This document shows, in pieces, positions 1 to 64,000 of a DNA stretch of 64,000 nt. The notes under the pieces were generated by a model, which was given only the letters and a program-made list of their open reading frames with translations, did no database searches and had not been told where the DNA came from. A program made the position numbers and the translations under genes. Location: the NCBI RefSeq assembly GCF_053078305.1, contig NZ_CP166879.1, one strand, 5' to 3'. The stretch's first letter is position 1. The number at the start of each line of letters is the position of its first letter.

Positions 1-148
1 CTTCAGTATAAGCATTCATTTTTCATATGATTTGTGCGCTTGACCGCAAACTGGCATCACACTTGCGGGAAATTCGATAAATAGCACATATGATTAAAAC
101 TCAGACCCAAGTGGTCGGATCACCTGCATATCATAAGAAGGAAACACC

Positions 149-703
149 ATGACCCTACGCAAGATTCTGGCACTCACCTGCCTGCTGTTGCCGATGATGG
201 CTTCCGCACATCAGTTCGAAACCGGTCAGCGAGTGCCGCCGATTGGCATTACCGATCGTGGCGAGTTGGTGCTTGATAAAGATCAGTTTAGCTACAAAAC
301 CTGGAACAGCGCGCAGTTAGTGGGAAAAGTGCGAGTACTGCAACATATTGCTGGTCGCACCTCTGCAAAAGAGAAAAACGCGACGCTGATTGAAGCGATT
401 AAATCAGCGAAGTTACCGCACGATCGTTACCAGACCACCACCATTGTTAACACCGACGACGCGATTCCGGGTTCAGGGATGTTTGTGCGCAGCAGTCTGG
501 AGAGTAATAAAAAGCTTTATCCCTGGTCGCAGTTTATTGTCGATAGCAATGGCGTCGCGCGCGGTGCCTGGCAGCTGGATGAAGAAAGTTCCGCTGTAGT
601 GGTGCTGGATAAAGACGGTCGCGTGCAATGGGCCAAAGACGGGGCGCTCACACCGGAAGAGGTGCAGCAAGTGATGGATCTGCTGCAAAAGTTGCTCAAA
701 TAA
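149..703 (+). CDS. ytfJ: YtfJ family periplasmic protein (signal peptide present)
   Basis: 184-aa ORF with N-terminal signal-peptide-like segment (LALTCLLLPMMASA); sequence recognised as E. coli YtfJ; synteny with ytfI/cysQ/cpdB. Confidence 0.85.
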   Translation: MTLRKILALTCLLLPMMASAHQFETGQRVPPIGITDRGELVLDKDQFSYKTWNSAQLVGKVRVLQHIAGRTSAKEKNATLIEAIKSAKLPHDRYQTTTIVNTDDAIPGSGMFVRSSLESNKKLYPWSQFIVDSNGVARGAWQLDEESSAVVVLDKDGRVQWAKDGALTPEEVQQVMDLLQKLLK

Positions 704-729
704 TGGCAATAACATAAATTCTGGAAAAA

Positions 730-765
730 TAATTTTCCCCTATCGTTATCTATGGGATAGGGGAA
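730..765 (-). terminator. Hairpin terminator downstream of ytfI
   Basis: Inverted repeat CCCCTATC...GATAGGGG at 737-763, A/T-rich flank on minus strand. Confidence 0.45.
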
Positions 766-1704
766 TTAAGTCTCTGAGTTCTTACACCGAACTAATACTG
801 GTAACGCTAGTTGCTCTTTTTTAAACGCCTCAATGGTCGATTTATATTTCTCGCAAATCTTTTCTTTGGTAATATCACTATCTGCGGCCAGATTCGCACT
901 TACTATCGCATCCACTTGTTCGGCTAATTCGACTTGTTGGCAACCTGCATTAACCAGAAAATTATAAATAAGAGAGTAATCTTCATCCTCCAAAACAACA
1001 AAGGAACCATTACGAAAACGTTCATCCCCTCCATAGATTTTAAGCGCAAAGCCCAAAGATTCTATAACTATGGCAAAATCATCATCAATTATTTTTTCGT
1101 AAATATACCATCCATCGCATTCTTTAATTCCACCTCCTGGTATTTGGAGTTCAAATTTACCCCGTTTTAATTTACTTACTATATCCTCCAATAAGGCATA
1201 ACCTAAAGACACGTCACCAATCGCCTGGTGAATATAACCTTTAATCCTTTTCGGTATGTCAGACTGTTTTTTCTGCAGAATATCCCAGGCATACAATCGT
1301 CTGTTTTGTTCTAACGGAAATTCACGGTTTTTGAAATCCATGAATGAGTTATACTCATTTATTGTTATGGGGGTTTCTTCGTATTCAAATCCACTGCCTC
1401 GCAATGTCATTGTATATTCGGCACCGTTATCTTTAAGGCTGAAACTGATAAGAAACTTATCCATAGCGTTAACAGTTCCATTTTTTGATGAAAGCACTTG
1501 ATAACTATCTTTATCAATCTGAGTTGCGCAACGAAAGAACTCCCTCAAAGTTAACAGGCTATCATAATTCGAAATCCAATCTTTTTTCTTAAATGCATGC
1601 TGAATATTATTAAAAAAATTGTTTGAATGTGTTTTTGTATGCGATGATTTTACAAATAACTCCACCGCACCAATAAAATTATTGTGTCTGATCCTGGGTA
1701 ACAT
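766..1704 (-). CDS. ytfI: Uncharacterised protein YtfI (AT-rich gene)
   Basis: 312-aa ORF, strongly AT-rich relative to neighbours; position between ytfJ and cysQ matches K-12 ytfI. Confidence 0.6.
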   Translation of the reverse strand: MLPRIRHNNFIGAVELFVKSSHTKTHSNNFFNNIQHAFKKKDWISNYDSLLTLREFFRCATQIDKDSYQVLSSKNGTVNAMDKFLISFSLKDNGAEYTMTLRGSGFEYEETPITINEYNSFMDFKNREFPLEQNRRLYAWDILQKKQSDIPKRIKGYIHQAIGDVSLGYALLEDIVSKLKRGKFELQIPGGGIKECDGWYIYEKIIDDDFAIVIESLGFALKIYGGDERFRNGSFVVLEDEDYSLIYNFLVNAGCQQVELAEQVDAIVSANLAADSDITKEKICEKYKSTIEAFKKEQLALPVLVRCKNSET

Positions 1705-1915
1705 ATGGCTACCTTATTTTATTAGGTTATTTTATGTCGCCATTAAATATCTCATTATAGAAGTAAACTATCAAAAAACGCTCATTATTAAAATGTAACT
1801 TATTAGCAATTGAATTTTTGCACTTTAAATACAATCTCTTTTTATTTATAACTTATTAGGTTGGGATAAATCAGGATGGCAGAATCAGGAAATACACTGT
1901 TTCTGCCATCTGAAT

Positions 1916-2656
1916 TTAGTAAATAGACACTCTGAACCCCGGATTCAGGAACGACTCGCGCGGAGTGTAATCCAGCGGTTTACCCTGCCAGTCGTGAACG
2001 TGCGCTCCGGCAGCTGCAGCCACAGCATGTCCAGCGGCGGTGTCCCAAATATTCGTTGGTCCGAAGCGCGGGTACAGCTGCGCCTGTCCTTCCGCCACCA
2101 GGCAGAATTTCAGCGAAGAGCCGATGGACGTGGTCTGATGTTCGCCAAGCTGTTGCAGATACTCTTTCAGCTCCGCATCTGCATGGGAACGGCTGATAAC
2201 CACCAGCGGCGGGCGCGCATCGCGGACCTGAATCTGCTTGCGCACACCGCACTCTTCTTTCCAGGCCTTGCCTTCTGCCGCGCTGTACATTACGTTCATT
2301 ACCGGCGCATACACCACACCTAAAATCGGTTTGCCATGATCAATGAGCGCAATGTTAACGGTGAATTCGCCATTACGTTTAATAAACTCTTTAGTACCAT
2401 CCAGTGGGTCTACCAGCCAGTAACGCTGCCAGTGCTGACGGACTTCCCAACCGGGAGGATCTTCTTCAGAAAGGACCGGAATATCCGGTGTCAGCGTACG
2501 TAAACCGTCCATGATAACGGTGTGTGCGGCAATATCCGCTGCCGTTACCGGAGAATTGTCCGCTTTGCTGACGACGTCCATCGGTTTCGTCCCGTCGTAG
2601 ACCTGCATAATGGCATCGCCTGCATTCCGTGCAAGCTGGCATACTTGATCTAACAT
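1916..2656 (-). CDS. cysQ: 3'(2'),5'-bisphosphate nucleotidase CysQ
   Basis: 246-aa ORF, inositol-monophosphatase-family motifs ([17 protein letters not shown]); recognised as CysQ. Confidence 0.95.
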
Positions 2657-2845
2657 TTCTCCACCTCGTCTCTGTGAGCGGTGTTAACTTATTGTTTTAC
2701 TTATACCCTATCGTTAATGAATGCGCCAACTGTGATAGTGTCATCATTTTCAAAGCGTAAAATTGTGGCATTCTTCACTGTTCTATAAGTAAGGCGTTTA
2801 TTCTCCCTTTTCTTTCGTATTCCCGATGATAAAAGGATGTCCCTG

Positions 2846-4789
2846 ATGATTAAGTTTAGCGCAACGCTCCTGGCCACGCTGATTGCCGCCAGTGTGAATG
2901 CAGCGACGGTCGATCTGCGTATCATGGAAACCACTGATCTGCATAGCAACATGATGGATTTCGATTATTACAAAGACACCGCCACGGAAAAATTCGGACT
3001 GGTACGTACGGCAAGCCTGATTAACGATGCCCGCAATGAAGTGAAAAACAGCGTACTGGTTGATAACGGCGACTTGATTCAGGGGAGTCCGCTGGCAGAT
3101 TACATGTCGGCGAAAGGATTAAAAGCAGGCGATATTCACCCGGTCTATAAGGCATTAAATACGCTGGACTATACCGTCGGAACGCTTGGCAACCACGAGT
3201 TTAACTACGGTCTGGATTACCTGAAAAATGCGCTGGCAGGAGCGAAATTCCCTTATGTAAATGCCAACGTCATTGACGCCAGAACCAAACAGCCAATGTT
3301 TACACCGTATTTAATTAAAGACACCGAAGTGGTCGATAAAGACGGAAAAAAACAGACGCTGAAGATTGGCTATATTGGCGTCGTGCCGCCACAAATCATG
3401 GGCTGGGATAAAGCTAATTTATCCGGGAAAGTGACGGTGAATGATATTACCGAAACCGTGCGCAAATACGTGCCTGAAATGCGCGAGAAAGGTGCCGATG
3501 TCGTTGTCGTTCTGGCGCATTCCGGGCTATCTGCCGATCCGTATAAAGTGATGGCGGAAAACTCAGTTTATTACCTCAGTGAAATTCCGGGCGTTAACGC
3601 CATTATGTTTGGCCATGCTCACGCCGTTTTCCCGGGTAAAGATTTTGCTGATATCGAAGGGGCTGATATCGCCAAAGGCACGCTGAATGGTGTTCCGGCG
3701 GTAATGCCAGGCATGTGGGGCGATCATCTTGGTGTGGTCGACTTACAACTCAGTAATGACAGCGGTAAATGGCAGGTGACGCAAGCGAAAGCGGAAGCAC
3801 GACCGATTTACGACATCGCTAATAAAAAATCCCTCGCGGCGGAAGACAGCAAGCTGGTAGAAACACTCAAAGCCGATCACGATGCCACACGCCAGTTCGT
3901 CAGCAAGCCAATCGGTAAATCTGCCGACAATATGTATAGCTATCTGGCGCTGGTGCAGGACGATCCGACCGTGCAGGTGGTGAACAACGCGCAAAAAGCG
4001 TATGTCGAGCATTACATTCAGGGCGATCCCGATCTGGCAAAACTGCCGGTGCTTTCAGCTGCCGCACCGTTTAAAGTTGGTGGTCGCAAAAATGACCCGG
4101 CAAGCTATGTAGAGGTGGAAAAAGGTCAGCTGACTTTCCGTAATGCCGCCGATCTTTATCTCTATCCCAATACGCTGATTGTGGTGAAAGCCAGCGGTAA
4201 AGAGGTGAAAGAGTGGCTGGAGTGCTCCGCCGGACAGTTTAACCAGATTGATCCCAACAGCACGAAACCACAGTCACTCATCAACTGGGACGGTTTCCGC
4301 ACCTATAACTTTGATGTTATTGATGGTGTGAATTATCAGATTGATGTTACCCAGCCCGCCCGTTATGACGGCGAGTGCCAGATGATTAATGCCAATGCGG
4401 AAAGGATTAAGAACCTGACCTTTAATGGCAAGCCGATTGATCCGAACGCTATGTTCCTCGTTGCCACCAATAACTATCGCGCTTACGGCGGCAAATTTGC
4501 CGGTACGGGCGACAGCCATATCGCTTTTGCTTCACCGGATGAGAACCGCTCGGTGCTGGCAGCGTGGATTGCTGATGAGTCGAAACGTGCGGGGGAAATT
4601 CACCCGGCGGCAGATAACAACTGGCGTTTAGCACCGATAGCTGGCGATAAGAAACTGGATATCCGTTTCGAAACTTCCCCGTCAGATAAAGCCGCAGCGT
4701 TTATTAAAGAGAAAGGGCAGTATCCGATGAATAAAGTCGCGACCGATGATATCGGGTTTGCGATTTATCAGGTGGATTTGAGTAAGTAA
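2846..4789 (+). CDS. cpdB: 2',3'-cyclic-nucleotide 2'-phosphodiesterase / 3'-nucleotidase CpdB
   Basis: ORF 2837-4789; start placed at MIKFSATLL (signal peptide) giving 647 aa; metallophosphoesterase motifs (GNHEF, GHAH). Confidence 0.93.
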
Positions 4790-4804
4790 AACACTTCTTT
4801 TTCG

Positions 4805-4905
4805 GCCTATAAATCATCAATCGCATCCGGCATTTATTGGCGGATGCGATGCTGGCGCATCTTATCCGCCCTACAAGTCATACACCGTAGGCCGCGCATC
4901 CGGCA
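4805..4905. repeat. REP (repetitive extragenic palindromic) elements
   Basis: GCATCCGGCA / GCCGGATGCG-type palindromic units between cpdB and ytfH. Confidence 0.6.
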
Positions 4906-4906
4906 G

Positions 4907-5287
4907 TTATGCCGCACGTTCATCCCGCACCGCTAACACCTCGGGCAAATTCAACTCAATCCAGTCCGCCAGTGCAGCAACCTTTTCGCTCACCTGCTCG
5001 CCCAGCGGCGTGAGGCTATATTCCACATGCGGCGGCACCACCGGATACGCGATACGGTTAAGAAAACCATCCTGCTCTAGCGCCTGTAACGACTGCGCAA
5101 GCATCTTTTCACTCACCCCGCCCATTTTGCGCCGCAGGTCGCTAAAGCGATGAGTACCTTCGCGTAGCGCCACCAGAATCAACACCCCCCAACGGCTGGT
5201 GACGTGTTTCAACACCTCGCGCGACGGGCACTGTTCCGCAAAGAGATTACCCTCTTTCAGTTGTTGCGACAGGCTAACCTGACTCAT
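4907..5287 (-). CDS. ytfH: HxlR-family transcriptional regulator YtfH
   Basis: ORF track 4907-5398 is a 5' over-extension; start set at MSQVSLSQQ (126 aa); HxlR-type winged-helix sequence; divergent from qorB. Confidence 0.88.
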   Translation of the reverse strand: MSQVSLSQQLKEGNLFAEQCPSREVLKHVTSRWGVLILVALREGTHRFSDLRRKMGGVSEKMLAQSLQALEQDGFLNRIAYPVVPPHVEYSLTPLGEQVSEKVAALADWIELNLPEVLAVRDERAA

Positions 5288-5375
5288 TTCATACTTACCT
5301 TTTTGTACGTACTTACTAAAAGTAAGTTTAGGTGTTAGCGTATTTAAACTCAAGACAAAACGATGGAGACTTCCC

Positions 5376-6236
5376 ATGATCGCTATTACTGGTGCCACTG
5401 GCCAACTTGGTCACTATGTTATTGAATCCTTGATGAAAACGGTTCCTGCCAGCCAAATAGTGGCTATCGTTCGTAATCCGGCAAAAGCCCAGGCCCTGGC
5501 AGCACAAGGCATTACCTTGCGTCAGGCTGACTACGGCGATGAAGCCGCACTGACATCTGCACTTCAGGGAGTGGAAAAACTACTGCTGATCTCTTCCAGC
5601 GAAGTGGGTCAACGTGCCCCGCAGCATCGTAATGTTATTAATGCCGCAAAGGCGGCTGGCGTGAAATTTATCGCTTATACCAGCCTGCTTCACGCGGATA
5701 AATCTCCGCTCGGCCTCGCCGATGAGCACATCGAGACGGAGAAAATGCTGGCTGATTCTGGCATCGTTTACACCCTACTGCGCAACGGCTGGTACAGCGA
5801 AAACTACCTCGCCAGCGCCCCGGCAGCACTGGAACACGGCGTATTTATCGGTGCGGCGGGCGATGGCAAAATCGCCTCAGCAACGCGGGCAGATTATGCG
5901 GCAGCTGCGGCACGCGTGATTAGCGAAGCCGGTCACGAAGGCAAGGTTTACGAACTGGCGGGCGATAGTGCCTGGACGTTGACACAGTTAGCGGCAGAGC
6001 TAACCAAACAGAGCGGCAAACAGGTTACCTATCAAAATCTGAGCGAAGCCGATTTCGCCGCGGCACTGAAAAGCGTCGGACTGCCCGACGGACTGGCGGA
6101 TATGCTGGCGGATTCTGACGTTGGCGCATCGAAAGGCGGTCTGTTTGATGACAGCAAAACGCTTAGCAAACTGATTGGCCGCCCAACGACAACGTTAGCC
6201 GAAAGCGTAAGCCATCTTTTTAATGTTAATAAATAG
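5376..6236 (+). CDS. qorB: NAD(P)H:quinone oxidoreductase QorB (NmrA-like)
   Basis: 286-aa ORF, N-terminal Rossmann motif ITGATGQLG; recognised as QorB/YtfG. Confidence 0.93.
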   Translation: MIAITGATGQLGHYVIESLMKTVPASQIVAIVRNPAKAQALAAQGITLRQADYGDEAALTSALQGVEKLLLISSSEVGQRAPQHRNVINAAKAAGVKFIAYTSLLHADKSPLGLADEHIETEKMLADSGIVYTLLRNGWYSENYLASAPAALEHGVFIGAAGDGKIASATRADYAAAAARVISEAGHEGKVYELAGDSAWTLTQLAAELTKQSGKQVTYQNLSEADFAAALKSVGLPDGLADMLADSDVGASKGGLFDDSKTLSKLIGRPTTTLAESVSHLFNVNK

Positions 6237-6334
6237 TTAATTAAAGTGGCATCCTCCCGCATCCTCTCTGATAATGACGGGATGCCGGGAGCAATCATGT
6301 CTGCTTCCTGAACTTTCTTCTGACAGATCAATGG

Positions 6335-7309
6335 ATGCCAGTAATGATTAGCGGCGTGCTGTACGCCCTGTTAGCAGGGTTGATGTGGGGGCTTATCTTT
6401 GTCGGGCCGTTGATCGTGCCGGAATACCCGGCGATGTTGCAGTCGATGGGGCGTTATCTGGCGTTAGGGTTAATTGCGCTACCCATCGCCTGGCTGGGAC
6501 GCGTGCGTCTGCGTCAGTTGGCGCGTCGCGACTGGCTTACCGCCTTGATGCTCACTATGATGGGCAACCTCATCTATTACTTCTGCCTTGCCAGTGCCAT
6601 TCAACGTACTGGCGCGCCTGTTTCCACGATGATTATCGGCACCCTGCCGGTGGTCATTCCTGTCTTTGCCAATCTGCTTTATAGCCAGCGCGACGGCAAA
6701 CTCGCGTGGGGAAAACTCGCCCCGGCACTGATTTGTATTGGCATCGGCCTGGCGTGTGTGAATATTGCTGAGTTAAACCACGGACTCCCCGATTTTGACT
6801 GGGCACGTTATACCTCTGGCATCGTGCTGGCGTTAGTTTCCGTGGTCTGCTGGGCGTGGTATGCCCTGCGCAACGCCCGCTGGCTGCGGGAAAATCCCGA
6901 CAAACATCCGATGATGTGGGCAACGGCGCAGGCGCTGGTCACACTGCCGGTTTCTCTCATCGGCTATCTCGTCGCTTGTTACTGGCTGAATACGCAAACG
7001 CCGGACTTCTCCCTACCCTTTGGCCCCCGTCCGCTGGTGTTTATTAGTCTGATGATTGCGATAGCCGTGCTTTGCTCATGGGTCGGCGCACTCTGCTGGA
7101 ACGTCGCCAGCCAGCGATTACCGACCGTGATTCTCGGGCCGCTGATTGTTTTCGAAACGCTGGCAGGTTTGCTGTACACCTTTTTACTCCGCCAGCAAAT
7201 GCCGCCGCTAATGACGCTGAGCGGTATCGCGCTGTTAGTGATTGGCGTGGTCATCGCGGTCAGAGCAAAACCAGAAAAACCTTTAACTGAATCTGTCTCA
7301 GAAAGTTGA
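6335..7309 (+). CDS. ytfF: EamA/DMT-family inner membrane transporter YtfF
   Basis: 324-aa ORF, very hydrophobic multi-TM protein; synteny. Confidence 0.85.
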   Translation: MPVMISGVLYALLAGLMWGLIFVGPLIVPEYPAMLQSMGRYLALGLIALPIAWLGRVRLRQLARRDWLTALMLTMMGNLIYYFCLASAIQRTGAPVSTMIIGTLPVVIPVFANLLYSQRDGKLAWGKLAPALICIGIGLACVNIAELNHGLPDFDWARYTSGIVLALVSVVCWAWYALRNARWLRENPDKHPMMWATAQALVTLPVSLIGYLVACYWLNTQTPDFSLPFGPRPLVFISLMIAIAVLCSWVGALCWNVASQRLPTVILGPLIVFETLAGLLYTFLLRQQMPPLMTLSGIALLVIGVVIAVRAKPEKPLTESVSES

Positions 7310-7416
7310 CACGCTGGCAGTGAGTTAAATAAGCCTCTGCTACGTAAGGGTTATAGCTTTTGCCTTAAAGATGCATTTAGAATACATCTTATCTTATTAA
7401 GAATGAGGTATCAGCT

Positions 7417-8079
7417 ATGGCTTATCGCGACCAACCTTTAGGTGAACTGGCGCTCTCTATCCCTCGCGCTTCGGCTCTGTTTCGTAAATATGATATGGAT
7501 TACTGCTGCGGCGGTAAGCAAACGCTGGCGCGTGCGGCGGCACGTAAAGAACTGGATGTTGAGGTCATTGAAGCTGAGCTGGCAAAGCTTGCTGAACAAC
7601 CGATTGAGAAAGACTGGCGTAGCGCCCCGCTGGCAGAAATCATCGACCATATCATCGTGCGCTACCACGATCGTCACCGCGAGCAACTGCCGGAGCTGAT
7701 CCTGCAAGCGACTAAAGTCGAGCGCGTTCACGCCGACAAACCGAGCGTGCCAAAAGGGCTGACAAAATACCTGACTATGCTGCATGAAGAGCTTTCCAGC
7801 CACATGATGAAAGAAGAGCAGATCCTCTTCCCGATGATCAAACAAGGCATGGGCAGCCAGGCAATGGGGCCAATCAGCGTAATGGAAAGCGAGCACGATG
7901 AAGCGGGCGAACTGCTGGAAGTGATCAAACACACTACCAATAACGTCACACCGCCGCCGGAAGCCTGCACCACCTGGAAAGCGATGTATAACGGCATTAA
8001 TGAACTGATTGATGACCTGATGGATCACATCAGCCTGGAAAACAATGTACTGTTCCCACGCGCGCTGGCGGGTGAGTGA
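7417..8079 (+). CDS. ytfE: Iron-sulfur cluster repair di-iron protein YtfE (RIC)
   Basis: 220-aa ORF; ScdA_N motif DMDYCCGG and hemerythrin-like His/Glu residues; recognised as YtfE. Confidence 0.95.
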
Positions 8080-8086
8080 TCTAAAA

Positions 8087-8111
8087 GCTGGATGGCATTG
8101 CGCCATCCAGC
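8087..8111 (-). terminator. Hairpin terminator between ytfE and cycA
   Basis: GCTGGATGGC-ATTGC-GCCATCCAGC perfect inverted repeat, T-run on minus strand. Confidence 0.55.
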
Positions 8112-8123
8112 ATGATAATGCGG

Positions 8124-9536
8124 TTATTTCCGCAGTTCAGCAGCCCGCTTCTTACCAATAAACAACCAGCCCAGCCCCAGTGCGATAAACCACAGCGGGG
8201 TGACCAACAGCGCCTGGCGAGTGTCATCTTCCAGTGTCAGCAACACGACCACGAACACAAAGAACGCCATACATACCCAGCACATCAGCTTGCCGAGCGG
8301 CATCTTGTAGATCGACTTCTCATGCAGATGAGGACGCTGTTTGCGGTATACCAGGTACGAGCAAAGGATAATTGTCCAGACGAACATAAACAGAATCGCG
8401 GAAACGGTTGTAATCATCGTGAACGCGCCAATCACGCTAGGATTCACATACAACATCACCACGCCGCCGAGCAGACAGATACACGAGAAGGTCAACCCTT
8501 TCGCGGGTACTGCGCGCTTAGAAAGTTTAGCGAACGCTTTCGGTGCCACACCTTCCTGCGCCAGACCAAACAGCATACGGCTGGTAGAGAAGACGCCGCT
8601 GTTAGCGGAAGACGCCGCAGAGGTCAGCACCACAAAGTTGATCACGCTTGCGGCAGCAGGCAGACCCACCAACACGAACAGTTCAACAAACGGGCTCTTC
8701 TCCGGGACTACCGAACTCCACGGCGTCACGGACATAATCACAATCAGCGCGAAGACGTAGAACATAATGATACGGATCGGAATGGAGTTAATCGCGCGTG
8801 GCAGTGATTTCTCTGGATCTTTGGTTTCCGCAGCTGTTGTACCTACCAGCTCAATCCCCACGAAAGCGAAAACCGCTATCTGGAATCCGGCAAAGAAGCC
8901 ACTTAAACCTTTCGGGAACCAGCCGCCGTCATTCCACAAATGCGCGAATGACGCTTCCACACCAGTCGGTGACTGAAAGTGCATCGCCACCATGACCAGG
9001 CCGACGACAATCAGCGACACAATGGCGACGATTTTGATCATCGCAAACCAGAACTCCATCTCACCGAACATTTTCACGGTGGCGAGGTTAAGCGTCAGCA
9101 GCAGCACTATCACCGCCAGCGAGGCGACCCAGTCGGAGAGATCGGGGAACCAGAACTGAGCATAAGCCGTGATCGCCACCACGTCTGCCATACCGGTTAC
9201 AACCCAGCAGAACCAGTAAGTCCAGCCGGTGAAATATCCTGCCCACGGCCCGAGTAAATCGGAAGCGAAGTCACTAAAAGATTTGTATTCCAGATTCGAA
9301 AGCAGCAATTCCCCCATTGCCCGCATCACGAAAAAGAGCATAAAACCGATGATCATATAAACGAAAATGATCGACGGCCCGGCAAGGCTAATCGTTTTGC
9401 CGGACCCCATAAACAACCCCGTACCAATGGCACCGCCAATGGCAATAAGCTGAATATGTCGGTTTGTGAGATTGCGCCGTAGCGACTGTTCAGCCGGAGC
9501 CTGATCATCGGCAACGACTTTTACCTGATCTACCAT
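8124..9536 (-). CDS. cycA: D-serine/D-alanine/glycine APC-family transporter CycA
   Basis: 470-aa ORF, amino-acid permease family; recognised as CycA. Confidence 0.95.
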   Translation of the reverse strand: MVDQVKVVADDQAPAEQSLRRNLTNRHIQLIAIGGAIGTGLFMGSGKTISLAGPSIIFVYMIIGFMLFFVMRAMGELLLSNLEYKSFSDFASDLLGPWAGYFTGWTYWFCWVVTGMADVVAITAYAQFWFPDLSDWVASLAVIVLLLTLNLATVKMFGEMEFWFAMIKIVAIVSLIVVGLVMVAMHFQSPTGVEASFAHLWNDGGWFPKGLSGFFAGFQIAVFAFVGIELVGTTAAETKDPEKSLPRAINSIPIRIIMFYVFALIVIMSVTPWSSVVPEKSPFVELFVLVGLPAAASVINFVVLTSAASSANSGVFSTSRMLFGLAQEGVAPKAFAKLSKRAVPAKGLTFSCICLLGGVVMLYVNPSVIGAFTMITTVSAILFMFVWTIILCSYLVYRKQRPHLHEKSIYKMPLGKLMCWVCMAFFVFVVVLLTLEDDTRQALLVTPLWFIALGLGWLFIGKKRAAELRK

Positions 9537-9844
9537 GTTTTTTTCTTCCTGTACCTGTCTGTGTTGTTCAGGCTCTACGGCCTTTAGTCAGTCTATGATA
9601 CGACGAATCTGTATCGGGACTCATCGATATTAGGTAACAATACGCGGGATGAATACTAAGATTTAGATCTAATGTTAATTTTATGTTTAAAGTGAGTGTC
9701 ATATCACGGTGATAACGCGAAACAGCTCACAAAAATACACGCTTACGGGGTCTTTGCAACACAAAATAGCGCCGTTTGGCAAACTGAAGGGTTTATTGCT
9801 GAATGCCTGCTCCCCTCTGGTTCGAGGGGAACAGAATGCGCTGC

Positions 9845-10465
9845 TTAGAGGATTTCCAGCAGTTCGACTTCAAACACCAGGGTGCTGAACGGAGGGATGG
9901 ATGCGCCTGCGCCACGCTCGCCATATGCCAGTTCCTGCGGGATAGTCAGTTCCCATTTAGAACCTAGCGGCATCAGAGTCAGTGCTTCAATCCAGCCAGG
10001 GATCACGCCATTAACCGGGAATTCAGCGGGTTCACCACGAGCAACGGAGCTGTCAAACACGGTGCCGTCGATCAGTTTACCGGTGTAATGAACACGAACG
10101 CGGTCGGTACGTGCCGGAATTGCGCCTTCACCCTGGTTGATCACGCGGAATTGCAGGCCAGATTCGGTGCTATTCACACCTTCTTTTTTGGCGTTTTCTT
10201 CCAGGTATTTCACACCTTCAGCAGCCATCGCCTGGAAACGCTGACGACGAACGGCATCGGCGCGCTCGTGGATTTCACGCAGCGCGCGATGCACCACATC
10301 AACCGGAACAGCCGGATGTTTGCCTTCCAGCGCATCGGCAATACCTGCAACCAGTGCTTCTGGCAGCAGCCCTTCCAGGCCAGATTCACTCAGTTGTTGC
10401 CCTACCTGCAAACCAATGCCGTAGCTTGCTTGCGCTTCGATGGTGTCAAAAGTTGGGGTGGTCAT
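9845..10465 (-). CDS. fklB: FKBP-type peptidyl-prolyl cis-trans isomerase FklB
   Basis: ORF track 9845-10624 is over-extended; start set at MTTPTFDT (206 aa); FKBP domain. Confidence 0.93.
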
Positions 10466-10682
10466 CGTATTTCCTTTCTTAGGGTATAAAGTAGCGGGCA
10501 GCATATCAGCCACACTTCTTTGGGTAAAACTTTGTCGCGGGAATGATGACAAATCCCGGGGAAAAAGAAACAATAGCAATATCCCGTATGAATATAATAA
10601 AGGCGGGTTTACCACGGACATCATAGCGTTAGCTTATTCATAGGCTATGATTGAGGAACAAGACGCGGAGCAGGAGGAAACC

Positions 10683-11321
10683 ATGCCCGGGCGCTTTGAA
10701 CTAAAACCAACCCTGGAGAAAGTCTGGCACGCGCCGGACAATTTTCGCTTCATGGACCCGCTGCCGCCGATGCATCGTCGGGGGATCATTATTGCCGCCA
10801 TTGTATTGGTGGTCGGATTTCTGCTTCCATCTGATGATACGCCCAACGCGCCGGTGGTGACGCGTGAAGCGCAGTTAGATATTCAGTCGCAATCACAACC
10901 GCCGACAGAAGAACAGCTGCGGGCGCAATTAGTCACACCACAAAATGATCCTGATCAGGTGGCTCCGGTCGCTCCAGAACCTATACAGGAAGGCCAGCCA
11001 GAAGAGCAGCCGCAAACTTCCCAAACGCAACCATTCCAGCCAGATAGCGGAATTGATAATCAATGGCGCTCTTACCGTGTCGAACCCGGTAAAACGATGG
11101 CGCAGCTGTTCCGCGACCACGGACTGCCCGCTACCGATGTCTATGCAATGGCGCAGGTAGAAGGCGCGGGTAAACCGCTGAGTAATTTGCAAAATGGGCA
11201 GATGGTGAAAATCCGCCAGAACGCCAGCGGCGTGGTGACGGGCTTAACCATTGATACGGGGAATAATCAACAGGTCCTGTTTACCCGCCAGCCGGATGGC
11301 AGTTTTATTCGCGCGCGGTAG
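10683..11321 (+). CDS. ytfB: Cell-division protein YtfB (OapA/LysM-like)
   Basis: ORF 10647-11321; start set at MPGRFELKP (212 aa); Pro/Gln-rich linker and OapA-like C-terminus. Confidence 0.82.
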
Positions 11322-11455
11322 ATGAAGGGTCAACCAGAAGCCAGCTAAGGATTGTCTCTTTGATGACCTTACGTCTGGCTTCCAGTGCCTGGGGTGAAAT
11401 CATACTGATGTGTTGACATCCTCCACGCCCTGAAGGACGTGGATCCCTGCTACGT

Positions 11456-12664
11456 TCAGGCTGTCGCCTGAATCATTTCGGTGGGTTCCTGCTTCAACGG
11501 GCGGCCTGACTGCACCATCTCTCCACAGGCAAGAACGGCGTGCCCCGCCGCTAAAATGTTACGAGCGCCATTTACATCAGCGTTCGCTGTATATCCACAT
11601 GCCTGGCATCTGAATTTACTTTGTGACAGGCGATTTTCTTTCGCTGTATGACCACAGCACGCGCAACGCTGGCTTGTGTACGCTGGCGGAACAGCAAGCA
11701 CCTGACCGCCACGCCAGAGCTGCTTGTACTCAAGCTGGCGGCGCATTTCATACCAGCCCTGATCCAGTATCGAACGGTTTAAACCTGATTTTGCCCGGAC
11801 ATTGCGCCCCGGCTGGCTGACCGTACCCGCTGCTGACTTTGACATGTTGCTGACCTTCAAATCCTCAATGACTATCATTGCGTGGTTTTTGCTGACGGTC
11901 GTTGTGACTTTGTGAAGGTAGTCCCTGCGGATATTTGCGATACAGGAATGCAGTCGCTGTATTTTGCGTTTCTGCTTCTGCCAGTTGTTGCTGAATTTGA
12001 CCTTGCGGCTTAACTGTCGCTGAAGTCTCGCCAGCGTCTTCTGGTTTTTCTGAAAACTGTTTACAGGCCCAAAAACTGTGCCATCTGACAGCGTGGCGAG
12101 TTTAGCCACGCCAGCATCCAGTCCGACCATTAATGCTGAAGGATGAACCGGAGTTGATACTTCATTTTCAGTCTGAATACTGATGTACCACTTACCGCAG
12201 GACTGGCTGACAGTGACATTTTTCACAACACCCGTGACCTGACGGCTATTCCGGTAGCGCATCCAGCCAAGTTTCGGCAGAAAAATACGGCTGTTTTCCT
12301 GATCGAGCTTAACGCCCTGCGGGTAGCGGAATGCATCATTCTGTCCCCGCTTTTTGAATCGGGGAAAAGCAGCCCGCTTCCGGAAGAAGTTTTTGTAAGC
12401 CCGCTCAAGGTCTTTCAGTGACTGTTGCAATGGCTGTGACGGGGCATCTTTAAGCCATTGCGTTTCAGTGGCATTTTTCCACTCAACCAGCCAGGAAGCC
12501 ATTTTCCCGTAAGGGATGTATTTATTACCGGCCTCATGATTCTCATTCTGACGTGCCAGAGCACGATTGAAAACGAAACGACATGCGCCTGCGAAGCGCC
12601 TCATTTCACGCTCCTGTTGACCACCGGGTCTTAACTGGAATTTAAATGCCTGTAGTCGTTTCAC
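11456..12664 (-). CDS. tnpB: IS200/IS605-family TnpB (OrfB, RuvC-like RNA-guided nuclease with C-terminal zinc finger)
   Basis: 402-aa ORF; C-terminal CxxC...CxxC (CACCGH...CQACGY) and RuvC-like motifs typical of TnpB. Confidence 0.9.
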
Positions 12665-12671
12665 AGGCCAA

Positions 12672-13103
12672 ATGATACTTTGGTCTGTGAAAAAAGAAAC
12701 CGATATCCGGCGTGGAAGGCATTGTGTTTTCCTGATGCATGTTCACCTGGTCTTTGTCACCAGATACCGACGCCAGATTTTTGACCATGACGCGACAGAA
12801 AAACTACGCACTTACTTTTCAAAGGTATGTGCTGATTTTGAAGCTGAACTGGTTGAAATGGATGGCGAACCAGATCACGTCCATTTGTTAATTAACTATC
12901 CTCCCAAACTGGCGATATCCAGTCTGGTAAACAGCCTCAAAGGCGTATCGGGTAGGTTACTGCGACGAGATCGACCAGATATTGCAGTCAGGTATTACTA
13001 CAAAGGCGTTTTGTGGAGTCCTGGCTATTTTGCCAGTAGCTGCGGAGGTGCGCCAATATCCGCCATCCGTCAATACATTGAACAACAGCAAACACCTGGT
13101 TAG
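12672..13103 (+). CDS. tnpA: IS200/IS605-family Y1 HUH transposase TnpA
   Basis: 143-aa ORF with HUH motif (HVHLLI) and catalytic Tyr region ([12 protein letters not shown]). Confidence 0.85.
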
Positions 13104-13304
13104 GTGGAAAACCGCGCCGTATATCCCCGCCCTGAAGGACGGGGTTTTACGGCGCACCGGATAAACCAGGCCAAGCGTATGCTGGTTGATCAAATAATAT
13201 CCCCTAAGCGCAGCAATATTAATATTCACCTGCAATGGGTCGATATCTGGCTTAAAAATATTGTATTTTTTCCCTTCATCCAATAAGGATTCCATTAACT
13301 GCAA
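13104..13304 (-). pseudogene. 5' fragment of an ORF (possibly ytfA-like) running into the IS200/IS605 end
   Basis: Minus-strand ORF 12957-13304 starts outside the IS and continues into tnpA-coding IS sequence; only the first ~60 codons are non-IS. Confidence 0.3.
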
Positions 13305-13725
13305 GTGCGCATGGTTATTTCTAAGAGACGCTGTGATTTTGCATAATGCACACCTTTACTTTGATTTTCACTATGCACAATTTTTAAAAACCAGGGGTTA
13401 GCAATATAATAATCCCATGTAAAATCAATAATTTTCTCAATGGCTTTTTGTGGCTGGTTAACCTGCTGATTAACGAATACACCGATACCGACAGCGTAGA
13501 ATAATTACATACCGCACAACAAGAATGTACGGTGTAAGGCGTGGAAGTCATTTTCTCCCCGGGTGCATCGTTATATCCATAATGAGCGATTTTTGATATT
13601 AATATCTTTCACCATCCGCTATTTTCACCACTTCAGAAAACAAACTTATTTTTATTAATATCAATTCTTTTTCTTTGAACATTCAGCTGCGATATTTGTA
13701 AAAATATTAAACAGGTAACATTACA

Positions 13726-14520
13726 ATGACATTACCAACCACTATTTATTCATTTCCTGCATATTTATCTCGTTTTTCGTCCACCGACAAACCAGTAAAA
13801 TTAAAATTTCATCAATACGCACGCGCTACATTACTTTCAAATCGTGGAAGAGATCATAATTGCGATGGCAGACGTACTGTTGAGATCCACAAACTAGATC
13901 TCTCAGACTGGCAAGCATTCAATAAGTTAGCGACGAGGTGTAATGCTTACGATGGAATAACAATGAAGGGTGATAATTCTTTTGGATGGAACCATGAAGC
14001 TACATTAGATAATATTCACGCCCAGAAATACAATAAAGCTTACACGGGTGCGAGGTTAACCGCAGAACTGAAATATTTATTGCAAGATGTCGAATCCTTC
14101 GAACCCAATAGTAAATACACAATACACGAAGTGGTTTTGGGACCTGGTTATGGTACTCCAGACTATACCGGCCAAACGATAGGATACGTTGTAACCCTTC
14201 CTGCCCAAATGCCTAATTGCTGGTCATCTGAACTACCAACAATCGATCTTTATATCGACCAACTTCGCACTGTTACAGGCGTTTCTAATGCCCTCGGATT
14301 CATCATTGCTGCATTGCTAAACGCGTATTCTGATTTACCCCATGATTTGAAAATTGGTCTGCGTTCCTTATCAAGTTCAGCCGCAATCTACTCGGGTTTG
14401 GGTTTCGAGCGAGTGCCGCAGGAGCGAGACATCAGTTGCGCTCGTATGTATCTAACGCCAGCAAACCATCCTGACTTATGGACACAAGAGAATGGTGAAT
14501 GGATCTACTTGCGAAACTAA
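13726..14520 (+). CDS. yjfZ: DUF2686-family protein YjfZ
   Basis: 264-aa ORF, AT-rich; position next to rplI matches K-12 yjfZ. Confidence 0.75.
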   Translation: MTLPTTIYSFPAYLSRFSSTDKPVKLKFHQYARATLLSNRGRDHNCDGRRTVEIHKLDLSDWQAFNKLATRCNAYDGITMKGDNSFGWNHEATLDNIHAQKYNKAYTGARLTAELKYLLQDVESFEPNSKYTIHEVVLGPGYGTPDYTGQTIGYVVTLPAQMPNCWSSELPTIDLYIDQLRTVTGVSNALGFIIAALLNAYSDLPHDLKIGLRSLSSSAAIYSGLGFERVPQERDISCARMYLTPANHPDLWTQENGEWIYLRN

Positions 14521-14542
14521 TACCTGACGAAAAATAGAAAGC

Positions 14543-14570
14543 AAAACGCCGACCAATGGTCGGCGTTTTT
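14543..14570. terminator. Bidirectional rho-independent terminator (yjfZ / rplI convergent)
   Basis: ACGCCGACC-AAT-GGTCGGCGT hairpin followed by TTTTT; A-run upstream serves the opposite strand. Confidence 0.75.
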
Positions 14571-14590
14571 ACGTCTCGTTGAATAACGAA

Positions 14591-15052
<462 letters not shown>

Positions 15053-15081
15053 TCAAAGTCGTATTAATGGACCGTGACCGA

Positions 15082-15628
<547 letters not shown>

Positions 15629-15634
15629 CAGAAA

Positions 15635-16048
<414 letters not shown>

Positions 16049-16356
16049 TTATTCAGCCTCCTGTCTGGGTCAGCCGAATCCCGGGGAGGCAAGGAACGTG
16101 TTAAAGGTCGGCTGAAAAATGACGCGTTATAGTACTGACATACCCCGCTAAACTCAAGGCCAGCCGACAAATAAATCTCATCTTTCACCAAAGTGGACTA
16201 ACACGCTGATTTGAAGTTCATCACACTTCATCATGGTGTTTTTTTGAACAACTGCATCAGAAATGGTCACCATCAACTTCTTTATCATTGATTAAAATTA
16301 AATCAGAAGTTCATCACAGAGGAGAGCACACAAAGTCAGCCGTCGAGGAGGTATCT

Positions 16357-16632
16357 ATGTTCAGTCGTGTTTTAGCCCTTCTGGCTGTGCTTTTGCTAAG
16401 TGCAAATACATGGGCAGCCATTGAAATTAATAACCACCAGGCCAGAAATATGGACGATGTGCAAAGCTTAGGCGTGATTTATATCAATCATAATTTCGCC
16501 ACTGAAAGCGAAGCACGTCAGGCATTAAATGAAGAAACAGATGCGCAAGGCGCAACGTACTACCACGTAATTCTGATGCGGGAACCGGGGAGTAACGGCA
16601 ATATGCACGCCAGCGCGGATATTTATCGCTAG
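16357..16632 (+). CDS. yjfY: DUF1471 (YdgH/BhsA/McbA-like) periplasmic protein YjfY
   Basis: ORF 16288-16632; start set at MFSRVLALL with signal peptide (91 aa). Confidence 0.8.
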   Translation: MFSRVLALLAVLLLSANTWAAIEINNHQARNMDDVQSLGVIYINHNFATESEARQALNEETDAQGATYYHVILMREPGSNGNMHASADIYR

Positions 16633-16670
16633 CACCAGGTATAACCAACGAAACATTGCCATAGTTTGCT

Positions 16671-16698
16671 TTGCCCCCTTCGCAGGGGGCTTTTTTTG
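16671..16698 (+). terminator. Rho-independent terminator after yjfY
   Basis: GCCCCCT-TCGC-AGGGGGC hairpin followed by TTTTTTT. Confidence 0.8.
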
Positions 16699-16760
16699 AA
16701 AAACGGCTGCGGAATTAGACCAGTTATCTCCCGAGGAAGGAAATTTCCGCAGCGCGTGTT

Positions 16761-17447
16761 CTACTTCTGCCCGTAATAAGCGTTAGGACCGTGTTTACGC
16801 ATGAAGTGTTTATTCATCAGGAAGCTGTCGATGTGATTCAGTTGTGGGTTAATGCCGCGCGCAATCCACGCCATTTTCGCCACTTCTTCCATCACCACCG
16901 CGTTATGCACCGCATCGTGGGCATCTTTCCCCCAGGCGAACGGTCCGTGCTGATACACCACAATTCCCGGCGTATGCAGCGGCTCGGCGTTGCCCAGCGT
17001 TTCGATAATCACTTTGCCGGTGTTCAGTTCATACTCGCCCTGCACCTCTTCTTCGCTTAACCCGCGCGTACACGGAATGTCGCCAAAGAAGTAGTCAGCG
17101 TGCGTGGTGCCTAACGCCGGGATCGCCAGCCCCGCCTGCGCCCATGCGGTGGCATGAGTGGAGTGGGTATGGACAATGCCGCCAAGCGACGGGTAACGAC
17201 GGTAGAGTTCGAGATGCGTCGCAGTGTCGGAAGATGGGCGATACTCCCCTTCCACCACCTTGCCGCTCATATCAACCACCACCATATCGGCCGCTTTCAT
17301 GGTTTCGTAGGCAACGCCGCTGGGCTTGATCACCACCAGCCCGCGTTCGCGGTCGATAGCGCTGACGTTGCCCCAGGTAAAGGTCACCAGCCCGTAGCGC
17401 GGCAGCTCCATGTTGGCTTCAAATACCTGCTGTTTTAGCTTTTGCAT
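16761..17447 (-). CDS. ulaF: L-ribulose-5-phosphate 4-epimerase UlaF
   Basis: ORF 16761-17495; start set at MQKLKQQVF (228 aa); class II aldolase/epimerase fold; start overlaps ulaE stop. Confidence 0.9.
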
Positions 17448-18259
17448 TATGCCGCCTCCACCATGCCCGCTTTCGCCATGCGCGCTTTCACCCAATCACG
17501 CGCTTTCGCCACTTCTGCCGCCGGGTCTTCCGCCGTTTCGCTCCACATCTCAATCAGGTACGGCCCGCAATAGCCACTCTGTTTGAGCGTTTCGAAACAA
17601 CGTTCGAAATCCACTACACCTTCGCCAAACGGCACGTTTTTGAAGACGCCAGGTTTGGTGTCTTTCACATGTACCGCGACGATATGCCCGATTCCGGCCT
17701 GCAACTCCATCTGCACATCGTTGTCCCACGCCGACAGGTTGCCGATATCCGGGTAGAGCTGGAACCACGGATTGTTGAGATAGTGCGCGTAGCCCAGCGC
17801 CTTGCTGATGGAGTTCATCAACGGATAATCCATGATCTCCATCGCCAGCGTCACCTGCGCGCGGCTCGCCATCTCAACGCTCTCTTTCAGGCCGTCACGG
17901 AAACGACGACGCGTTTCGTTATTGGCTTCCTGATAATAAACGTCATAGCCCGCCAGCTGGATCACGCGAATACCAACGTCCTGGGCGAACTGGATAGCTT
18001 TACGCATAATCTCCAGCCCCTGCGCCCGCACCGCGTCATCTTCGCTACCCAGTGGGAAACGACGATGAGCAGAAAGGCACATGGACGGCACGCGCACGCC
18101 GGTTTCAACAATCGCATTGACCAGCGCCAGACGCTGCTCGCGGCTCCAGTCGAGGCGCGACAGGCGCTCGTCCGTTTCATCTACCGACATCTCGACAAAA
18201 TCGAAGCCCAACGTTTTTGCCAGTTGCAGGCGTTCCAGCCAGCACTCCCCAGCGGGGAG
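17447..18259 (-). pseudogene. ulaE: L-ribulose-5-phosphate 3-epimerase UlaE, 5'-truncated (first ~14 codons and start missing)
   Basis: Frame matches UlaE from ...[24 protein letters not shown] onward; upstream the frame hits a stop and island sequence begins. Confidence 0.85.
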
Positions 18260-18436
18260 GATTTATTAAGCCCTGTTTATTTCCACTGATTTCAACAGAA
18301 CTCTCTCCACCCCCTTTAACTCACTTTAAAATAAGGTATTATCATAAATTCTTTTACTCTGGACGTAAACCATCCTCCATGATCATCAATATAATTTTGG
18401 GGGCTACTCTGGGGGCTACTTTTCGGAGTTAACATC

Positions 18437-19618
18437 ATGCCACTTACTGTTCGGCAAATTGAGTCGGCCAAACCTGCTGACAAGGATTACAAACTTTCTG
18501 ATGGTCAAGGACTTTACCTTCTTATCAAGAAATCTGGCGCTCGTTACTGGAATCTGAAGTATCGATTTGCGGGTAAAGAAAAGAAATTGGTGATTGGTGT
18601 CTATCCAGGTATATCACTGGCTCTGGCGCGTCAGAAACGGGATGAAGCACGTAAACTCCTCGCTGAAGGAAAAGATCCTTCATATGAAAAACAGGCAAGT
18701 AAACATGCACTAAGAGAAAGTATTGCATGCACATTTTGTACTCTTGCAGAAGAGTTGTTCACACATATGGCTTGTCGTTGGACTGCGGGTTATTTAGCGG
18801 ACCAGCGTGCAAGATTCGAGAATCATATTAATCCCATGCTAGGGAAACGTCCTGTGGCTGATATTCGCCCCTTGGAAATATTGAATGCACTGAGGGTTAT
18901 AGAAAAGAATGGCAAACTTGAAGCGTTACGTAAGACTCGTCAGCTCTGTTCTCAAATATTTGATTACGCCATTGCGACGGGGCGCGCCACTATTAACCCA
19001 GCATCGACTCTCAACAGTGTTGTTCTTCATCCAGAAAAACAGCAGAGACGGATGCTATCTGAAGAACAGTTAGGCGCTTTCATGTACCAAATGAAAGTTT
19101 CAGGCAATTTTATGTCTCTGGTAACGCAAATACTGGTTCTAACTGCTGTTAGAACGGGAGAATTACGCCTTGCTACTTGGGATGAAATTGATTTTACCAA
19201 TGCCTTATGGGTAATCCCAAAAGAGAGAATGAAAATGCGAAGGCCGCATGTTGTTCCACTTTCTCATCAGACTCAAATGTTATTGAAAGAGATAAAAATA
19301 ATCACAGCTCCCCGTAACTCCGAGCTGGTTATTCCTGGTGTATACAGAGATAATCAACCTCGTGGTCGCGGTTGCATCAACGAGTTTCTTCAACAAGTTG
19401 GCTGGCATACATTCACTACAGCTCATGGTTTTCGGCATACTTTCAGTACCATTCTCCATGACCATGATTTCAGCTCTGCCTGGATTGAACTCCAGCTTGC
19501 CCATGTTGATAAAAACATCATGCGCGGCACCTACAACCACGCACAGTATCTCGATGGTCGTCGTGAAATGATGCAATGGTACGCTGACTACATTGATTCA
19601 CTTTCTGAGCAGGCCTGA
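18437..19618 (+). CDS. int: P4-type (phage) tyrosine integrase
   Basis: 393-aa ORF; N-terminal DUF4102-like MPLTVRQIESAKP...KDYKLSDGQGLYL and C-terminal catalytic region (HGFRHT...Y). Confidence 0.9.
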   Translation: MPLTVRQIESAKPADKDYKLSDGQGLYLLIKKSGARYWNLKYRFAGKEKKLVIGVYPGISLALARQKRDEARKLLAEGKDPSYEKQASKHALRESIACTFCTLAEELFTHMACRWTAGYLADQRARFENHINPMLGKRPVADIRPLEILNALRVIEKNGKLEALRKTRQLCSQIFDYAIATGRATINPASTLNSVVLHPEKQQRRMLSEEQLGAFMYQMKVSGNFMSLVTQILVLTAVRTGELRLATWDEIDFTNALWVIPKERMKMRRPHVVPLSHQTQMLLKEIKIITAPRNSELVIPGVYRDNQPRGRGCINEFLQQVGWHTFTTAHGFRHTFSTILHDHDFSSAWIELQLAHVDKNIMRGTYNHAQYLDGRREMMQWYADYIDSLSEQA

Positions 19619-19653
19619 TGAATGAAAGTTCAGTGATGCAGAAATAATGAATA

Positions 19654-19688
19654 ACCATCCGGCTTTGGAGGCCGGATGGTTTTATTTA
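19654..19688 (+). terminator. Rho-independent terminator after int
   Basis: ACCATCCGGC-TTTGGAG-GCCGGATGGT hairpin followed by T-run. Confidence 0.75.
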
Positions 19689-19900
19689 TGTTTTCTTTTT
19701 TATTTGCTCACATCTTCTGAACTGCCCCTGCAGACAATAATCTGAACACCAGATATAGAGCCACTCATGAAATAAAGCATAATTATATTGAATAACCAAT
19801 TACATTTTTTGTTACATCCATTCCATATCTGTCGCTGGTTGATTGCCAGCGACGCGTCGTGATGCATGATAGGAGAATGAGATAATAAGAGAAGAAAAGT

Positions 19901-20530
19901 ATGATTCGGGTTGTGCTGGTGGATGACCATGTGGTGGTGCGCTCTGGTTTCGCACAGTTACTCTCTCTGGAAGACGATCTGGAGGTCATTGGTCAGTACA
20001 GTAGTGCCGCACAGGCATGGTCGGCATTAATCTGTGATGACGTCAATGTTGCCGTCATTGATATTGCTATGCCGGACGAAAACGGCCTCAGTTTGGTTAA
20101 GCGCCTGCGTGCACAAAAACCGCAATTCCGCGCCATTATTCTTAGCATTTATGACACGCCAACCTTTGTACAAAGCGCTCTGGATGCTGGTGCCAGTGGC
20201 TATTTGACCAAACGCTGTGGGCCGGAAGAGTTAGTGCAGGCGGTGCGCTCTGTCGGTATGGGAGGGCATTATCTCTGCGCCGATGCAATTCGGGCTTTAC
20301 GCGGCGGCGGGCAACCCGCCCAGGCACTGGAAATTCTCACCCCACGAGAACGTGAAGTGTTTGATTTATTAGTCAAAGGCGACAGTGTAAAAGAGATTGC
20401 CTTTAAGCTCGAACTCAGCCATAAAACGGTACATGTACATCGCGCCAACGTGCTGGGAAAACTGAACTGTCATAGCACCATTGAGCTGGTGCATTTTGCA
20501 CTCAACCACCATCTGCTGGCGGGGCATTAA
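19901..20530 (+). CDS. UhpA-like NarL/LuxR-family response regulator (paralog, not core uhpA)
   Basis: 209-aa ORF; receiver domain (VVLVDDH...D) plus LuxR HTH; ~50% similar to UhpA by eye. Confidence 0.85.
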   Translation: MIRVVLVDDHVVVRSGFAQLLSLEDDLEVIGQYSSAAQAWSALICDDVNVAVIDIAMPDENGLSLVKRLRAQKPQFRAIILSIYDTPTFVQSALDAGASGYLTKRCGPEELVQAVRSVGMGGHYLCADAIRALRGGGQPAQALEILTPREREVFDLLVKGDSVKEIAFKLELSHKTVHVHRANVLGKLNCHSTIELVHFALNHHLLAGH

Positions 20531-22071
20531 TGTCGCGTAACCTTCGTCATTGGGTGATTTCGCTGTTTATTGTGCTGGCCTGGGGAAGCGGCTGGCTGAT
20601 GTTGTGGACGCTCAGCTTTTATCTGACCAATAACGGTCAACAGGCAGTGTTATTTCTGCCGCACGGAGTTTACCTCGCTTTTCTTATTTTGCACTCTCGC
20701 CGTTACTGGCCTGCGTTGGTGCTCCCCCCTTTGCTGATGATGTTCTGGCTGCACAGCGAGCAACTGTTGAACGGCTATCTCATGCTGGCAACGCCGGTTA
20801 TTAGCCTGCTTCCTGCCATCATTGCACAAAACGTCTGGCACCGTTTTCCACTTTACTGGCAGCGTCTGACGTTGCTGTTAGCCTCAGTAACAGCAGCTTC
20901 ATTGCTGAATACAGCCATGCTAACCCCTTTTATGTCAGGCCCAATAATGCTGCCCGGTCTGACCTCATTTACCGGCGGCGTATTGTTGACGCCGTTTGTC
21001 TATCTTATCTTTGAGTTTCTGCGCCAGCAGCATCGCTATCAGCTTCTGAGACTCGATACGCATAATCCCCCCTTGCGAACCTCTTTAATCATCTGGTGTA
21101 GCCTATTTTTTATTATTGGTATCGGCACCCAGATGGTGTTGTCGCCTGAAATCGAACGCCTACTGCTGATCGTGGTATTTCTACCCAATGTAGTCATGGC
21201 CTGGAAATTTGGCTGGCAAGGGGGCGTACTCTCGGGGCTTTTGGGCAGCATGATGATCACTATTGCCCGCCAGATTGGTGTGGGCTTTAGTAACCTGGTG
21301 GAACTGGAGATTTTTCTCGCAACCCAGGCATTGCTGGGAATTGGCCTGGGCATTGCCATTAGTCGGCAGCAACATCTGGCGCTAAACCTGCATCATTACC
21401 GTCAGCGACTGGAGGCAGAACTGGCAGCACGGCGGGCATTGGCTGAAAAGCTGATCCATACCGAGGAAGACACGCGTAAAAGCCTGGCTCGCGAGCTGCA
21501 CGACGAAATCGGTCAGAACATTACCGCCATTCAGATCCAGTCGCAACTGGTGACGCGGGCACGCGATCCGGCGCAAGTTCATTCCGCAGCCAGCCAAATC
21601 AACGAACTCGCCCGCCGCATTCATCTCTCCACCCGCCAGTTGCTGCGCCAGTTGCGGCCCCCCGCGCTTGATGAACTGACATTCCGCGAAGCATTACTTC
21701 ATCTGATTAATGAATTTGCCTTTAGTGAACGCGGCATTCATTGCCAGTTTACCTATCAACTAACCACCACGCCAGAAAACGAAACGGTTCGCTTTACACT
21801 GTATCGGTTATTGCAGGAGTTACTCAATAACGTCTGTAAACACGCTGAAGCCAGCGAAGTGACGATTATTCTGCGCCAGCAGGGAGAGATATTGCACCTG
21901 GAGGTCAGCGACAACGGTATAGGAATCGCCAGCGGGAAAATGACCGGATTTGGCATTCAGGGGATGCGTGAACGCGTCAGTGCCCTGGGCGGCGACTTAA
22001 CGCTCGAAAAACATAACGGTACGCGGGTAATTGTTAACCTGCCCACATTTTTGCAACAAATCGCCGGATAA
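20530..22071 (+). CDS. UhpB-like membrane sensor histidine kinase
   Basis: 513-aa ORF; N-terminal multi-TM domain, H-box (LARELHDEIGQ) and HATPase region; start overlaps upstream stop (TAATG). Confidence 0.85.
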   Translation: MSRNLRHWVISLFIVLAWGSGWLMLWTLSFYLTNNGQQAVLFLPHGVYLAFLILHSRRYWPALVLPPLLMMFWLHSEQLLNGYLMLATPVISLLPAIIAQNVWHRFPLYWQRLTLLLASVTAASLLNTAMLTPFMSGPIMLPGLTSFTGGVLLTPFVYLIFEFLRQQHRYQLLRLDTHNPPLRTSLIIWCSLFFIIGIGTQMVLSPEIERLLLIVVFLPNVVMAWKFGWQGGVLSGLLGSMMITIARQIGVGFSNLVELEIFLATQALLGIGLGIAISRQQHLALNLHHYRQRLEAELAARRALAEKLIHTEEDTRKSLARELHDEIGQNITAIQIQSQLVTRARDPAQVHSAASQINELARRIHLSTRQLLRQLRPPALDELTFREALLHLINEFAFSERGIHCQFTYQLTTTPENETVRFTLYRLLQELLNNVCKHAEASEVTIILRQQGEILHLEVSDNGIGIASGKMTGFGIQGMRERVSALGGDLTLEKHNGTRVIVNLPTFLQQIAG

Positions 22072-22143
22072 CCAGGAAAAAGTCTTAGTCATCCCGGATT
22101 TTCTCTCATCCTCTTTCACTTTCATTTTCATATAGTCAGCAAC

Positions 22144-23460
22144 ATGGAGACGACCATGCACGCGCGTTCAGCGAGAGAGATTAATCAATGCTACCGGACA
22201 TTACGTCCACGATTGCTGATGTGCATGATTATTGGCTACGCCGCATTTTATCTGACGCGAAAAAGCGTGAATTACGTCCTTCCGGCGCTGCAAACCGACC
22301 TCGGACTGGATAAAGGCGACATTGGCCTGCTGGGTTCACTGTTTTATCTCAGCTACGGATTGTCGAAATTTACCGCCGGACTGTGGCATGACAGCCACGG
22401 ACAACGCGGTTTTATGGGTATCGGCTTGTTCGCCACTGGGCTATTGAACGTGGTGTTTGCCTTTGGCGAATCACTTACGCTTCTGCTTGTGGTCTGGACA
22501 CTGAACGGATTTTTTCAAGGCTGGGGGTGGCCACCGTGTGCCCGCTTACTGACCCATTGGTATTCCCGTAATGAACGTGGTTTCTGGTGGGGCTGCTGGA
22601 ATATGTCGATCAACATTGGCGGAGCGATTATTCCGCTGATTAGCGCCTTTGCCGCCCACTGGTGGGGCTGGCAGGCCGCGATGCTGACACCGGGGATAAT
22701 CAGCATGGCATTAGGGATCTGGTTAACGCTACAACTCAAAAGCACGCCCCAGGAAGAGGGATTACCGACAGTTGGTCACTGGCGTCACGATCCGCTGGAG
22801 TTACGTCAGGAACAACAAAGTCCGCCGATGGGGCTGTGGCAAATGTTGCGCACCACCATGCTGCAAAATCCGCTGATCTGGCTACTGGGTGTCTCTTATG
22901 TACTTGTTTATGTGATCCGGATTGCGCTAAACGACTGGGGCAATATCTGGCTGACGGAAAGCCACGGCGTCAACCTGCTCAGCGCCAACGCCACGGTAAT
23001 GCTGTTTGAAGTAGGCGGCTTACTCGGCGCGTTATTTGCCGGATGGGGTTCGGATTTGCTGTTTAGCGGGCAGCGAGCCCCCATGATTTTGCTGTTTACC
23101 CTTGGGTTGATGGTTTCGGTCGCTGCACTCTGGTTGGCACCGGTTCATCACTATGCCCTTCTGGCTGTGTGCTTTTTTACTGTGGGCTTTTTTGTCTTTG
23201 GCCCGCAAATGCTGATTGGACTTGCGGCAGTGGAATGTGGACACAAAGCTGCGGCGGGTTCAATCACCGGATTTCTCGGCCTGTTCGCCTATCTCGGTGC
23301 GGCGCTGGCAGGCTGGCCGTTGTCGCTGGTTATCGAACGCTACGGCTGGTCGGGAATGTTCAGTTTACTCTCGGTCGCCGCAGTACTTATGGGTTTACTG
23401 CTGATGCCGTTACTGATGGCGGGCATCACCACCACTCACGCTCGAAGGATAAAACAATGA
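22144..23460 (+). CDS. UhpC-like MFS sugar-phosphate sensor/transporter
   Basis: 438-aa ORF clearly homologous to UhpC/UhpT MFS proteins (FFQGWGWPPCARLLTHWYSRNERG). Confidence 0.85.
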   Translation: METTMHARSAREINQCYRTLRPRLLMCMIIGYAAFYLTRKSVNYVLPALQTDLGLDKGDIGLLGSLFYLSYGLSKFTAGLWHDSHGQRGFMGIGLFATGLLNVVFAFGESLTLLLVVWTLNGFFQGWGWPPCARLLTHWYSRNERGFWWGCWNMSINIGGAIIPLISAFAAHWWGWQAAMLTPGIISMALGIWLTLQLKSTPQEEGLPTVGHWRHDPLELRQEQQSPPMGLWQMLRTTMLQNPLIWLLGVSYVLVYVIRIALNDWGNIWLTESHGVNLLSANATVMLFEVGGLLGALFAGWGSDLLFSGQRAPMILLFTLGLMVSVAALWLAPVHHYALLAVCFFTVGFFVFGPQMLIGLAAVECGHKAAAGSITGFLGLFAYLGAALAGWPLSLVIERYGWSGMFSLLSVAAVLMGLLLMPLLMAGITTTHARRIKQ

Positions 23461-24488
23461 AAATGCCCCTTACCTCTACTCTGATTGCTTCTGCCGTTGC
23501 GCTGGCAACCTTAACGGGTGCCGCGCAGGCAAAAGGCCGGCTGGTGGTCTATTGCAGCGCCACTAATGAAATGTGTGAGACCGAAACCAAAGAGTTTGGC
23601 GAGAAATATGATGTGAAAACCTCGTTTATCCGCAACGGCTCCGGTAGCACCCTGGCAAAAGTCGATGCTGAAAAGAAAAACCCACAGGCTGACGTCTGGT
23701 ACGGCGGCACTTTAGACCCGCAGTCGCAGGCCGGCGAGATGGGCCTGTTACAGGCATATAAATCGCCTAACCTTGAACAGATCATGGAAAAATTCCGCGA
23801 TCCGGCAAAAGTGAAAGGAAACCTTTCCTCCGCCGTTTATGTGGGGATCCTCGGGTTTGGCGTCAACACAGAGCGTCTGAAAGAGAAAAACCTGCCTGTG
23901 CCGAAGTGCTGGAAAGATCTCACCAAACCTGAATATAAAGGCGAAATTCAGATTGCCGATCCACAAAGTTCCGGTACCGCCTACACCGCGCTGGCTACCT
24001 TTGCGCAGCTGTGGGGGGAAGATCAGGCCTTTGATTATCTAAAACAACTTAACGCCAACGTCTCCCAGTACACCAAATCAGGCATTGCCCCGGCACGTAA
24101 CGCCGCCCGCGGCGAAACGGCGATTGGTATTGGTTTCCTGCATGACTACTCGCTGGAAAAAGAACAGGGCGCACCACTGGAGTTGATTTCCCCGTGTGAA
24201 GGTACGGGCTACGAAATAGGCGGCGTCAGCATTCTGAAAGGTGCGCGCAACCTCGACAACGCCAAACTGTTCGTGGACTGGGTATTATCAAAAGAAGCTC
24301 AGGAACTGGCGTGGAAGAAAGGGAAATCTTATCAGATCCTGACCAATACCACCGCCGAAACGTCGCCAAATTCGCTGAAGCTCGACGACCTGAAATTAAT
24401 CAACTACGACATGGATAACTACGGTTCAACTGATGTTCGTAAGGCATTAATTAATAAATGGGTCAGCGAAGTGAAGATGGGTAAATAA
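23457..24488 (+). CDS. afuA: AfuA/FbpA-type periplasmic substrate-binding protein
   Basis: ORF 23169-24488 over-extended; start at MKMPLTSTL (signal peptide) overlapping uhpC-like stop (ATGA); 343 aa. Confidence 0.88.
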   Translation: MKMPLTSTLIASAVALATLTGAAQAKGRLVVYCSATNEMCETETKEFGEKYDVKTSFIRNGSGSTLAKVDAEKKNPQADVWYGGTLDPQSQAGEMGLLQAYKSPNLEQIMEKFRDPAKVKGNLSSAVYVGILGFGVNTERLKEKNLPVPKCWKDLTKPEYKGEIQIADPQSSGTAYTALATFAQLWGEDQAFDYLKQLNANVSQYTKSGIAPARNAARGETAIGIGFLHDYSLEKEQGAPLELISPCEGTGYEIGGVSILKGARNLDNAKLFVDWVLSKEAQELAWKKGKSYQILTNTTAETSPNSLKLDDLKLINYDMDNYGSTDVRKALINKWVSEVKMGK

Positions 24489-24556
24489 ACCCGTATTGTG
24501 TGCACTTGCCGGGTGCAGCACAGACGCCTGCCCCGGCCAACCATACCGGAACTGCT

Positions 24557-26635
24557 ATGTCACAGACACTTGCACTCCATCCCGCGAAAAAGCGGGATGC
24601 GATTTTCCTTTGGGTTTTGCTGGGCTGGCTGGCATTTATCCTGTTGCCGAGCTGGAGCCTCGATTATGGTCTGCTGGAGTCCACGAGTGATGAGATCCTC
24701 GAGGCGTACAGCTGGTCGCATTTTAATATCAGCTGGCTGTGGTATTTACTCCCGAGTTTGCTGCTGGTTCGCCCGTTTAATGAGGCCAAACGCGAGCAGC
24801 GTAGCCGTCATTATTTTGATGCCGGCTGGGCATTGCTTTGTATAGCGTTTATGGTCATCAGTGCCACCATCGTTGGCCGCGGTCTAGGCTACGCCGCCAT
24901 CGTGCTGTTTATCGAATTAAGCGCGATAATGACGCTGGCCTTAACCCGCCTCGAATGGCTGGGTGGCGACCGCTTTGTGATCGGCTCGCTGATTGCGATT
25001 GTGGCGCTGATTGGCATTTTTATCGTCTGGCCGAGCATCGCCATTTTTATCCCGATGTTCGCCAACGACGCGGGAGAGTTCGCCCCACTGGCGTTTATGA
25101 ATGTGCTCTCGCAGGCCCATATCATTCAGGTGATCGTCAACTCTATCGTCTTATCGATAGCGGTGGGTATTGGCTGCACTTTCTTCGGTCTGGTGCTGGC
25201 GATATATACCACGCGCATCGCTAAACGCAGCGCCGTAATCGGCCGCATCTTTTCCATTCTGCCAATTGTCACGCCACCGTTTGTGGTCGGCTTAGGCGTT
25301 ACGCTCATGATGGGGCGCTCCGGCTACATAACGGAATTTATGGTGGAGTGGTTTGGGCTGACCAACACCAACTGGCTGTATGGTTTTACCGGGATCTGGC
25401 TGGCACAGGTCCTGGCATTTACGCCAATGGCTTTTATGATCCTCGATGGGGCCATTAAAACCATTCATCCCTCGCTGGAAGAAGCCTCCTACACCCTGCG
25501 CGCCAGCCGCTGGCAAACCTTTAGCGGTGTGTTTGTGCCGTTGTTAAAGCCCGCGCTTGCCAATGCCTTTTTAATCGTCGTGGTGCAGTCACTGGCTGAC
25601 TTCAGTAACCCGCTGGTGCTTGGCGGCAACTTCGACGTACTGGCGACGCAAATTTACTTCTACATTACCGGCTCGCAGCTGGATTATCAGGCCGCCAGCA
25701 CCCTTGGCGCTTTCCTGCTGCTGTTCTCGCTACTGGTGTTCTGCGTCCAGTATATGTGGATTGGTAAACGCTCTTACGTCACGGTTTCCGGAAAGTCCTA
25801 CCGCGGCGATGTCCAGCCACTACCGGTCACCCTGGTGTGTAGCGTGGTCGCCATACTTGCGATATGGATTGCCTTTAACGCCCTGCTCTATGGCAGCATT
25901 TTCTACGGCAGCTTCACCGTGAACTGGGGCGTGGACTACACCCTAACGCTGGATAACTTTATCAAGTTATTTGGTCAGGGGATGAGCGACGGCGCGTGGC
26001 CTTCACTGTTAGATACCTTGCTCTACGCCGGGATTGCCGCACCCATTACCGCTATTTTTGGCCTGCTCATCGCCTGGGTGGTGGTGCGCCAACAATTCAA
26101 AGGCAAAAAGACCATCGAGTTCACCACCATGTTGTGCTTTGCCGTACCGGGTACAGTGGCGGGTGTCTCGTATATTCTTGCCTTTAATAGCGCCCCAGTC
26201 TATCTCACCGGAACGGCAGCAATTGTGATTATCTCGATGGTGATGCGTAACGTTCCGGTGGGTATTCGCGCCGGGATTGCAGGTCTGGGGCAGATCGACA
26301 AATCGCTGGATGAAGCCTCACTTAGCCTGCGTGCAGGTTCCCTGCGAACCATTACGCACATTTTACTGCCGTTATTACGCCCAGCTATTCTCTCGGCCCT
26401 GATTTACAGCTTTGTGCGGGCTATCACGACGGTCAGCGCCATCGTCTTTCTCGTCACGCCGGACACCCGCGTGGCAACCGCCTACATCCTTAACCGCGTA
26501 GAAGACGGCGAATATGGCGTAGCCATCGCCTACGGTTCGATTCTGATCGTGGTGATGCTGGCGATTATTTTCCTCTTTGACTGGCTGATCGGTGAAGCAC
26601 GTATTTCCCGTTCTAAAGCCAAAAACCAGGCGTAA
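24557..26635 (+). CDS. afuB: AfuB ABC transporter permease (two fused permease domains)
   Basis: ORF 24500-26635; start at MSQTLALHP gives 692 aa; duplicated ABC permease domains. Confidence 0.88.
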
Positions 26636-26646
26636 TGGAGCGCACT

Positions 26647-27693
26647 ATGAGTCAGAAAAATTTTGTGGAACTGCGCAACGTCACTAAACGATTCGGCAGT
26701 AATATGGTTATCGACAATATCAATCTCACCATCCCACAAGGGCAAATGGTGACGCTGCTCGGTCCTTCCGGATGCGGCAAAACCACCATTCTGCGTCTGG
26801 TTGCCGGGCTGGAAAAACCGAGCGAAGGGCAAATTTTTATAGATGGCGAAGATGTCACGCATCGTTCCATTCAGCAACGCGATATCTGCATGGTGTTTCA
26901 GTCATACGCTCTGTTCCCACATATGTCGCTGGGCGAAAACGTTGGCTATGGGCTGAAAATGCTTGGCGTGTCGCGTAATGAAGTGAAGCAGCGGGTGAAA
27001 GATGCGCTGGCAATGGTGGATCTGGAAGGATTCGAAGACCGCTATGTCGATCAGATTTCCGGCGGTCAGCAACAGCGTGTGGCTCTGGCCCGTGCGTTGA
27101 TCCTCAAGCCAAAGGTGCTGCTGTTTGATGAGCCGTTAAGTAACCTCGATGCCAACCTGCGCCGCAGTATGCGCGATAAGATCCGCGAGCTGCAAAAGCA
27201 GTTTAATATCACGTCGCTCTACGTGACTCACGATCAAAGTGAAGCTTTCGCGGTGTCCGACACTGTACTGGTGATGAATAAAGGTCACATCATGCAGATC
27301 GGTTCACCGCAGGAGCTCTATCGTCAGCCCGCCTCCCGCTTTATGGCAAGTTTTATGGGCGACGCCAACCTGTTCCCGGCGAACTTTAGCGAAGAGTATG
27401 TCGATATCTACGGTTATCGCCTGCCGCGCGCGGCGTATTTCCCGGTGCAAGGTAGAGGCACCGTCGGCGTTCGCCCGGAAGCCATCACCTTAAGCAATCA
27501 CGGCGAAGAGAGTCAGCGTTGTGTTATTCGCCATGTCGCTTACATGGGGCCGCAGTACGAAGTGACCGTAGAATGGCATGGTCAGGAGATTTTATTGCAA
27601 GTCAACGCCACTCGTTTACAGCCCGATACTGGTGAGCACTATTACCTCGAAATCCATCCTTACGGGATGTTTGTTTTAGCGGATTCGGCATAA
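26647..27693 (+). CDS. afuC: AfuC ABC transporter ATP-binding protein
   Basis: ORF 26635-27693; start at MSQKNFVEL (348 aa); Walker [10 protein letters not shown], signature LSGGQQQR, Walker B LLFDEP. Confidence 0.9.
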
Positions 27694-27725
27694 AAATAGC
27701 GCATAAAAGGTCCCCTCCAGCTCAG

Positions 27726-27744
27726 CTGTCTCTTATACACAAAT
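27726..27744. repeat. 19-bp sequence resembling an IS50/Tn5-type terminal inverted repeat (solo)
   Basis: CTGTCTCTTATACACAAAT matches the IS50 outside end / mosaic end at 17 of 19 positions; no partner end found in window. Confidence 0.35.
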
Positions 27745-28477
27745 AACCAGCCGGAGATTTGTGATGTCTGTCAGCCTGCTTTAGGGGGGACTCTTTCCAT
27801 CCGGTCACCCGCAGCCATTTTTTGAACTTTTCTTCACCCGTTGCTCTTCTCTTATATTTCATTTTCTTGTAAGCGCCCCATCAGCGACGTCTTGTGAAAA
27901 TTGTCCTGTCTGGCAACAATCGCGCCCATCTATATTGATGGGCTCGAACGATGAACTCTCAAACAACACTAGATATCACCGGCTTTCGCACTTATTTTCC
28001 AGACGCATTACGTCTCAGATTTGACGAGCAATTATCTGTCCGGGCAATCGCACAGCAGTTAAGACTCAGTTATTCCCCCATTCACAATCTCTTTCAACGA
28101 ATTAACGCCTCAGGTATTGTCTGACTATGACCCGAGTCCCTTTCATTCGCCCAACCGATACCATACTTTATGCCAACAGAAAGAATGAATGAACCGCGCC
28201 TAAAATCAGTGAAGACACATGGCACAAAGCGCGACATGTCTCACATTTAACCCCTGAGGGGGCAACAAGTATAAAACCGTTTTTTGATTAAGTGGTCGGA
28301 TATGAAAAAGGGAAGGTTTATGTGAAAAATACCTGTGTTTTCTTTGAAAACACACAACAGTATCAGGTTATTTATGTTTATACAGGGCGTTCCAAACTGA
28401 CCTGAATAATTACGCAAGTTGCAACAATAAAAACATTTTTGCCGTAGTGTGAGGTACTCCGGTAAATTGCTTTCCAG

Positions 28478-28675
28478 GTGCAGACAATGACTAACGAAGA
28501 ACTACAGGCAATCGCATTATCCATGCTTGAGCGCCAGCGCGAAAAAGTACACCAGCAACGAGAGTCTTTGCTTAACCCATCTCCATTCACCAGGCCAAAA
28601 CGATTGGAGCTTGAAGCATTCTTGGACAAATACCCACGGCGGCTTAAATCAGGCAAAACCAGACCACCAGGCTGA
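28478..28675 (+). CDS. Hypothetical small protein (weak call)
   Basis: 65-aa ORF in degraded AT-rich region; no recognisable motif. Confidence 0.2.
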   Translation: MQTMTNEELQAIALSMLERQREKVHQQRESLLNPSPFTRPKRLELEAFLDKYPRRLKSGKTRPPG

Positions 28676-29002
28676 TAGCTCACAGTTTGTTCTCCTATTC
28701 AATAAAGCGGATAAGAACCATCAGCGCGGTAGCGTAAGGCATTACTGCGCATTGCTTTACGAGTAATAACAATGGATTTATCACCAGAAGACGCAAAGTT
28801 TTTACGAGAACTGCAACACCGTATGCTCTGAGAAGCCATTATCGAACAGCAAACGGGCATGAGCGCCATAGACCCATTGCGATAAAAACGGGCCTCATCT
28901 CCTTTAGTTGACGACAATTCCAATGCGGATAAAACACGTCCACCACACTGATTACATTTTTCATTAGCACAGTGGTGTAATGCAGCATACGAGGAAAACC
29001 GG

Positions 29003-29197
29003 ATGAATGAGAACAGAATAAAAAGGCTGGAGCAACTGTTACAGGCACGCCAACGGGAGTTTGCCACTAAATGGGGACGTGCCGCGTTGCCACATGAACG
29101 CCTAACCTATTTTCCACTTGAAGACCTCATTAAAAATAATGGCAAAAAAATCAGGCCTGATAAGAAACACTTTTTAGAATGCAATGAAGACAAATAA
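29003..29197 (+). CDS. Hypothetical small protein (weak call)
   Basis: 64-aa ORF preceded by GAGGA ribosome-binding-like motif; no recognisable family. Confidence 0.3.
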   Translation: MNENRIKRLEQLLQARQREFATKWGRAALPHERLTYFPLEDLIKNNGKKIRPDKKHFLECNEDK

Positions 29198-29299
29198 CAA
29201 CAATCTGCATATTGCCACCAACCACAGATGTGGCATCGTTATCAGCGCGCTTGATTTTCTTTATATCCACTGACGAGCTTACCGGGGCACCTTTGTTTG

Positions 29300-29900
29300 C
29301 CGGTCATTCTGGTATCATGCAGATATTTACGGCGTACAAGCCCACTAGCATGACATTGTAATAAGGCCTGAGCCTAACGCTTTAATGTGTGTCATACACT
29401 CAGTGGCGTAATCGTTGACAATATGGTGCATGTAATCGTAAGTGTCCAGCGAAATCCATCTGGTCATAATCTGAAGCATCCGACAAAGTGGTGTCCACCA
29501 AATAAGTGATCTGCGCCCAATATCCTGAGCCGGAACTTTGACGAAGGCCAACGAAAAATGGGGGCGGATGTTACAGAGTTCTCGGTACAGGGGAAAAGTG
29601 GTACCTGTCGCCAGTTCTCCGATCTGTTTAACCGGGAAATTATCTCCTACAGCTTGTCAGAAAGGTCGGTGATGGAGCATCGTTAATACGATTCTGTACG
29701 ATGCATTCACAGTGCCCGGCCAGAGGATGCCCCGTCGCTGCATACGGATCAGGGTTGGCAATATCGAATCGCAGGCTATAGGCAAAGTTAAAAGCCCCAT
29801 GGAGTAACACAAAATATGCCGCACAAAGGAAACGGTCTGAATAACGCAGTGATGGAGAACTTCTTCGGCACACAGCTAAAGCGCATAGTGATCGAGCGCT
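29300..29900 (+). pseudogene. IS3-family transposase OrfB remnant (multiple frameshifts/stops)
   Basis: Frameshifted plus-strand translation gives PNILSRNF...ADVTEF, ...HTDQGWQY... and ...GNGLNNAVMENFFGT..., matching the IS3-family DDE-region consensus. Confidence 0.6.
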
Positions 29901-30744
29901 GATTCTGGCGAACAACTGAACTAACACATCAGAATCTGCATTATGTTAAATAAATATGAAAAGATGGTTTAAATACCCCGTTACTTTTGACTTACACTAT
30001 ACGGTATCGCTCGTTTAATATTCGCACCGGCCAGATTTTTATTTCTATTAGTTGTCACAATACTGAATGCGTACGACCACAGTATTCTGGCTCCTGTGTG
30101 GTCATGCTTTAATTCTGCGTTCCGGGCAGATAAGCAGTTGCTTGCAGGAATCCTTCTTGTGTTAATATCAGTTCCCCTTTTTACCAGTGCTGATTTCCAC
30201 ATTCCGTCCAACAGAGCTTATAGCCTTTCCCTGGATTATAGCATTGTCCGGCTGAAGTTCTTTTTGAATAATAATAGAAGCACTGCTGGCAGATCCAGTC
30301 CGTTTTTCATAACCAACTGTACTGATAACCATAATCTAATCAGTAGAAATTGAGTCGAAAATAAGCACTACTCCATACAGGATAATTAGAGGTCAGTTTG
30401 ATTATTCACAATTCATCATCAGCATTTTCTGTTTCTGACGAAATCAACATGAAAAGAACCATATATGATAATTATTATAATAACGGCTTTAATTGGAATA
30501 CATATATTACAACGTATTATATATAATTGGTATTCTGGGAACTATATTCTCAAAATACAGTAGAAACGAGGTATGTTTCTGGTGGAAAGGACAGTGGGAT
30601 TAAAAAGTAAGAATTGATAAAAAAAACGCCAGCAACACATAGTGCCGACGGAGGGAATACCCCATGGAGAAAATGTGATGCCTAGAGCATCATGAATATA
30701 TAATTAAAAATAGTTGGCGTTGTCAATACTTTCACAAAAATAAT

Positions 30745-30808
30745 TTTCGTAGTTTCGTAGTTTCGTAGTTTCGTAGTTTCGTAGTTTCGTAGTTTCGTAG
30801 TTTCGTAG
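30745..30808. repeat. Perfect tandem repeat (TTTCGTAG) x 8
   Basis: Eight head-to-tail copies of an 8-bp unit, directly visible in sequence. Confidence 0.95.
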
Positions 30809-32692
30809 TATAGAAAGATATTTTTATGCATGACCTACCTGAATTTGCTCCGGGTAGAGGTTATAAATAAAAATTGAATCACGACAAACACAATATTCAT
30901 AGTGTGGCGATGCCTACGCCAGCAAAAATAGCGCCAATAATGTTGGGAATATAATAGACACCAGACACACAGGCATCTCACTCCTTAACAAACAATAATC
31001 ATGATGTTTACTTTTACTTCACTAACTGTTTGCGCCTAAAGTGCGCACACTTAACCATTCAATAACAAATGGCAATATCCATAGCCATACGACTTTACCT
31101 TGTAATGTTCGGTATTTCTTTATAATTATTCTGGGAAATCTATCATTTATTTTTAAAATCAAATTATCTTGTTGTTTAAAAATAAGTTCACATACTTTAT
31201 CATCTTCTTCCACCATCAACATCTCTGCACACTTAAACATTTCAGAACATTCCTTTAGCACAGAAGAGTGATTATATGTCCAGTTCCCAGGCAATAATGC
31301 TTATGGATATTTAATTCATAATTTAGAGAATATTTTGTAATAATATTTGGCAGTATTCAGAAATACCTGAAAAATCATACTATACAGCCCCAGGGAATAG
31401 ATGAAGATTCTAAAAAAGCATTTCAACAATATATGCTTGTTAAAAATCCATATCGAAATGCCGTTGCAGCATTAATATATGCCTCATTCATAAAATGTAA
31501 AAGAGCAAGCTCGTACCAGTAGGGGGAAAATTCATTGATATGTCCTGTCAATACGTACAGAGCCCTGTCATGCTTGCCAGCACGTAACAATTCCGTCCCC
31601 AGTAACCAGCGTGTCCCCTGATTATTCTCAGGGTTATATGTTAGTATTTTATCAATGAGTATAACGGCATCCTGATGACGCTGTAAATGAACATTCGCCA
31701 GAATTGCAGCATAAAGAGCGCAAATGCATATGCCAGATAAGCGTGAATATCAATGATGTCAGGAGCATGTCAGGCAAGACGCCTGAGTTTGTTGACGTAA
31801 TTTGTTTCGTTTATTTCATCACTATCGTATGCGTCAAGAGTTTTTTCAAACTCATCCCGAAATGAGCCAAGCCTGGTTTCAGGAAATAAGAAATACCCCT
31901 GGTTATTGTTCACTTAAAAGTATAATTTGTAATTCAAATCCTGAGCCTGTAAAACGGGGAGTAACATATTCTACTCTGAAGAGAATAAAAGTCGTGATGC
32001 GATGTATCAAGCCCGGATTGTAATCCCAGATTAACATAGATCACAAAACAACTTATTCTTCACTAACGTCAAGATAAATATCGTTGTATGCCCTATCACG
32101 ACTACGAATACCAGCAAGATACAACTGACATACGGAAAGATACCACGTTTTTTACTCCCGAAAATAACGCTAAAAAGCTACTTCCCCATCGTTTGTCCTT
32201 AGTATTGTCAGCGCCAACAATGTGGGCTGGCATGATAAAGCTGTCTAGGAAATCGTTCACCTCCTCAGCGGACAATCCAAATGGTGATTGTCTCTGTTAA
32301 ACGTTTATTTTGAAGGTCGACTGAATAAGGTGATGACGCTGTAGAATTTTTCACGTGACACAGAATTTTGAACGCTTTCTCTTACAATATTTCAATGTTT
32401 CTATCAGTATTCGCCGGAAGAAGTCATCGACCAAATCATCCCAGTCGTCTCGCACCACTGACCATTCATGGTTGACATGTGGTGGAAATCCGCTTCTACA
32501 GAAACCATTTTTTATTCGCAAAACCGAACACGCCATACGGATAGCTGTTAACTGGCATGCCGAGGCAGTCGTTATTTATATTTAGTTTTGTCAATAATCT
32601 TTATTTTTTGTAAAAGGTAAATATAAATTATTCTCATTATTGTTTGTATTTGTGTATTGTCTTGCCGGTTAACATGATCGGAGATTAGTAAT

Positions 32693-34783
32693 ATGCGAAT
32701 AACCACTCTGGCTTCCGTAGTCATTCCCTGTCTCGGATTTTCAGCCAGCAGCATAGCTGCTGCAGAGGATGTGATGATTGTCTCGGCATCCGGCTATGAG
32801 AAAAAGCTGACTAACGCAGCCGCCAGTGTTTCTGTGATTAGCCAGGAGGAATTGCAGTCCAGCCAGTACCACGATCTGGCGGAGGCTCTGAGATCAGTAG
32901 AGGGTGTGGATGTTGAAAGTGGTACGGGTAAAACCGGTGGGCTGGAAATCAGCATCCGAGGAATGCCAGCCAGTTACACGCTGATACTGATTGATGGTGT
33001 TCGTCAGGGCGGAAGCAGTGACGTGACTCCCAACGGTTTTTCTGCCATGAATACCGGGTTCATGCCCCCTCTGGCCGCCATTGAGCGTATTGAGGTTATC
33101 AGGGGGCCGATGTCCACACTGTATGGCTCTGATGCGATGGGCGGTGTGGTGAATATCATTACCAGAAAGAATGCAGACAAATGGCTCTCTTCCGTCAATG
33201 CAGGGCTGAATCTGCAGGAAAGCAACAAATGGGGTAACAGCAGCCAGTTTAATTTCTGGAGCAGTGGTCCCCTTGTGGATGATTCTGTCAGCCTGCAGGT
33301 ACGCGGTAGCACACAACAGCGTCAGGGCTCATCGGTCACATCACTGAGCGATACAGCAGCCACGCGTATTCCTTATCCCACGGAGTCACAGAATTATAAT
33401 CTTGGTGCACGTCTTGACTGGAAGGTGTCGGAGCAGGATGTGCTCTGGTTTGATATGGATACCACCCGGCAGCGTTATGATAACCGGGATGGGCAACTGG
33501 GGAGTCTGACGGGGGGATATGACCGGACCCTGCGCTATGAGCGAAACAAAATTTCAGCTGGCTATGATCATACTTTCACCTTCGGAACATGGAAATCGTA
33601 TCTGAACTGGAACGAGACAGAAAATAAAGGTCGTGAGCTCGTACGCAGTGTACTGAAGCGCGACAAATGGGGGCTTGCCGGTCAGCCGCGGGAGCTTAAG
33701 GAATCGAACCTTATCCTGAATTCATTACTGCTTACCCCTCTGGGAGAATCTCATCTGGTTACGGTGGGGGGCGAGTTTCAGAGCTCGTCCATGAAAGACG
33801 GAGTTGTCCTTGCCAGCACAGGTGAAACTTTCCGGCAGAAAAGCTGGTCGGTATTTGCTGAGGATGAGTGGCATCTCACGGATGCACTTGCGCTGACTGC
33901 GGGCAGCCGCTATGAACATCATGAGCAATTCGGGGGACACTTCAGTCCGCGTGCATATCTGGTCTGGGATGTGGCAGATGCCTGGACGCTGAAAGGCGGT
34001 GTGACCACGGGATATAAGGCACCCAGAATGGGGCAGCTACATAAAGGGATTAGTGGTGTGTCCGGGCAGGGAAAAACAAATCTACTTGGTAACCCCGACC
34101 TGAAGCCGGAAGAGAGCGTCAGTTATGAGGCTGGGGTGTATTACGATAACCCCGCCGGTCTGAATGCCAATGTCACAGGTTTTATGACTGACTTCTCCAA
34201 CAAGATTGTCTCTTATTCCATAAATGATAACACCAATAGCTATGTAAACAGCGGAAAGGCCCGGTTGCACGGTGTGGAATTTGCCGGCACATTGCCGCTG
34301 TGGTCAGAGGATGTCACGCTGTCACTGAATTACACCTGGACCCGAAGTGAACAACGTGATGGTGATAACAAAGGTGCGCCGCTGAGTTATACCCCTGAAC
34401 ACATGGTGAATGCGAAACTGAACTGGCAGATCACCGAAGAGGTGGCATCATGGCTGGGTGCCCGTTATCGCGGGAAAACACCACGTTTCACCCAGAATTA
34501 TTCGTCACTGAGCGCTGTACAGAAGAAAGTGTATGATGAGAAAGGAGAATACCTGAAAGCCTGGACGGTGGTGGATGCAGGTCTGTCGTGGAAGATGACG
34601 GATGCCCTGACGCTGAATGCTGCGGTGAATAACCTGCTCAACAAGGATTACAGTGACGTGAGCCTGTTCAGTGCCGGTAAGAGTACGCTGTATGCCGGTG
34701 ATTACTTCCAGACGGGATCATCAACAACGGGATATGTGATACCTGAGCGAAATTACTGGATGTCGCTGAACTATCAGTTCTGA
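32693..34783 (+). CDS. iha: TonB-dependent outer-membrane receptor, Iha-like (IrgA homologue adhesin / siderophore receptor)
   Basis: 696-aa ORF; signal peptide, TonB box (DVMIVSAS), plug domain and C-terminal aromatic beta-barrel terminus (NYQF); length and sequence recalled as Iha. Confidence 0.7.
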   Translation: MRITTLASVVIPCLGFSASSIAAAEDVMIVSASGYEKKLTNAAASVSVISQEELQSSQYHDLAEALRSVEGVDVESGTGKTGGLEISIRGMPASYTLILIDGVRQGGSSDVTPNGFSAMNTGFMPPLAAIERIEVIRGPMSTLYGSDAMGGVVNIITRKNADKWLSSVNAGLNLQESNKWGNSSQFNFWSSGPLVDDSVSLQVRGSTQQRQGSSVTSLSDTAATRIPYPTESQNYNLGARLDWKVSEQDVLWFDMDTTRQRYDNRDGQLGSLTGGYDRTLRYERNKISAGYDHTFTFGTWKSYLNWNETENKGRELVRSVLKRDKWGLAGQPRELKESNLILNSLLLTPLGESHLVTVGGEFQSSSMKDGVVLASTGETFRQKSWSVFAEDEWHLTDALALTAGSRYEHHEQFGGHFSPRAYLVWDVADAWTLKGGVTTGYKAPRMGQLHKGISGVSGQGKTNLLGNPDLKPEESVSYEAGVYYDNPAGLNANVTGFMTDFSNKIVSYSINDNTNSYVNSGKARLHGVEFAGTLPLWSEDVTLSLNYTWTRSEQRDGDNKGAPLSYTPEHMVNAKLNWQITEEVASWLGARYRGKTPRFTQNYSSLSAVQKKVYDEKGEYLKAWTVVDAGLSWKMTDALTLNAAVNNLLNKDYSDVSLFSAGKSTLYAGDYFQTGSSTTGYVIPERNYWMSLNYQF

Positions 34784-35429
34784 TAATAACAAAACGCTAT
34801 CACTGACGGTAGAATACGTTGCCACTGCAACTCCTGGCGGAACAGTGGCAACGTATTAGGTTAAGTGCATTTCCGATCCGCTAATGAGATTTCGTTACCA
34901 ACAACTAATATCGTCACAGGAAATGCACGGATTATTTTTAACTTATCATTTACATACTTGTCCAGAGTGTAAGCGCACCGTGAAGGACGAGGGGTAAAAA
35001 TTAGTTTACAGAGAGAGTGACGTTCCAGGGCAACAACTCTTTCATGCGGTTGGCAGGCCAGGTGTTGATTACACTGATCACGTGGCGTAGCCACGTTTCC
35101 GGCTCGATTCCGTTAAGTTTTGCAGCTACCGATCAGGCTGTACATCACTGCCGCACTATCGCTCGTCATCTCAAAGTCCGGTCTCGTCAGCAGGAAGGTA
35201 TCATTCTCTCCCGCCATTTTTCCGGAAGCCCGGTCAGATAAGTCCCTTTGTCTATCGCTGACTCCTGGCTCATAACCCGGTTAGCAGAATGCAGGGTCAC
35301 CACCTCGCCACGACCGAATCCGGATAAGTCAATTGCACCTTCTCAATCGCCATTTTGTCACAATTAAGTTTGATAAAGCAGGTCACTGAGGTGTACTGGC
35401 AATAGCGGACACTACCATTTGTTCTTTTT

Positions 35430-36248
35430 TTAAGCAGCCATCTGATGATATTTTTCCCTGAAGGCTGCCGGGGAGATATTCCCCAGACGAGAGTGACGAC
35501 GCTGACGATTGTAGAAAATCTCAATGTATTCCCGTATTACTGAGATGGCCTCATCCCGGCTCTTAAAACGATAGTGGCTCAGGCTCTCATTTTTCAGCGT
35601 TCCCCAGAAGCTTTCCATCGGAGCGTAGTCGTAACAGTTACCTTTACGCGACATTGATGTTTTCAGACCAAACTGCTCCTGTATGACCCGGTAATCGTAT
35701 GCGCAGTACTGTGAACCTCGATCGGAGTGGTGGATTAGCCCGGCAGGTGGGCGCTGGCTCCTGAGCGCCATAAACAGGGCTTTACCTGTCAGCTCTTTTG
35801 TCATGCGCTCTCCCATGGCGTAGCCGACAATTTCGCACGTATAAACATCTTTGATGCCAGCGAGGTACAACCATCCCTCCTGTGTGGCAACATACGTCAG
35901 GTCCGCCACCCAGACCTGATTTGGTGCTGTAGGAGCGAACGTCTGGTTCAGCAGATTTGGCGCAACTGGCAGATTGTGGTTCGAGTTCGTAGTCGCTCTG
36001 AACTTGCGTTTATGCTTACAGCGTAGCCTTAGCTCCTTACGAAGACGTGCCAGTCGGTCACGACCAACGATGATGCCATTCTCTGCCAGCTCCGTCTGGA
36101 GCCGCCGGGTTCCATATGTTTCGCGAGTGCGGATATGTGCCACCTTAATCTCCAGTTTTAGCCGCTCATCACTTTGTTTTCTGTCTGAGGGTTCATGCTG
36201 TACCCGGTTGTAATAACCGCTCCTGGATACACCAAATACCTGACACAT
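35430..36248 (-). CDS. IS600 OrfB (DDE integrase-core transposase; expressed as OrfAB by frameshift)
   Basis: 272-aa ORF with HSDRGSQY and SMSRKGNCYDYAPMESFWGTLKNE motifs. Confidence 0.88.
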   Translation of the reverse strand: MCQVFGVSRSGYYNRVQHEPSDRKQSDERLKLEIKVAHIRTRETYGTRRLQTELAENGIIVGRDRLARLRKELRLRCKHKRKFRATTNSNHNLPVAPNLLNQTFAPTAPNQVWVADLTYVATQEGWLYLAGIKDVYTCEIVGYAMGERMTKELTGKALFMALRSQRPPAGLIHHSDRGSQYCAYDYRVIQEQFGLKTSMSRKGNCYDYAPMESFWGTLKNESLSHYRFKSRDEAISVIREYIEIFYNRQRRHSRLGNISPAAFREKYHQMAA

Positions 36249-36283
36249 CGCTTCAATGGGAAATTGTTGTCGCCATTGTTCGA

Positions 36284-36586
36284 TTAACGCGTATTTTTCA
36301 GCGACTCCTGTGCAAAATACGCTGTTGCTTTTTTTAATATATCTCGCTCAAGGCGAGCTTCATTTAACGCCTTACGCAGTTGCAGAATTTCAGATTCCAG
36401 TTCAGCCACCGTGCGGGAACCAGGAGTACCGAGCCCTTTTCTGGCGGCGGTAACCCATTGTCCTAAAGTGCCTTCAGGAAGAGATAATCGGGAAGCGCCT
36501 TCACTGATCGAAAGTTGATTTTCAAGAACCGTTCTGACAGCTTCGGCTTTGAACTCTTTAGAGTAACGTTGGGTTTTTCTGCTCAT
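36284..36586 (-). CDS. IS600 OrfA (HTH transposase subunit)
   Basis: 100-aa ORF, HTH plus leucine-zipper-like region typical of IS3 OrfA. Confidence 0.85.
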   Translation of the reverse strand: MSRKTQRYSKEFKAEAVRTVLENQLSISEGASRLSLPEGTLGQWVTAARKGLGTPGSRTVAELESEILQLRKALNEARLERDILKKATAYFAQESLKNTR

Positions 36587-37071
36587 TATTAGCTCCTTCT
36601 GATGCCATTCTATTTCAGGAAGGAGTGTCCGTTAAACTCAGGCTACCTCACATCAGATGCCAACGCAACATTCCCTGCCATAAGCGCAGCCAGAACGCCT
36701 GTTACAACTAAACTATTCCTGGTGATATTGCTCATTCTCTTTCTCCATTTGTCGAGGATTTGGGCGTTGATTTTCGACGAGCTCCAGTTGCAACTCCAGT
36801 CTTAAGGTTATATCGGGATAGCACACAAGTGTTACACGCATAAACAAAAAATACCCAAAAAGTATTATTTCATAACATTTATTCATGGAAGATAACAATG
36901 AAACGATTCAGCTATATTTTTTAAACTAAAAAATACTTTATAAGAACATCCCAATTTTGGAGGCGATACTCATTCTCCCCCTGATAAATAAACACTCTCG
37001 TCCGACAGGGCGTGGAAACTATCAATAACCACAGTAATGATGCTGACTTTGTTTTCGTTTAAGGAAATGAC

Positions 37072-38628
37072 ATGCACGATTACCTGCTTTTTTTACTGGG
37101 ACTTACCCCCCTTCTGGCGATGATCATTTTGATTCTGAAAGTCAAAATGCCCATACACTATTCTGTGCTTAGCACTCTCCTGCTCACGCTAATCCTTGGA
37201 GGGGTTTTCTGGCAGACGCCAGTTATGGATATGGGATCTGCTGTGGTATACGGCGCAATCAAAGGTTTGTGGCCGATTGTGATTGTCATCCTTGCTGCCA
37301 TTTACAGCTATAACCTGATGAATGCGACAAAAAGCATGGATATTCTGAGAAATGTTCTAGCCAGCGTGAGCGATGATAAACGTATCCAGGTTCTTCTTAT
37401 CTCATGGTGTTTTGGCGGATTTCTTGAGGCGGCCGCCGGATACGGTACAGCGGTAGCAATCCCCATAGGTATACTCATTGCACTGGGCTTTAACCCACTA
37501 AAAGCAGCGATTGCATCACTGGTTGCTAATACAGTCCCTACAGCGTTTGGGGCAGTCGGTATACCTGTCTCCGTGCTTGCTGAACAAGTTAATTTACCTG
37601 TAACCACACTCAGCGGGACGATTATTCTTCAGCTGGCACTGTTCAACATTCTGCTCCCCTTCGTTATCGTCACGATTATCGGTGGAGGTATGAAAGCTAT
37701 ACGAGGCGTAGGGTTAATTACCCTGATGTGCGGTATTAGCACATTGATACCTCAGTATCTGGTGGCTGTTAATCTTGGCGCAGAGCTCCCGGCTTTCGCA
37801 GGAAGTCTTGTCAGTCTGATCGTTATAGTCTTTATGGCAAAAAACCGTAAAGAAAAAACAGAACCTGAATTTCTTATTGAGAGTTCAGCAGATAGCGCCA
37901 GCGCACTTTCATACTCTCGTGGGGCGTTGTTACGTGCGTGCTCAATCTACATTCTGATCTTTCTGTTCATTCTGCTTTGCTCTCCACTGTTCCCGACGAT
38001 AAAAAGTGCAGTGTCTCAGATTGCCTCGTCACTCACCTTCTCTCTGAGTAACGGCAGCAATCTGTCGATGAAAATTGAATGGATCGCAACCCCCGGTGTT
38101 CTGATTATCATTGCCAGTGTTATTGGCGGCTTGATACAGAAAGCATCCCTGTCATGCCTGTTAAACGTATTTGTCAGCACGGTAAAACAACTTAAAAACT
38201 CCATTATTGCCATTTCTGCGATTGTTGCCATGGCAACGGTAATGGATGTCTGTGGGTTGATTGGCACTCTGGCACAGAGCCTTGTGGATCTGACTGGTGG
38301 GGCCTACCTCTTCATTGCTCCGGTTATCGGCGCTCTTGGTACATTTGTTACTGGTAGTGACACAAACTCCAACATTCTGTTTGGTAAATTGCAGACTACT
38401 GCGGCTGAAAAATTGCATGTGGACCCGCTCTGGCTGGCTGCCGCAAATACATCTGGCGCAACAGGCGGCAAAATGATTTCTCCTCAGAGTATTGCTATCG
38501 CTGTTTCAGCCACCCGTATGGATGGTCAGGGCAGCGTAATCATGTCAGGAACACTGAAGTACTGCTTTGCTTATATTGTTATTCTTGGACTGAAAGTAGG
38601 CCTTGTCTACCACCTGTTCATGGCCTGA
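37072..38628 (+). CDS. lctP: L-lactate permease family (LctP) transporter
   Basis: 518-aa polytopic membrane protein with LctP-family features. Confidence 0.8.
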   Translation: MHDYLLFLLGLTPLLAMIILILKVKMPIHYSVLSTLLLTLILGGVFWQTPVMDMGSAVVYGAIKGLWPIVIVILAAIYSYNLMNATKSMDILRNVLASVSDDKRIQVLLISWCFGGFLEAAAGYGTAVAIPIGILIALGFNPLKAAIASLVANTVPTAFGAVGIPVSVLAEQVNLPVTTLSGTIILQLALFNILLPFVIVTIIGGGMKAIRGVGLITLMCGISTLIPQYLVAVNLGAELPAFAGSLVSLIVIVFMAKNRKEKTEPEFLIESSADSASALSYSRGALLRACSIYILIFLFILLCSPLFPTIKSAVSQIASSLTFSLSNGSNLSMKIEWIATPGVLIIIASVIGGLIQKASLSCLLNVFVSTVKQLKNSIIAISAIVAMATVMDVCGLIGTLAQSLVDLTGGAYLFIAPVIGALGTFVTGSDTNSNILFGKLQTTAAEKLHVDPLWLAAANTSGATGGKMISPQSIAIAVSATRMDGQGSVIMSGTLKYCFAYIVILGLKVGLVYHLFMA

Positions 38629-38677
38629 GAAAAAACAACAAAAGGACGTGGAATATTAATCAACAGGAGAAATTTCT

Positions 38678-39397
38678 GTGAATGTTAACTTTTTCGTCAC
38701 CTGCATTGGTGATGCGTTTAAATCCCGGATGGCACAAAAGAGTGTGCTGTTACTGGAGCAATTGGGTTGCAATGTCCATTTCCCCGAAAAGCAGGGATGT
38801 TGTGGTCAGCCAGCGATAAATGGCGGTTATGTTCGTGATGCCATCCCGGGCATGAAAAATCTCATATCTTCGCTGGAAGAGAATGACTGGCCGGTAGTAT
38901 CTCCTGCCGGGTCATGCACTTACACGATAAAAAATTACGCTCGCTATCTCAGTGAAGAACCTGAGTGGGCGGCACGAGCTGAAAAAGTGGCTGAACGCCT
39001 GCATGATTTGACATCATTTATAGTAAATCATCTTGGCATCACAGATGTTGGGGCAAAACTCAATGGTCGCGCTGTGTACCATCCCTCCTGCAGCCTTTCC
39101 CGTAAGCTGGGTGTAACCAGAGAGCCGCTTTTGCTACTTGAGAATGTACAGGGGCTTGAGCTACTGCCGTTTCACGCTCAGGAAACGTGCTGCGGGTTTG
39201 GCGGCACATTCTCTGTAAAAATGGCGGAGATCTCTGGTGAAATGGTGAAAGAGAAAGTCGGGCATATTATGGATGTTAAACCTGATTTTCTTATCGGGGC
39301 TGACGCCAGTTGCCTGCTAAACATCGGCGGTCGGCTTAACCGTGAAGGGCATCCTGTAAAAGTGATGCATATTGCTGAAGTCCTGATGCACAGATGA
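38678..39397 (+). CDS. lutA: Lactate utilisation protein A (LutA/YkgE-like, cysteine-rich CCG-domain Fe-S oxidoreductase)
   Basis: 239-aa ORF, GTG start with AGGAGA RBS; two CCG-type cysteine motifs (CCGQPA, CCGFGG). Confidence 0.82.
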   Translation: MNVNFFVTCIGDAFKSRMAQKSVLLLEQLGCNVHFPEKQGCCGQPAINGGYVRDAIPGMKNLISSLEENDWPVVSPAGSCTYTIKNYARYLSEEPEWAARAEKVAERLHDLTSFIVNHLGITDVGAKLNGRAVYHPSCSLSRKLGVTREPLLLLENVQGLELLPFHAQETCCGFGGTFSVKMAEISGEMVKEKVGHIMDVKPDFLIGADASCLLNIGGRLNREGHPVKVMHIAEVLMHR

Positions 39398-39407
39398 GGT
39401 AAACAGA

Positions 39408-40823
39408 ATGTCTTTGAAAACAAGTGATATCAGGTTTAAAGAGCGTATCCGTATTCAGATTCAGGACCCGATCATGCGAAAAGCTGTGGCTAACGCACAG
39501 GAGCGCATAGGGACTAATCGACAGAAAATGGTTGATGAACTGGGACACTGGGAGGAATGGCGTTCACGAGCTGAACAGATTCGTCGGCATGTTCTGGAAA
39601 ATCTTGATGCTTATTTGTATCAATTGTCCGAAAAGGTTACTGCGAATGGCGGGCATGTATATTTTGCCCGTACCAGAGAGGATGCAACCAGTTACATACT
39701 GAAGGTGGCGAAAGAAAAAAACGCCAGGAAGGTTGTTAAATCCAAATCAATGGTGACTGAGGAAATTGGCATGAATGCCGTTCTTCAGAAAGCCGGGATA
39801 CCCGTGATTGAAACGGACCTTGGGGAATATATTCTTCAGCTAGCACATGAGCCACCATCGCATGTGGTTGTGCCGGCAATACATAAAGATCGCCATCAAA
39901 TCCGCAGAGTTTTACATGAACATCTGGGGTATGACGGGCCTGAAACTCCAGAAGCAATGACATTGTTCATCCGTGAGAAAATCAGACAAGATTTTCTGAG
40001 TGCTGAAGTTGGCGTAACGGGGTGTAACTTTGCCGTTGCAGAAACAGGGTCAGTCTGCCTTGTTACAAACGAAGGCAACGCACGGATGTGCACCACATTA
40101 CCTAAAACACATATTGCTGTTATGGGTATGGAGCGTATTGCTCCGACATTCCAGGAGGTGGATGTTCTGATTACCATGCTTGCAAGGAGTGCTGTCGGGG
40201 CGAGACTGACAGGTTATAACACCTGGCTTACAGGCCCCAGAGAAGAAGGACATGTTGATGGTCCGGAAGAGTTCCATCTCGTTATTGTTGACAATGGGCG
40301 TTCAGAGATTCTCGGCTCAGAATTCAGCGATGTATTGCGATGTATCCGCTGCGGTGCCTGCATTAATACCTGCCCGGCTTATCGTCAGATTGGTGGGCAT
40401 GGTTATGGTTCAATCTACCCGGGGCCAATCGGCGCGGTTATTTCCCCATTGCTTGGTGGATATGAAGACTTTAAGGATTTACCCTATGCCTGCTCATTGT
40501 GCACTGCCTGCAATGGGGTATGTCCTGTAAAAATACCTCTGGCAACGCTAATACAAAAACATCGCCAGGTTATGGCAGAGTCTGAAATCACACCATTAAC
40601 GGAACGCCGTATAACCAGAGCATTCAATTACATAAACAGCCATCCGGCGTTGTGGAAGGTAGGTATGGTTGCTGGGGCCAAAACAGCCCGTCTGTTCATC
40701 AGGAAAGGAAAAACGCCGATTAGTGTTGGGGCGATAAAAGAATGGACTGAAGCCAGAGACCTGCCATCACCTGATGGAGAAAGCTTCCGTAGTTGGTTCA
40801 AGCGACATAAGAAGGAGGGGTAA
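39408..40823 (+). CDS. lutB: Lactate utilisation protein B (LutB/YkgF-like, 4Fe-4S ferredoxin + LUD domain)
   Basis: 471-aa ORF with two CxxCxxCxxxCP ferredoxin motifs (CIRCGACINTCP, CSLCTACNGVCP). Confidence 0.85.
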   Translation: MSLKTSDIRFKERIRIQIQDPIMRKAVANAQERIGTNRQKMVDELGHWEEWRSRAEQIRRHVLENLDAYLYQLSEKVTANGGHVYFARTREDATSYILKVAKEKNARKVVKSKSMVTEEIGMNAVLQKAGIPVIETDLGEYILQLAHEPPSHVVVPAIHKDRHQIRRVLHEHLGYDGPETPEAMTLFIREKIRQDFLSAEVGVTGCNFAVAETGSVCLVTNEGNARMCTTLPKTHIAVMGMERIAPTFQEVDVLITMLARSAVGARLTGYNTWLTGPREEGHVDGPEEFHLVIVDNGRSEILGSEFSDVLRCIRCGACINTCPAYRQIGGHGYGSIYPGPIGAVISPLLGGYEDFKDLPYACSLCTACNGVCPVKIPLATLIQKHRQVMAESEITPLTERRITRAFNYINSHPALWKVGMVAGAKTARLFIRKGKTPISVGAIKEWTEARDLPSPDGESFRSWFKRHKKEG

Positions 40824-40826
40824 TTT

Positions 40827-41525
40827 ATGGAAAACAGAGAGGAATTTCTCGTTGCGATCGCCAGAAAGCTTGGCAGACCAGTAAGACATATTCCCGAAGC
40901 AATGCCGGAGCCTGTAAATACGCTGGCTACGACACGTTTAACAGAGTTGACATCAGACCAACGCTGTGAGGCGTTTATTAAATTTGCCTCGGAAGTGATG
41001 CTTGCCGAGTGTGTTCTGGTGTCGCCTGAGAACGCACCATCAACAGCCTTAGACATCTGTTGGAAGTTCGGTTCCGGGCCAGTCATTATCAGCAACGATC
41101 AACGACTGGTCGATACAGGGATTACGCCATTGCTACAAAAAGAAATGGACGCTGCTCTGTGGGATCCGGAGAAGGGCGATGAAAATATCCATCTTGCTGA
41201 AAAGGCAAAAACTGGTGTCGTTTTCGCTGAGTATGGGCTGACAGAATCAGGAGGCATTGTCTTATTCTCCGCACCAGAACGTGGGCGCTCAGTAAGCCTT
41301 TTGCCTGAAGCATCATTATTTGTTTTACGTAAAAGCACCATTCTCCCCAGAGTGGCGCAGCTTGCGCAAAAACTTCATGATATGGCTCAGGAAGGACAAC
41401 GGATGCCGTCCTGTATAAATCTGATTGGAGGCCCAAGTTCTACTGCAGATATAGAACTGATCAAAGTTGTTGGCGTACATGGTCCTGTACATGCAACCTA
41501 TTTGATCATTGATGATTGCGATTAA
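40827..41525 (+). CDS. lutC: Lactate utilisation protein C (LutC/YkgG-like, LUD domain)
   Basis: 232-aa ORF immediately after lutB; operon context. Confidence 0.78.
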   Translation: MENREEFLVAIARKLGRPVRHIPEAMPEPVNTLATTRLTELTSDQRCEAFIKFASEVMLAECVLVSPENAPSTALDICWKFGSGPVIISNDQRLVDTGITPLLQKEMDAALWDPEKGDENIHLAEKAKTGVVFAEYGLTESGGIVLFSAPERGRSVSLLPEASLFVLRKSTILPRVAQLAQKLHDMAQEGQRMPSCINLIGGPSSTADIELIKVVGVHGPVHATYLIIDDCD

Positions 41526-41618
41526 CGATTGCTAATAAAAAAATGGCCTTAAGGTGATATTTCGTCTTGTGAAAAGGCAACAATAGACTAAAGGTTAGGC
41601 ATAATTGTGTTTCTTTAT

Positions 41619-41648
41619 GCCTCCGCAGCAATTTGTGGAGGCTTTTTT
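41619..41648 (+). terminator. Rho-independent terminator after lutC
   Basis: GCCTCCGCA...TGTGGAGGC hairpin followed by TTTTTT. Confidence 0.7.
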
Positions 41649-41728
41649 GCTTACTCCAAACAGTTTGGCTTCTTGAAAAAGTCATATCCCAAACCTATTG
41701 ACGCTTATAAAAAAGTAAAGAATGGTGA

Positions 41729-41957
41729 GTAAGCGTAAACTGACCACCGTATGTAGCCATGATGCCAGTATTGGTAACGTAGGTGCACCCCTATCTATTT
41801 TTGTAGAACCGGAGGAAACAGACCAGATAGTTTAAATGAGCTGGTTATACGTAACATAATTGTAAGCGTAAACTGACCGCCGTATGTAGCCATCAGACGA
41901 AAATTGGTAACTTAGACGCCCATCTGATATAGACGGACATCTAAGTATGGAATTACA
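41729..41957. repeat. Two tandem solo copies of an IS66-family terminal inverted-repeat segment
   Basis: GTAAGCGTAAACTGACC(A/G)CCGTATGTAGCCAT at 41729 and 41863, near-identical to the end of the IS66 element at 53769-53798. Confidence 0.65.
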
Positions 41958-41985
41958 TGAACCGCCCCGGAAATCCTGGAGACAT

Positions 41986-42211
41986 CTGGCCACCCTGATT
42001 CCTTCCCGTAACAACTGACGCCAGACTTTACGCACATCGTATACGCACGGTATCTTTTTCTTCAGCCAGTCATCACGCTGCGCACGGGCATTGCGTTTAT
42101 CAGGATGATGTCGCTGTTGCTGACAGTGGTAATACGTTGACGGGGCAATATGCAGTTCACTGCATACCGGTCCGATCCCGTACTGCTCACGCGACTTATC
42201 CAGCAGTGGCA
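41986..42211 (-). pseudogene. IS629 OrfB, truncated after ~75 codons
   Basis: MPLLDK...HIAPSTYYHCQQQRHHPDKR matches IS629 OrfB N-terminus then runs into the terminal IR. Confidence 0.7.
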
Positions 42212-42538
42212 TTATTTTTTCCAGGGGCGGTCGAACTCCGCCTTCGCAAAATAAGTGGAAGCCTGGCGAAGGATATCGTTACTGCGGCTCAGTTCACGAT
42301 TTTCACGTTCCAGCTCTTTCAGACGCTGACGTTCAGTGGTGGTGAAACCACCATCACCGCCCCCAATATCCTGCTCATGCTGGAGTACCCAGACGTGCAG
42401 AGTCTCCGGTGTACAGCCAATCTTAGGGGCAATAGAACAAATTGCTGTCCATTGTGAGTCATATTCGCCCTGACTTTCCAGAACCATACGAACTGCCCGT
42501 TGACGGACTTCGGGGGAAAAACGTGTATTTTTAGTCAT
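42212..42538 (-). CDS. IS629 OrfA
   Basis: 108-aa ORF MTKNTRFSPEVRQRAVRMV... recognised as IS629/IS1203 OrfA. Confidence 0.85.
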   Translation of the reverse strand: MTKNTRFSPEVRQRAVRMVLESQGEYDSQWTAICSIAPKIGCTPETLHVWVLQHEQDIGGGDGGFTTTERQRLKELERENRELSRSNDILRQASTYFAKAEFDRPWKK

Positions 42539-42752
42539 CCTGTTTACCTCTTTCTCAGGGAGTTTAGTCTCCAGGATTTCCGGGGCGGTTTAACGTTTAT
42601 AACAACTCCGACCATTCAAAATGGCCGGCGGGGTATAAATCCCTATCAATTTAACATTATCTCATTTGACATGAATAACGCCGTTTATCTATTTGTTGCC
42701 CTTTAGCTAGTTCATAGCAACCTAGAAAAATTTATTCGTTGCAATATAAATG

Positions 42753-44300
42753 CTACTTGCGTAGCGATAAAATTGCCCGTGCGGTTTCAGCACGGTTATA
42801 GATCTGCATTTTTTTTATTGCAGCATCCACATCTTCACCGCTTTTCTTATTCAGTTTAATCAGAAACTCAACAGGTAATAGCGAAGCTAAATTTTCAAAT
42901 TTTGATTCAGACCAAGTAATGGTTGCAACAGCCCCTTCAGTTCTCTTAATCATTAGTTTTTTAAGTAATTCTAAACGCTCTGGCTCAACAGTTATATAAC
43001 CAATCGGCAGGGTTAATGCACTATCAGAATTAGGTTGACCGTGGTATTGCACCAAAGCAATCACATCAGGAATTAAGAGGATCTCCAAACGATCAAATTT
43101 AGCCTCTGAAGTAAGGCCAATACCGGTAGGAAAACGACCTAAGTGCCGCTTACGCTCTTGACGTTTTTCACCTTCATCTGCACTTGAGTGTAAAAGCGAA
43201 ATGCGAGCAATCTTATCATCGGCATAATTGCCAAGTATATCGCCTAGAGCGCGAGTAAAACGCGAAAGTTGACTACCATTAGCTCCCCACAGTGGTACTT
43301 TACTGCTATACCACAGCGCTTTTGGAGCTGTTTTACCTATATAATCACGTAATGCATTATGCAACATACTAATGAACAGCTTAGAATTGTGCGGCAAATA
43401 AACAGCCCCTAACATGCCGGTAGTCAATGAAGTACCGTAGCCAGTTTTACGTTGTTCACGAGCCTCTATCCAGCCGGAATAGTTGAACTTATAACCATTA
43501 GCAAATTGTAACAACACTTTATCATTTGCTAGTTTACAGAAATCTTCACAGTCGATACCGAATTCATCTAGTTTATGTTCTCCCAAAAAATCTGCGATAT
43601 GAGCTTCCAGCTCGTTTGAAAGCGGCAGCCGGGTGTTACCTAAATATTCATAGGAACGAGTAAATTTCTGCGGCTCAATGCTCCCAGCAGAAACACCGTA
43701 GCTAACCTCTATCTCTATTGGGAGCTGCACCATCTCATGCGAACTACAGCCCATTATCTTATATAATTTAGTCCGTTGACGCTCATACTCGCTGTTGCGG
43801 CTGAGCAAAAGATGGTGCCGAAACTGGGAACTAAAAGCCTCTGTTACCGCAGCAGCATCTCCCCCGATCTGATGCCGCGGCAATAGCTCTGGCAGTCCAG
43901 AAGTAAAACGACGATTTGGTTGCGGTTTACATATCGAAAGAGTTAGTAGATCGAATGCAACTTCCTCCGTACATTCTTGATATTTAACTAAACTTGGCTT
44001 CCCACCATTATTAGCTGCATGCTTACGTAGGAATGAGCTAGCCTCAATATGCCCATCAGGATTAATGTTGATCAGTCTGTTAGCCAGCAACCCATCAAGC
44101 AATACCTCTCGCTCACGATCAGTTAGACCAAAGTAATTCTGTAACTCGCTGGGATAGAGTTGATCAAAAATCAGCAGCAAGCGACATGCAAACTGTTCAA
44201 TTCCAGGCATCAGTTTTTCAGTGGTCAAAGCGCAGTTGATCTTGTAACTACGCGCAGGTAGTAAAACGGTAATCAGATTACCCAGACGTGGTTCTGACAT
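42753..44300 (-). CDS. Hypothetical 515-aa protein, translationally coupled partner of the NERD-kinase-helicase gene
   Basis: Long ORF with start ATG overlapping upstream TAA (TAATG); no recognisable motif by eye. Confidence 0.8.
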   Translation of the reverse strand: MSEPRLGNLITVLLPARSYKINCALTTEKLMPGIEQFACRLLLIFDQLYPSELQNYFGLTDREREVLLDGLLANRLININPDGHIEASSFLRKHAANNGGKPSLVKYQECTEEVAFDLLTLSICKPQPNRRFTSGLPELLPRHQIGGDAAAVTEAFSSQFRHHLLLSRNSEYERQRTKLYKIMGCSSHEMVQLPIEIEVSYGVSAGSIEPQKFTRSYEYLGNTRLPLSNELEAHIADFLGEHKLDEFGIDCEDFCKLANDKVLLQFANGYKFNYSGWIEAREQRKTGYGTSLTTGMLGAVYLPHNSKLFISMLHNALRDYIGKTAPKALWYSSKVPLWGANGSQLSRFTRALGDILGNYADDKIARISLLHSSADEGEKRQERKRHLGRFPTGIGLTSEAKFDRLEILLIPDVIALVQYHGQPNSDSALTLPIGYITVEPERLELLKKLMIKRTEGAVATITWSESKFENLASLLPVEFLIKLNKKSGEDVDAAIKKMQIYNRAETARAILSLRK

Positions 44301-47300
44301 TAGTTGTTATCTCCAAGCAGACTTTGACCACACAGGATTTGGTAGTTGGGTTCATCTACTGCAACCTGTTTACTAATAAATTCATGAACGTTTCCAAGTG
44401 CTGAATCATTATTGGTCTTTGACCACATACGCCTTGCTCCCAGAATCAATAACCTTTCTTGAGCTCGCGAAATAGCAACGTTTATTCGCGGCGCGTCGCG
44501 CAGGAAACCTTGTAGTTTGTTGGGATTATCGCGAACCAGACTGAGGATAATTATCTTGTTTTCCTGGCCCTGATATGAATCAACGGTATCGATCTTGATC
44601 AAACCACGTAACGATGCAGCCCATTCAGCCCGACTGATAGCATTGTCAATTTCCTCTTTTTGCTGACGATACATTGTGATTATACCAATAGGATATGGCT
44701 GTTCTGTGGTAATAGTTTGCTCAAGCTGTGCAATGCAGCCATCACTCGACAATGACTGCAAAGCCTCTAGCAGTAGCCGGACTTCTCGTTGATTATAGTA
44801 ACGACCATTACCCTTATGTTCTTCTGCACCTGCTTCATTAGGGCTCGAACTATCGATCCAAGTAACAGTTTTGTTCCAAGGGATTGGTAACTTGGAATAC
44901 CAATCTGGCGAGACTTTCCTCGATGAATGCAGTTTACCGATATCTTGAGCGTAAAAGCACTCCGATACTAACTCGCCAATTGGTTCTACCATTCGATATT
45001 GAGTATCGAGTGTTACGCCGCCTGTTGCTTTAAAAGCACGTTCAAAATCAGACTCATAAAAGATCCCTTTCCCGAGTTCTAATTTCTTAGAGGCTAACTT
45101 AAGATGCTGTTGATGATAGAATGGTGGCAATTGTTTATGATCCCCTACCAACAGCACCCGCTTGCCTGATTGCAGCGCTACCATCAATTCAGCAGCTTGT
45201 GCTCGGCCAGCCTCATCAACTATTACCCAATCAAAGCTGGACTCAGCTAGTTCTAGTCGACGATTCCCAACACCAACAAGAGTTCCACAAACCAATCGCT
45301 TACTTTTGAACATAAATCGATCAAATCCAGCCTCGCCGCCGCGTAATACATCCATCCACTCTTGGCTCATTTCCAATAGCTGCATAAAACGTTCAAGGTT
45401 CTCTGGATTGTTATAATTGTATTGTATGGCAACTTGCTCAGCCAACTGTCTTATCAAGGTTTCATCATAGACAAGAGTTTTCAGCAAGCTGTCATCGAAT
45501 ATTGAGTTAATAATTTCTTGTGTTCGCAGTTTAAGCTGATTGCTTTGTTCTAATAATTCAGCCAGTCGCTCTTGATGACTAATACTACTACTCTTTATTT
45601 GTTCTACTTTATCCAGCTCACGGCTATATTGGCCATATGTCACCATCAAGGGATTCAGCGTACGATGTAACTGACATAACTGTTGGACTAATAATGGGGC
45701 CATCCCTAGGCGCTTTCCTAGGGAGCTAACTCGCAGATCATATTCACGGTGAAATTTATGCTGAATCTGTCGCTGAAGAGCTTTAGTTGCAACACTTAGC
45801 ATACCCTCATCAATCATAAGTTCATTACCAATACGTACTGTATCCAGTTCCATTCCTTTCGTATGGCAGAGCTCTCGAGCCTTGATGGCTACATTATCAA
45901 CAGAGGCATGGGATTGCCCGACCAAAAGAATGTTATTCACACCGCAATGTTGATACAGATAGTGAATAAATTTTGAAATAAATGTTGTTTTACCTGTTCC
46001 AGGTGGTCCCTGCAGAACTCCAACTGGTCCAAACTCGACCAACTGTTGAAATGCCATTAGCTGCTGTTCATTAAAACGTTGTCCAGGCTGATCATAAAGT
46101 GCGCGTAATGTCTCCGCGGATGGCCGCGGTTGCATTTGCTGCATGCAGGGTTTCTGGTGGTAATCAAAATACTGTGGCAGATGCTGGATCTCTGCTTTGT
46201 TTTCAATTACCCGTTGAAGGGCTCTTTGACGCAACTCTCTTGATGATTTGTCACGGATCGATTCCAATTGTAGCTGGCTGCCGCTACTAATTCGCTTACG
46301 AGCAGCATCAAAATCAAAGCGAATAGCCAATAGACTCGGCGTAGTCTCACTTAGCTGCAATTCCCCTAATTGCACTGATTCACGCTTATCTTTAATATAA
46401 ACAATGATCTTATCATCAAGTTCAAAGCTGAGGTCAGCACCGGATTCCGTAGTATATGGGTAGAGTAAGCAACCACTCGGTGATTCCTGAAAGTCAGTAG
46501 AGTCGATGTTGACTATATCTCGTAGGTCTACTTCTGTATCAGATAATGCCTGCCATAACTCAATTGGGCTTGACTCACTACTATCGAAGTCATCTTCATC
46601 CATCTCTTGATTAGGATTAGCTCGCTCAATGATGGCATCAATTACTGGCTCGAGGTTAAACAGTAGTTCAATAAAAGTATTACGCTGATTAAGTGAGCCA
46701 CGTTGTAATGAAAGTTGAGTATTAATTTTAGCCTGGGAATATTTACCAGCCTTTATACTTTCTTCGATCGATAATCCTTTTTCATACACTATTCTATTAA
46801 TAGTGCGATTATCAGGATCTAAGTCTATCAATAGCCGCTCTCCTAGGCCAGTGATGTAACAACGCAATTCATGCGCAAAGCGTGGGTTAGATGACCAGTT
46901 ACATTGAAAATAATAGATCCCATCATTTTGTTCTAGAAGCTTCACTTCTTGCGGCCAATCATCTGTGCCCCAGCAAACAGGAATTACCTTATCCTGTGAC
47001 TCAGACGCCACAACTTGATTAATCTCAGCTTGTTCCGGTGCTCGAATTGACTGCAGCAAAGGATCGAGCGCGATAGGTATACCGTCAACGGTTTGTTTTG
47101 CGCGTTCTAGCTCAGCCTGCACCAGTACTGGCATATCTTCACTAAATAGCTCCTCCACCATACGATATACTGCAAAGCAATCTCGCCCAAAAGCATCAGT
47201 ACTTTCGGGATTCTCTGGCTGGTAGCGATTATCTGCAGTTAATTCATCACTGAATTCAAGCAATCCAATCAGAGTAATTACTGTCTGCTCCCCGACTTGT

Positions 47301-49258
47301 ACCAGCAGTTTCTCTGGGCAAAGATCTCCATGAGGTAACTGCTTTTCATGAAAAGCATGAATGGTGTTGATCAACTTTTCCGCAATTGTAAAACGTTGGG
47401 ATTGTACTAACACGTTCTCAGCAATAAACTGTGACCACGGTAGGCCATCCACATACTCGCTCACTACATACAAGCCGCCTTGTCCTAATAGTCCATAGGA
47501 CTGCACCTTAGGAGTTGGCAGATTTATATGCGTAAGCTTATCGATCCGTTGCTTAAAAGCGTGGATACGGCGGTTAACACCAGGTTGTTGAGGGGTCAAA
47601 ATAACACCATCCCACAATTTTACCTGCAGAGCTTTCCCACCTTGTTCACAGTGATAACTGATGCTGCCAGTCGTAGCAATAGCAGCAAGAGCAGAGTAAA
47701 CCATAGACAACTGTTCAGGAAGTGGAGGAAACTCAATTAACACACCAACGCTGTTCATCCCTTCGCGAAAGAATTTGTTTTGCTTTAATTCTTGATAAAT
47801 CTGGTTAGCTTCATCAAATTCTTGGCTATGTTCCTTAGTAGCTGCATTAAACTCATTGAGCATTATGTCCGCACGTGGAAAGCGTTTACTTGGCTCAAGG
47901 TTAAGAGCTTGCTCAAACCAGCTATTTAGAATACCGCTAAAAGGATCAGTTAATGGAGCTCTCCATTCAGGCATCTGTCCAGGAGTCAGTAATGATTCAC
48001 CTGCAAAACAAATACGATAAGCAATTACAGCCAACATGAATACATCTAGGCGATAGGGCTCAACTGCTTCTTCAAAAGCATCTTCGGGCAAAATATATGG
48101 AGCACTTTGCAATGTCGGACGCAATGACTCTAGGCTATTATGTCCCTCCAGTGAGGCTGCGCCAAAGCCAGTAACGACAATGCTCTTCTGATCCCCTGCG
48201 TACCATAGATTGTGCGGGTCAATATCACAATGACTGATACCCAAGCTATGTAATTCCGAGAATGGAGCTAATAATGCACGAACGCGATCAATACGCTCAG
48301 ATTTACTCCATCCGTCAGCTTCGCTATCTAGAATCTCATCTAATCGGCTAAAACTACGGCGTAACTCATACAGCTCACGGGCATCATCAGTTATATCCTC
48401 CTCGGATAGTTCCCTTACAGCACGCAACATATAATCCTGCATAGTTGCGCTGCCATGACGAACTAGGCGACCGACTCGAGTCTCACGCAGAGCTATCTCA
48501 GCCCACAATGTTTGCATTGCGTTTGCTACACCCAAGGCATCAAAGTTCCACTGCCGTAGCAGACCTCTGTGTTGACTATTGTCTTTGTGGGTAGCCCTGA
48601 ATTCGTTGTAGACCATGTGAGGGTGACTAAAGAATGGCTTATCGTTCGCAAGATAACCGCTTTCTTTTAGTGGCAAAGGCCTGACTTTTGGTCCTTCAAA
48701 GAAGGACTTAATTATAGGTAATGCCTCATCAGAATTTGGTCGAGGCTTTCCCCCTTCAAAAAGATGAAAAAAGTTAGTGTGTTGCACCAGCTTTTCGTAA
48801 TTTTTTGGGTTACCTATAGTCAAGAATTCATCACGGGTATGAACATAGCGCCTCTCACTTAATGGCAAGTTTTCAGGACCAGCTGTGCCACACAGCACTA
48901 CATGAGCCTCAACATGCAAAAAGTAACCCAGCTTACGAGATAACTCTTCCTGCAACAAATCTTTTAGTCGCAGTGCATGCTCACGCTTGATCTGATAGGG
49001 ACTTTTGCCTCGTGACTTACCATTTTGCAGCCACTTCCCCCCTTCAAATGTGATGTTACCATTCCACTCTTTAAGCTCGACTAATAGCAGACGGTCAGCA
49101 GTAATAATTAGCATATCGATTTCCATCGACCCTTGGCTATCAGTAACAACTAAGCCAGCATAGCCAAACCAACTATCTGGTAACTGCTTAACCATCATAT
49201 CAACTGTTTTGGTTTCGCTGCGGTGCAGGCCAGCACCACCTACTATCTGATACTTCAC
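44300..49258 (-). CDS. 1652-aa multidomain protein: N-terminal NERD-like nuclease domain, two protein-kinase-like domains, C-terminal SF1 (Upf1/DNA2-like) helicase
   Basis: NERD-like D...ELK region (aa ~45-65); kinase catalytic-loop-like HCDIDPHN (aa 343-350) and HGDLCPEK (aa 643-650); Walker A GPPGTGKTT (aa ~1084), Walker B VIVDEAG, SF1 motif TVDSYQGQE. Confidence 0.85.
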   Translation of the reverse strand: MKYQIVGGAGLHRSETKTVDMMVKQLPDSWFGYAGLVVTDSQGSMEIDMLIITADRLLLVELKEWNGNITFEGGKWLQNGKSRGKSPYQIKREHALRLKDLLQEELSRKLGYFLHVEAHVVLCGTAGPENLPLSERRYVHTRDEFLTIGNPKNYEKLVQHTNFFHLFEGGKPRPNSDEALPIIKSFFEGPKVRPLPLKESGYLANDKPFFSHPHMVYNEFRATHKDNSQHRGLLRQWNFDALGVANAMQTLWAEIALRETRVGRLVRHGSATMQDYMLRAVRELSEEDITDDARELYELRRSFSRLDEILDSEADGWSKSERIDRVRALLAPFSELHSLGISHCDIDPHNLWYAGDQKSIVVTGFGAASLEGHNSLESLRPTLQSAPYILPEDAFEEAVEPYRLDVFMLAVIAYRICFAGESLLTPGQMPEWRAPLTDPFSGILNSWFEQALNLEPSKRFPRADIMLNEFNAATKEHSQEFDEANQIYQELKQNKFFREGMNSVGVLIEFPPLPEQLSMVYSALAAIATTGSISYHCEQGGKALQVKLWDGVILTPQQPGVNRRIHAFKQRIDKLTHINLPTPKVQSYGLLGQGGLYVVSEYVDGLPWSQFIAENVLVQSQRFTIAEKLINTIHAFHEKQLPHGDLCPEKLLVQVGEQTVITLIGLLEFSDELTADNRYQPENPESTDAFGRDCFAVYRMVEELFSEDMPVLVQAELERAKQTVDGIPIALDPLLQSIRAPEQAEINQVVASESQDKVIPVCWGTDDWPQEVKLLEQNDGIYYFQCNWSSNPRFAHELRCYITGLGERLLIDLDPDNRTINRIVYEKGLSIEESIKAGKYSQAKINTQLSLQRGSLNQRNTFIELLFNLEPVIDAIIERANPNQEMDEDDFDSSESSPIELWQALSDTEVDLRDIVNIDSTDFQESPSGCLLYPYTTESGADLSFELDDKIIVYIKDKRESVQLGELQLSETTPSLLAIRFDFDAARKRISSGSQLQLESIRDKSSRELRQRALQRVIENKAEIQHLPQYFDYHQKPCMQQMQPRPSAETLRALYDQPGQRFNEQQLMAFQQLVEFGPVGVLQGPPGTGKTTFISKFIHYLYQHCGVNNILLVGQSHASVDNVAIKARELCHTKGMELDTVRIGNELMIDEGMLSVATKALQRQIQHKFHREYDLRVSSLGKRLGMAPLLVQQLCQLHRTLNPLMVTYGQYSRELDKVEQIKSSSISHQERLAELLEQSNQLKLRTQEIINSIFDDSLLKTLVYDETLIRQLAEQVAIQYNYNNPENLERFMQLLEMSQEWMDVLRGGEAGFDRFMFKSKRLVCGTLVGVGNRRLELAESSFDWVIVDEAGRAQAAELMVALQSGKRVLLVGDHKQLPPFYHQQHLKLASKKLELGKGIFYESDFERAFKATGGVTLDTQYRMVEPIGELVSECFYAQDIGKLHSSRKVSPDWYSKLPIPWNKTVTWIDSSSPNEAGAEEHKGNGRYYNQREVRLLLEALQSLSSDGCIAQLEQTITTEQPYPIGIITMYRQQKEEIDNAISRAEWAASLRGLIKIDTVDSYQGQENKIIILSLVRDNPNKLQGFLRDAPRINVAISRAQERLLILGARRMWSKTNNDSALGNVHEFISKQVAVDEPNYQILCGQSLLGDNN

Positions 49259-49468
49259 GTTTTCTCCTGCACCACTAAATTTTTGTTGGTGGTAGTCCAG
49301 TAAAAATGGATGTAGTTATCTAAGACAGCGCATAGATTGTGCCTGCCTAACCCTAAAAAGTGTAATTATGAAAAGTAACGCTAGAAATTCTATACCGTTC
49401 GCAAAGAGAACACTTTTCAAAGATATATCATCATCTTGAACATGTCACTATAATGGTGAATCCATAAG

Positions 49469-49630
49469 ATGCGAACACCACATCTTGTGCCACTCAGCAA
49501 ACAGGCTGTAGCCATACTGATAAAACTTCAGACATGGGCAGTTGAAAATGGTCTGGTCTTTACGGGAGCACATGACCCGCGTAAACCAATCAGCGAAAAC
49601 ACCGTAAATAAGGCCCTTAGGTGCCCTTGA
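49469..49630 (+). pseudogene. Phage-type integrase fragment (internal ~53 codons only)
   Basis: MRTPHLVPLSKQAVAILIKLQ...GLVFTGAHDPRKPISENTVNKALR resembles the central region of P4-type integrases (compare intact int at 18437). Confidence 0.5.
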
Positions 49631-49725
49631 ACCACTATATCCAGACAGCCGTTGAGCTTAAGTTAACGTTACCGAGTGACGTTGATATTCCCTCGGTGAG
49701 AGATAACCAAGGCACCATGAGGATG

Positions 49726-50353
49726 CTATTCGTTATAGTGTTCGAACGCCTCCGCAAGGTTTTTTACTGCCGTTAACACGTCCGGTTTAGGTATGATACT
49801 GATGTAATCGCTCTTCATCGTTTTCACGAACCGTTCTCTCATTCCATTACTCTGAGGGCTACTGACTGCCGTCGTGCAGAGCTCCAGATTCAACTCTCTG
49901 GCGAACTGCCGTGTTTCATGAGTTGTATAAGCCGAACCGTTATCGGTCAGCCACTGGATGGGCCATCCCGGTCTATCGCCAAAGCGTTTTTCTATCGCTC
50001 CTGACATGACATCCTGCACCGTTGCTTTGCCATAACCTCCCGTGCTTGCGGCCCAGTCTATGGATTCAAGATCGCAACAGTCCAGTGCGAACGTGACACG
50101 CAGTTTTTCGTCATCATCACAACCGAACTCAAAGCCATCGGCACACCAGCGCGGGTCGCTTTCCTTCACCGATATTCGGGCCTTTATGTTCCCTCTGCGG
50201 TCGTGAAGGTTTGTCATGTAATAACAACAGGTTATTCTCGCTCATTATTCGATAAACGCGATTTGCATTCACGAACTGCAGTCCTTCGTTAAGACTGCCG
50301 TCTGAGAATAGCCCAGACACGACGATAGCCATCGAATCGCTGAACAGCGTCAT
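49726..50353 (-). pseudogene. IS2-like (IS3 family) transposase OrfB remnant, frameshifted
   Basis: ORFs 49726-50217 and 50129-50353 together resemble IS2 InsD (NANRVYRIM..., [34 protein letters not shown]) in two frames. Confidence 0.6.
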
Positions 50354-50459
50354 TCGGCAGGCGATAAAGAAGGTGTCGTTACGGGGAAGTCATCTTCACA
50401 GAGATTTTCAGTCAGTTAGCATTACCGACATTCATTCACCAACTTACCGGAGATAATCA

Positions 50460-50789
50460 ATGTCAAAACCCCGATGGACCATTGAACAGAAAAGGCAGCA
50501 CGTTGCTGCCTGGCGCGCCAGTGGTCTTACACGTCAGCAATACTGTGAACTCAACGATATTCCCTTCACATCACTTCGCGAATGGCCGCAGGATGTCGCA
50601 AAAGCTGAACGCCGGGCAAATGAACCGACCGTTCTTCCCGTTCATATTGCGCCACCACTGCATGCTGATGTACCACAGCCCGTCACGAATGAGCCAGTCA
50701 CGCTCTTCCTTCCCGGCGGAGTACGGATGTGCTGTCAGCCGTCACAACTTACCGATGTCTTCAGGGCGCTCAAATATGCTCAGTCCTGA
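50460..50789 (+). CDS. IS66-family TnpA (orf1) of outer element
   Basis: 109-aa ORF followed by overlapping tnpB and tnpC in the canonical IS66 order. Confidence 0.7.
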   Translation: MSKPRWTIEQKRQHVAAWRASGLTRQQYCELNDIPFTSLREWPQDVAKAERRANEPTVLPVHIAPPLHADVPQPVTNEPVTLFLPGGVRMCCQPSQLTDVFRALKYAQS

Positions 50790-51168
50790 TAATGTCTTCA
50801 TCGCGATTAAACCTGTTGACATGCGCCGGGGCATCGACACACTGACGCAGTATATACAGGATGAACTCCGGTCGACATGGCATGAGGGAGCCGCCTTCGT
50901 CTTTGTTAACAAAGTCCGTTCGCGTATCAAAGTTCTCCGGTGGGATAAACACGGGGTGTGGTTGTGTACCCGCCGTCTGCACAAAGGCAGCTTCCGCTGG
51001 CCACGTGCAAATGATGCTGCCTGGCACCTCACTCCCGACGAGTTTAACTGGCTGATTGCCGGTGTTGACTGGCAGCAGGTTAAGGGACATGACCTGACGA
51101 AATGGGGCTGGCAGAATGAACCTGAACTGCGCCCTGAAAACACGCAAAATACACTGCTAACTCAGTGA
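50776..51168 (+). CDS. IS66-family TnpB (orf2) of outer element
   Basis: ORF 50482-51168; start set at MLSPDNVFIAIKPVDMRRG, paralogous to the TnpB at 52940-53290. Confidence 0.7.
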   Translation: MLSPDNVFIAIKPVDMRRGIDTLTQYIQDELRSTWHEGAAFVFVNKVRSRIKVLRWDKHGVWLCTRRLHKGSFRWPRANDAAWHLTPDEFNWLIAGVDWQQVKGHDLTKWGWQNEPELRPENTQNTLLTQ

Positions 51169-51174
51169 AAAATA

Positions 51175-51265
51175 ATGAATATCCGTATCCGGAGTGGTAT
51201 ACTCCCCTGTATGGATATCTCCGCTCTCAACACCACGAATGACATCGAAAAACTGCGTGCTATGG
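51175..51265 (+). pseudogene. IS66-family tnpC of outer element, 5' part (interrupted by nested IS66 insertion)
   Basis: ATG at 51175; reading frame continues exactly across the insertion into 53807-55320 when one copy of the 8-bp duplication is removed. Confidence 0.7.
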
Positions 51266-51295
51266 GTAAGCGTCAACGGAGCACCGTATTGACGC

Positions 51296-52909
51296 TTATT
51301 TATTGGTGAGTACTACGTTCCATGGCAGGAGTTCATCAACTCGGTTGGAAGGCCATTCTGGCAGTACGCTCAGGATATGGCGCAGATACGCTTCCGGATC
51401 GATACCGTTCAGACGGCAGGTGCCGATCAGCCCGTACAACAGTGCTCCACGCTCGCCGCCGTGATCGCTGCCAAAGAACATAAAGTTTTTCTTTCCGAGA
51501 CAGACTGCACGAAGCGCTCTTTCCGCAGCATTATTATCCGCCTCCGCCAGACCGTCATCACTGTAATAACAGAGGGCATCCCACTGATTCAGTACATAGC
51601 TGAACGCTTCGCCCAGTCTGGATTTTTTCGACAGCGTACCATTCTTCTCCACCATCCATTCATGCAGTGACGTCAGTAACACTTTGCTTCGCTGCTGCCT
51701 GACGGCAAGACGCTCTGACTCCGGTAATCCCCGTATTTCATCCTCGATGGCGTACAGTTCACTGATTCGCTTCAGGGCTTCTTCTGCCGTCGCACTTTTG
51801 CTGCTGATGTATACATCGTGGATTTTTCGCCGGGCATGGGCCCAGCACGCAACTTCTGTCAGTGCACCACCTTCACGTTCTGCACTGAACAGCCGATCGT
51901 AACCGCTGAACGCATCCGCCTGCAGGATACCCCGGAAGGGACGAAGGTGTTGTACCGGATGTTTTCCCTGCCTGTCTGGTGAGTAGGCGAACCAGACCGC
52001 CGGTGGCTCTGATGAGCCCGCATTCCGGTCATCCCGGACATACGTCCAGATGCGTCCTGTTTTTGCCTTTTTTCTGCCCGCTGCCAGCACTTTTACTGGT
52101 GTGTCGTCAGTGTGAACCTTGCGGGTGTTCATCACGTAACGGTACAGGGTATCATTCAGCAGAGTCATTAACTGACAACATGCGTCAACCCAGTTGGAGA
52201 GTAATGCCCGGCTCAGTTCGATGCCCTGGCGGGCAAAGATTTCACTCTGACGATACAGTGGCAGGTGTTCGCAGTATTTTCCCGTTAACACGCGGGCAAG
52301 TAATCCGGAGCCCGCGATGCCGCGCTCTATCGGGCGGGACGGCGCTGGCGCTTCAACTATACAGTCACATTTTGTACAGGCTTTTTTTACCCGAACAGTG
52401 CGGATCACTTTCAGGGCGCTACTCACCAGTTCCAGCTGCTCAGCACTGACTTCCCCCAGATAATCCAGCTCACTGCCACACTCCGGGCAACAACTTTCTT
52501 CAGGCTCCAGACGGTGTATTTCACGGGGAAGATGTGCCGGTAACGGACGACGATGACGTGACTGTCGCAACTGGCGGGGAACCTGCGGGTCATCCTCACG
52601 CCCACTGTAACGATCGCTTTCCTGTTCGCGTTGTTTCAGTTGGGCCTCAGCCTGTTCAACCTCACGCTGCAGTTTTTCAGAACGGGTACCGAACAACATC
52701 CGGCGCAGTTTTTCTATCTGGGCCCTCAGATGTTCTATTTCCCGCTCCTCCTCTTCGATCTTTTCCTCGGCACGTGCCAGTGCAGAGCGCAGGAAGGCCT
52801 CCGTCTCTTCAACCAGACTCAGTTGCTGATCTTTCTGACGGAGGGCTTCAGCCTGCTCAGAGAGCAGCCTTTCCAGCTCAGTGATACGAATGAGGTATTT
52901 CCGACTCAT
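51296..52909 (-). CDS. IS66-family transposase TnpC
   Basis: 537-aa ORF with N-terminal coiled-coil, CPECG zinc-finger-like motif and DDE region. Confidence 0.9.
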   Translation of the reverse strand: MSRKYLIRITELERLLSEQAEALRQKDQQLSLVEETEAFLRSALARAEEKIEEEEREIEHLRAQIEKLRRMLFGTRSEKLQREVEQAEAQLKQREQESDRYSGREDDPQVPRQLRQSRHRRPLPAHLPREIHRLEPEESCCPECGSELDYLGEVSAEQLELVSSALKVIRTVRVKKACTKCDCIVEAPAPSRPIERGIAGSGLLARVLTGKYCEHLPLYRQSEIFARQGIELSRALLSNWVDACCQLMTLLNDTLYRYVMNTRKVHTDDTPVKVLAAGRKKAKTGRIWTYVRDDRNAGSSEPPAVWFAYSPDRQGKHPVQHLRPFRGILQADAFSGYDRLFSAEREGGALTEVACWAHARRKIHDVYISSKSATAEEALKRISELYAIEDEIRGLPESERLAVRQQRSKVLLTSLHEWMVEKNGTLSKKSRLGEAFSYVLNQWDALCYYSDDGLAEADNNAAERALRAVCLGKKNFMFFGSDHGGERGALLYGLIGTCRLNGIDPEAYLRHILSVLPEWPSNRVDELLPWNVVLTNK

Positions 52910-52939
52910 GACCGTTTTTATAATCCGGCCATGACATTT

Positions 52940-53290
52940 TTACAACATTGTCAGTGCATTAAGGCGGGATGTTTTGGGCTGACGCCAGTCCAGTTTATCG
53001 AGGAGCATTGCCAGCTGCGAGCGGGTAATGGATACCTTACCGTCACGCACCGCAGGCCAGATAAACTGGCCTTCCTCCAGACGTTTGGTGAACAGGCACA
53101 GACCATCAGCATCAGCCCACAGAATTTTAATCGTGTCACCCCGTCGGCCGCGAAAGATAAACAGGTGACCGGAGAAGGGGTTCTCATCCAGCACATGTTG
53201 TACCTGTTCTCCCAGACCGTTGAAGGATTTACGCATATCAGTAACGCCGGCAACCAGCCAGATTCGAGTGCCTGATGGGAGCGAGATCAT
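52940..53290 (-). CDS. IS66-family TnpB (orf2)
   Basis: 116-aa ORF MISLPSGTRIWLVAGVTDMRKSFNGL..., typical IS66 orf2. Confidence 0.88.
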   Translation of the reverse strand: MISLPSGTRIWLVAGVTDMRKSFNGLGEQVQHVLDENPFSGHLFIFRGRRGDTIKILWADADGLCLFTKRLEEGQFIWPAVRDGKVSITRSQLAMLLDKLDWRQPKTSRLNALTML

Positions 53291-53712
53291 CGTCCCCTCC
53301 CGGTCAGTTCACGGATCAACACCGTGAGCAGCTCTGGTGAAGGATTTTCCAGCGTCATGTTACCGTGGCGGAACTCAACTTTACAGGAACTGGCACTGAC
53401 TGTGCTTTGTGAAGGAGTGGATAAAAGCGGAGTAAGAGCCGCCACAGGCTCTTTCTGCTCATCAGGCGTTATCTCAACAGGTAATAATTCAACGCCAGCG
53501 CCAGAAGAGGTTGTTACCGGAAGACGCCGCGATATACGCCCTTCGTTCTGCCAGAGCCTGAGCCATTTGAACAGGAGGTTATCATTGATATCGTGTTCCC
53601 GGGCAATACGGGCAACAGAGGCTCCTGGTTGTGAAGCCAGTTTAACCATTTGAAGTTTAAACTCATTTGAAAATGATCTGCGGGGTTCTGAGGATAATAT
53701 TTTCTGTTCCAT
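53287..53712 (-). CDS. IS66-family TnpA (orf1)
   Basis: 141-aa ORF overlapping tnpB start by 4 nt. Confidence 0.85.
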   Translation of the reverse strand: MEQKILSSEPRRSFSNEFKLQMVKLASQPGASVARIAREHDINDNLLFKWLRLWQNEGRISRRLPVTTSSGAGVELLPVEITPDEQKEPVAALTPLLSTPSQSTVSASSCKVEFRHGNMTLENPSPELLTVLIRELTGRGR

Positions 53713-53798
53713 AACAGGTGTCCACTAGTTGAAAAGGTGGGCACCTACGTTACCAATACTGGCTTAATGGCTACATACGGCGGTCAGTTTACGCTTAC

Positions 53799-55320
53799 TG
53801 CTATGGCACTTACCATGGTACAAAAAGTCATGTCGGAGAATGCCGAAAAAGAGCGGGAATTACTGGAGAAAAGCCGGCGCATCCAGCTTCTGGAAGAAAT
53901 GCTGAAACTGGTTCGTCAACAGCGCTTCGGTAAAAAATGTGAAACGCTGGCTGGTATGCAACGCTCCCTGTTCGAAGAGGATGTTGATGTCGATATCGCC
54001 GCGCTTACCGCACATCTGGATAAACTGCTCCCGCAATCCCCTGAAGAAGACGAAAAAGCGTCCCGTTCACGCCCGATACGCAAACCCTTACCGGCTCATC
54101 TTCCACGGGTGGAAAAAATTATCCAGCCGGACACTGACCATTGCCCTGAATGTGACGAGCCGCTGCACTATATCCGTGATGCGGTGAGTGAAAAGCTGGA
54201 GTATATTCCCGTTCACTTCGTGGTGAACCGTTATGTCCGTCCGCAATACAGTTGTCCCTGTTGCCAGAAGGTGTTCAGCGGTGAAATGCCGGCACATATC
54301 CTCCCGAAAAGTGCCGTTGAGCCATCAGTCATCGCACAGGTGATCATCAATAAATACGGTGACCACCTGCCTCTGTATCGCCAGCAGCACATTTTCTCCC
54401 GAATGGGGGTGGAGCTCCCCGTCAGTACAATGGCGGATAGGGTCGGTGTTGCTGGCGCTGCACTGGCCCCGCTGGCAAAATTGTTACGCCACGAGCTTCT
54501 GACACGGGATGTTATTCATGCCGATGAAACGTCCCTGAGGCTCCCTGATACCCGGAAAGGCGGTAAATCCTGCTCCGGCTGGCTGTGGGCTTACGTCAGC
54601 GGAGAAAGAAGCAGTCCGCCGGTCGTCTGTTTTGACTCGCAGACCGGACGGGCCCTCAGATATCCTGAGGCCTGGCTGCAGGGCTGGTGTGGCGGTACGC
54701 TGGTGAGTGACGGATACAGCGTGTACAAATCTCTGGCGGATAATGACCCCGGTATTACATCTGCCTGTTGCTGGAGCCACGCAAGGCGCGGTTTCGCAAA
54801 TCTGTATAAGGCCAGCAGGGAGCCCCGTGCAGCCATGGCGCTGAGAAAAATCGCGGGTCTTTATCGCATTGAGAAGTTCATCCGTGAACGTCCTGTGGAA
54901 AAAATACGGCAATGGCGACAACGGTATTCCCGGCCGATAGTGAATGACCTGTTTGCCTGGCCTGAAGAGCAGGAGCCGTGCTGTCCGCCCGACGGACCAC
55001 TAAACAAAGCGATTAATTATATCCTGAACCGGCGCGATGAACTGAGCTGCTTCCTGAGTGACGGAGCCGTGCCCCTGGACAACAATATCTGCGAGCGTGC
55101 TATCCGCCCGGTCGTTATGGGACGAAAGGCCTGGTTGTTCGCCGGTTCACTGATGGCCGGAAACCGCGCGGCACAGATAATGAGCCTTCTGGAAACGGCA
55201 AAACGTAATGGTCTGGAGCCACATGCCTGGCTGACAGACGTCCTGGCGCGTCTGCCGGAATGGCCAGAGGAGCGACTGGCAGAGTTGCTGCCTCTTGAGG
55301 GATTTACCTTCTCCGGGTGA
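53799..55320 (+). pseudogene. IS66-family tnpC of outer element, 3' part
   Basis: ORF 53737-55320 in frame with 51175-51265 across the nested insertion; CPECDEP zinc-finger-like motif and DDE region. Confidence 0.75.
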
Positions 55321-55921
55321 GTGATACCTGCCGTCAGGTGTTCGTGCACCGGGCCATAACCTGCAGTCGGGAGTTGAACTCCTGACGACAGGAAATGAGC
55401 CAGACCAGCAACCACACGGGCTGACAGCGAATAAGAACCTGAATCAGCCCGGAGTCATTCCCGGGTCAGTACATCATCACCTGCCATTAATCCCCGAGTC
55501 AGTACTTCGCGGCCTGACGCGATCACCCTACTCAGTACTTCAGAGCCCGCCTCCGGTACCTGCCTGGCGATCGCCCCTGTGCAACAAAATAAATCAACCG
55601 TTATCAGACCACGATCGTTCGTATGCGCCGCCGATGACGCGCGCCTGAAAAACGCGTCAATATGAGTTCCCCGGAAGCTTACGGAAAAGTTGAAGATCAT
55701 GCTGTTTATTTTCATCTGTATTGTCACCAGTCAGCATATGCCCCGGTCCCCGATTAGGTTGCGTGTTTTCATGGAAGGAGAGCGCCCAATAACCTCTATT
55801 GAGATTGGAGTTACTCACCGATCACTTCCACAGTAATACGCACATTACCATCATTCCTGATGGCATTGACCAGGAACATAACTACCAATAAAAATTCCCC
55901 AAAGTTGAAGTTACCGTAAGC

Positions 55922-56197
55922 CTATTTTTTATCTTCTTTTCTTTCTTGTAACTTTGCTTTTATCCAAATACCAATCCCTGCTAACATACCAGCCCCTCCC
56001 CCCACCTTTAAAGAATAAATAATATCTGCCCTCCAATCAAAAAATAAAACTTGAGTTTTAGAAAAAACTATCAGTCTACCAAGAATAGTACCTAACATTG
56101 CCATAAAAAAGATGCAAGCTATGCAGCGCATTATTAGTATGATAAGAATGTAAAAGTTGACACTCTTATTTATTTTTAATGGATTTATCAGCTTCAT
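55922..56197 (-). CDS. cdiI: Putative CdiI immunity protein (small polytopic membrane protein)
   Basis: 91-aa hydrophobic ORF immediately downstream of and overlapping the cdiA 3' end; start may be an internal Met. Confidence 0.6.
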   Translation of the reverse strand: MKLINPLKINKSVNFYILIILIMRCIACIFFMAMLGTILGRLIVFSKTQVLFFDWRADIIYSLKVGGGAGMLAGIGIWIKAKLQERKEDKK

Positions 56198-59100
56198 CTA
56201 GTGTTCCTTTTGTTACATTCCCGATAGCTTCACCAGTAATTGTTCCCCCAATATTACCAATAATATCAGATGTTCCCTCTTTGACAGTAGAGCCCATTGA
56301 CCCCGAGATGACTTTCCCTATACCGCCACCAAATACTGAACCTAATCCTGTCCCAATAACTGAATTTGTCGGATCCTCGCCTTTAATACTACTACCAATT
56401 GCCGCGCCGCTCATGTTGATAGGAGTTGAGACGATGATGCCTTTACCGGTTGTAGCTGCAGCTGTCACCCCAGCCATTATCGCATCCACATAACTGAAAG
56501 GACCTTTTCCAGCAAGCTGAGCAGCTGAGTTTACGCTGATACCAATTGCTGCATTAGTCGCCATACCTTTCACTGTTAACCCCAGTACGCTTCCTCCAAA
56601 CAACAAAGGAGCATCACCAATACTTGCATTAGATTTATGATACCCCCAGGTATTCATAATGCTTTGAGCCTTTGCCATTGCTTCAGTATCAGGGTTACGT
56701 TTTATATAGTCCTGTCCTGACAGTAACCCGGTAACAAGCTCCTGTGCCACCGCTGTACCGTACTCCTTTTCCATTTCTGAAGCATATACACGCAAGTAAG
56801 CTGCCAGTTCAGCACGTTCTGCGCTGTTTAATTGTGAAGGATCTTTATTAAATTTGGATACCAGAGCATCACTACGTTTATCTGCATTTTCCAGCTTAAT
56901 CAGCTCATTAGCAGTGGCTAATGTCTTATCGCCGTTCCTGATTTTCTCAATGGCTTTATCCAGTTTGTCAGAAGATGTCGCTCCCAGAAAGTTATTCTCA
57001 ACAGTCGTCTTACCTGACTGTGCGCCGGCTACCGCTGAAGCCCCCGAGTTGCCCACCAGACCACCGGCCAGGCCGGCAGCAACCGTTGCCAGTGTCGAGA
57101 CCGTCTGCTTCTCTGTCTCGCTCAGTTCACTCACCGGCTTACCGTACATCTGTGTGGCTATCATTCCCACCACCTCGCCGGTGGCAGCCCCTGCGGCACC
57201 GGCAAGGGCATTATTTCCCTGTGCCACCGCCAGCGCGGCATTCACAACCGCATGGGCGGCCACACGCCCCGCACCGTCCGGGGTGTTATTTTTGATTATT
57301 TCTGCAATGTACGGCGCAGCACCACCTGCCAGGGCTGCACTCAGATTACCACCGGCCAGTCCCTGTACCGCTGCCGTTGCAGCCTGTATCGCCTGCTGGT
57401 ATTTGCCTCCCGTTCCAAAACCGGAGGCTGCCATACCGTTATTGTAGGCCCGCTGTGCCACATCCTGTTCCGTGAACGGTTTTCCTGCTGCCTCAAGCTC
57501 CGCACGGGCCTGATTCAGTGCTGCCGGGTCCCGCTTCGCTTTCTCACCGGCTATCTGTCCTTCCGTTCTGGCAATATCTGCCACCTGGTTACCAATCTCA
57601 CCAATGAGTTGCGCCTGCTGCAGTCGCTGCTGCTCTTTTTCCCTGTCAAAGATGGGGGACAGCGTCTGATTTGCATGTGCTGCGTCACGGTTCAGGTCTG
57701 CCACATCCTGTTTCTGGCTCTGCGTATCCCGGATGGTGATATTCCCGGCAGACACTGCCGACTGCGTGGTACTGTCCGCATGGCCTTCATGATTTGCACC
57801 GACCAGCAGATTGTTTGCCATGTTCCCCAGGAAATTTCCAGCAACACTGCCACCGGTACTGAGCCCTGTACTCTGATGTTCCGTTTTAAAGTCGGCCCGG
57901 TTTTCAATGTCACTGAAGCCCAGTGTGCCGGTATCCAGCCTGTTTTTATCTGCCGTTGCCGTGGACGCAATCACCGCACCGTTCAGTTGCGTATGCTGTC
58001 CGGTGGTGACATCAAACCCGCCCCTGCCGGCAAAAATCCCCGTCTGCTCCTGTACACTGTCGTAGTTACTGTGCATTTTATCCCGGCTGAGGTTCACACT
58101 CGCCGAACCGCTCATGGACCCGAAAATGAAGCTGCCTCCGGCGCTGGCATTCTGCTGCTTACTGTCATAACGGTCACTGTCCTGCTCACTGGTCAGTGTC
58201 AGATGACGACCGGCATCCACTTTCACCGTTTCACCGCCAGCCTGCGCGCCGGTAAGCGTGGTGTCCCGCCCGCTGATAATGGTCAGCCGGTTTCCCGCAT
58301 CCACCGTGGTTTCTGTATGGGTGGTACCGTTGCCTTTTTCACTGCCCTTACCCTGGTTTGCGCTGGCTGAAACACTGATACCCCAGCCTCCGGAGCCCAC
58401 ACCAACACCGACACCCACGCTGCCACCACTGGATGTGTTCTTTCCTTCCAGCTTTGACGTGTTTTCTGCTGATACCAGATTCACGTCACGGTTTGCCTGC
58501 AGCAGAACGTTGTTCCCGGCCTTTATCTGACTGCCCTGTATCGTCAGGTCACCATCCACGCCCTTCACGCCGGAGCCGGTGGCCTGAATACTGAGGTTAT
58601 TACCTGCGGTCAGTGTACTGCCCTTCGCCACCGTCTGCTCTGACTGCTGTTCTGATTTCGAAGACTGGCTGCCGTAAGAGAGGCTGATGCCCACCGTGTT
58701 ATTATTTCCGGCATCGGCTCCCTGCGCGTCTGCCAGTCGTCCGGCCTGCACGGCCTGAGCCCCCGAGAGCGCGGCCTTCACCCCCTGCAGGGCTTCAAGC
58801 CGGCTGTTTCCGGCAGATTTCGCCGCCTGTACGGTCTCCACCGTCGTATTCAGGGCGCTGCCCGCTGTGCCGGACAGGGCAAGCGTCAGACCGGAGGTTT
58901 TCTGCTCCACCGTATGTGTCTGTACATGCTGGTCTGTGGCGGCGGTAATGCTGACCTCCTTACCGCTGAGTGCCATGTCCCTGCCGGCAATCAGGTCAGA
59001 GCCGTTGACGGTCAACCGGTTACCTGCCTGAAGGGAAACATCACCGTGAACACTCCCCACCGTGCTGCCTTTCTGTGTGGTGTCTGTTGCGGTGTCCGTG

Positions 59101-62100
59101 ACTTTCAGACTCTGGCTGCCCATGCTGAATCCCACACCTCCGGAGCTCATCAGCCCAGATTTTTTCTCCTGTTTCAGGTGTGTTTCACGGTTGCTTTCTG
59201 TCAGCGTGCCGATACTCAGGTCATTTCCGGCAGCCAGGGAGACACGGTTATCCCCGGCCACACTGCTGCCCGTGACGTTCAGATTATGTCCGGCACTGAT
59301 ACTGACCGTATCCCCGTTCAGTTCACTGCCCGTCATGGTCCGGCGGTCAGTGACATCATGCGTGGTTGTGGTGGTTTTCGATAACATCCCGCTGCTGCCG
59401 GTCACTTTATGGTATTCATCCAGCGAGCGGGTATTCTGTGCACCGGTCAGCGTCACGTCATGACCTGCCATCAGGGCCAGGCCTTTCTGAGCTGACAGCG
59501 ATGCCGCCTGTGACGTCATATCCCGTCCGGCGGTCAGCGTGACATCACCGTTACCGGCAAGCGTGCTGCCCGTACTCTGTGTGACGCCCTGCGACAGACG
59601 ATTATTTTTATCCCAGATAATATTGTCCTGCGCGGAAGTGGTCACAGTGGAAAGCGTCATATCCCTGCCCGCACTGAGTTGCGTCAGGCTGTCCTTACCC
59701 TGATTCACCACCGTTGCAGCCGTCAGATTCATATCCCGTCCGGCCTGCAGCACCAGTCTTCCCTGGTCGTTCTGCACATACACGCCGGCCACACTGTCGA
59801 TACTGGTACGTTCAAAATGGTTCTGTCCGGCGTCGCGCTGTGCCGTACGGGTGGTGGTGGTCAGACTGATATCCCGTCCGGCCATCGCCAGCAGGCTGTC
59901 CGTGGCCTGCAGCAGCCCGCCGGTACTGTTAATATCCGTCCGGGCCGTCAGGCTGACATTTGCTCCCTGAATGGAGCCGGCCTGGTTGTGAATGTTTTCT
60001 GCACTGAGCTGCACGGTCTGCTTCCCGGCCAGTTTACCGCTGTTAAACAGGTCACCATCCAGCTTCATCACCATGTCCCTGCCGGCAATCAGCGCACCGG
60101 CGCTGTTCACATCACCGGGTTTTACACGGGCATACACCTGAGGTACCTGAACCGTCTGCGTGCTGCCGTCCGGCAGTGTCACCGTGGTGTTAACCAGCCA
60201 GACAATATCACCGGTCAGTAACGCCATCTGCTCAGCAGTCAGCGCCACACCTGGTGTCAGGTTGTATTGCTTACCAAATGCAATACCCGCATCCATTAAC
60301 GCCTTAAACTGCTCTTCATCATTACTGTATCCGTCCAGGTACCGTTGCCCGGTCAGAGCGACAACCTGCTCACGAATCAGACGCTGTTCGTAAAAACCAT
60401 CCCCCAGGCGTTTGAGCATGTTATCCCCGTTCTGAGAAAACGCCTTCTGCATGTAATCACTGCCCAGCCACGTCTTCTGGTTCGTAAAACGCGGGTCCGT
60501 TTCAACCAGATATGGCACATTCACTGCCGGGTTTGTTTTAAACAGGCTGCTGTCCGGCAGACGGGTATCCGGCCCGGCAACATGGATACTGCCCTGAGGT
60601 GCGCTGACTTCAAACTGCTGCCCCGGCAACAGAATGACCGGTTCACCGGCAGACACCACCGGGCGAAGCGGTATCCGGTCAGTAGCGGCTACTGCCGCAT
60701 CCACATTTCCGGCCTGTCCTGTCTGTACATCCGTTCCCTGTGGCTTCAGAGGAGAAAGCGTGACCTGGCTGCCCTGAATCTGTCCGTGGCTGGTGAGCTC
60801 TCCCGGCTTCAGCGTAATGCTCTGAATTACAGTGGGCGGAGTGTACTGAGAGGTTTTCTCCCCCTGCTTATCCTTTCCTTTTTTCCTGATACGGTAATAA
60901 TACGTGGATGTTCCTGAGTCCGTAACATGCCGCTCGCCACTGACACTGACATTTTCCACGCTTCCTGACGGAATGGTCAGCAGGCCGCCTGCAACAACCT
61001 GACTCTTATCATTAAGCAGTTTGTCTGCCACAATCGTCATGCCGGCACCGGACAGAATTTTTCCCGGGTCGGAGTCTTTTACCCGGGTTTCTTCCACGGT
61101 ACGGGTGTAATCATACTGCGTGAATTTATCTCTGGCGCCTTCCGGTGTATGCAGTTTTTTCAGTGAGTTACTGGAATCGTTATCCACATAAACGCCCGGT
61201 TCACCGGCGCTCCAGCGTTTATCTGAGCCGCTGAGCTGATACTCAGTCACCTTTTCCGTGGAAACCACCACGCGCTCCGTGGTGAAATGGTCATTGACGT
61301 TATTGATTTGTCCGGCACTCAGTACCAGATATCCGGCGGCTTCAATAGTGGCACTGTGATTATTCAGTACACCGGCTTTCCCCGTGGCGGCACCATTCGC
61401 ATCCAGCATGCCACCAGTATGCATATCACCTGCACTGTAAATCAGGCTGTGCGTCCGGTTATTCAGGGTCTGTACCCCTAAGTCCACACGCTCACGCCCG
61501 GCCAGCGTCGCCGCCACGCCATTTTCTTCCAGATTATTAAATGTGGCAGCGCTGACACCAACAGCATCGCCGTAGATTCGCCCGGTACCGGAATTCGTCA
61601 GGGTGTTCGCCTGAAGATGCGTATATTTCCCGTCAATCAGCCCACGGTTCAGCAGTGTGTCCGTCACGTTAAGCCAGGTCTGCCCGGCACTGATTTCACC
61701 TTTCTCTGTGTTTTCAAGGCGGATGCTGTTCAGGTCAAGCCGGCTGCCTGCCAGCAGGCTGCCGGTATTAGAGACATCGCCATTAACGGAAAGCGTAAGG
61801 TTTCCGTTCGCAATAGTCTGACCACTGTTGCTGAACGTTGTGTTACTTTTCAGCGTCATATCGCCCAGCGAAAGCAGTTTCCCGTCACCACCGAGCTGAC
61901 CGGCATCCACAGATACTGACTGCCCGGCCTTAACCACGCCGTCACGGTTCGAAAACGCCAGCTGACGGCCACTGACAGACAATGTCGCGCCGGAAGAGAG
62001 GACGCCGTCATTATTACTGAGCGTCCTGTCTGCCATAACCGTAAGCGCCCTGTCTGCCAGAATACTGCCCTCCTGGTTATCAAGGTCCTGCGTCGTGATG

Positions 62101-64000
62101 TGTATTGTCTGCGCTTCCAGCCCCTGACCGGTATTCTGCGTGTGGCGATTGATAAACTGCAGGGCGTTCAGCGTAATGGCGGAACCACTGCGAATCAGAC
62201 CAGAGACGTTGTCCACAACGCCCCGTACACTGTTGAGCAACATGTCGCCCACAGACTGTATTTGTCCGTGGCTGTTCTGCAGACCTCCCGTATGCAGACG
62301 GAGTTCACCTTCACTGACCAGCCGGCCCCCCTCACGGTTATCCAGCGAGGTGGTGCTCAGGTCAGCTGTCGTTTTCGCCCCCACGGTCCCGCCCCGGTTA
62401 TCCATTGCTCCGGTACTGACAGTCAGTTCCTGCAGGCTGTTCAGCGTACCGCGTCTGTTATCCAGCGTCTGGCCTGCGGTATTAATGCTGATACCCCTCC
62501 CCTGAATAAGACCGGACTGATTGTTCAGCGCCTGGCTGTTCCAGCCGAGCAGACCGTTTGCCACCATCTGACCGGATGTATTGTTAACCACGCCTGCAGT
62601 CAGGGACAGAGCATCTCCCGACAAAAGCACACCGGCAGTGCTGTCCAGTGTGCCGGCATTCAGCGTCATCGGACCCTGACTGATAACCCCGCCCCGGTCA
62701 CCACTATTACGGTTACTCAGTGTGTCAGCACGGAGATTCAGCGATGCACCGCTCTGTATCAGGCCGCCGGCATCGTTGATGATATCCGTCGAGGAAAGTG
62801 TCAGTGACTGCTGTGCCACCAGTCTGCCGCCCTGATTATCAAACCGTGTGACATCCAGCCTGCTGTTACCGTTGCTGACCACCGTCCCCTGCTGATTTTC
62901 CAGCACACTCAGGTGCGTATTCAGGTCCCCGCCGGCGGCAAGCGCCCCTTCCTGATTACTGACATCACCACCACTCAGCAACATATCCGTCCCGGCCTTC
63001 AGTGCGCCTTTCTGGTTCATCAGCGTACCTGACGATATCTGTAATGACGTCTGACTCCCCAGCACGCCCTGACGGTTATCGAGCGTTCCGGCGTTCAGGG
63101 TCATATCCTTCTGACCCGCCATAAATCCCTGCTGGTTATTCAGCATACCGGCCCGCACTGTCAGGGTACCGGCGCTGCTGATACCACCCCGTGTTTTCGT
63201 GTTCCGGTTACTGAGTACCCCGTCCTGTACATCCAGCGTCATGTCACTGCCGGACTGAATCAGACCATCATCAGAGACCAGTTCGCTGCCTGACACAGAC
63301 AGCGTTTTCTGTGAAAGCAGTCTGCCGGACGTATTATCCAGCGCACCATCCAGCGTCACAGACAGCCCGTCAGCCACCACCGTACCCTGGTGGTTATTCA
63401 GATTCCCTGCCGAAATATCCAGCCTGCCGGCGGACTCCATTCGTCCCTCAGTATTGCTGACAGCCTGCTGTGTTTTTATCCTGCCCGTTCCGGCAGCAGC
63501 TGAAATCAGTCCGTTGTCGTTATTCAGCGCCTGTGTATTAATCAGGATGTCACGGCTGGCAAGCAGACGTCCCTGCTGGTTATCCACGGCGCCGGTTGTC
63601 CTCACCTGCAGACTGCCTGACTGCGCCGCCTGCACTTTCCCCCTGCGATTATCAAGGCTCAGTGCATCCAGACGCACCGCGCCATTTGCCGCAAACAGCC
63701 CTTCCCGGTTATCCACGCTTCCCGGCAGACTCAGCGAAAAATCCCCTGTTCCCGTCTGAGTCAGACTGCCTTTACGATTTGACAGGCTTTGTGCCGATAT
63801 CTGCAGTGTGTCGGCATTTATCGTGCCACCATTATTGCTGAAGTGCCCGACAGTCCGGGCGGAAAGCGTACCGGCACTCAGTTGCGCATTCTGTGTGGAC
63901 AGATTTCCACTGGTTGCATCCAGCTCAGTATGTTGTCCCTGTATCCGGCTGTTGCTTAAATCCAGCCCCTGCCCCTTCAGTTGCATGTCCCCACCGGACA
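56166..64000 (-). CDS. cdiA: CdiA contact-dependent inhibition exoprotein (two-partner secretion), 5'-partial; N-terminus lies beyond window end
   Basis: 2606+ aa ORF with filamentous-haemagglutinin-type repeats, VENN motif about 274 residues from the C-terminus, Gly-rich C-terminal toxin domain. Confidence 0.88.
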   Translation of the reverse strand, partial: SGGDMQLKGQGLDLSNSRIQGQHTELDATSGNLSTQNAQLSAGTLSARTVGHFSNNGGTINADTLQISAQSLSNRKGSLTQTGTGDFSLSLPGSVDNREGLFAANGAVRLDALSLDNRRGKVQAAQSGSLQVRTTGAVDNQQGRLLASRDILINTQALNNDNGLISAAAGTGRIKTQQAVSNTEGRMESAGRLDISAGNLNNHQGTVVADGLSVTLDGALDNTSGRLLSQKTLSVSGSELVSDDGLIQSGSDMTLDVQDGVLSNRNTKTRGGISSAGTLTVRAGMLNNQQGFMAGQKDMTLNAGTLDNRQGVLGSQTSLQISSGTLMNQKGALKAGTDMLLSGGDVSNQEGALAAGGDLNTHLSVLENQQGTVVSNGNSRLDVTRFDNQGGRLVAQQSLTLSSTDIINDAGGLIQSGASLNLRADTLSNRNSGDRGGVISQGPMTLNAGTLDSTAGVLLSGDALSLTAGVVNNTSGQMVANGLLGWNSQALNNQSGLIQGRGISINTAGQTLDNRRGTLNSLQELTVSTGAMDNRGGTVGAKTTADLSTTSLDNREGGRLVSEGELRLHTGGLQNSHGQIQSVGDMLLNSVRGVVDNVSGLIRSGSAITLNALQFINRHTQNTGQGLEAQTIHITTQDLDNQEGSILADRALTVMADRTLSNNDGVLSSGATLSVSGRQLAFSNRDGVVKAGQSVSVDAGQLGGDGKLLSLGDMTLKSNTTFSNSGQTIANGNLTLSVNGDVSNTGSLLAGSRLDLNSIRLENTEKGEISAGQTWLNVTDTLLNRGLIDGKYTHLQANTLTNSGTGRIYGDAVGVSAATFNNLEENGVAATLAGRERVDLGVQTLNNRTHSLIYSAGDMHTGGMLDANGAATGKAGVLNNHSATIEAAGYLVLSAGQINNVNDHFTTERVVVSTEKVTEYQLSGSDKRWSAGEPGVYVDNDSSNSLKKLHTPEGARDKFTQYDYTRTVEETRVKDSDPGKILSGAGMTIVADKLLNDKSQVVAGGLLTIPSGSVENVSVSGERHVTDSGTSTYYYRIRKKGKDKQGEKTSQYTPPTVIQSITLKPGELTSHGQIQGSQVTLSPLKPQGTDVQTGQAGNVDAAVAATDRIPLRPVVSAGEPVILLPGQQFEVSAPQGSIHVAGPDTRLPDSSLFKTNPAVNVPYLVETDPRFTNQKTWLGSDYMQKAFSQNGDNMLKRLGDGFYEQRLIREQVVALTGQRYLDGYSNDEEQFKALMDAGIAFGKQYNLTPGVALTAEQMALLTGDIVWLVNTTVTLPDGSTQTVQVPQVYARVKPGDVNSAGALIAGRDMVMKLDGDLFNSGKLAGKQTVQLSAENIHNQAGSIQGANVSLTARTDINSTGGLLQATDSLLAMAGRDISLTTTTRTAQRDAGQNHFERTSIDSVAGVYVQNDQGRLVLQAGRDMNLTAATVVNQGKDSLTQLSAGRDMTLSTVTTSAQDNIIWDKNNRLSQGVTQSTGSTLAGNGDVTLTAGRDMTSQAASLSAQKGLALMAGHDVTLTGAQNTRSLDEYHKVTGSSGMLSKTTTTTHDVTDRRTMTGSELNGDTVSISAGHNLNVTGSSVAGDNRVSLAAGNDLSIGTLTESNRETHLKQEKKSGLMSSGGVGFSMGSQSLKVTDTATDTTQKGSTVGSVHGDVSLQAGNRLTVNGSDLIAGRDMALSGKEVSITAATDQHVQTHTVEQKTSGLTLALSGTAGSALNTTVETVQAAKSAGNSRLEALQGVKAALSGAQAVQAGRLADAQGADAGNNNTVGISLSYGSQSSKSEQQSEQTVAKGSTLTAGNNLSIQATGSGVKGVDGDLTIQGSQIKAGNNVLLQANRDVNLVSAENTSKLEGKNTSSGGSVGVGVGVGSGGWGISVSASANQGKGSEKGNGTTHTETTVDAGNRLTIISGRDTTLTGAQAGGETVKVDAGRHLTLTSEQDSDRYDSKQQNASAGGSFIFGSMSGSASVNLSRDKMHSNYDSVQEQTGIFAGRGGFDVTTGQHTQLNGAVIASTATADKNRLDTGTLGFSDIENRADFKTEHQSTGLSTGGSVAGNFLGNMANNLLVGANHEGHADSTTQSAVSAGNITIRDTQSQKQDVADLNRDAAHANQTLSPIFDREKEQQRLQQAQLIGEIGNQVADIARTEGQIAGEKAKRDPAALNQARAELEAAGKPFTEQDVAQRAYNNGMAASGFGTGGKYQQAIQAATAAVQGLAGGNLSAALAGGAAPYIAEIIKNNTPDGAGRVAAHAVVNAALAVAQGNNALAGAAGAATGEVVGMIATQMYGKPVSELSETEKQTVSTLATVAAGLAGGLVGNSGASAVAGAQSGKTTVENNFLGATSSDKLDKAIEKIRNGDKTLATANELIKLENADKRSDALVSKFNKDPSQLNSAERAELAAYLRVYASEMEKEYGTAVAQELVTGLLSGQDYIKRNPDTEAMAKAQSIMNTWGYHKSNASIGDAPLLFGGSVLGLTVKGMATNAAIGISVNSAAQLAGKGPFSYVDAIMAGVTAAATTGKGIIVSTPINMSGAAIGSSIKGEDPTNSVIGTGLGSVFGGGIGKVISGSMGSTVKEGTSDIIGNIGGTITGEAIGNVTKGTLDEADKSIKNK

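What the first reader, a model, noticed from the sequence alone, without database searches (positions are those of the whole stretch)
55922..57002. CdiA C-terminal toxin looks like a glycine-zipper membrane-active (ionophore-type) domain with a small membrane immunity protein
After the VENN motif the ~274-residue CdiA-CT is rich in GxxxG/AxxxG repeats (GISVNSAAQLAGKG, GTGLGSVFGGGIGKVISGS), and the downstream 91-aa ORF is a small polytopic membrane protein overlapping the cdiA end. This matches the EC93-type arrangement in which a pore-forming CdiA-CT is neutralised by an inner-membrane CdiI, rather than a nuclease CT with a cytosolic immunity protein.
Basis: partly seen in the sequence, partly recalled or inferred. 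Interest (0 to 1): 0.55.

Follow-up and report, generated by a model that had tools for sequence, protein, structure and literature searches.

The report
Known SecY-dependent CDI ionophore toxin pair
The end of this E. coli cdiA gene encodes a membrane-depolarising toxin and its small membrane immunity protein.

Summary
A cdiA gene on the minus strand has one VENN motif (57002-56991). It is followed by a 274-residue CT and a 91-codon ORF (55922-56197) that overlaps the cdiA end by 32 nt.

The CT has two parts. Residues 1-120 form a helical entry domain. Residues 121-274 form a glycine-rich (19.5% Gly) domain predicted as five long helices.

The CT and the ORF are 98% identical to the module directly upstream of the annotated CdiA-o11 in O157:H7 genomes. 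Published cloning primers for EC869 cdiI-o10 match that module exactly and match the window with one mismatch each.

CdiA-CTo10(EC869) has been shown to depolarise target cells, to depend on SecY, and to be blocked by its two-helix membrane immunity protein CdiIo10 (PMC7858069). It belongs to group 2 of the CDI alpha-helical ionophores (PMC11630599).

Against EC93, only the ionophore domain aligns (29% identity). This alignment includes the conserved G-x3-G-x3-G zipper. The entry domains are unrelated, so this is the same toxin family as EC93 but the SecY group, not the EC93/AcrB group.

No nuclease, deaminase, colicin or Ntox25 signature was found.

Verdict: interpretation supported, already known, low interest. 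Here the toxin sits on a long, in-frame CdiA rather than as an orphan.

The parts
56166..64000 (-). cdiA, 3' portion. The frame is open from the window edge (2,611 codons) to the stop at 56166-56168. The N-terminus and cdiB lie outside the window.
   Evidence: Translation without stops. The gene body is 98-99% identical to 'hemagglutinin repeat-containing protein' genes of E. coli Rb-3, D10 and others. It is 32% identical to EC93 CdiA over its length.
56982..57134 (-). Pre-toxin PT-VENN domain (Pfam PF04829), ending in the VENN motif at 56991-57002.
   Evidence: Pfam hit with E 3.2e-20. There is a single VENN in the protein.
56631..56990 (-). CdiA-CT residues 1-120: helical entry domain of the SecY-dependent (group 2) type.
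   Evidence: AF2 predicts helices with pLDDT ~70-78. Residues 1-162 are identical to the O157:H7 o10 module and residues 1-120 to the ETEC1716 group-2 CT. There is no similarity to the EC93 entry region. SecY dependence of the o10 toxin comes from PMC7858069.
56169..56630 (-). CdiA-CT residues 121-274: glycine-rich alpha-helical ionophore domain.
   Evidence: 29% identity to the EC93 ionophore domain. The representative search found 87 clusters with E<=1e-3, and among the full-length matches listed the domain lies at or within a few residues of the C-terminus. AF2 with a diverse alignment gives five long helices, at CT residues 135-160, 167-180, 185-203, 207-232 and 238-272, with mean pLDDT 57.
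56316..56354 (-). Glycine zipper G213-x3-G217-x3-G221-x3-G225 in predicted helix alpha4.
   Evidence: G217, G221 and G225 align with EC93 G168/G172/G176, the family's only shared motif according to PMC11630599. G221 is invariant and G217 >=90% conserved in alignment A2. There is a weak Pfam Gly-zipper_Omp hit over CT residues 195-228 (E 0.031).
56220..56258 (-). Second zipper G245-x3-G249-x3-G253-x3-G257 in predicted helix alpha5.
   Evidence: Motif scan. G249 is >=90% conserved in A1 and A2.
55922..56197 (-). cdiI: 91-aa membrane immunity protein, the o10 type. Its start overlaps the cdiA end by 32 nt.
   Evidence: ORF. 97.8% identical to the O157:H7 and E62 ORF. The published EC869 cdiI-o10 primers define the same start and stop. 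45 homologues share a conserved N-terminus. There are two hydrophobic segments. 28% identity to EC93 CdiI.
56204..56209 (-). Shine-Dalgarno-like AAGGAA, 6 nt upstream of the cdiI ATG and inside the cdiA coding sequence.
   Evidence: Sequence read directly.

Best explanation
This is the toxin-immunity end of an E. coli contact-dependent growth inhibition (CDI) locus. It carries a group 2 (SecY-dependent) alpha-helical ionophore toxin and its cognate membrane immunity protein. The pair is an allele of CdiA-CTo10/CdiIo10 of E. coli O157:H7 EC869.

Proposed mechanism:
1. CdiA on the inhibitor cell surface binds a neighbouring E. coli cell. The region after VENN is transferred to the target periplasm and cleaved off. 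This is established for CDI and was shown for o10; it is inferred here.
2. CT residues ~1-120, the helical entry domain, engage the SecY translocon, assisted by PpiD/YfgM. This step was shown genetically for o10. It is inferred here from 100% identity of residues 1-162.
3. CT residues ~121-274 insert into the inner membrane as a bundle of five long, Gly/Ala/Ser/Thr-rich helices. Helix alpha4 carries the conserved G-x3-G-x3-G zipper. The helix content is predicted here at low confidence. The bundle comes from the AF2-multimer models in PMC11630599.
4. The inserted domain dissipates the membrane potential and arrests growth. This was shown for o10 by DiBAC4(3) staining.
5. The 91-aa CdiI is a two-helix inner-membrane hairpin with both ends in the cytoplasm. 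Its gene is translated from a start inside the cdiA end. It binds the variable helices (alpha1, alpha4, alpha5) of its own toxin within the membrane and blocks it. Protection was shown for CdiIo10. The binding mode is predicted only.

Specificity is pair-wise. A second group-2 toxin in E. coli ETEC1716 has the same entry domain and the same alpha1-alpha3. It is only 41% identical over alpha4-alpha5, and its CdiI is only 33% identical.
For: Anatomy: VENN, a 274-aa CT and the overlapping 91-aa ORF with a Shine-Dalgarno sequence.

Identity with the characterised pair:
- 98.1% DNA identity to a module found in 35 complete E. coli genomes, including many O157:H7.
- In FRIK944 the module lies immediately upstream of the genes annotated CdiA-o11/CdiI-o11.
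- At protein level there are four substitutions in the CT after VENN (G163D, M172I, T250S, A267V) and two in CdiI (M23T, E88D).
- The cdiI-o10 cloning primers CH2362 and CH2363 from PMC11630599 S4 Table match FRIK944 exactly at the ORF's start and stop. Each matches the window with one mismatch.

Experimental basis:
- PMC7858069 shows that CdiA-CTo10(EC869) depolarises about 97% of target cells, that CdiIo10 protects, and that secY(S281F) confers resistance but gives no protection against CT-EC93.
- PMC11630599 defines the family, its six groups and group 2 = SecY. It also describes 72-100-aa two-helix CdiI proteins and the glycine zipper as the only shared motif.

Family tests done here:
- The ionophore domain is 29% identical to EC93's over 175 aa, with the zippers aligned. 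The CdiI proteins are 28% identical.
- 87 representative clusters match. Among the full-length matches listed, the domain lies at or within a few residues of the C-terminus.
- G221 and G182 are invariant across the diverse alignment.
- AF2 predicts five long helices.
- Comparison with ETEC1716 shows cassette-like polymorphism.
Against: - No experiment was done on this allele. It differs from the tested one at six residues. G163 replaces the D found in most relatives (consensus KDPFSY), and T250S lies in helix alpha5, one of the helices predicted to contact CdiI.
- The AF2 models are weak. The ionophore domain has pLDDT ~25 within the full CT and 57 alone. The five-helix bundle is therefore not independently confirmed, and no solved structure exists.
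- The second hydrophobic segment of CdiI is only moderately hydrophobic.
- The cdiA N-terminus and cdiB are outside the window, so deployment cannot be verified.
- The identity of the FRIK944 module with strain EC869's o10 rests on synteny with o11 and the primer matches. The EC869 record itself was not compared.
Confidence: 0.92

Rival explanations
1. It is an EC93-type (group 1) ionophore in the strict sense. It would use AcrB as its inner-membrane receptor, as the reader's comparison with EC93 implies.
For: The ionophore domain and CdiI are homologous to those of EC93. The gene arrangement is the same, with a small hydrophobic cdiI overlapping the cdiA end.
Against: Similarity to EC93 begins only around CT residue 103. 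The first ~100 residues, which form the entry domain, give no alignment. That domain is identical to the one in the o10 toxin. Resistance to o10 maps to secY, and secY(S281F) gives no protection against CT-EC93 (PMC7858069; PMC11630599).
Confidence: 0.03
2. The CT is an enzymatic toxin (nuclease, deaminase or NADase), and the glycine richness is incidental. The small ORF would then be unrelated or spurious.
For: Most E. coli CdiA-CTs are nucleases (PMC11630599 Table 2). RefSeq labels even EC93 CdiA as a 'tRNA nuclease'.
Against: - Neither Pfam nor NCBIfam reports an enzymatic domain.
- There is no PDB sequence or fold match.
- The domain is predicted all-helical, hydrophobic and Gly-rich.
- The ORF is conserved across genera and hydrophobic, unlike cytosolic immunity proteins.
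- The near-identical toxin depolarises cells, whereas a tRNase control does not.
Confidence: 0.01
3. It is a different kind of pore former. Candidates are a colicin-type 10-helix pore domain that inserts without a receptor, or an Ntox25/Tse4-like beta-barrel ionophore.
For: These toxins give the same phenotype (depolarisation) and also have membrane immunity proteins. Tse4 was once described as a glycine-zipper protein.
Against: - There is no Pfam hit to the colicin pore domain or to Ntox25.
- The prediction is five helices, not ten helices or a beta-barrel.
- Sequence homology is to the EC93 alpha-helical ionophore.
- The o10 toxin is receptor (SecY)-dependent.
Confidence: 0.02
4. The module is intact in sequence but is not deployed in this strain. 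The locus would be a relic, for example with cdiB or the cdiA 5' end disrupted outside the window, much as the same module is a silent orphan in O157:H7.
For: In most complete genomes that carry it, the module is an orphan without a cdiA body. In E62 the cdiA body is split into several ORFs. IS66 elements lie immediately downstream in the window. The 5' end of cdiA is not visible.
Against: Within the window, 2,611 codons of cdiA are uninterrupted and continuous with the CT. The body is 98-99% identical to cdiA genes in many genomes. cdiI retains its Shine-Dalgarno sequence and full length.
Confidence: 0.12

Closest known systems
CdiA-CTo10 / CdiIo10 of E. coli O157:H7 EC869 (Jones et al. 2021, PMC7858069). 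This is group 2 of the type 10 alpha-helical CDI ionophores (Halvorsen et al. 2024, PMC11630599).
   Same: The CT is the same length (274 aa after VENN), and so is CdiI (91 aa). Protein identity is about 98%, with CT residues 1-162 identical. The cdiI start and stop are those used for the published expression clone. Depolarising activity, SecY dependence and CdiI protection are therefore expected to be the same.
   Different: There are four CT substitutions (G163D, M172I, T250S, A267V) and two CdiI substitutions (M23T, E88D). Here the CT is fused to a long in-frame CdiA instead of being a promoter-less orphan. The DUF2569 gene and the o11 module that follow it in O157:H7 are absent.
Group-2 ionophore on the CdiA of E. 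coli ETEC1716 (NZ_CP122880, locus L005)
   Same: The entry domain is identical (1-120), helices alpha1-alpha3 are 97% identical (121-210), and the CT length is the same (274 aa).
   Different: Residues 211-274 (alpha4-alpha5) are only 41% identical. Its CdiI is 78 aa and 33% identical. It is presumably a separate immunity specificity.
CdiA-CT(EC93) / CdiI(EC93), the founding CDI ionophore (group 1, AcrB-dependent)
   Same: The ionophore domains are homologous (29% identity over 175 aa), with the G-x3-G-x3-G zipper aligned and a shared GKG..ST.IN..GA..GS..KGEDPT core. Both have a small hydrophobic CdiI (28% identity over 50 aa) whose gene overlaps the cdiA end.
   Different: The entry domain is unrelated and shorter (~57 against ~120 residues). 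The receptor is AcrB, not SecY. The CT is 224 aa against 274, and CdiI is 79 aa against 91. The CdiA bodies are only 32% identical.
CdiA-CT(GN05224) of Klebsiella aerogenes (an EndoU tRNase with a SecY-dependent entry domain)
   Same: According to PMC7858069 its entry domain is 36% identical to that of o10 and uses SecY/PpiD/YfgM.
   Different: Its cargo is a cytosolic RNase, not a membrane ionophore. This comparison was not made here; the sequence was not retrieved.
Pore-forming colicins (A, B, E1, Ia, K, N) and their membrane immunity proteins
   Same: They depolarise the inner membrane from the periplasmic side and are neutralised by a small integral-membrane immunity protein.
   Different: They form a 10-helix globular pore domain, insert without a receptor, are voltage-dependent, and are released as soluble proteins. 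There is no sequence or profile similarity.

Membership tests
CDI alpha-helical ionophore toxins (type 10; PMC11630599) | The toxin is the region after the VENN motif at the C-terminus of a CdiA (two-partner-secretion) protein. | tested here: met
   There is a single VENN, a PT-VENN Pfam hit (E 3.2e-20), and a 274-aa CT on a 2,611-codon haemagglutinin-repeat ORF.
CDI alpha-helical ionophore toxins (type 10; PMC11630599) | Sequence homology of the C-terminal domain to the CT-EC93 ionophore domain. | tested here: met
   BLASTP gives 29% identity over 175 aa, 60.8 bits, pairwise E 9e-16. The EC93 sequence was taken from pCP127.
CDI alpha-helical ionophore toxins (type 10; PMC11630599) | A conserved G-x3-G-x3-G zipper corresponding to EC93 G168/G172/G176 (helix alpha4). 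| tested here: met
   Window G217/G221/G225 align with EC93 G168/G172/G176. G221 is invariant and G217 >=90% conserved in the diverse alignment.
CDI alpha-helical ionophore toxins (type 10; PMC11630599) | Two alpha-helical domains, the C-terminal one being a five-helix membrane-spanning bundle. | tested here: inconclusive
   The entry domain is helical at pLDDT 70-78. The ionophore domain alone gives five long helices, but mean pLDDT is 57 and pTM 0.37, so helix packing is not reliable. No multimer modelling was available.
CDI alpha-helical ionophore toxins (type 10; PMC11630599) | A small (72-100 aa), very hydrophobic two-helix CdiI encoded immediately downstream. | tested here: met
   The ORF is 91 aa and overlaps the cdiA end. 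It has two hydrophobic segments flanked by Lys/Arg-rich termini. It is 28% identical to CdiI-EC93.
CDI alpha-helical ionophore toxins (type 10; PMC11630599) | Dissipates the membrane potential of target cells, and the cognate CdiI protects. | not testable with these tools
   This was shown experimentally for the ~98% identical EC869 o10 pair (PMC7858069; PMC11630599).
Group 2 ionophores (SecY-dependent entry domain) | An entry domain homologous to that of CdiA-CTo10(EC869). | tested here: met
   CT residues 1-162 are identical to the O157:H7 FRIK944 module upstream of o11. The paper's o10 primers match that module.
Group 2 ionophores (SecY-dependent entry domain) | Target resistance conferred by secY(S281F), with or without delta-ppiD / delta-yfgM. 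| not testable with these tools
   This is a genetic result for o10 only.
Group 1 ionophores (EC93 type, AcrB-dependent) | An entry domain homologous to the N-terminal ~57 residues of CT-EC93. | tested here: not met
   CT residues 1-102 give no alignment to EC93. Similarity starts at window residue 103 / EC93 residue 58.
Pore-forming colicin domain (Pfam PF01024) / Ntox25 (PF15530) | A profile match to the family model. | tested here: not met
   hmmscan against Pfam lists neither family for the CT or for any of the 39 aligned ionophore domains.
Pfam glycine-zipper families (PF13488 Gly-zipper_Omp, PF05433, PF13441) | A profile match above threshold. | tested here: inconclusive
   The window sequence gives E 0.031 over CT residues 195-228. 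Four of 39 family members reach E<=1e-3 for PF13488 and three of 39 for PF05433. This is a motif-level resemblance only.

The most novel reading that the evidence does not exclude
The six residue differences from the tested EC869 o10 pair might shift immunity specificity or conductance. The candidates are G163 in place of the usual Asp in the conserved K-D-P-F-S-Y loop, T250S in the CdiI-contacting helix alpha5, and M23T in CdiI TM1. If so, this would be a new cognate pair within group 2 rather than the same one. Because it is carried on a full-length CdiA, it could also be the 'live' donor from which the O157:H7 orphan was derived.
Probability: 0.05. Interest if true: 0.3.

Novelty: already known. 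Interest (0 to 1): 0.12.

Why it matters
The result matters mainly as a correct annotation. Public annotation calls these genes 'adhesin' or 'hypothetical protein', and in O157:H7 the cdiI ORF is truncated to 60 aa. They can now be named as a SecY-dependent CDI ionophore and its membrane immunity protein. This strain appears to carry the toxin on a long, in-frame CdiA, whereas in O157:H7 it is a silent orphan. That is a modest data point for how orphan toxin cassettes relate to expressed ones, and for strain-level self/non-self discrimination in E. coli. It opens no new question.

Tried and rejected
- **AF2 of the whole 274-aa CT.** I used a 96-sequence alignment whose members are all >=58% identical. 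The entry domain came out helical at pLDDT 70-78. The ionophore half had pLDDT ~25 and was unusable.
- **AF2 of the ionophore domain alone.** With 39 diverse sequences it gave five helices, but only at pLDDT 57.
- **Foldseek against the PDB.** Neither model gave a match below E=1, so no fold assignment can be made.
- **Profile search of PDB sequences.** Nothing was found.
- **NCBIfam.** There was no family for the CT or for CdiI.
- **Entry-domain search.** The aim was to find fusions of the entry domain to other toxins such as EndoU or deaminase, to show modularity. It returned only 32 hits, mostly short fragments, and none carried another toxin domain. It was uninformative, probably because of the word-index limit.
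- **tblastn against plasmids.** It found related group-2-like CTs in Rahnella and Enterobacter but not EC93. EC93 was obtained by accession instead (one search failed; one search succeeded with the NZ_ prefix).
- **GxxxG enrichment test.** The count does not exceed what composition gives. I therefore rejected 'rich in GxxxG repeats' as evidence in itself and relied on conservation of the zipper.
- **Enzymatic, colicin-like and Ntox25 readings.** All were considered and rejected (see rival explanations).
Full report
**What is in the sequence.** The minus strand carries an open reading frame that enters the window at 64000 and runs 2,611 codons to a stop at 56166-56168. It contains a single VENN motif, at 57002-56991, inside a Pfam PT-VENN pre-toxin domain (E 3.2e-20). 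The motif leaves a C-terminal region (CT) of exactly 274 residues, at 56990-56169.

A 91-codon ORF lies at 55922-56197 on the same strand. It begins 32 nt before the cdiA stop and has an AAGGAA Shine-Dalgarno sequence 6 nt upstream of its ATG. The coordinates and the description in the finding are therefore correct. The body of the gene is 98-99% identical to 'hemagglutinin repeat-containing protein' genes in many E. coli chromosomes, so the window is E. coli.

**Two domains, not one.** The first ~120 CT residues are Ala/Leu/Lys/Glu-rich with 5% Gly. The last 154 residues have 19.5% Gly plus much Ile, Ser, Ala and Thr, and positive hydropathy.

The raw count of G-x3-G pairs in the C-terminal part (8) is not above what its composition gives. 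The shuffle mean is 5.5, and 15% of shuffles reach 8. 'Many GxxxG' is therefore not evidence on its own.

The informative signal is conservation. I aligned 39 diverse relatives, 23-86% identical to the window, drawn from a search of 1.84 billion representative proteins. In that alignment G221 and G182 are invariant and G217 is at least 90% conserved. G217 and G221 sit in a G213-G217-G221-G225 zipper. A second zipper runs G245-G249-G253-G257. Pfam gives only a weak glycine-zipper hit for the window sequence (E 0.031), which reaches significance in 4 of the 39 relatives.

**Identity with a characterised pair.** Megablast of the CT plus ORF against 5,426 complete E. coli genomes found near-full-length matches in 35 genomes at about 98% identity. 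Many of these are O157:H7.

- In O157:H7 FRIK944 the module begins exactly at VENN. It has no cdiA body, so it is an orphan.
- There it lies immediately upstream of the genes that RefSeq names CdiA-o11 and CdiI-o11. That placement makes it 'orphan 10' of the EC869-type array.
- At protein level the window differs from it by four residues after VENN (G163D, M172I, T250S, A267V). CT residues 1-162 are identical.
- CdiI differs by two residues (M23T, E88D).
- The primers used by Halvorsen et al. to clone EC869 cdiI-o10 (S4 Table of PMC11630599) match FRIK944 exactly at the start and stop of this ORF. Each matches the window with one mismatch. The 91-codon reading frame is therefore the one that was tested experimentally.

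**What is known about that pair.** Jones et al. 2021 (PMC7858069) reported the following.

- CdiA-CTo10(EC869) depolarises about 97% of target cells in the DiBAC4(3) assay.
- Cells expressing CdiIo10, which has two predicted transmembrane helices, are protected.
- secY(S281F) blocks intoxication, and does so fully when combined with loss of PpiD or YfgM. It gives no protection against the EC93 toxin.

Halvorsen et al. 2024 (PMC11630599) placed o10 in group 2 (SecY) of six groups of alpha-helical CDI ionophores.

- All six groups are modelled as an N-terminal entry domain plus a C-terminal five-helix bundle.
- The glycine zipper in helix alpha4 is the only shared sequence motif.
- The CdiI proteins are 72-100-residue two-helix hairpins.
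- The family has no Pfam or NCBIfam designation. That agrees with my negative scans.

I took cdiA and cdiI of the cdi-1 locus from EC93 plasmid pCP127.

- The window CT aligns with CT-EC93 only from window residue 103 / EC93 residue 58 onward. Identity is 29% over 175 residues (60.8 bits).
- Window G217/G221/G225 fall on EC93 G168/G172/G176.
- The two share a GKG..ST.IN..GA..GS..KGEDPT core.
- The preceding entry regions do not align.
- The two CdiI proteins align at 28% over 50 residues, spanning the end of TM1, the loop and TM2.

So the toxin is homologous to EC93's ionophore but belongs to a different entry-domain group.

**Structure.**

- AF2 on the whole CT gave a helical entry domain (pLDDT 70-78) and an unusable ionophore half.
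- AF2 on the ionophore domain with the diverse alignment gave five long helices, at CT residues 135-160, 167-180, 185-203, 207-232 and 238-272. The two zippers fall in alpha4 and alpha5. Mean pLDDT was only 57.
- This agrees with the published five-helix description but does not confirm the packing.
- Foldseek and profile searches of the PDB returned nothing significant, and no nuclease or deaminase fold.

**The immunity gene is real and cognate-specific.** The ORF has 45 homologues in other Enterobacterales, mostly about 87-101 aa and 58-96% identical, with a conserved MKLINP start.

A second group-2 toxin sits on the CdiA of E. coli ETEC1716. Compared with the window it is 100% identical over CT 1-120 and 97% over 121-210. 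It is only 41% identical over 211-274, and its CdiI is 33% identical. This is the cassette-like polymorphism in alpha4/alpha5 and CdiI that the 2024 paper links to pair-wise immunity specificity.

**Context.**

- Among complete genomes, only strain E62 has the pre-VENN region, this CT and this cdiI contiguous. Its cdiA is annotated there as several separate ORFs.
- In the window the CT is continuous with a long intact frame, so it may be deployable. The cdiA start and cdiB lie outside the window.
- Homology to the O157:H7 array stops 242 bp past cdiI (at 55680). It resumes at what in O157:H7 lies beyond the o11 module. The DUF2569 gene and o11 are therefore absent here.
- IS66-family elements follow.

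**Verdict.** The system is already known and has been characterised experimentally at about 98% identity. The only open points are minor. One is whether the six substitutions matter. The other is whether this copy is expressed.

Noticed in passing
window 42753-49258 (-): Two adjacent ORFs (1,652 aa and 515 aa) match the Mokosh type I anti-phage defence proteins. MkoA scores 1305 bits, covering profile positions 2-1598 of 1607. MkoB has E 1.1e-61. They lie about 7 kb downstream of the CDI module, beyond the IS elements.
   Followed up: partly
window 49726-55680: A cluster of IS66-family elements lies directly downstream of cdiI. ORFs resembling the IS66 accessory proteins and TnpC transposases occur at 50460-50789, 51296-52909, 52940-53290, 53287-53712 and 53737-55320, and transposase-like fragments at 49726-50353. 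Homology to the O157:H7 orphan array ends at 55680. It resumes (55132-55665, 94%) at sequence that in O157:H7 follows the o11 module. The DUF2569 gene and the cdiA-o11/cdiI-o11 cassette are therefore missing here.
   Followed up: partly
L002 (E. coli O157:H7 FRIK944) 12900-13082 and 12254-12838: RefSeq annotates cdiI-o10 as a 60-aa 'hypothetical protein' starting at an internal Met, which removes most of TM1. It annotates the o10 CT as a 194-aa 'hypothetical protein'. In E62 the CT fragment is called 'adhesin'. The 91-aa frame is the one supported by conservation and by the published clone.
   Followed up: yes
L002 11420-11999: Immediately upstream of o10 in O157:H7 there is another fragment of an ionophore-type domain. 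It is 38% identical to window CT residues ~165-269. It is followed by an 84-aa ORF whose C-terminus resembles CdiI (…KIGCGVGGLLGSGLWLLAK…). This is apparently a second, truncated ionophore/immunity orphan.
   Followed up: no
L004 (EC93 pCP127) 32961-42359: RefSeq names the EC93 CdiA 'contact-dependent inhibition effector tRNA nuclease', although its CT is the founding ionophore. The product name is evidently propagated from the conserved CdiA body.
   Followed up: no
L005 (E. coli ETEC1716) 1-4479; window 56353-57900: Many complete E. coli genomes carry a full-length CdiA whose CT matches the window at ~95% DNA identity only up to CT residue ~212. After that it switches to a different alpha4-alpha5 segment and a different 78-aa CdiI. 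This marks a sharp recombination-like boundary inside the ionophore domain.
   Followed up: yes
window 56502-56504 (CT residue G163): The window has Gly where the O157:H7 allele and most homologues have Asp, in the conserved K-D-P-F-S-Y loop between predicted helices alpha1 and alpha2. The significance is unknown.
   Followed up: no
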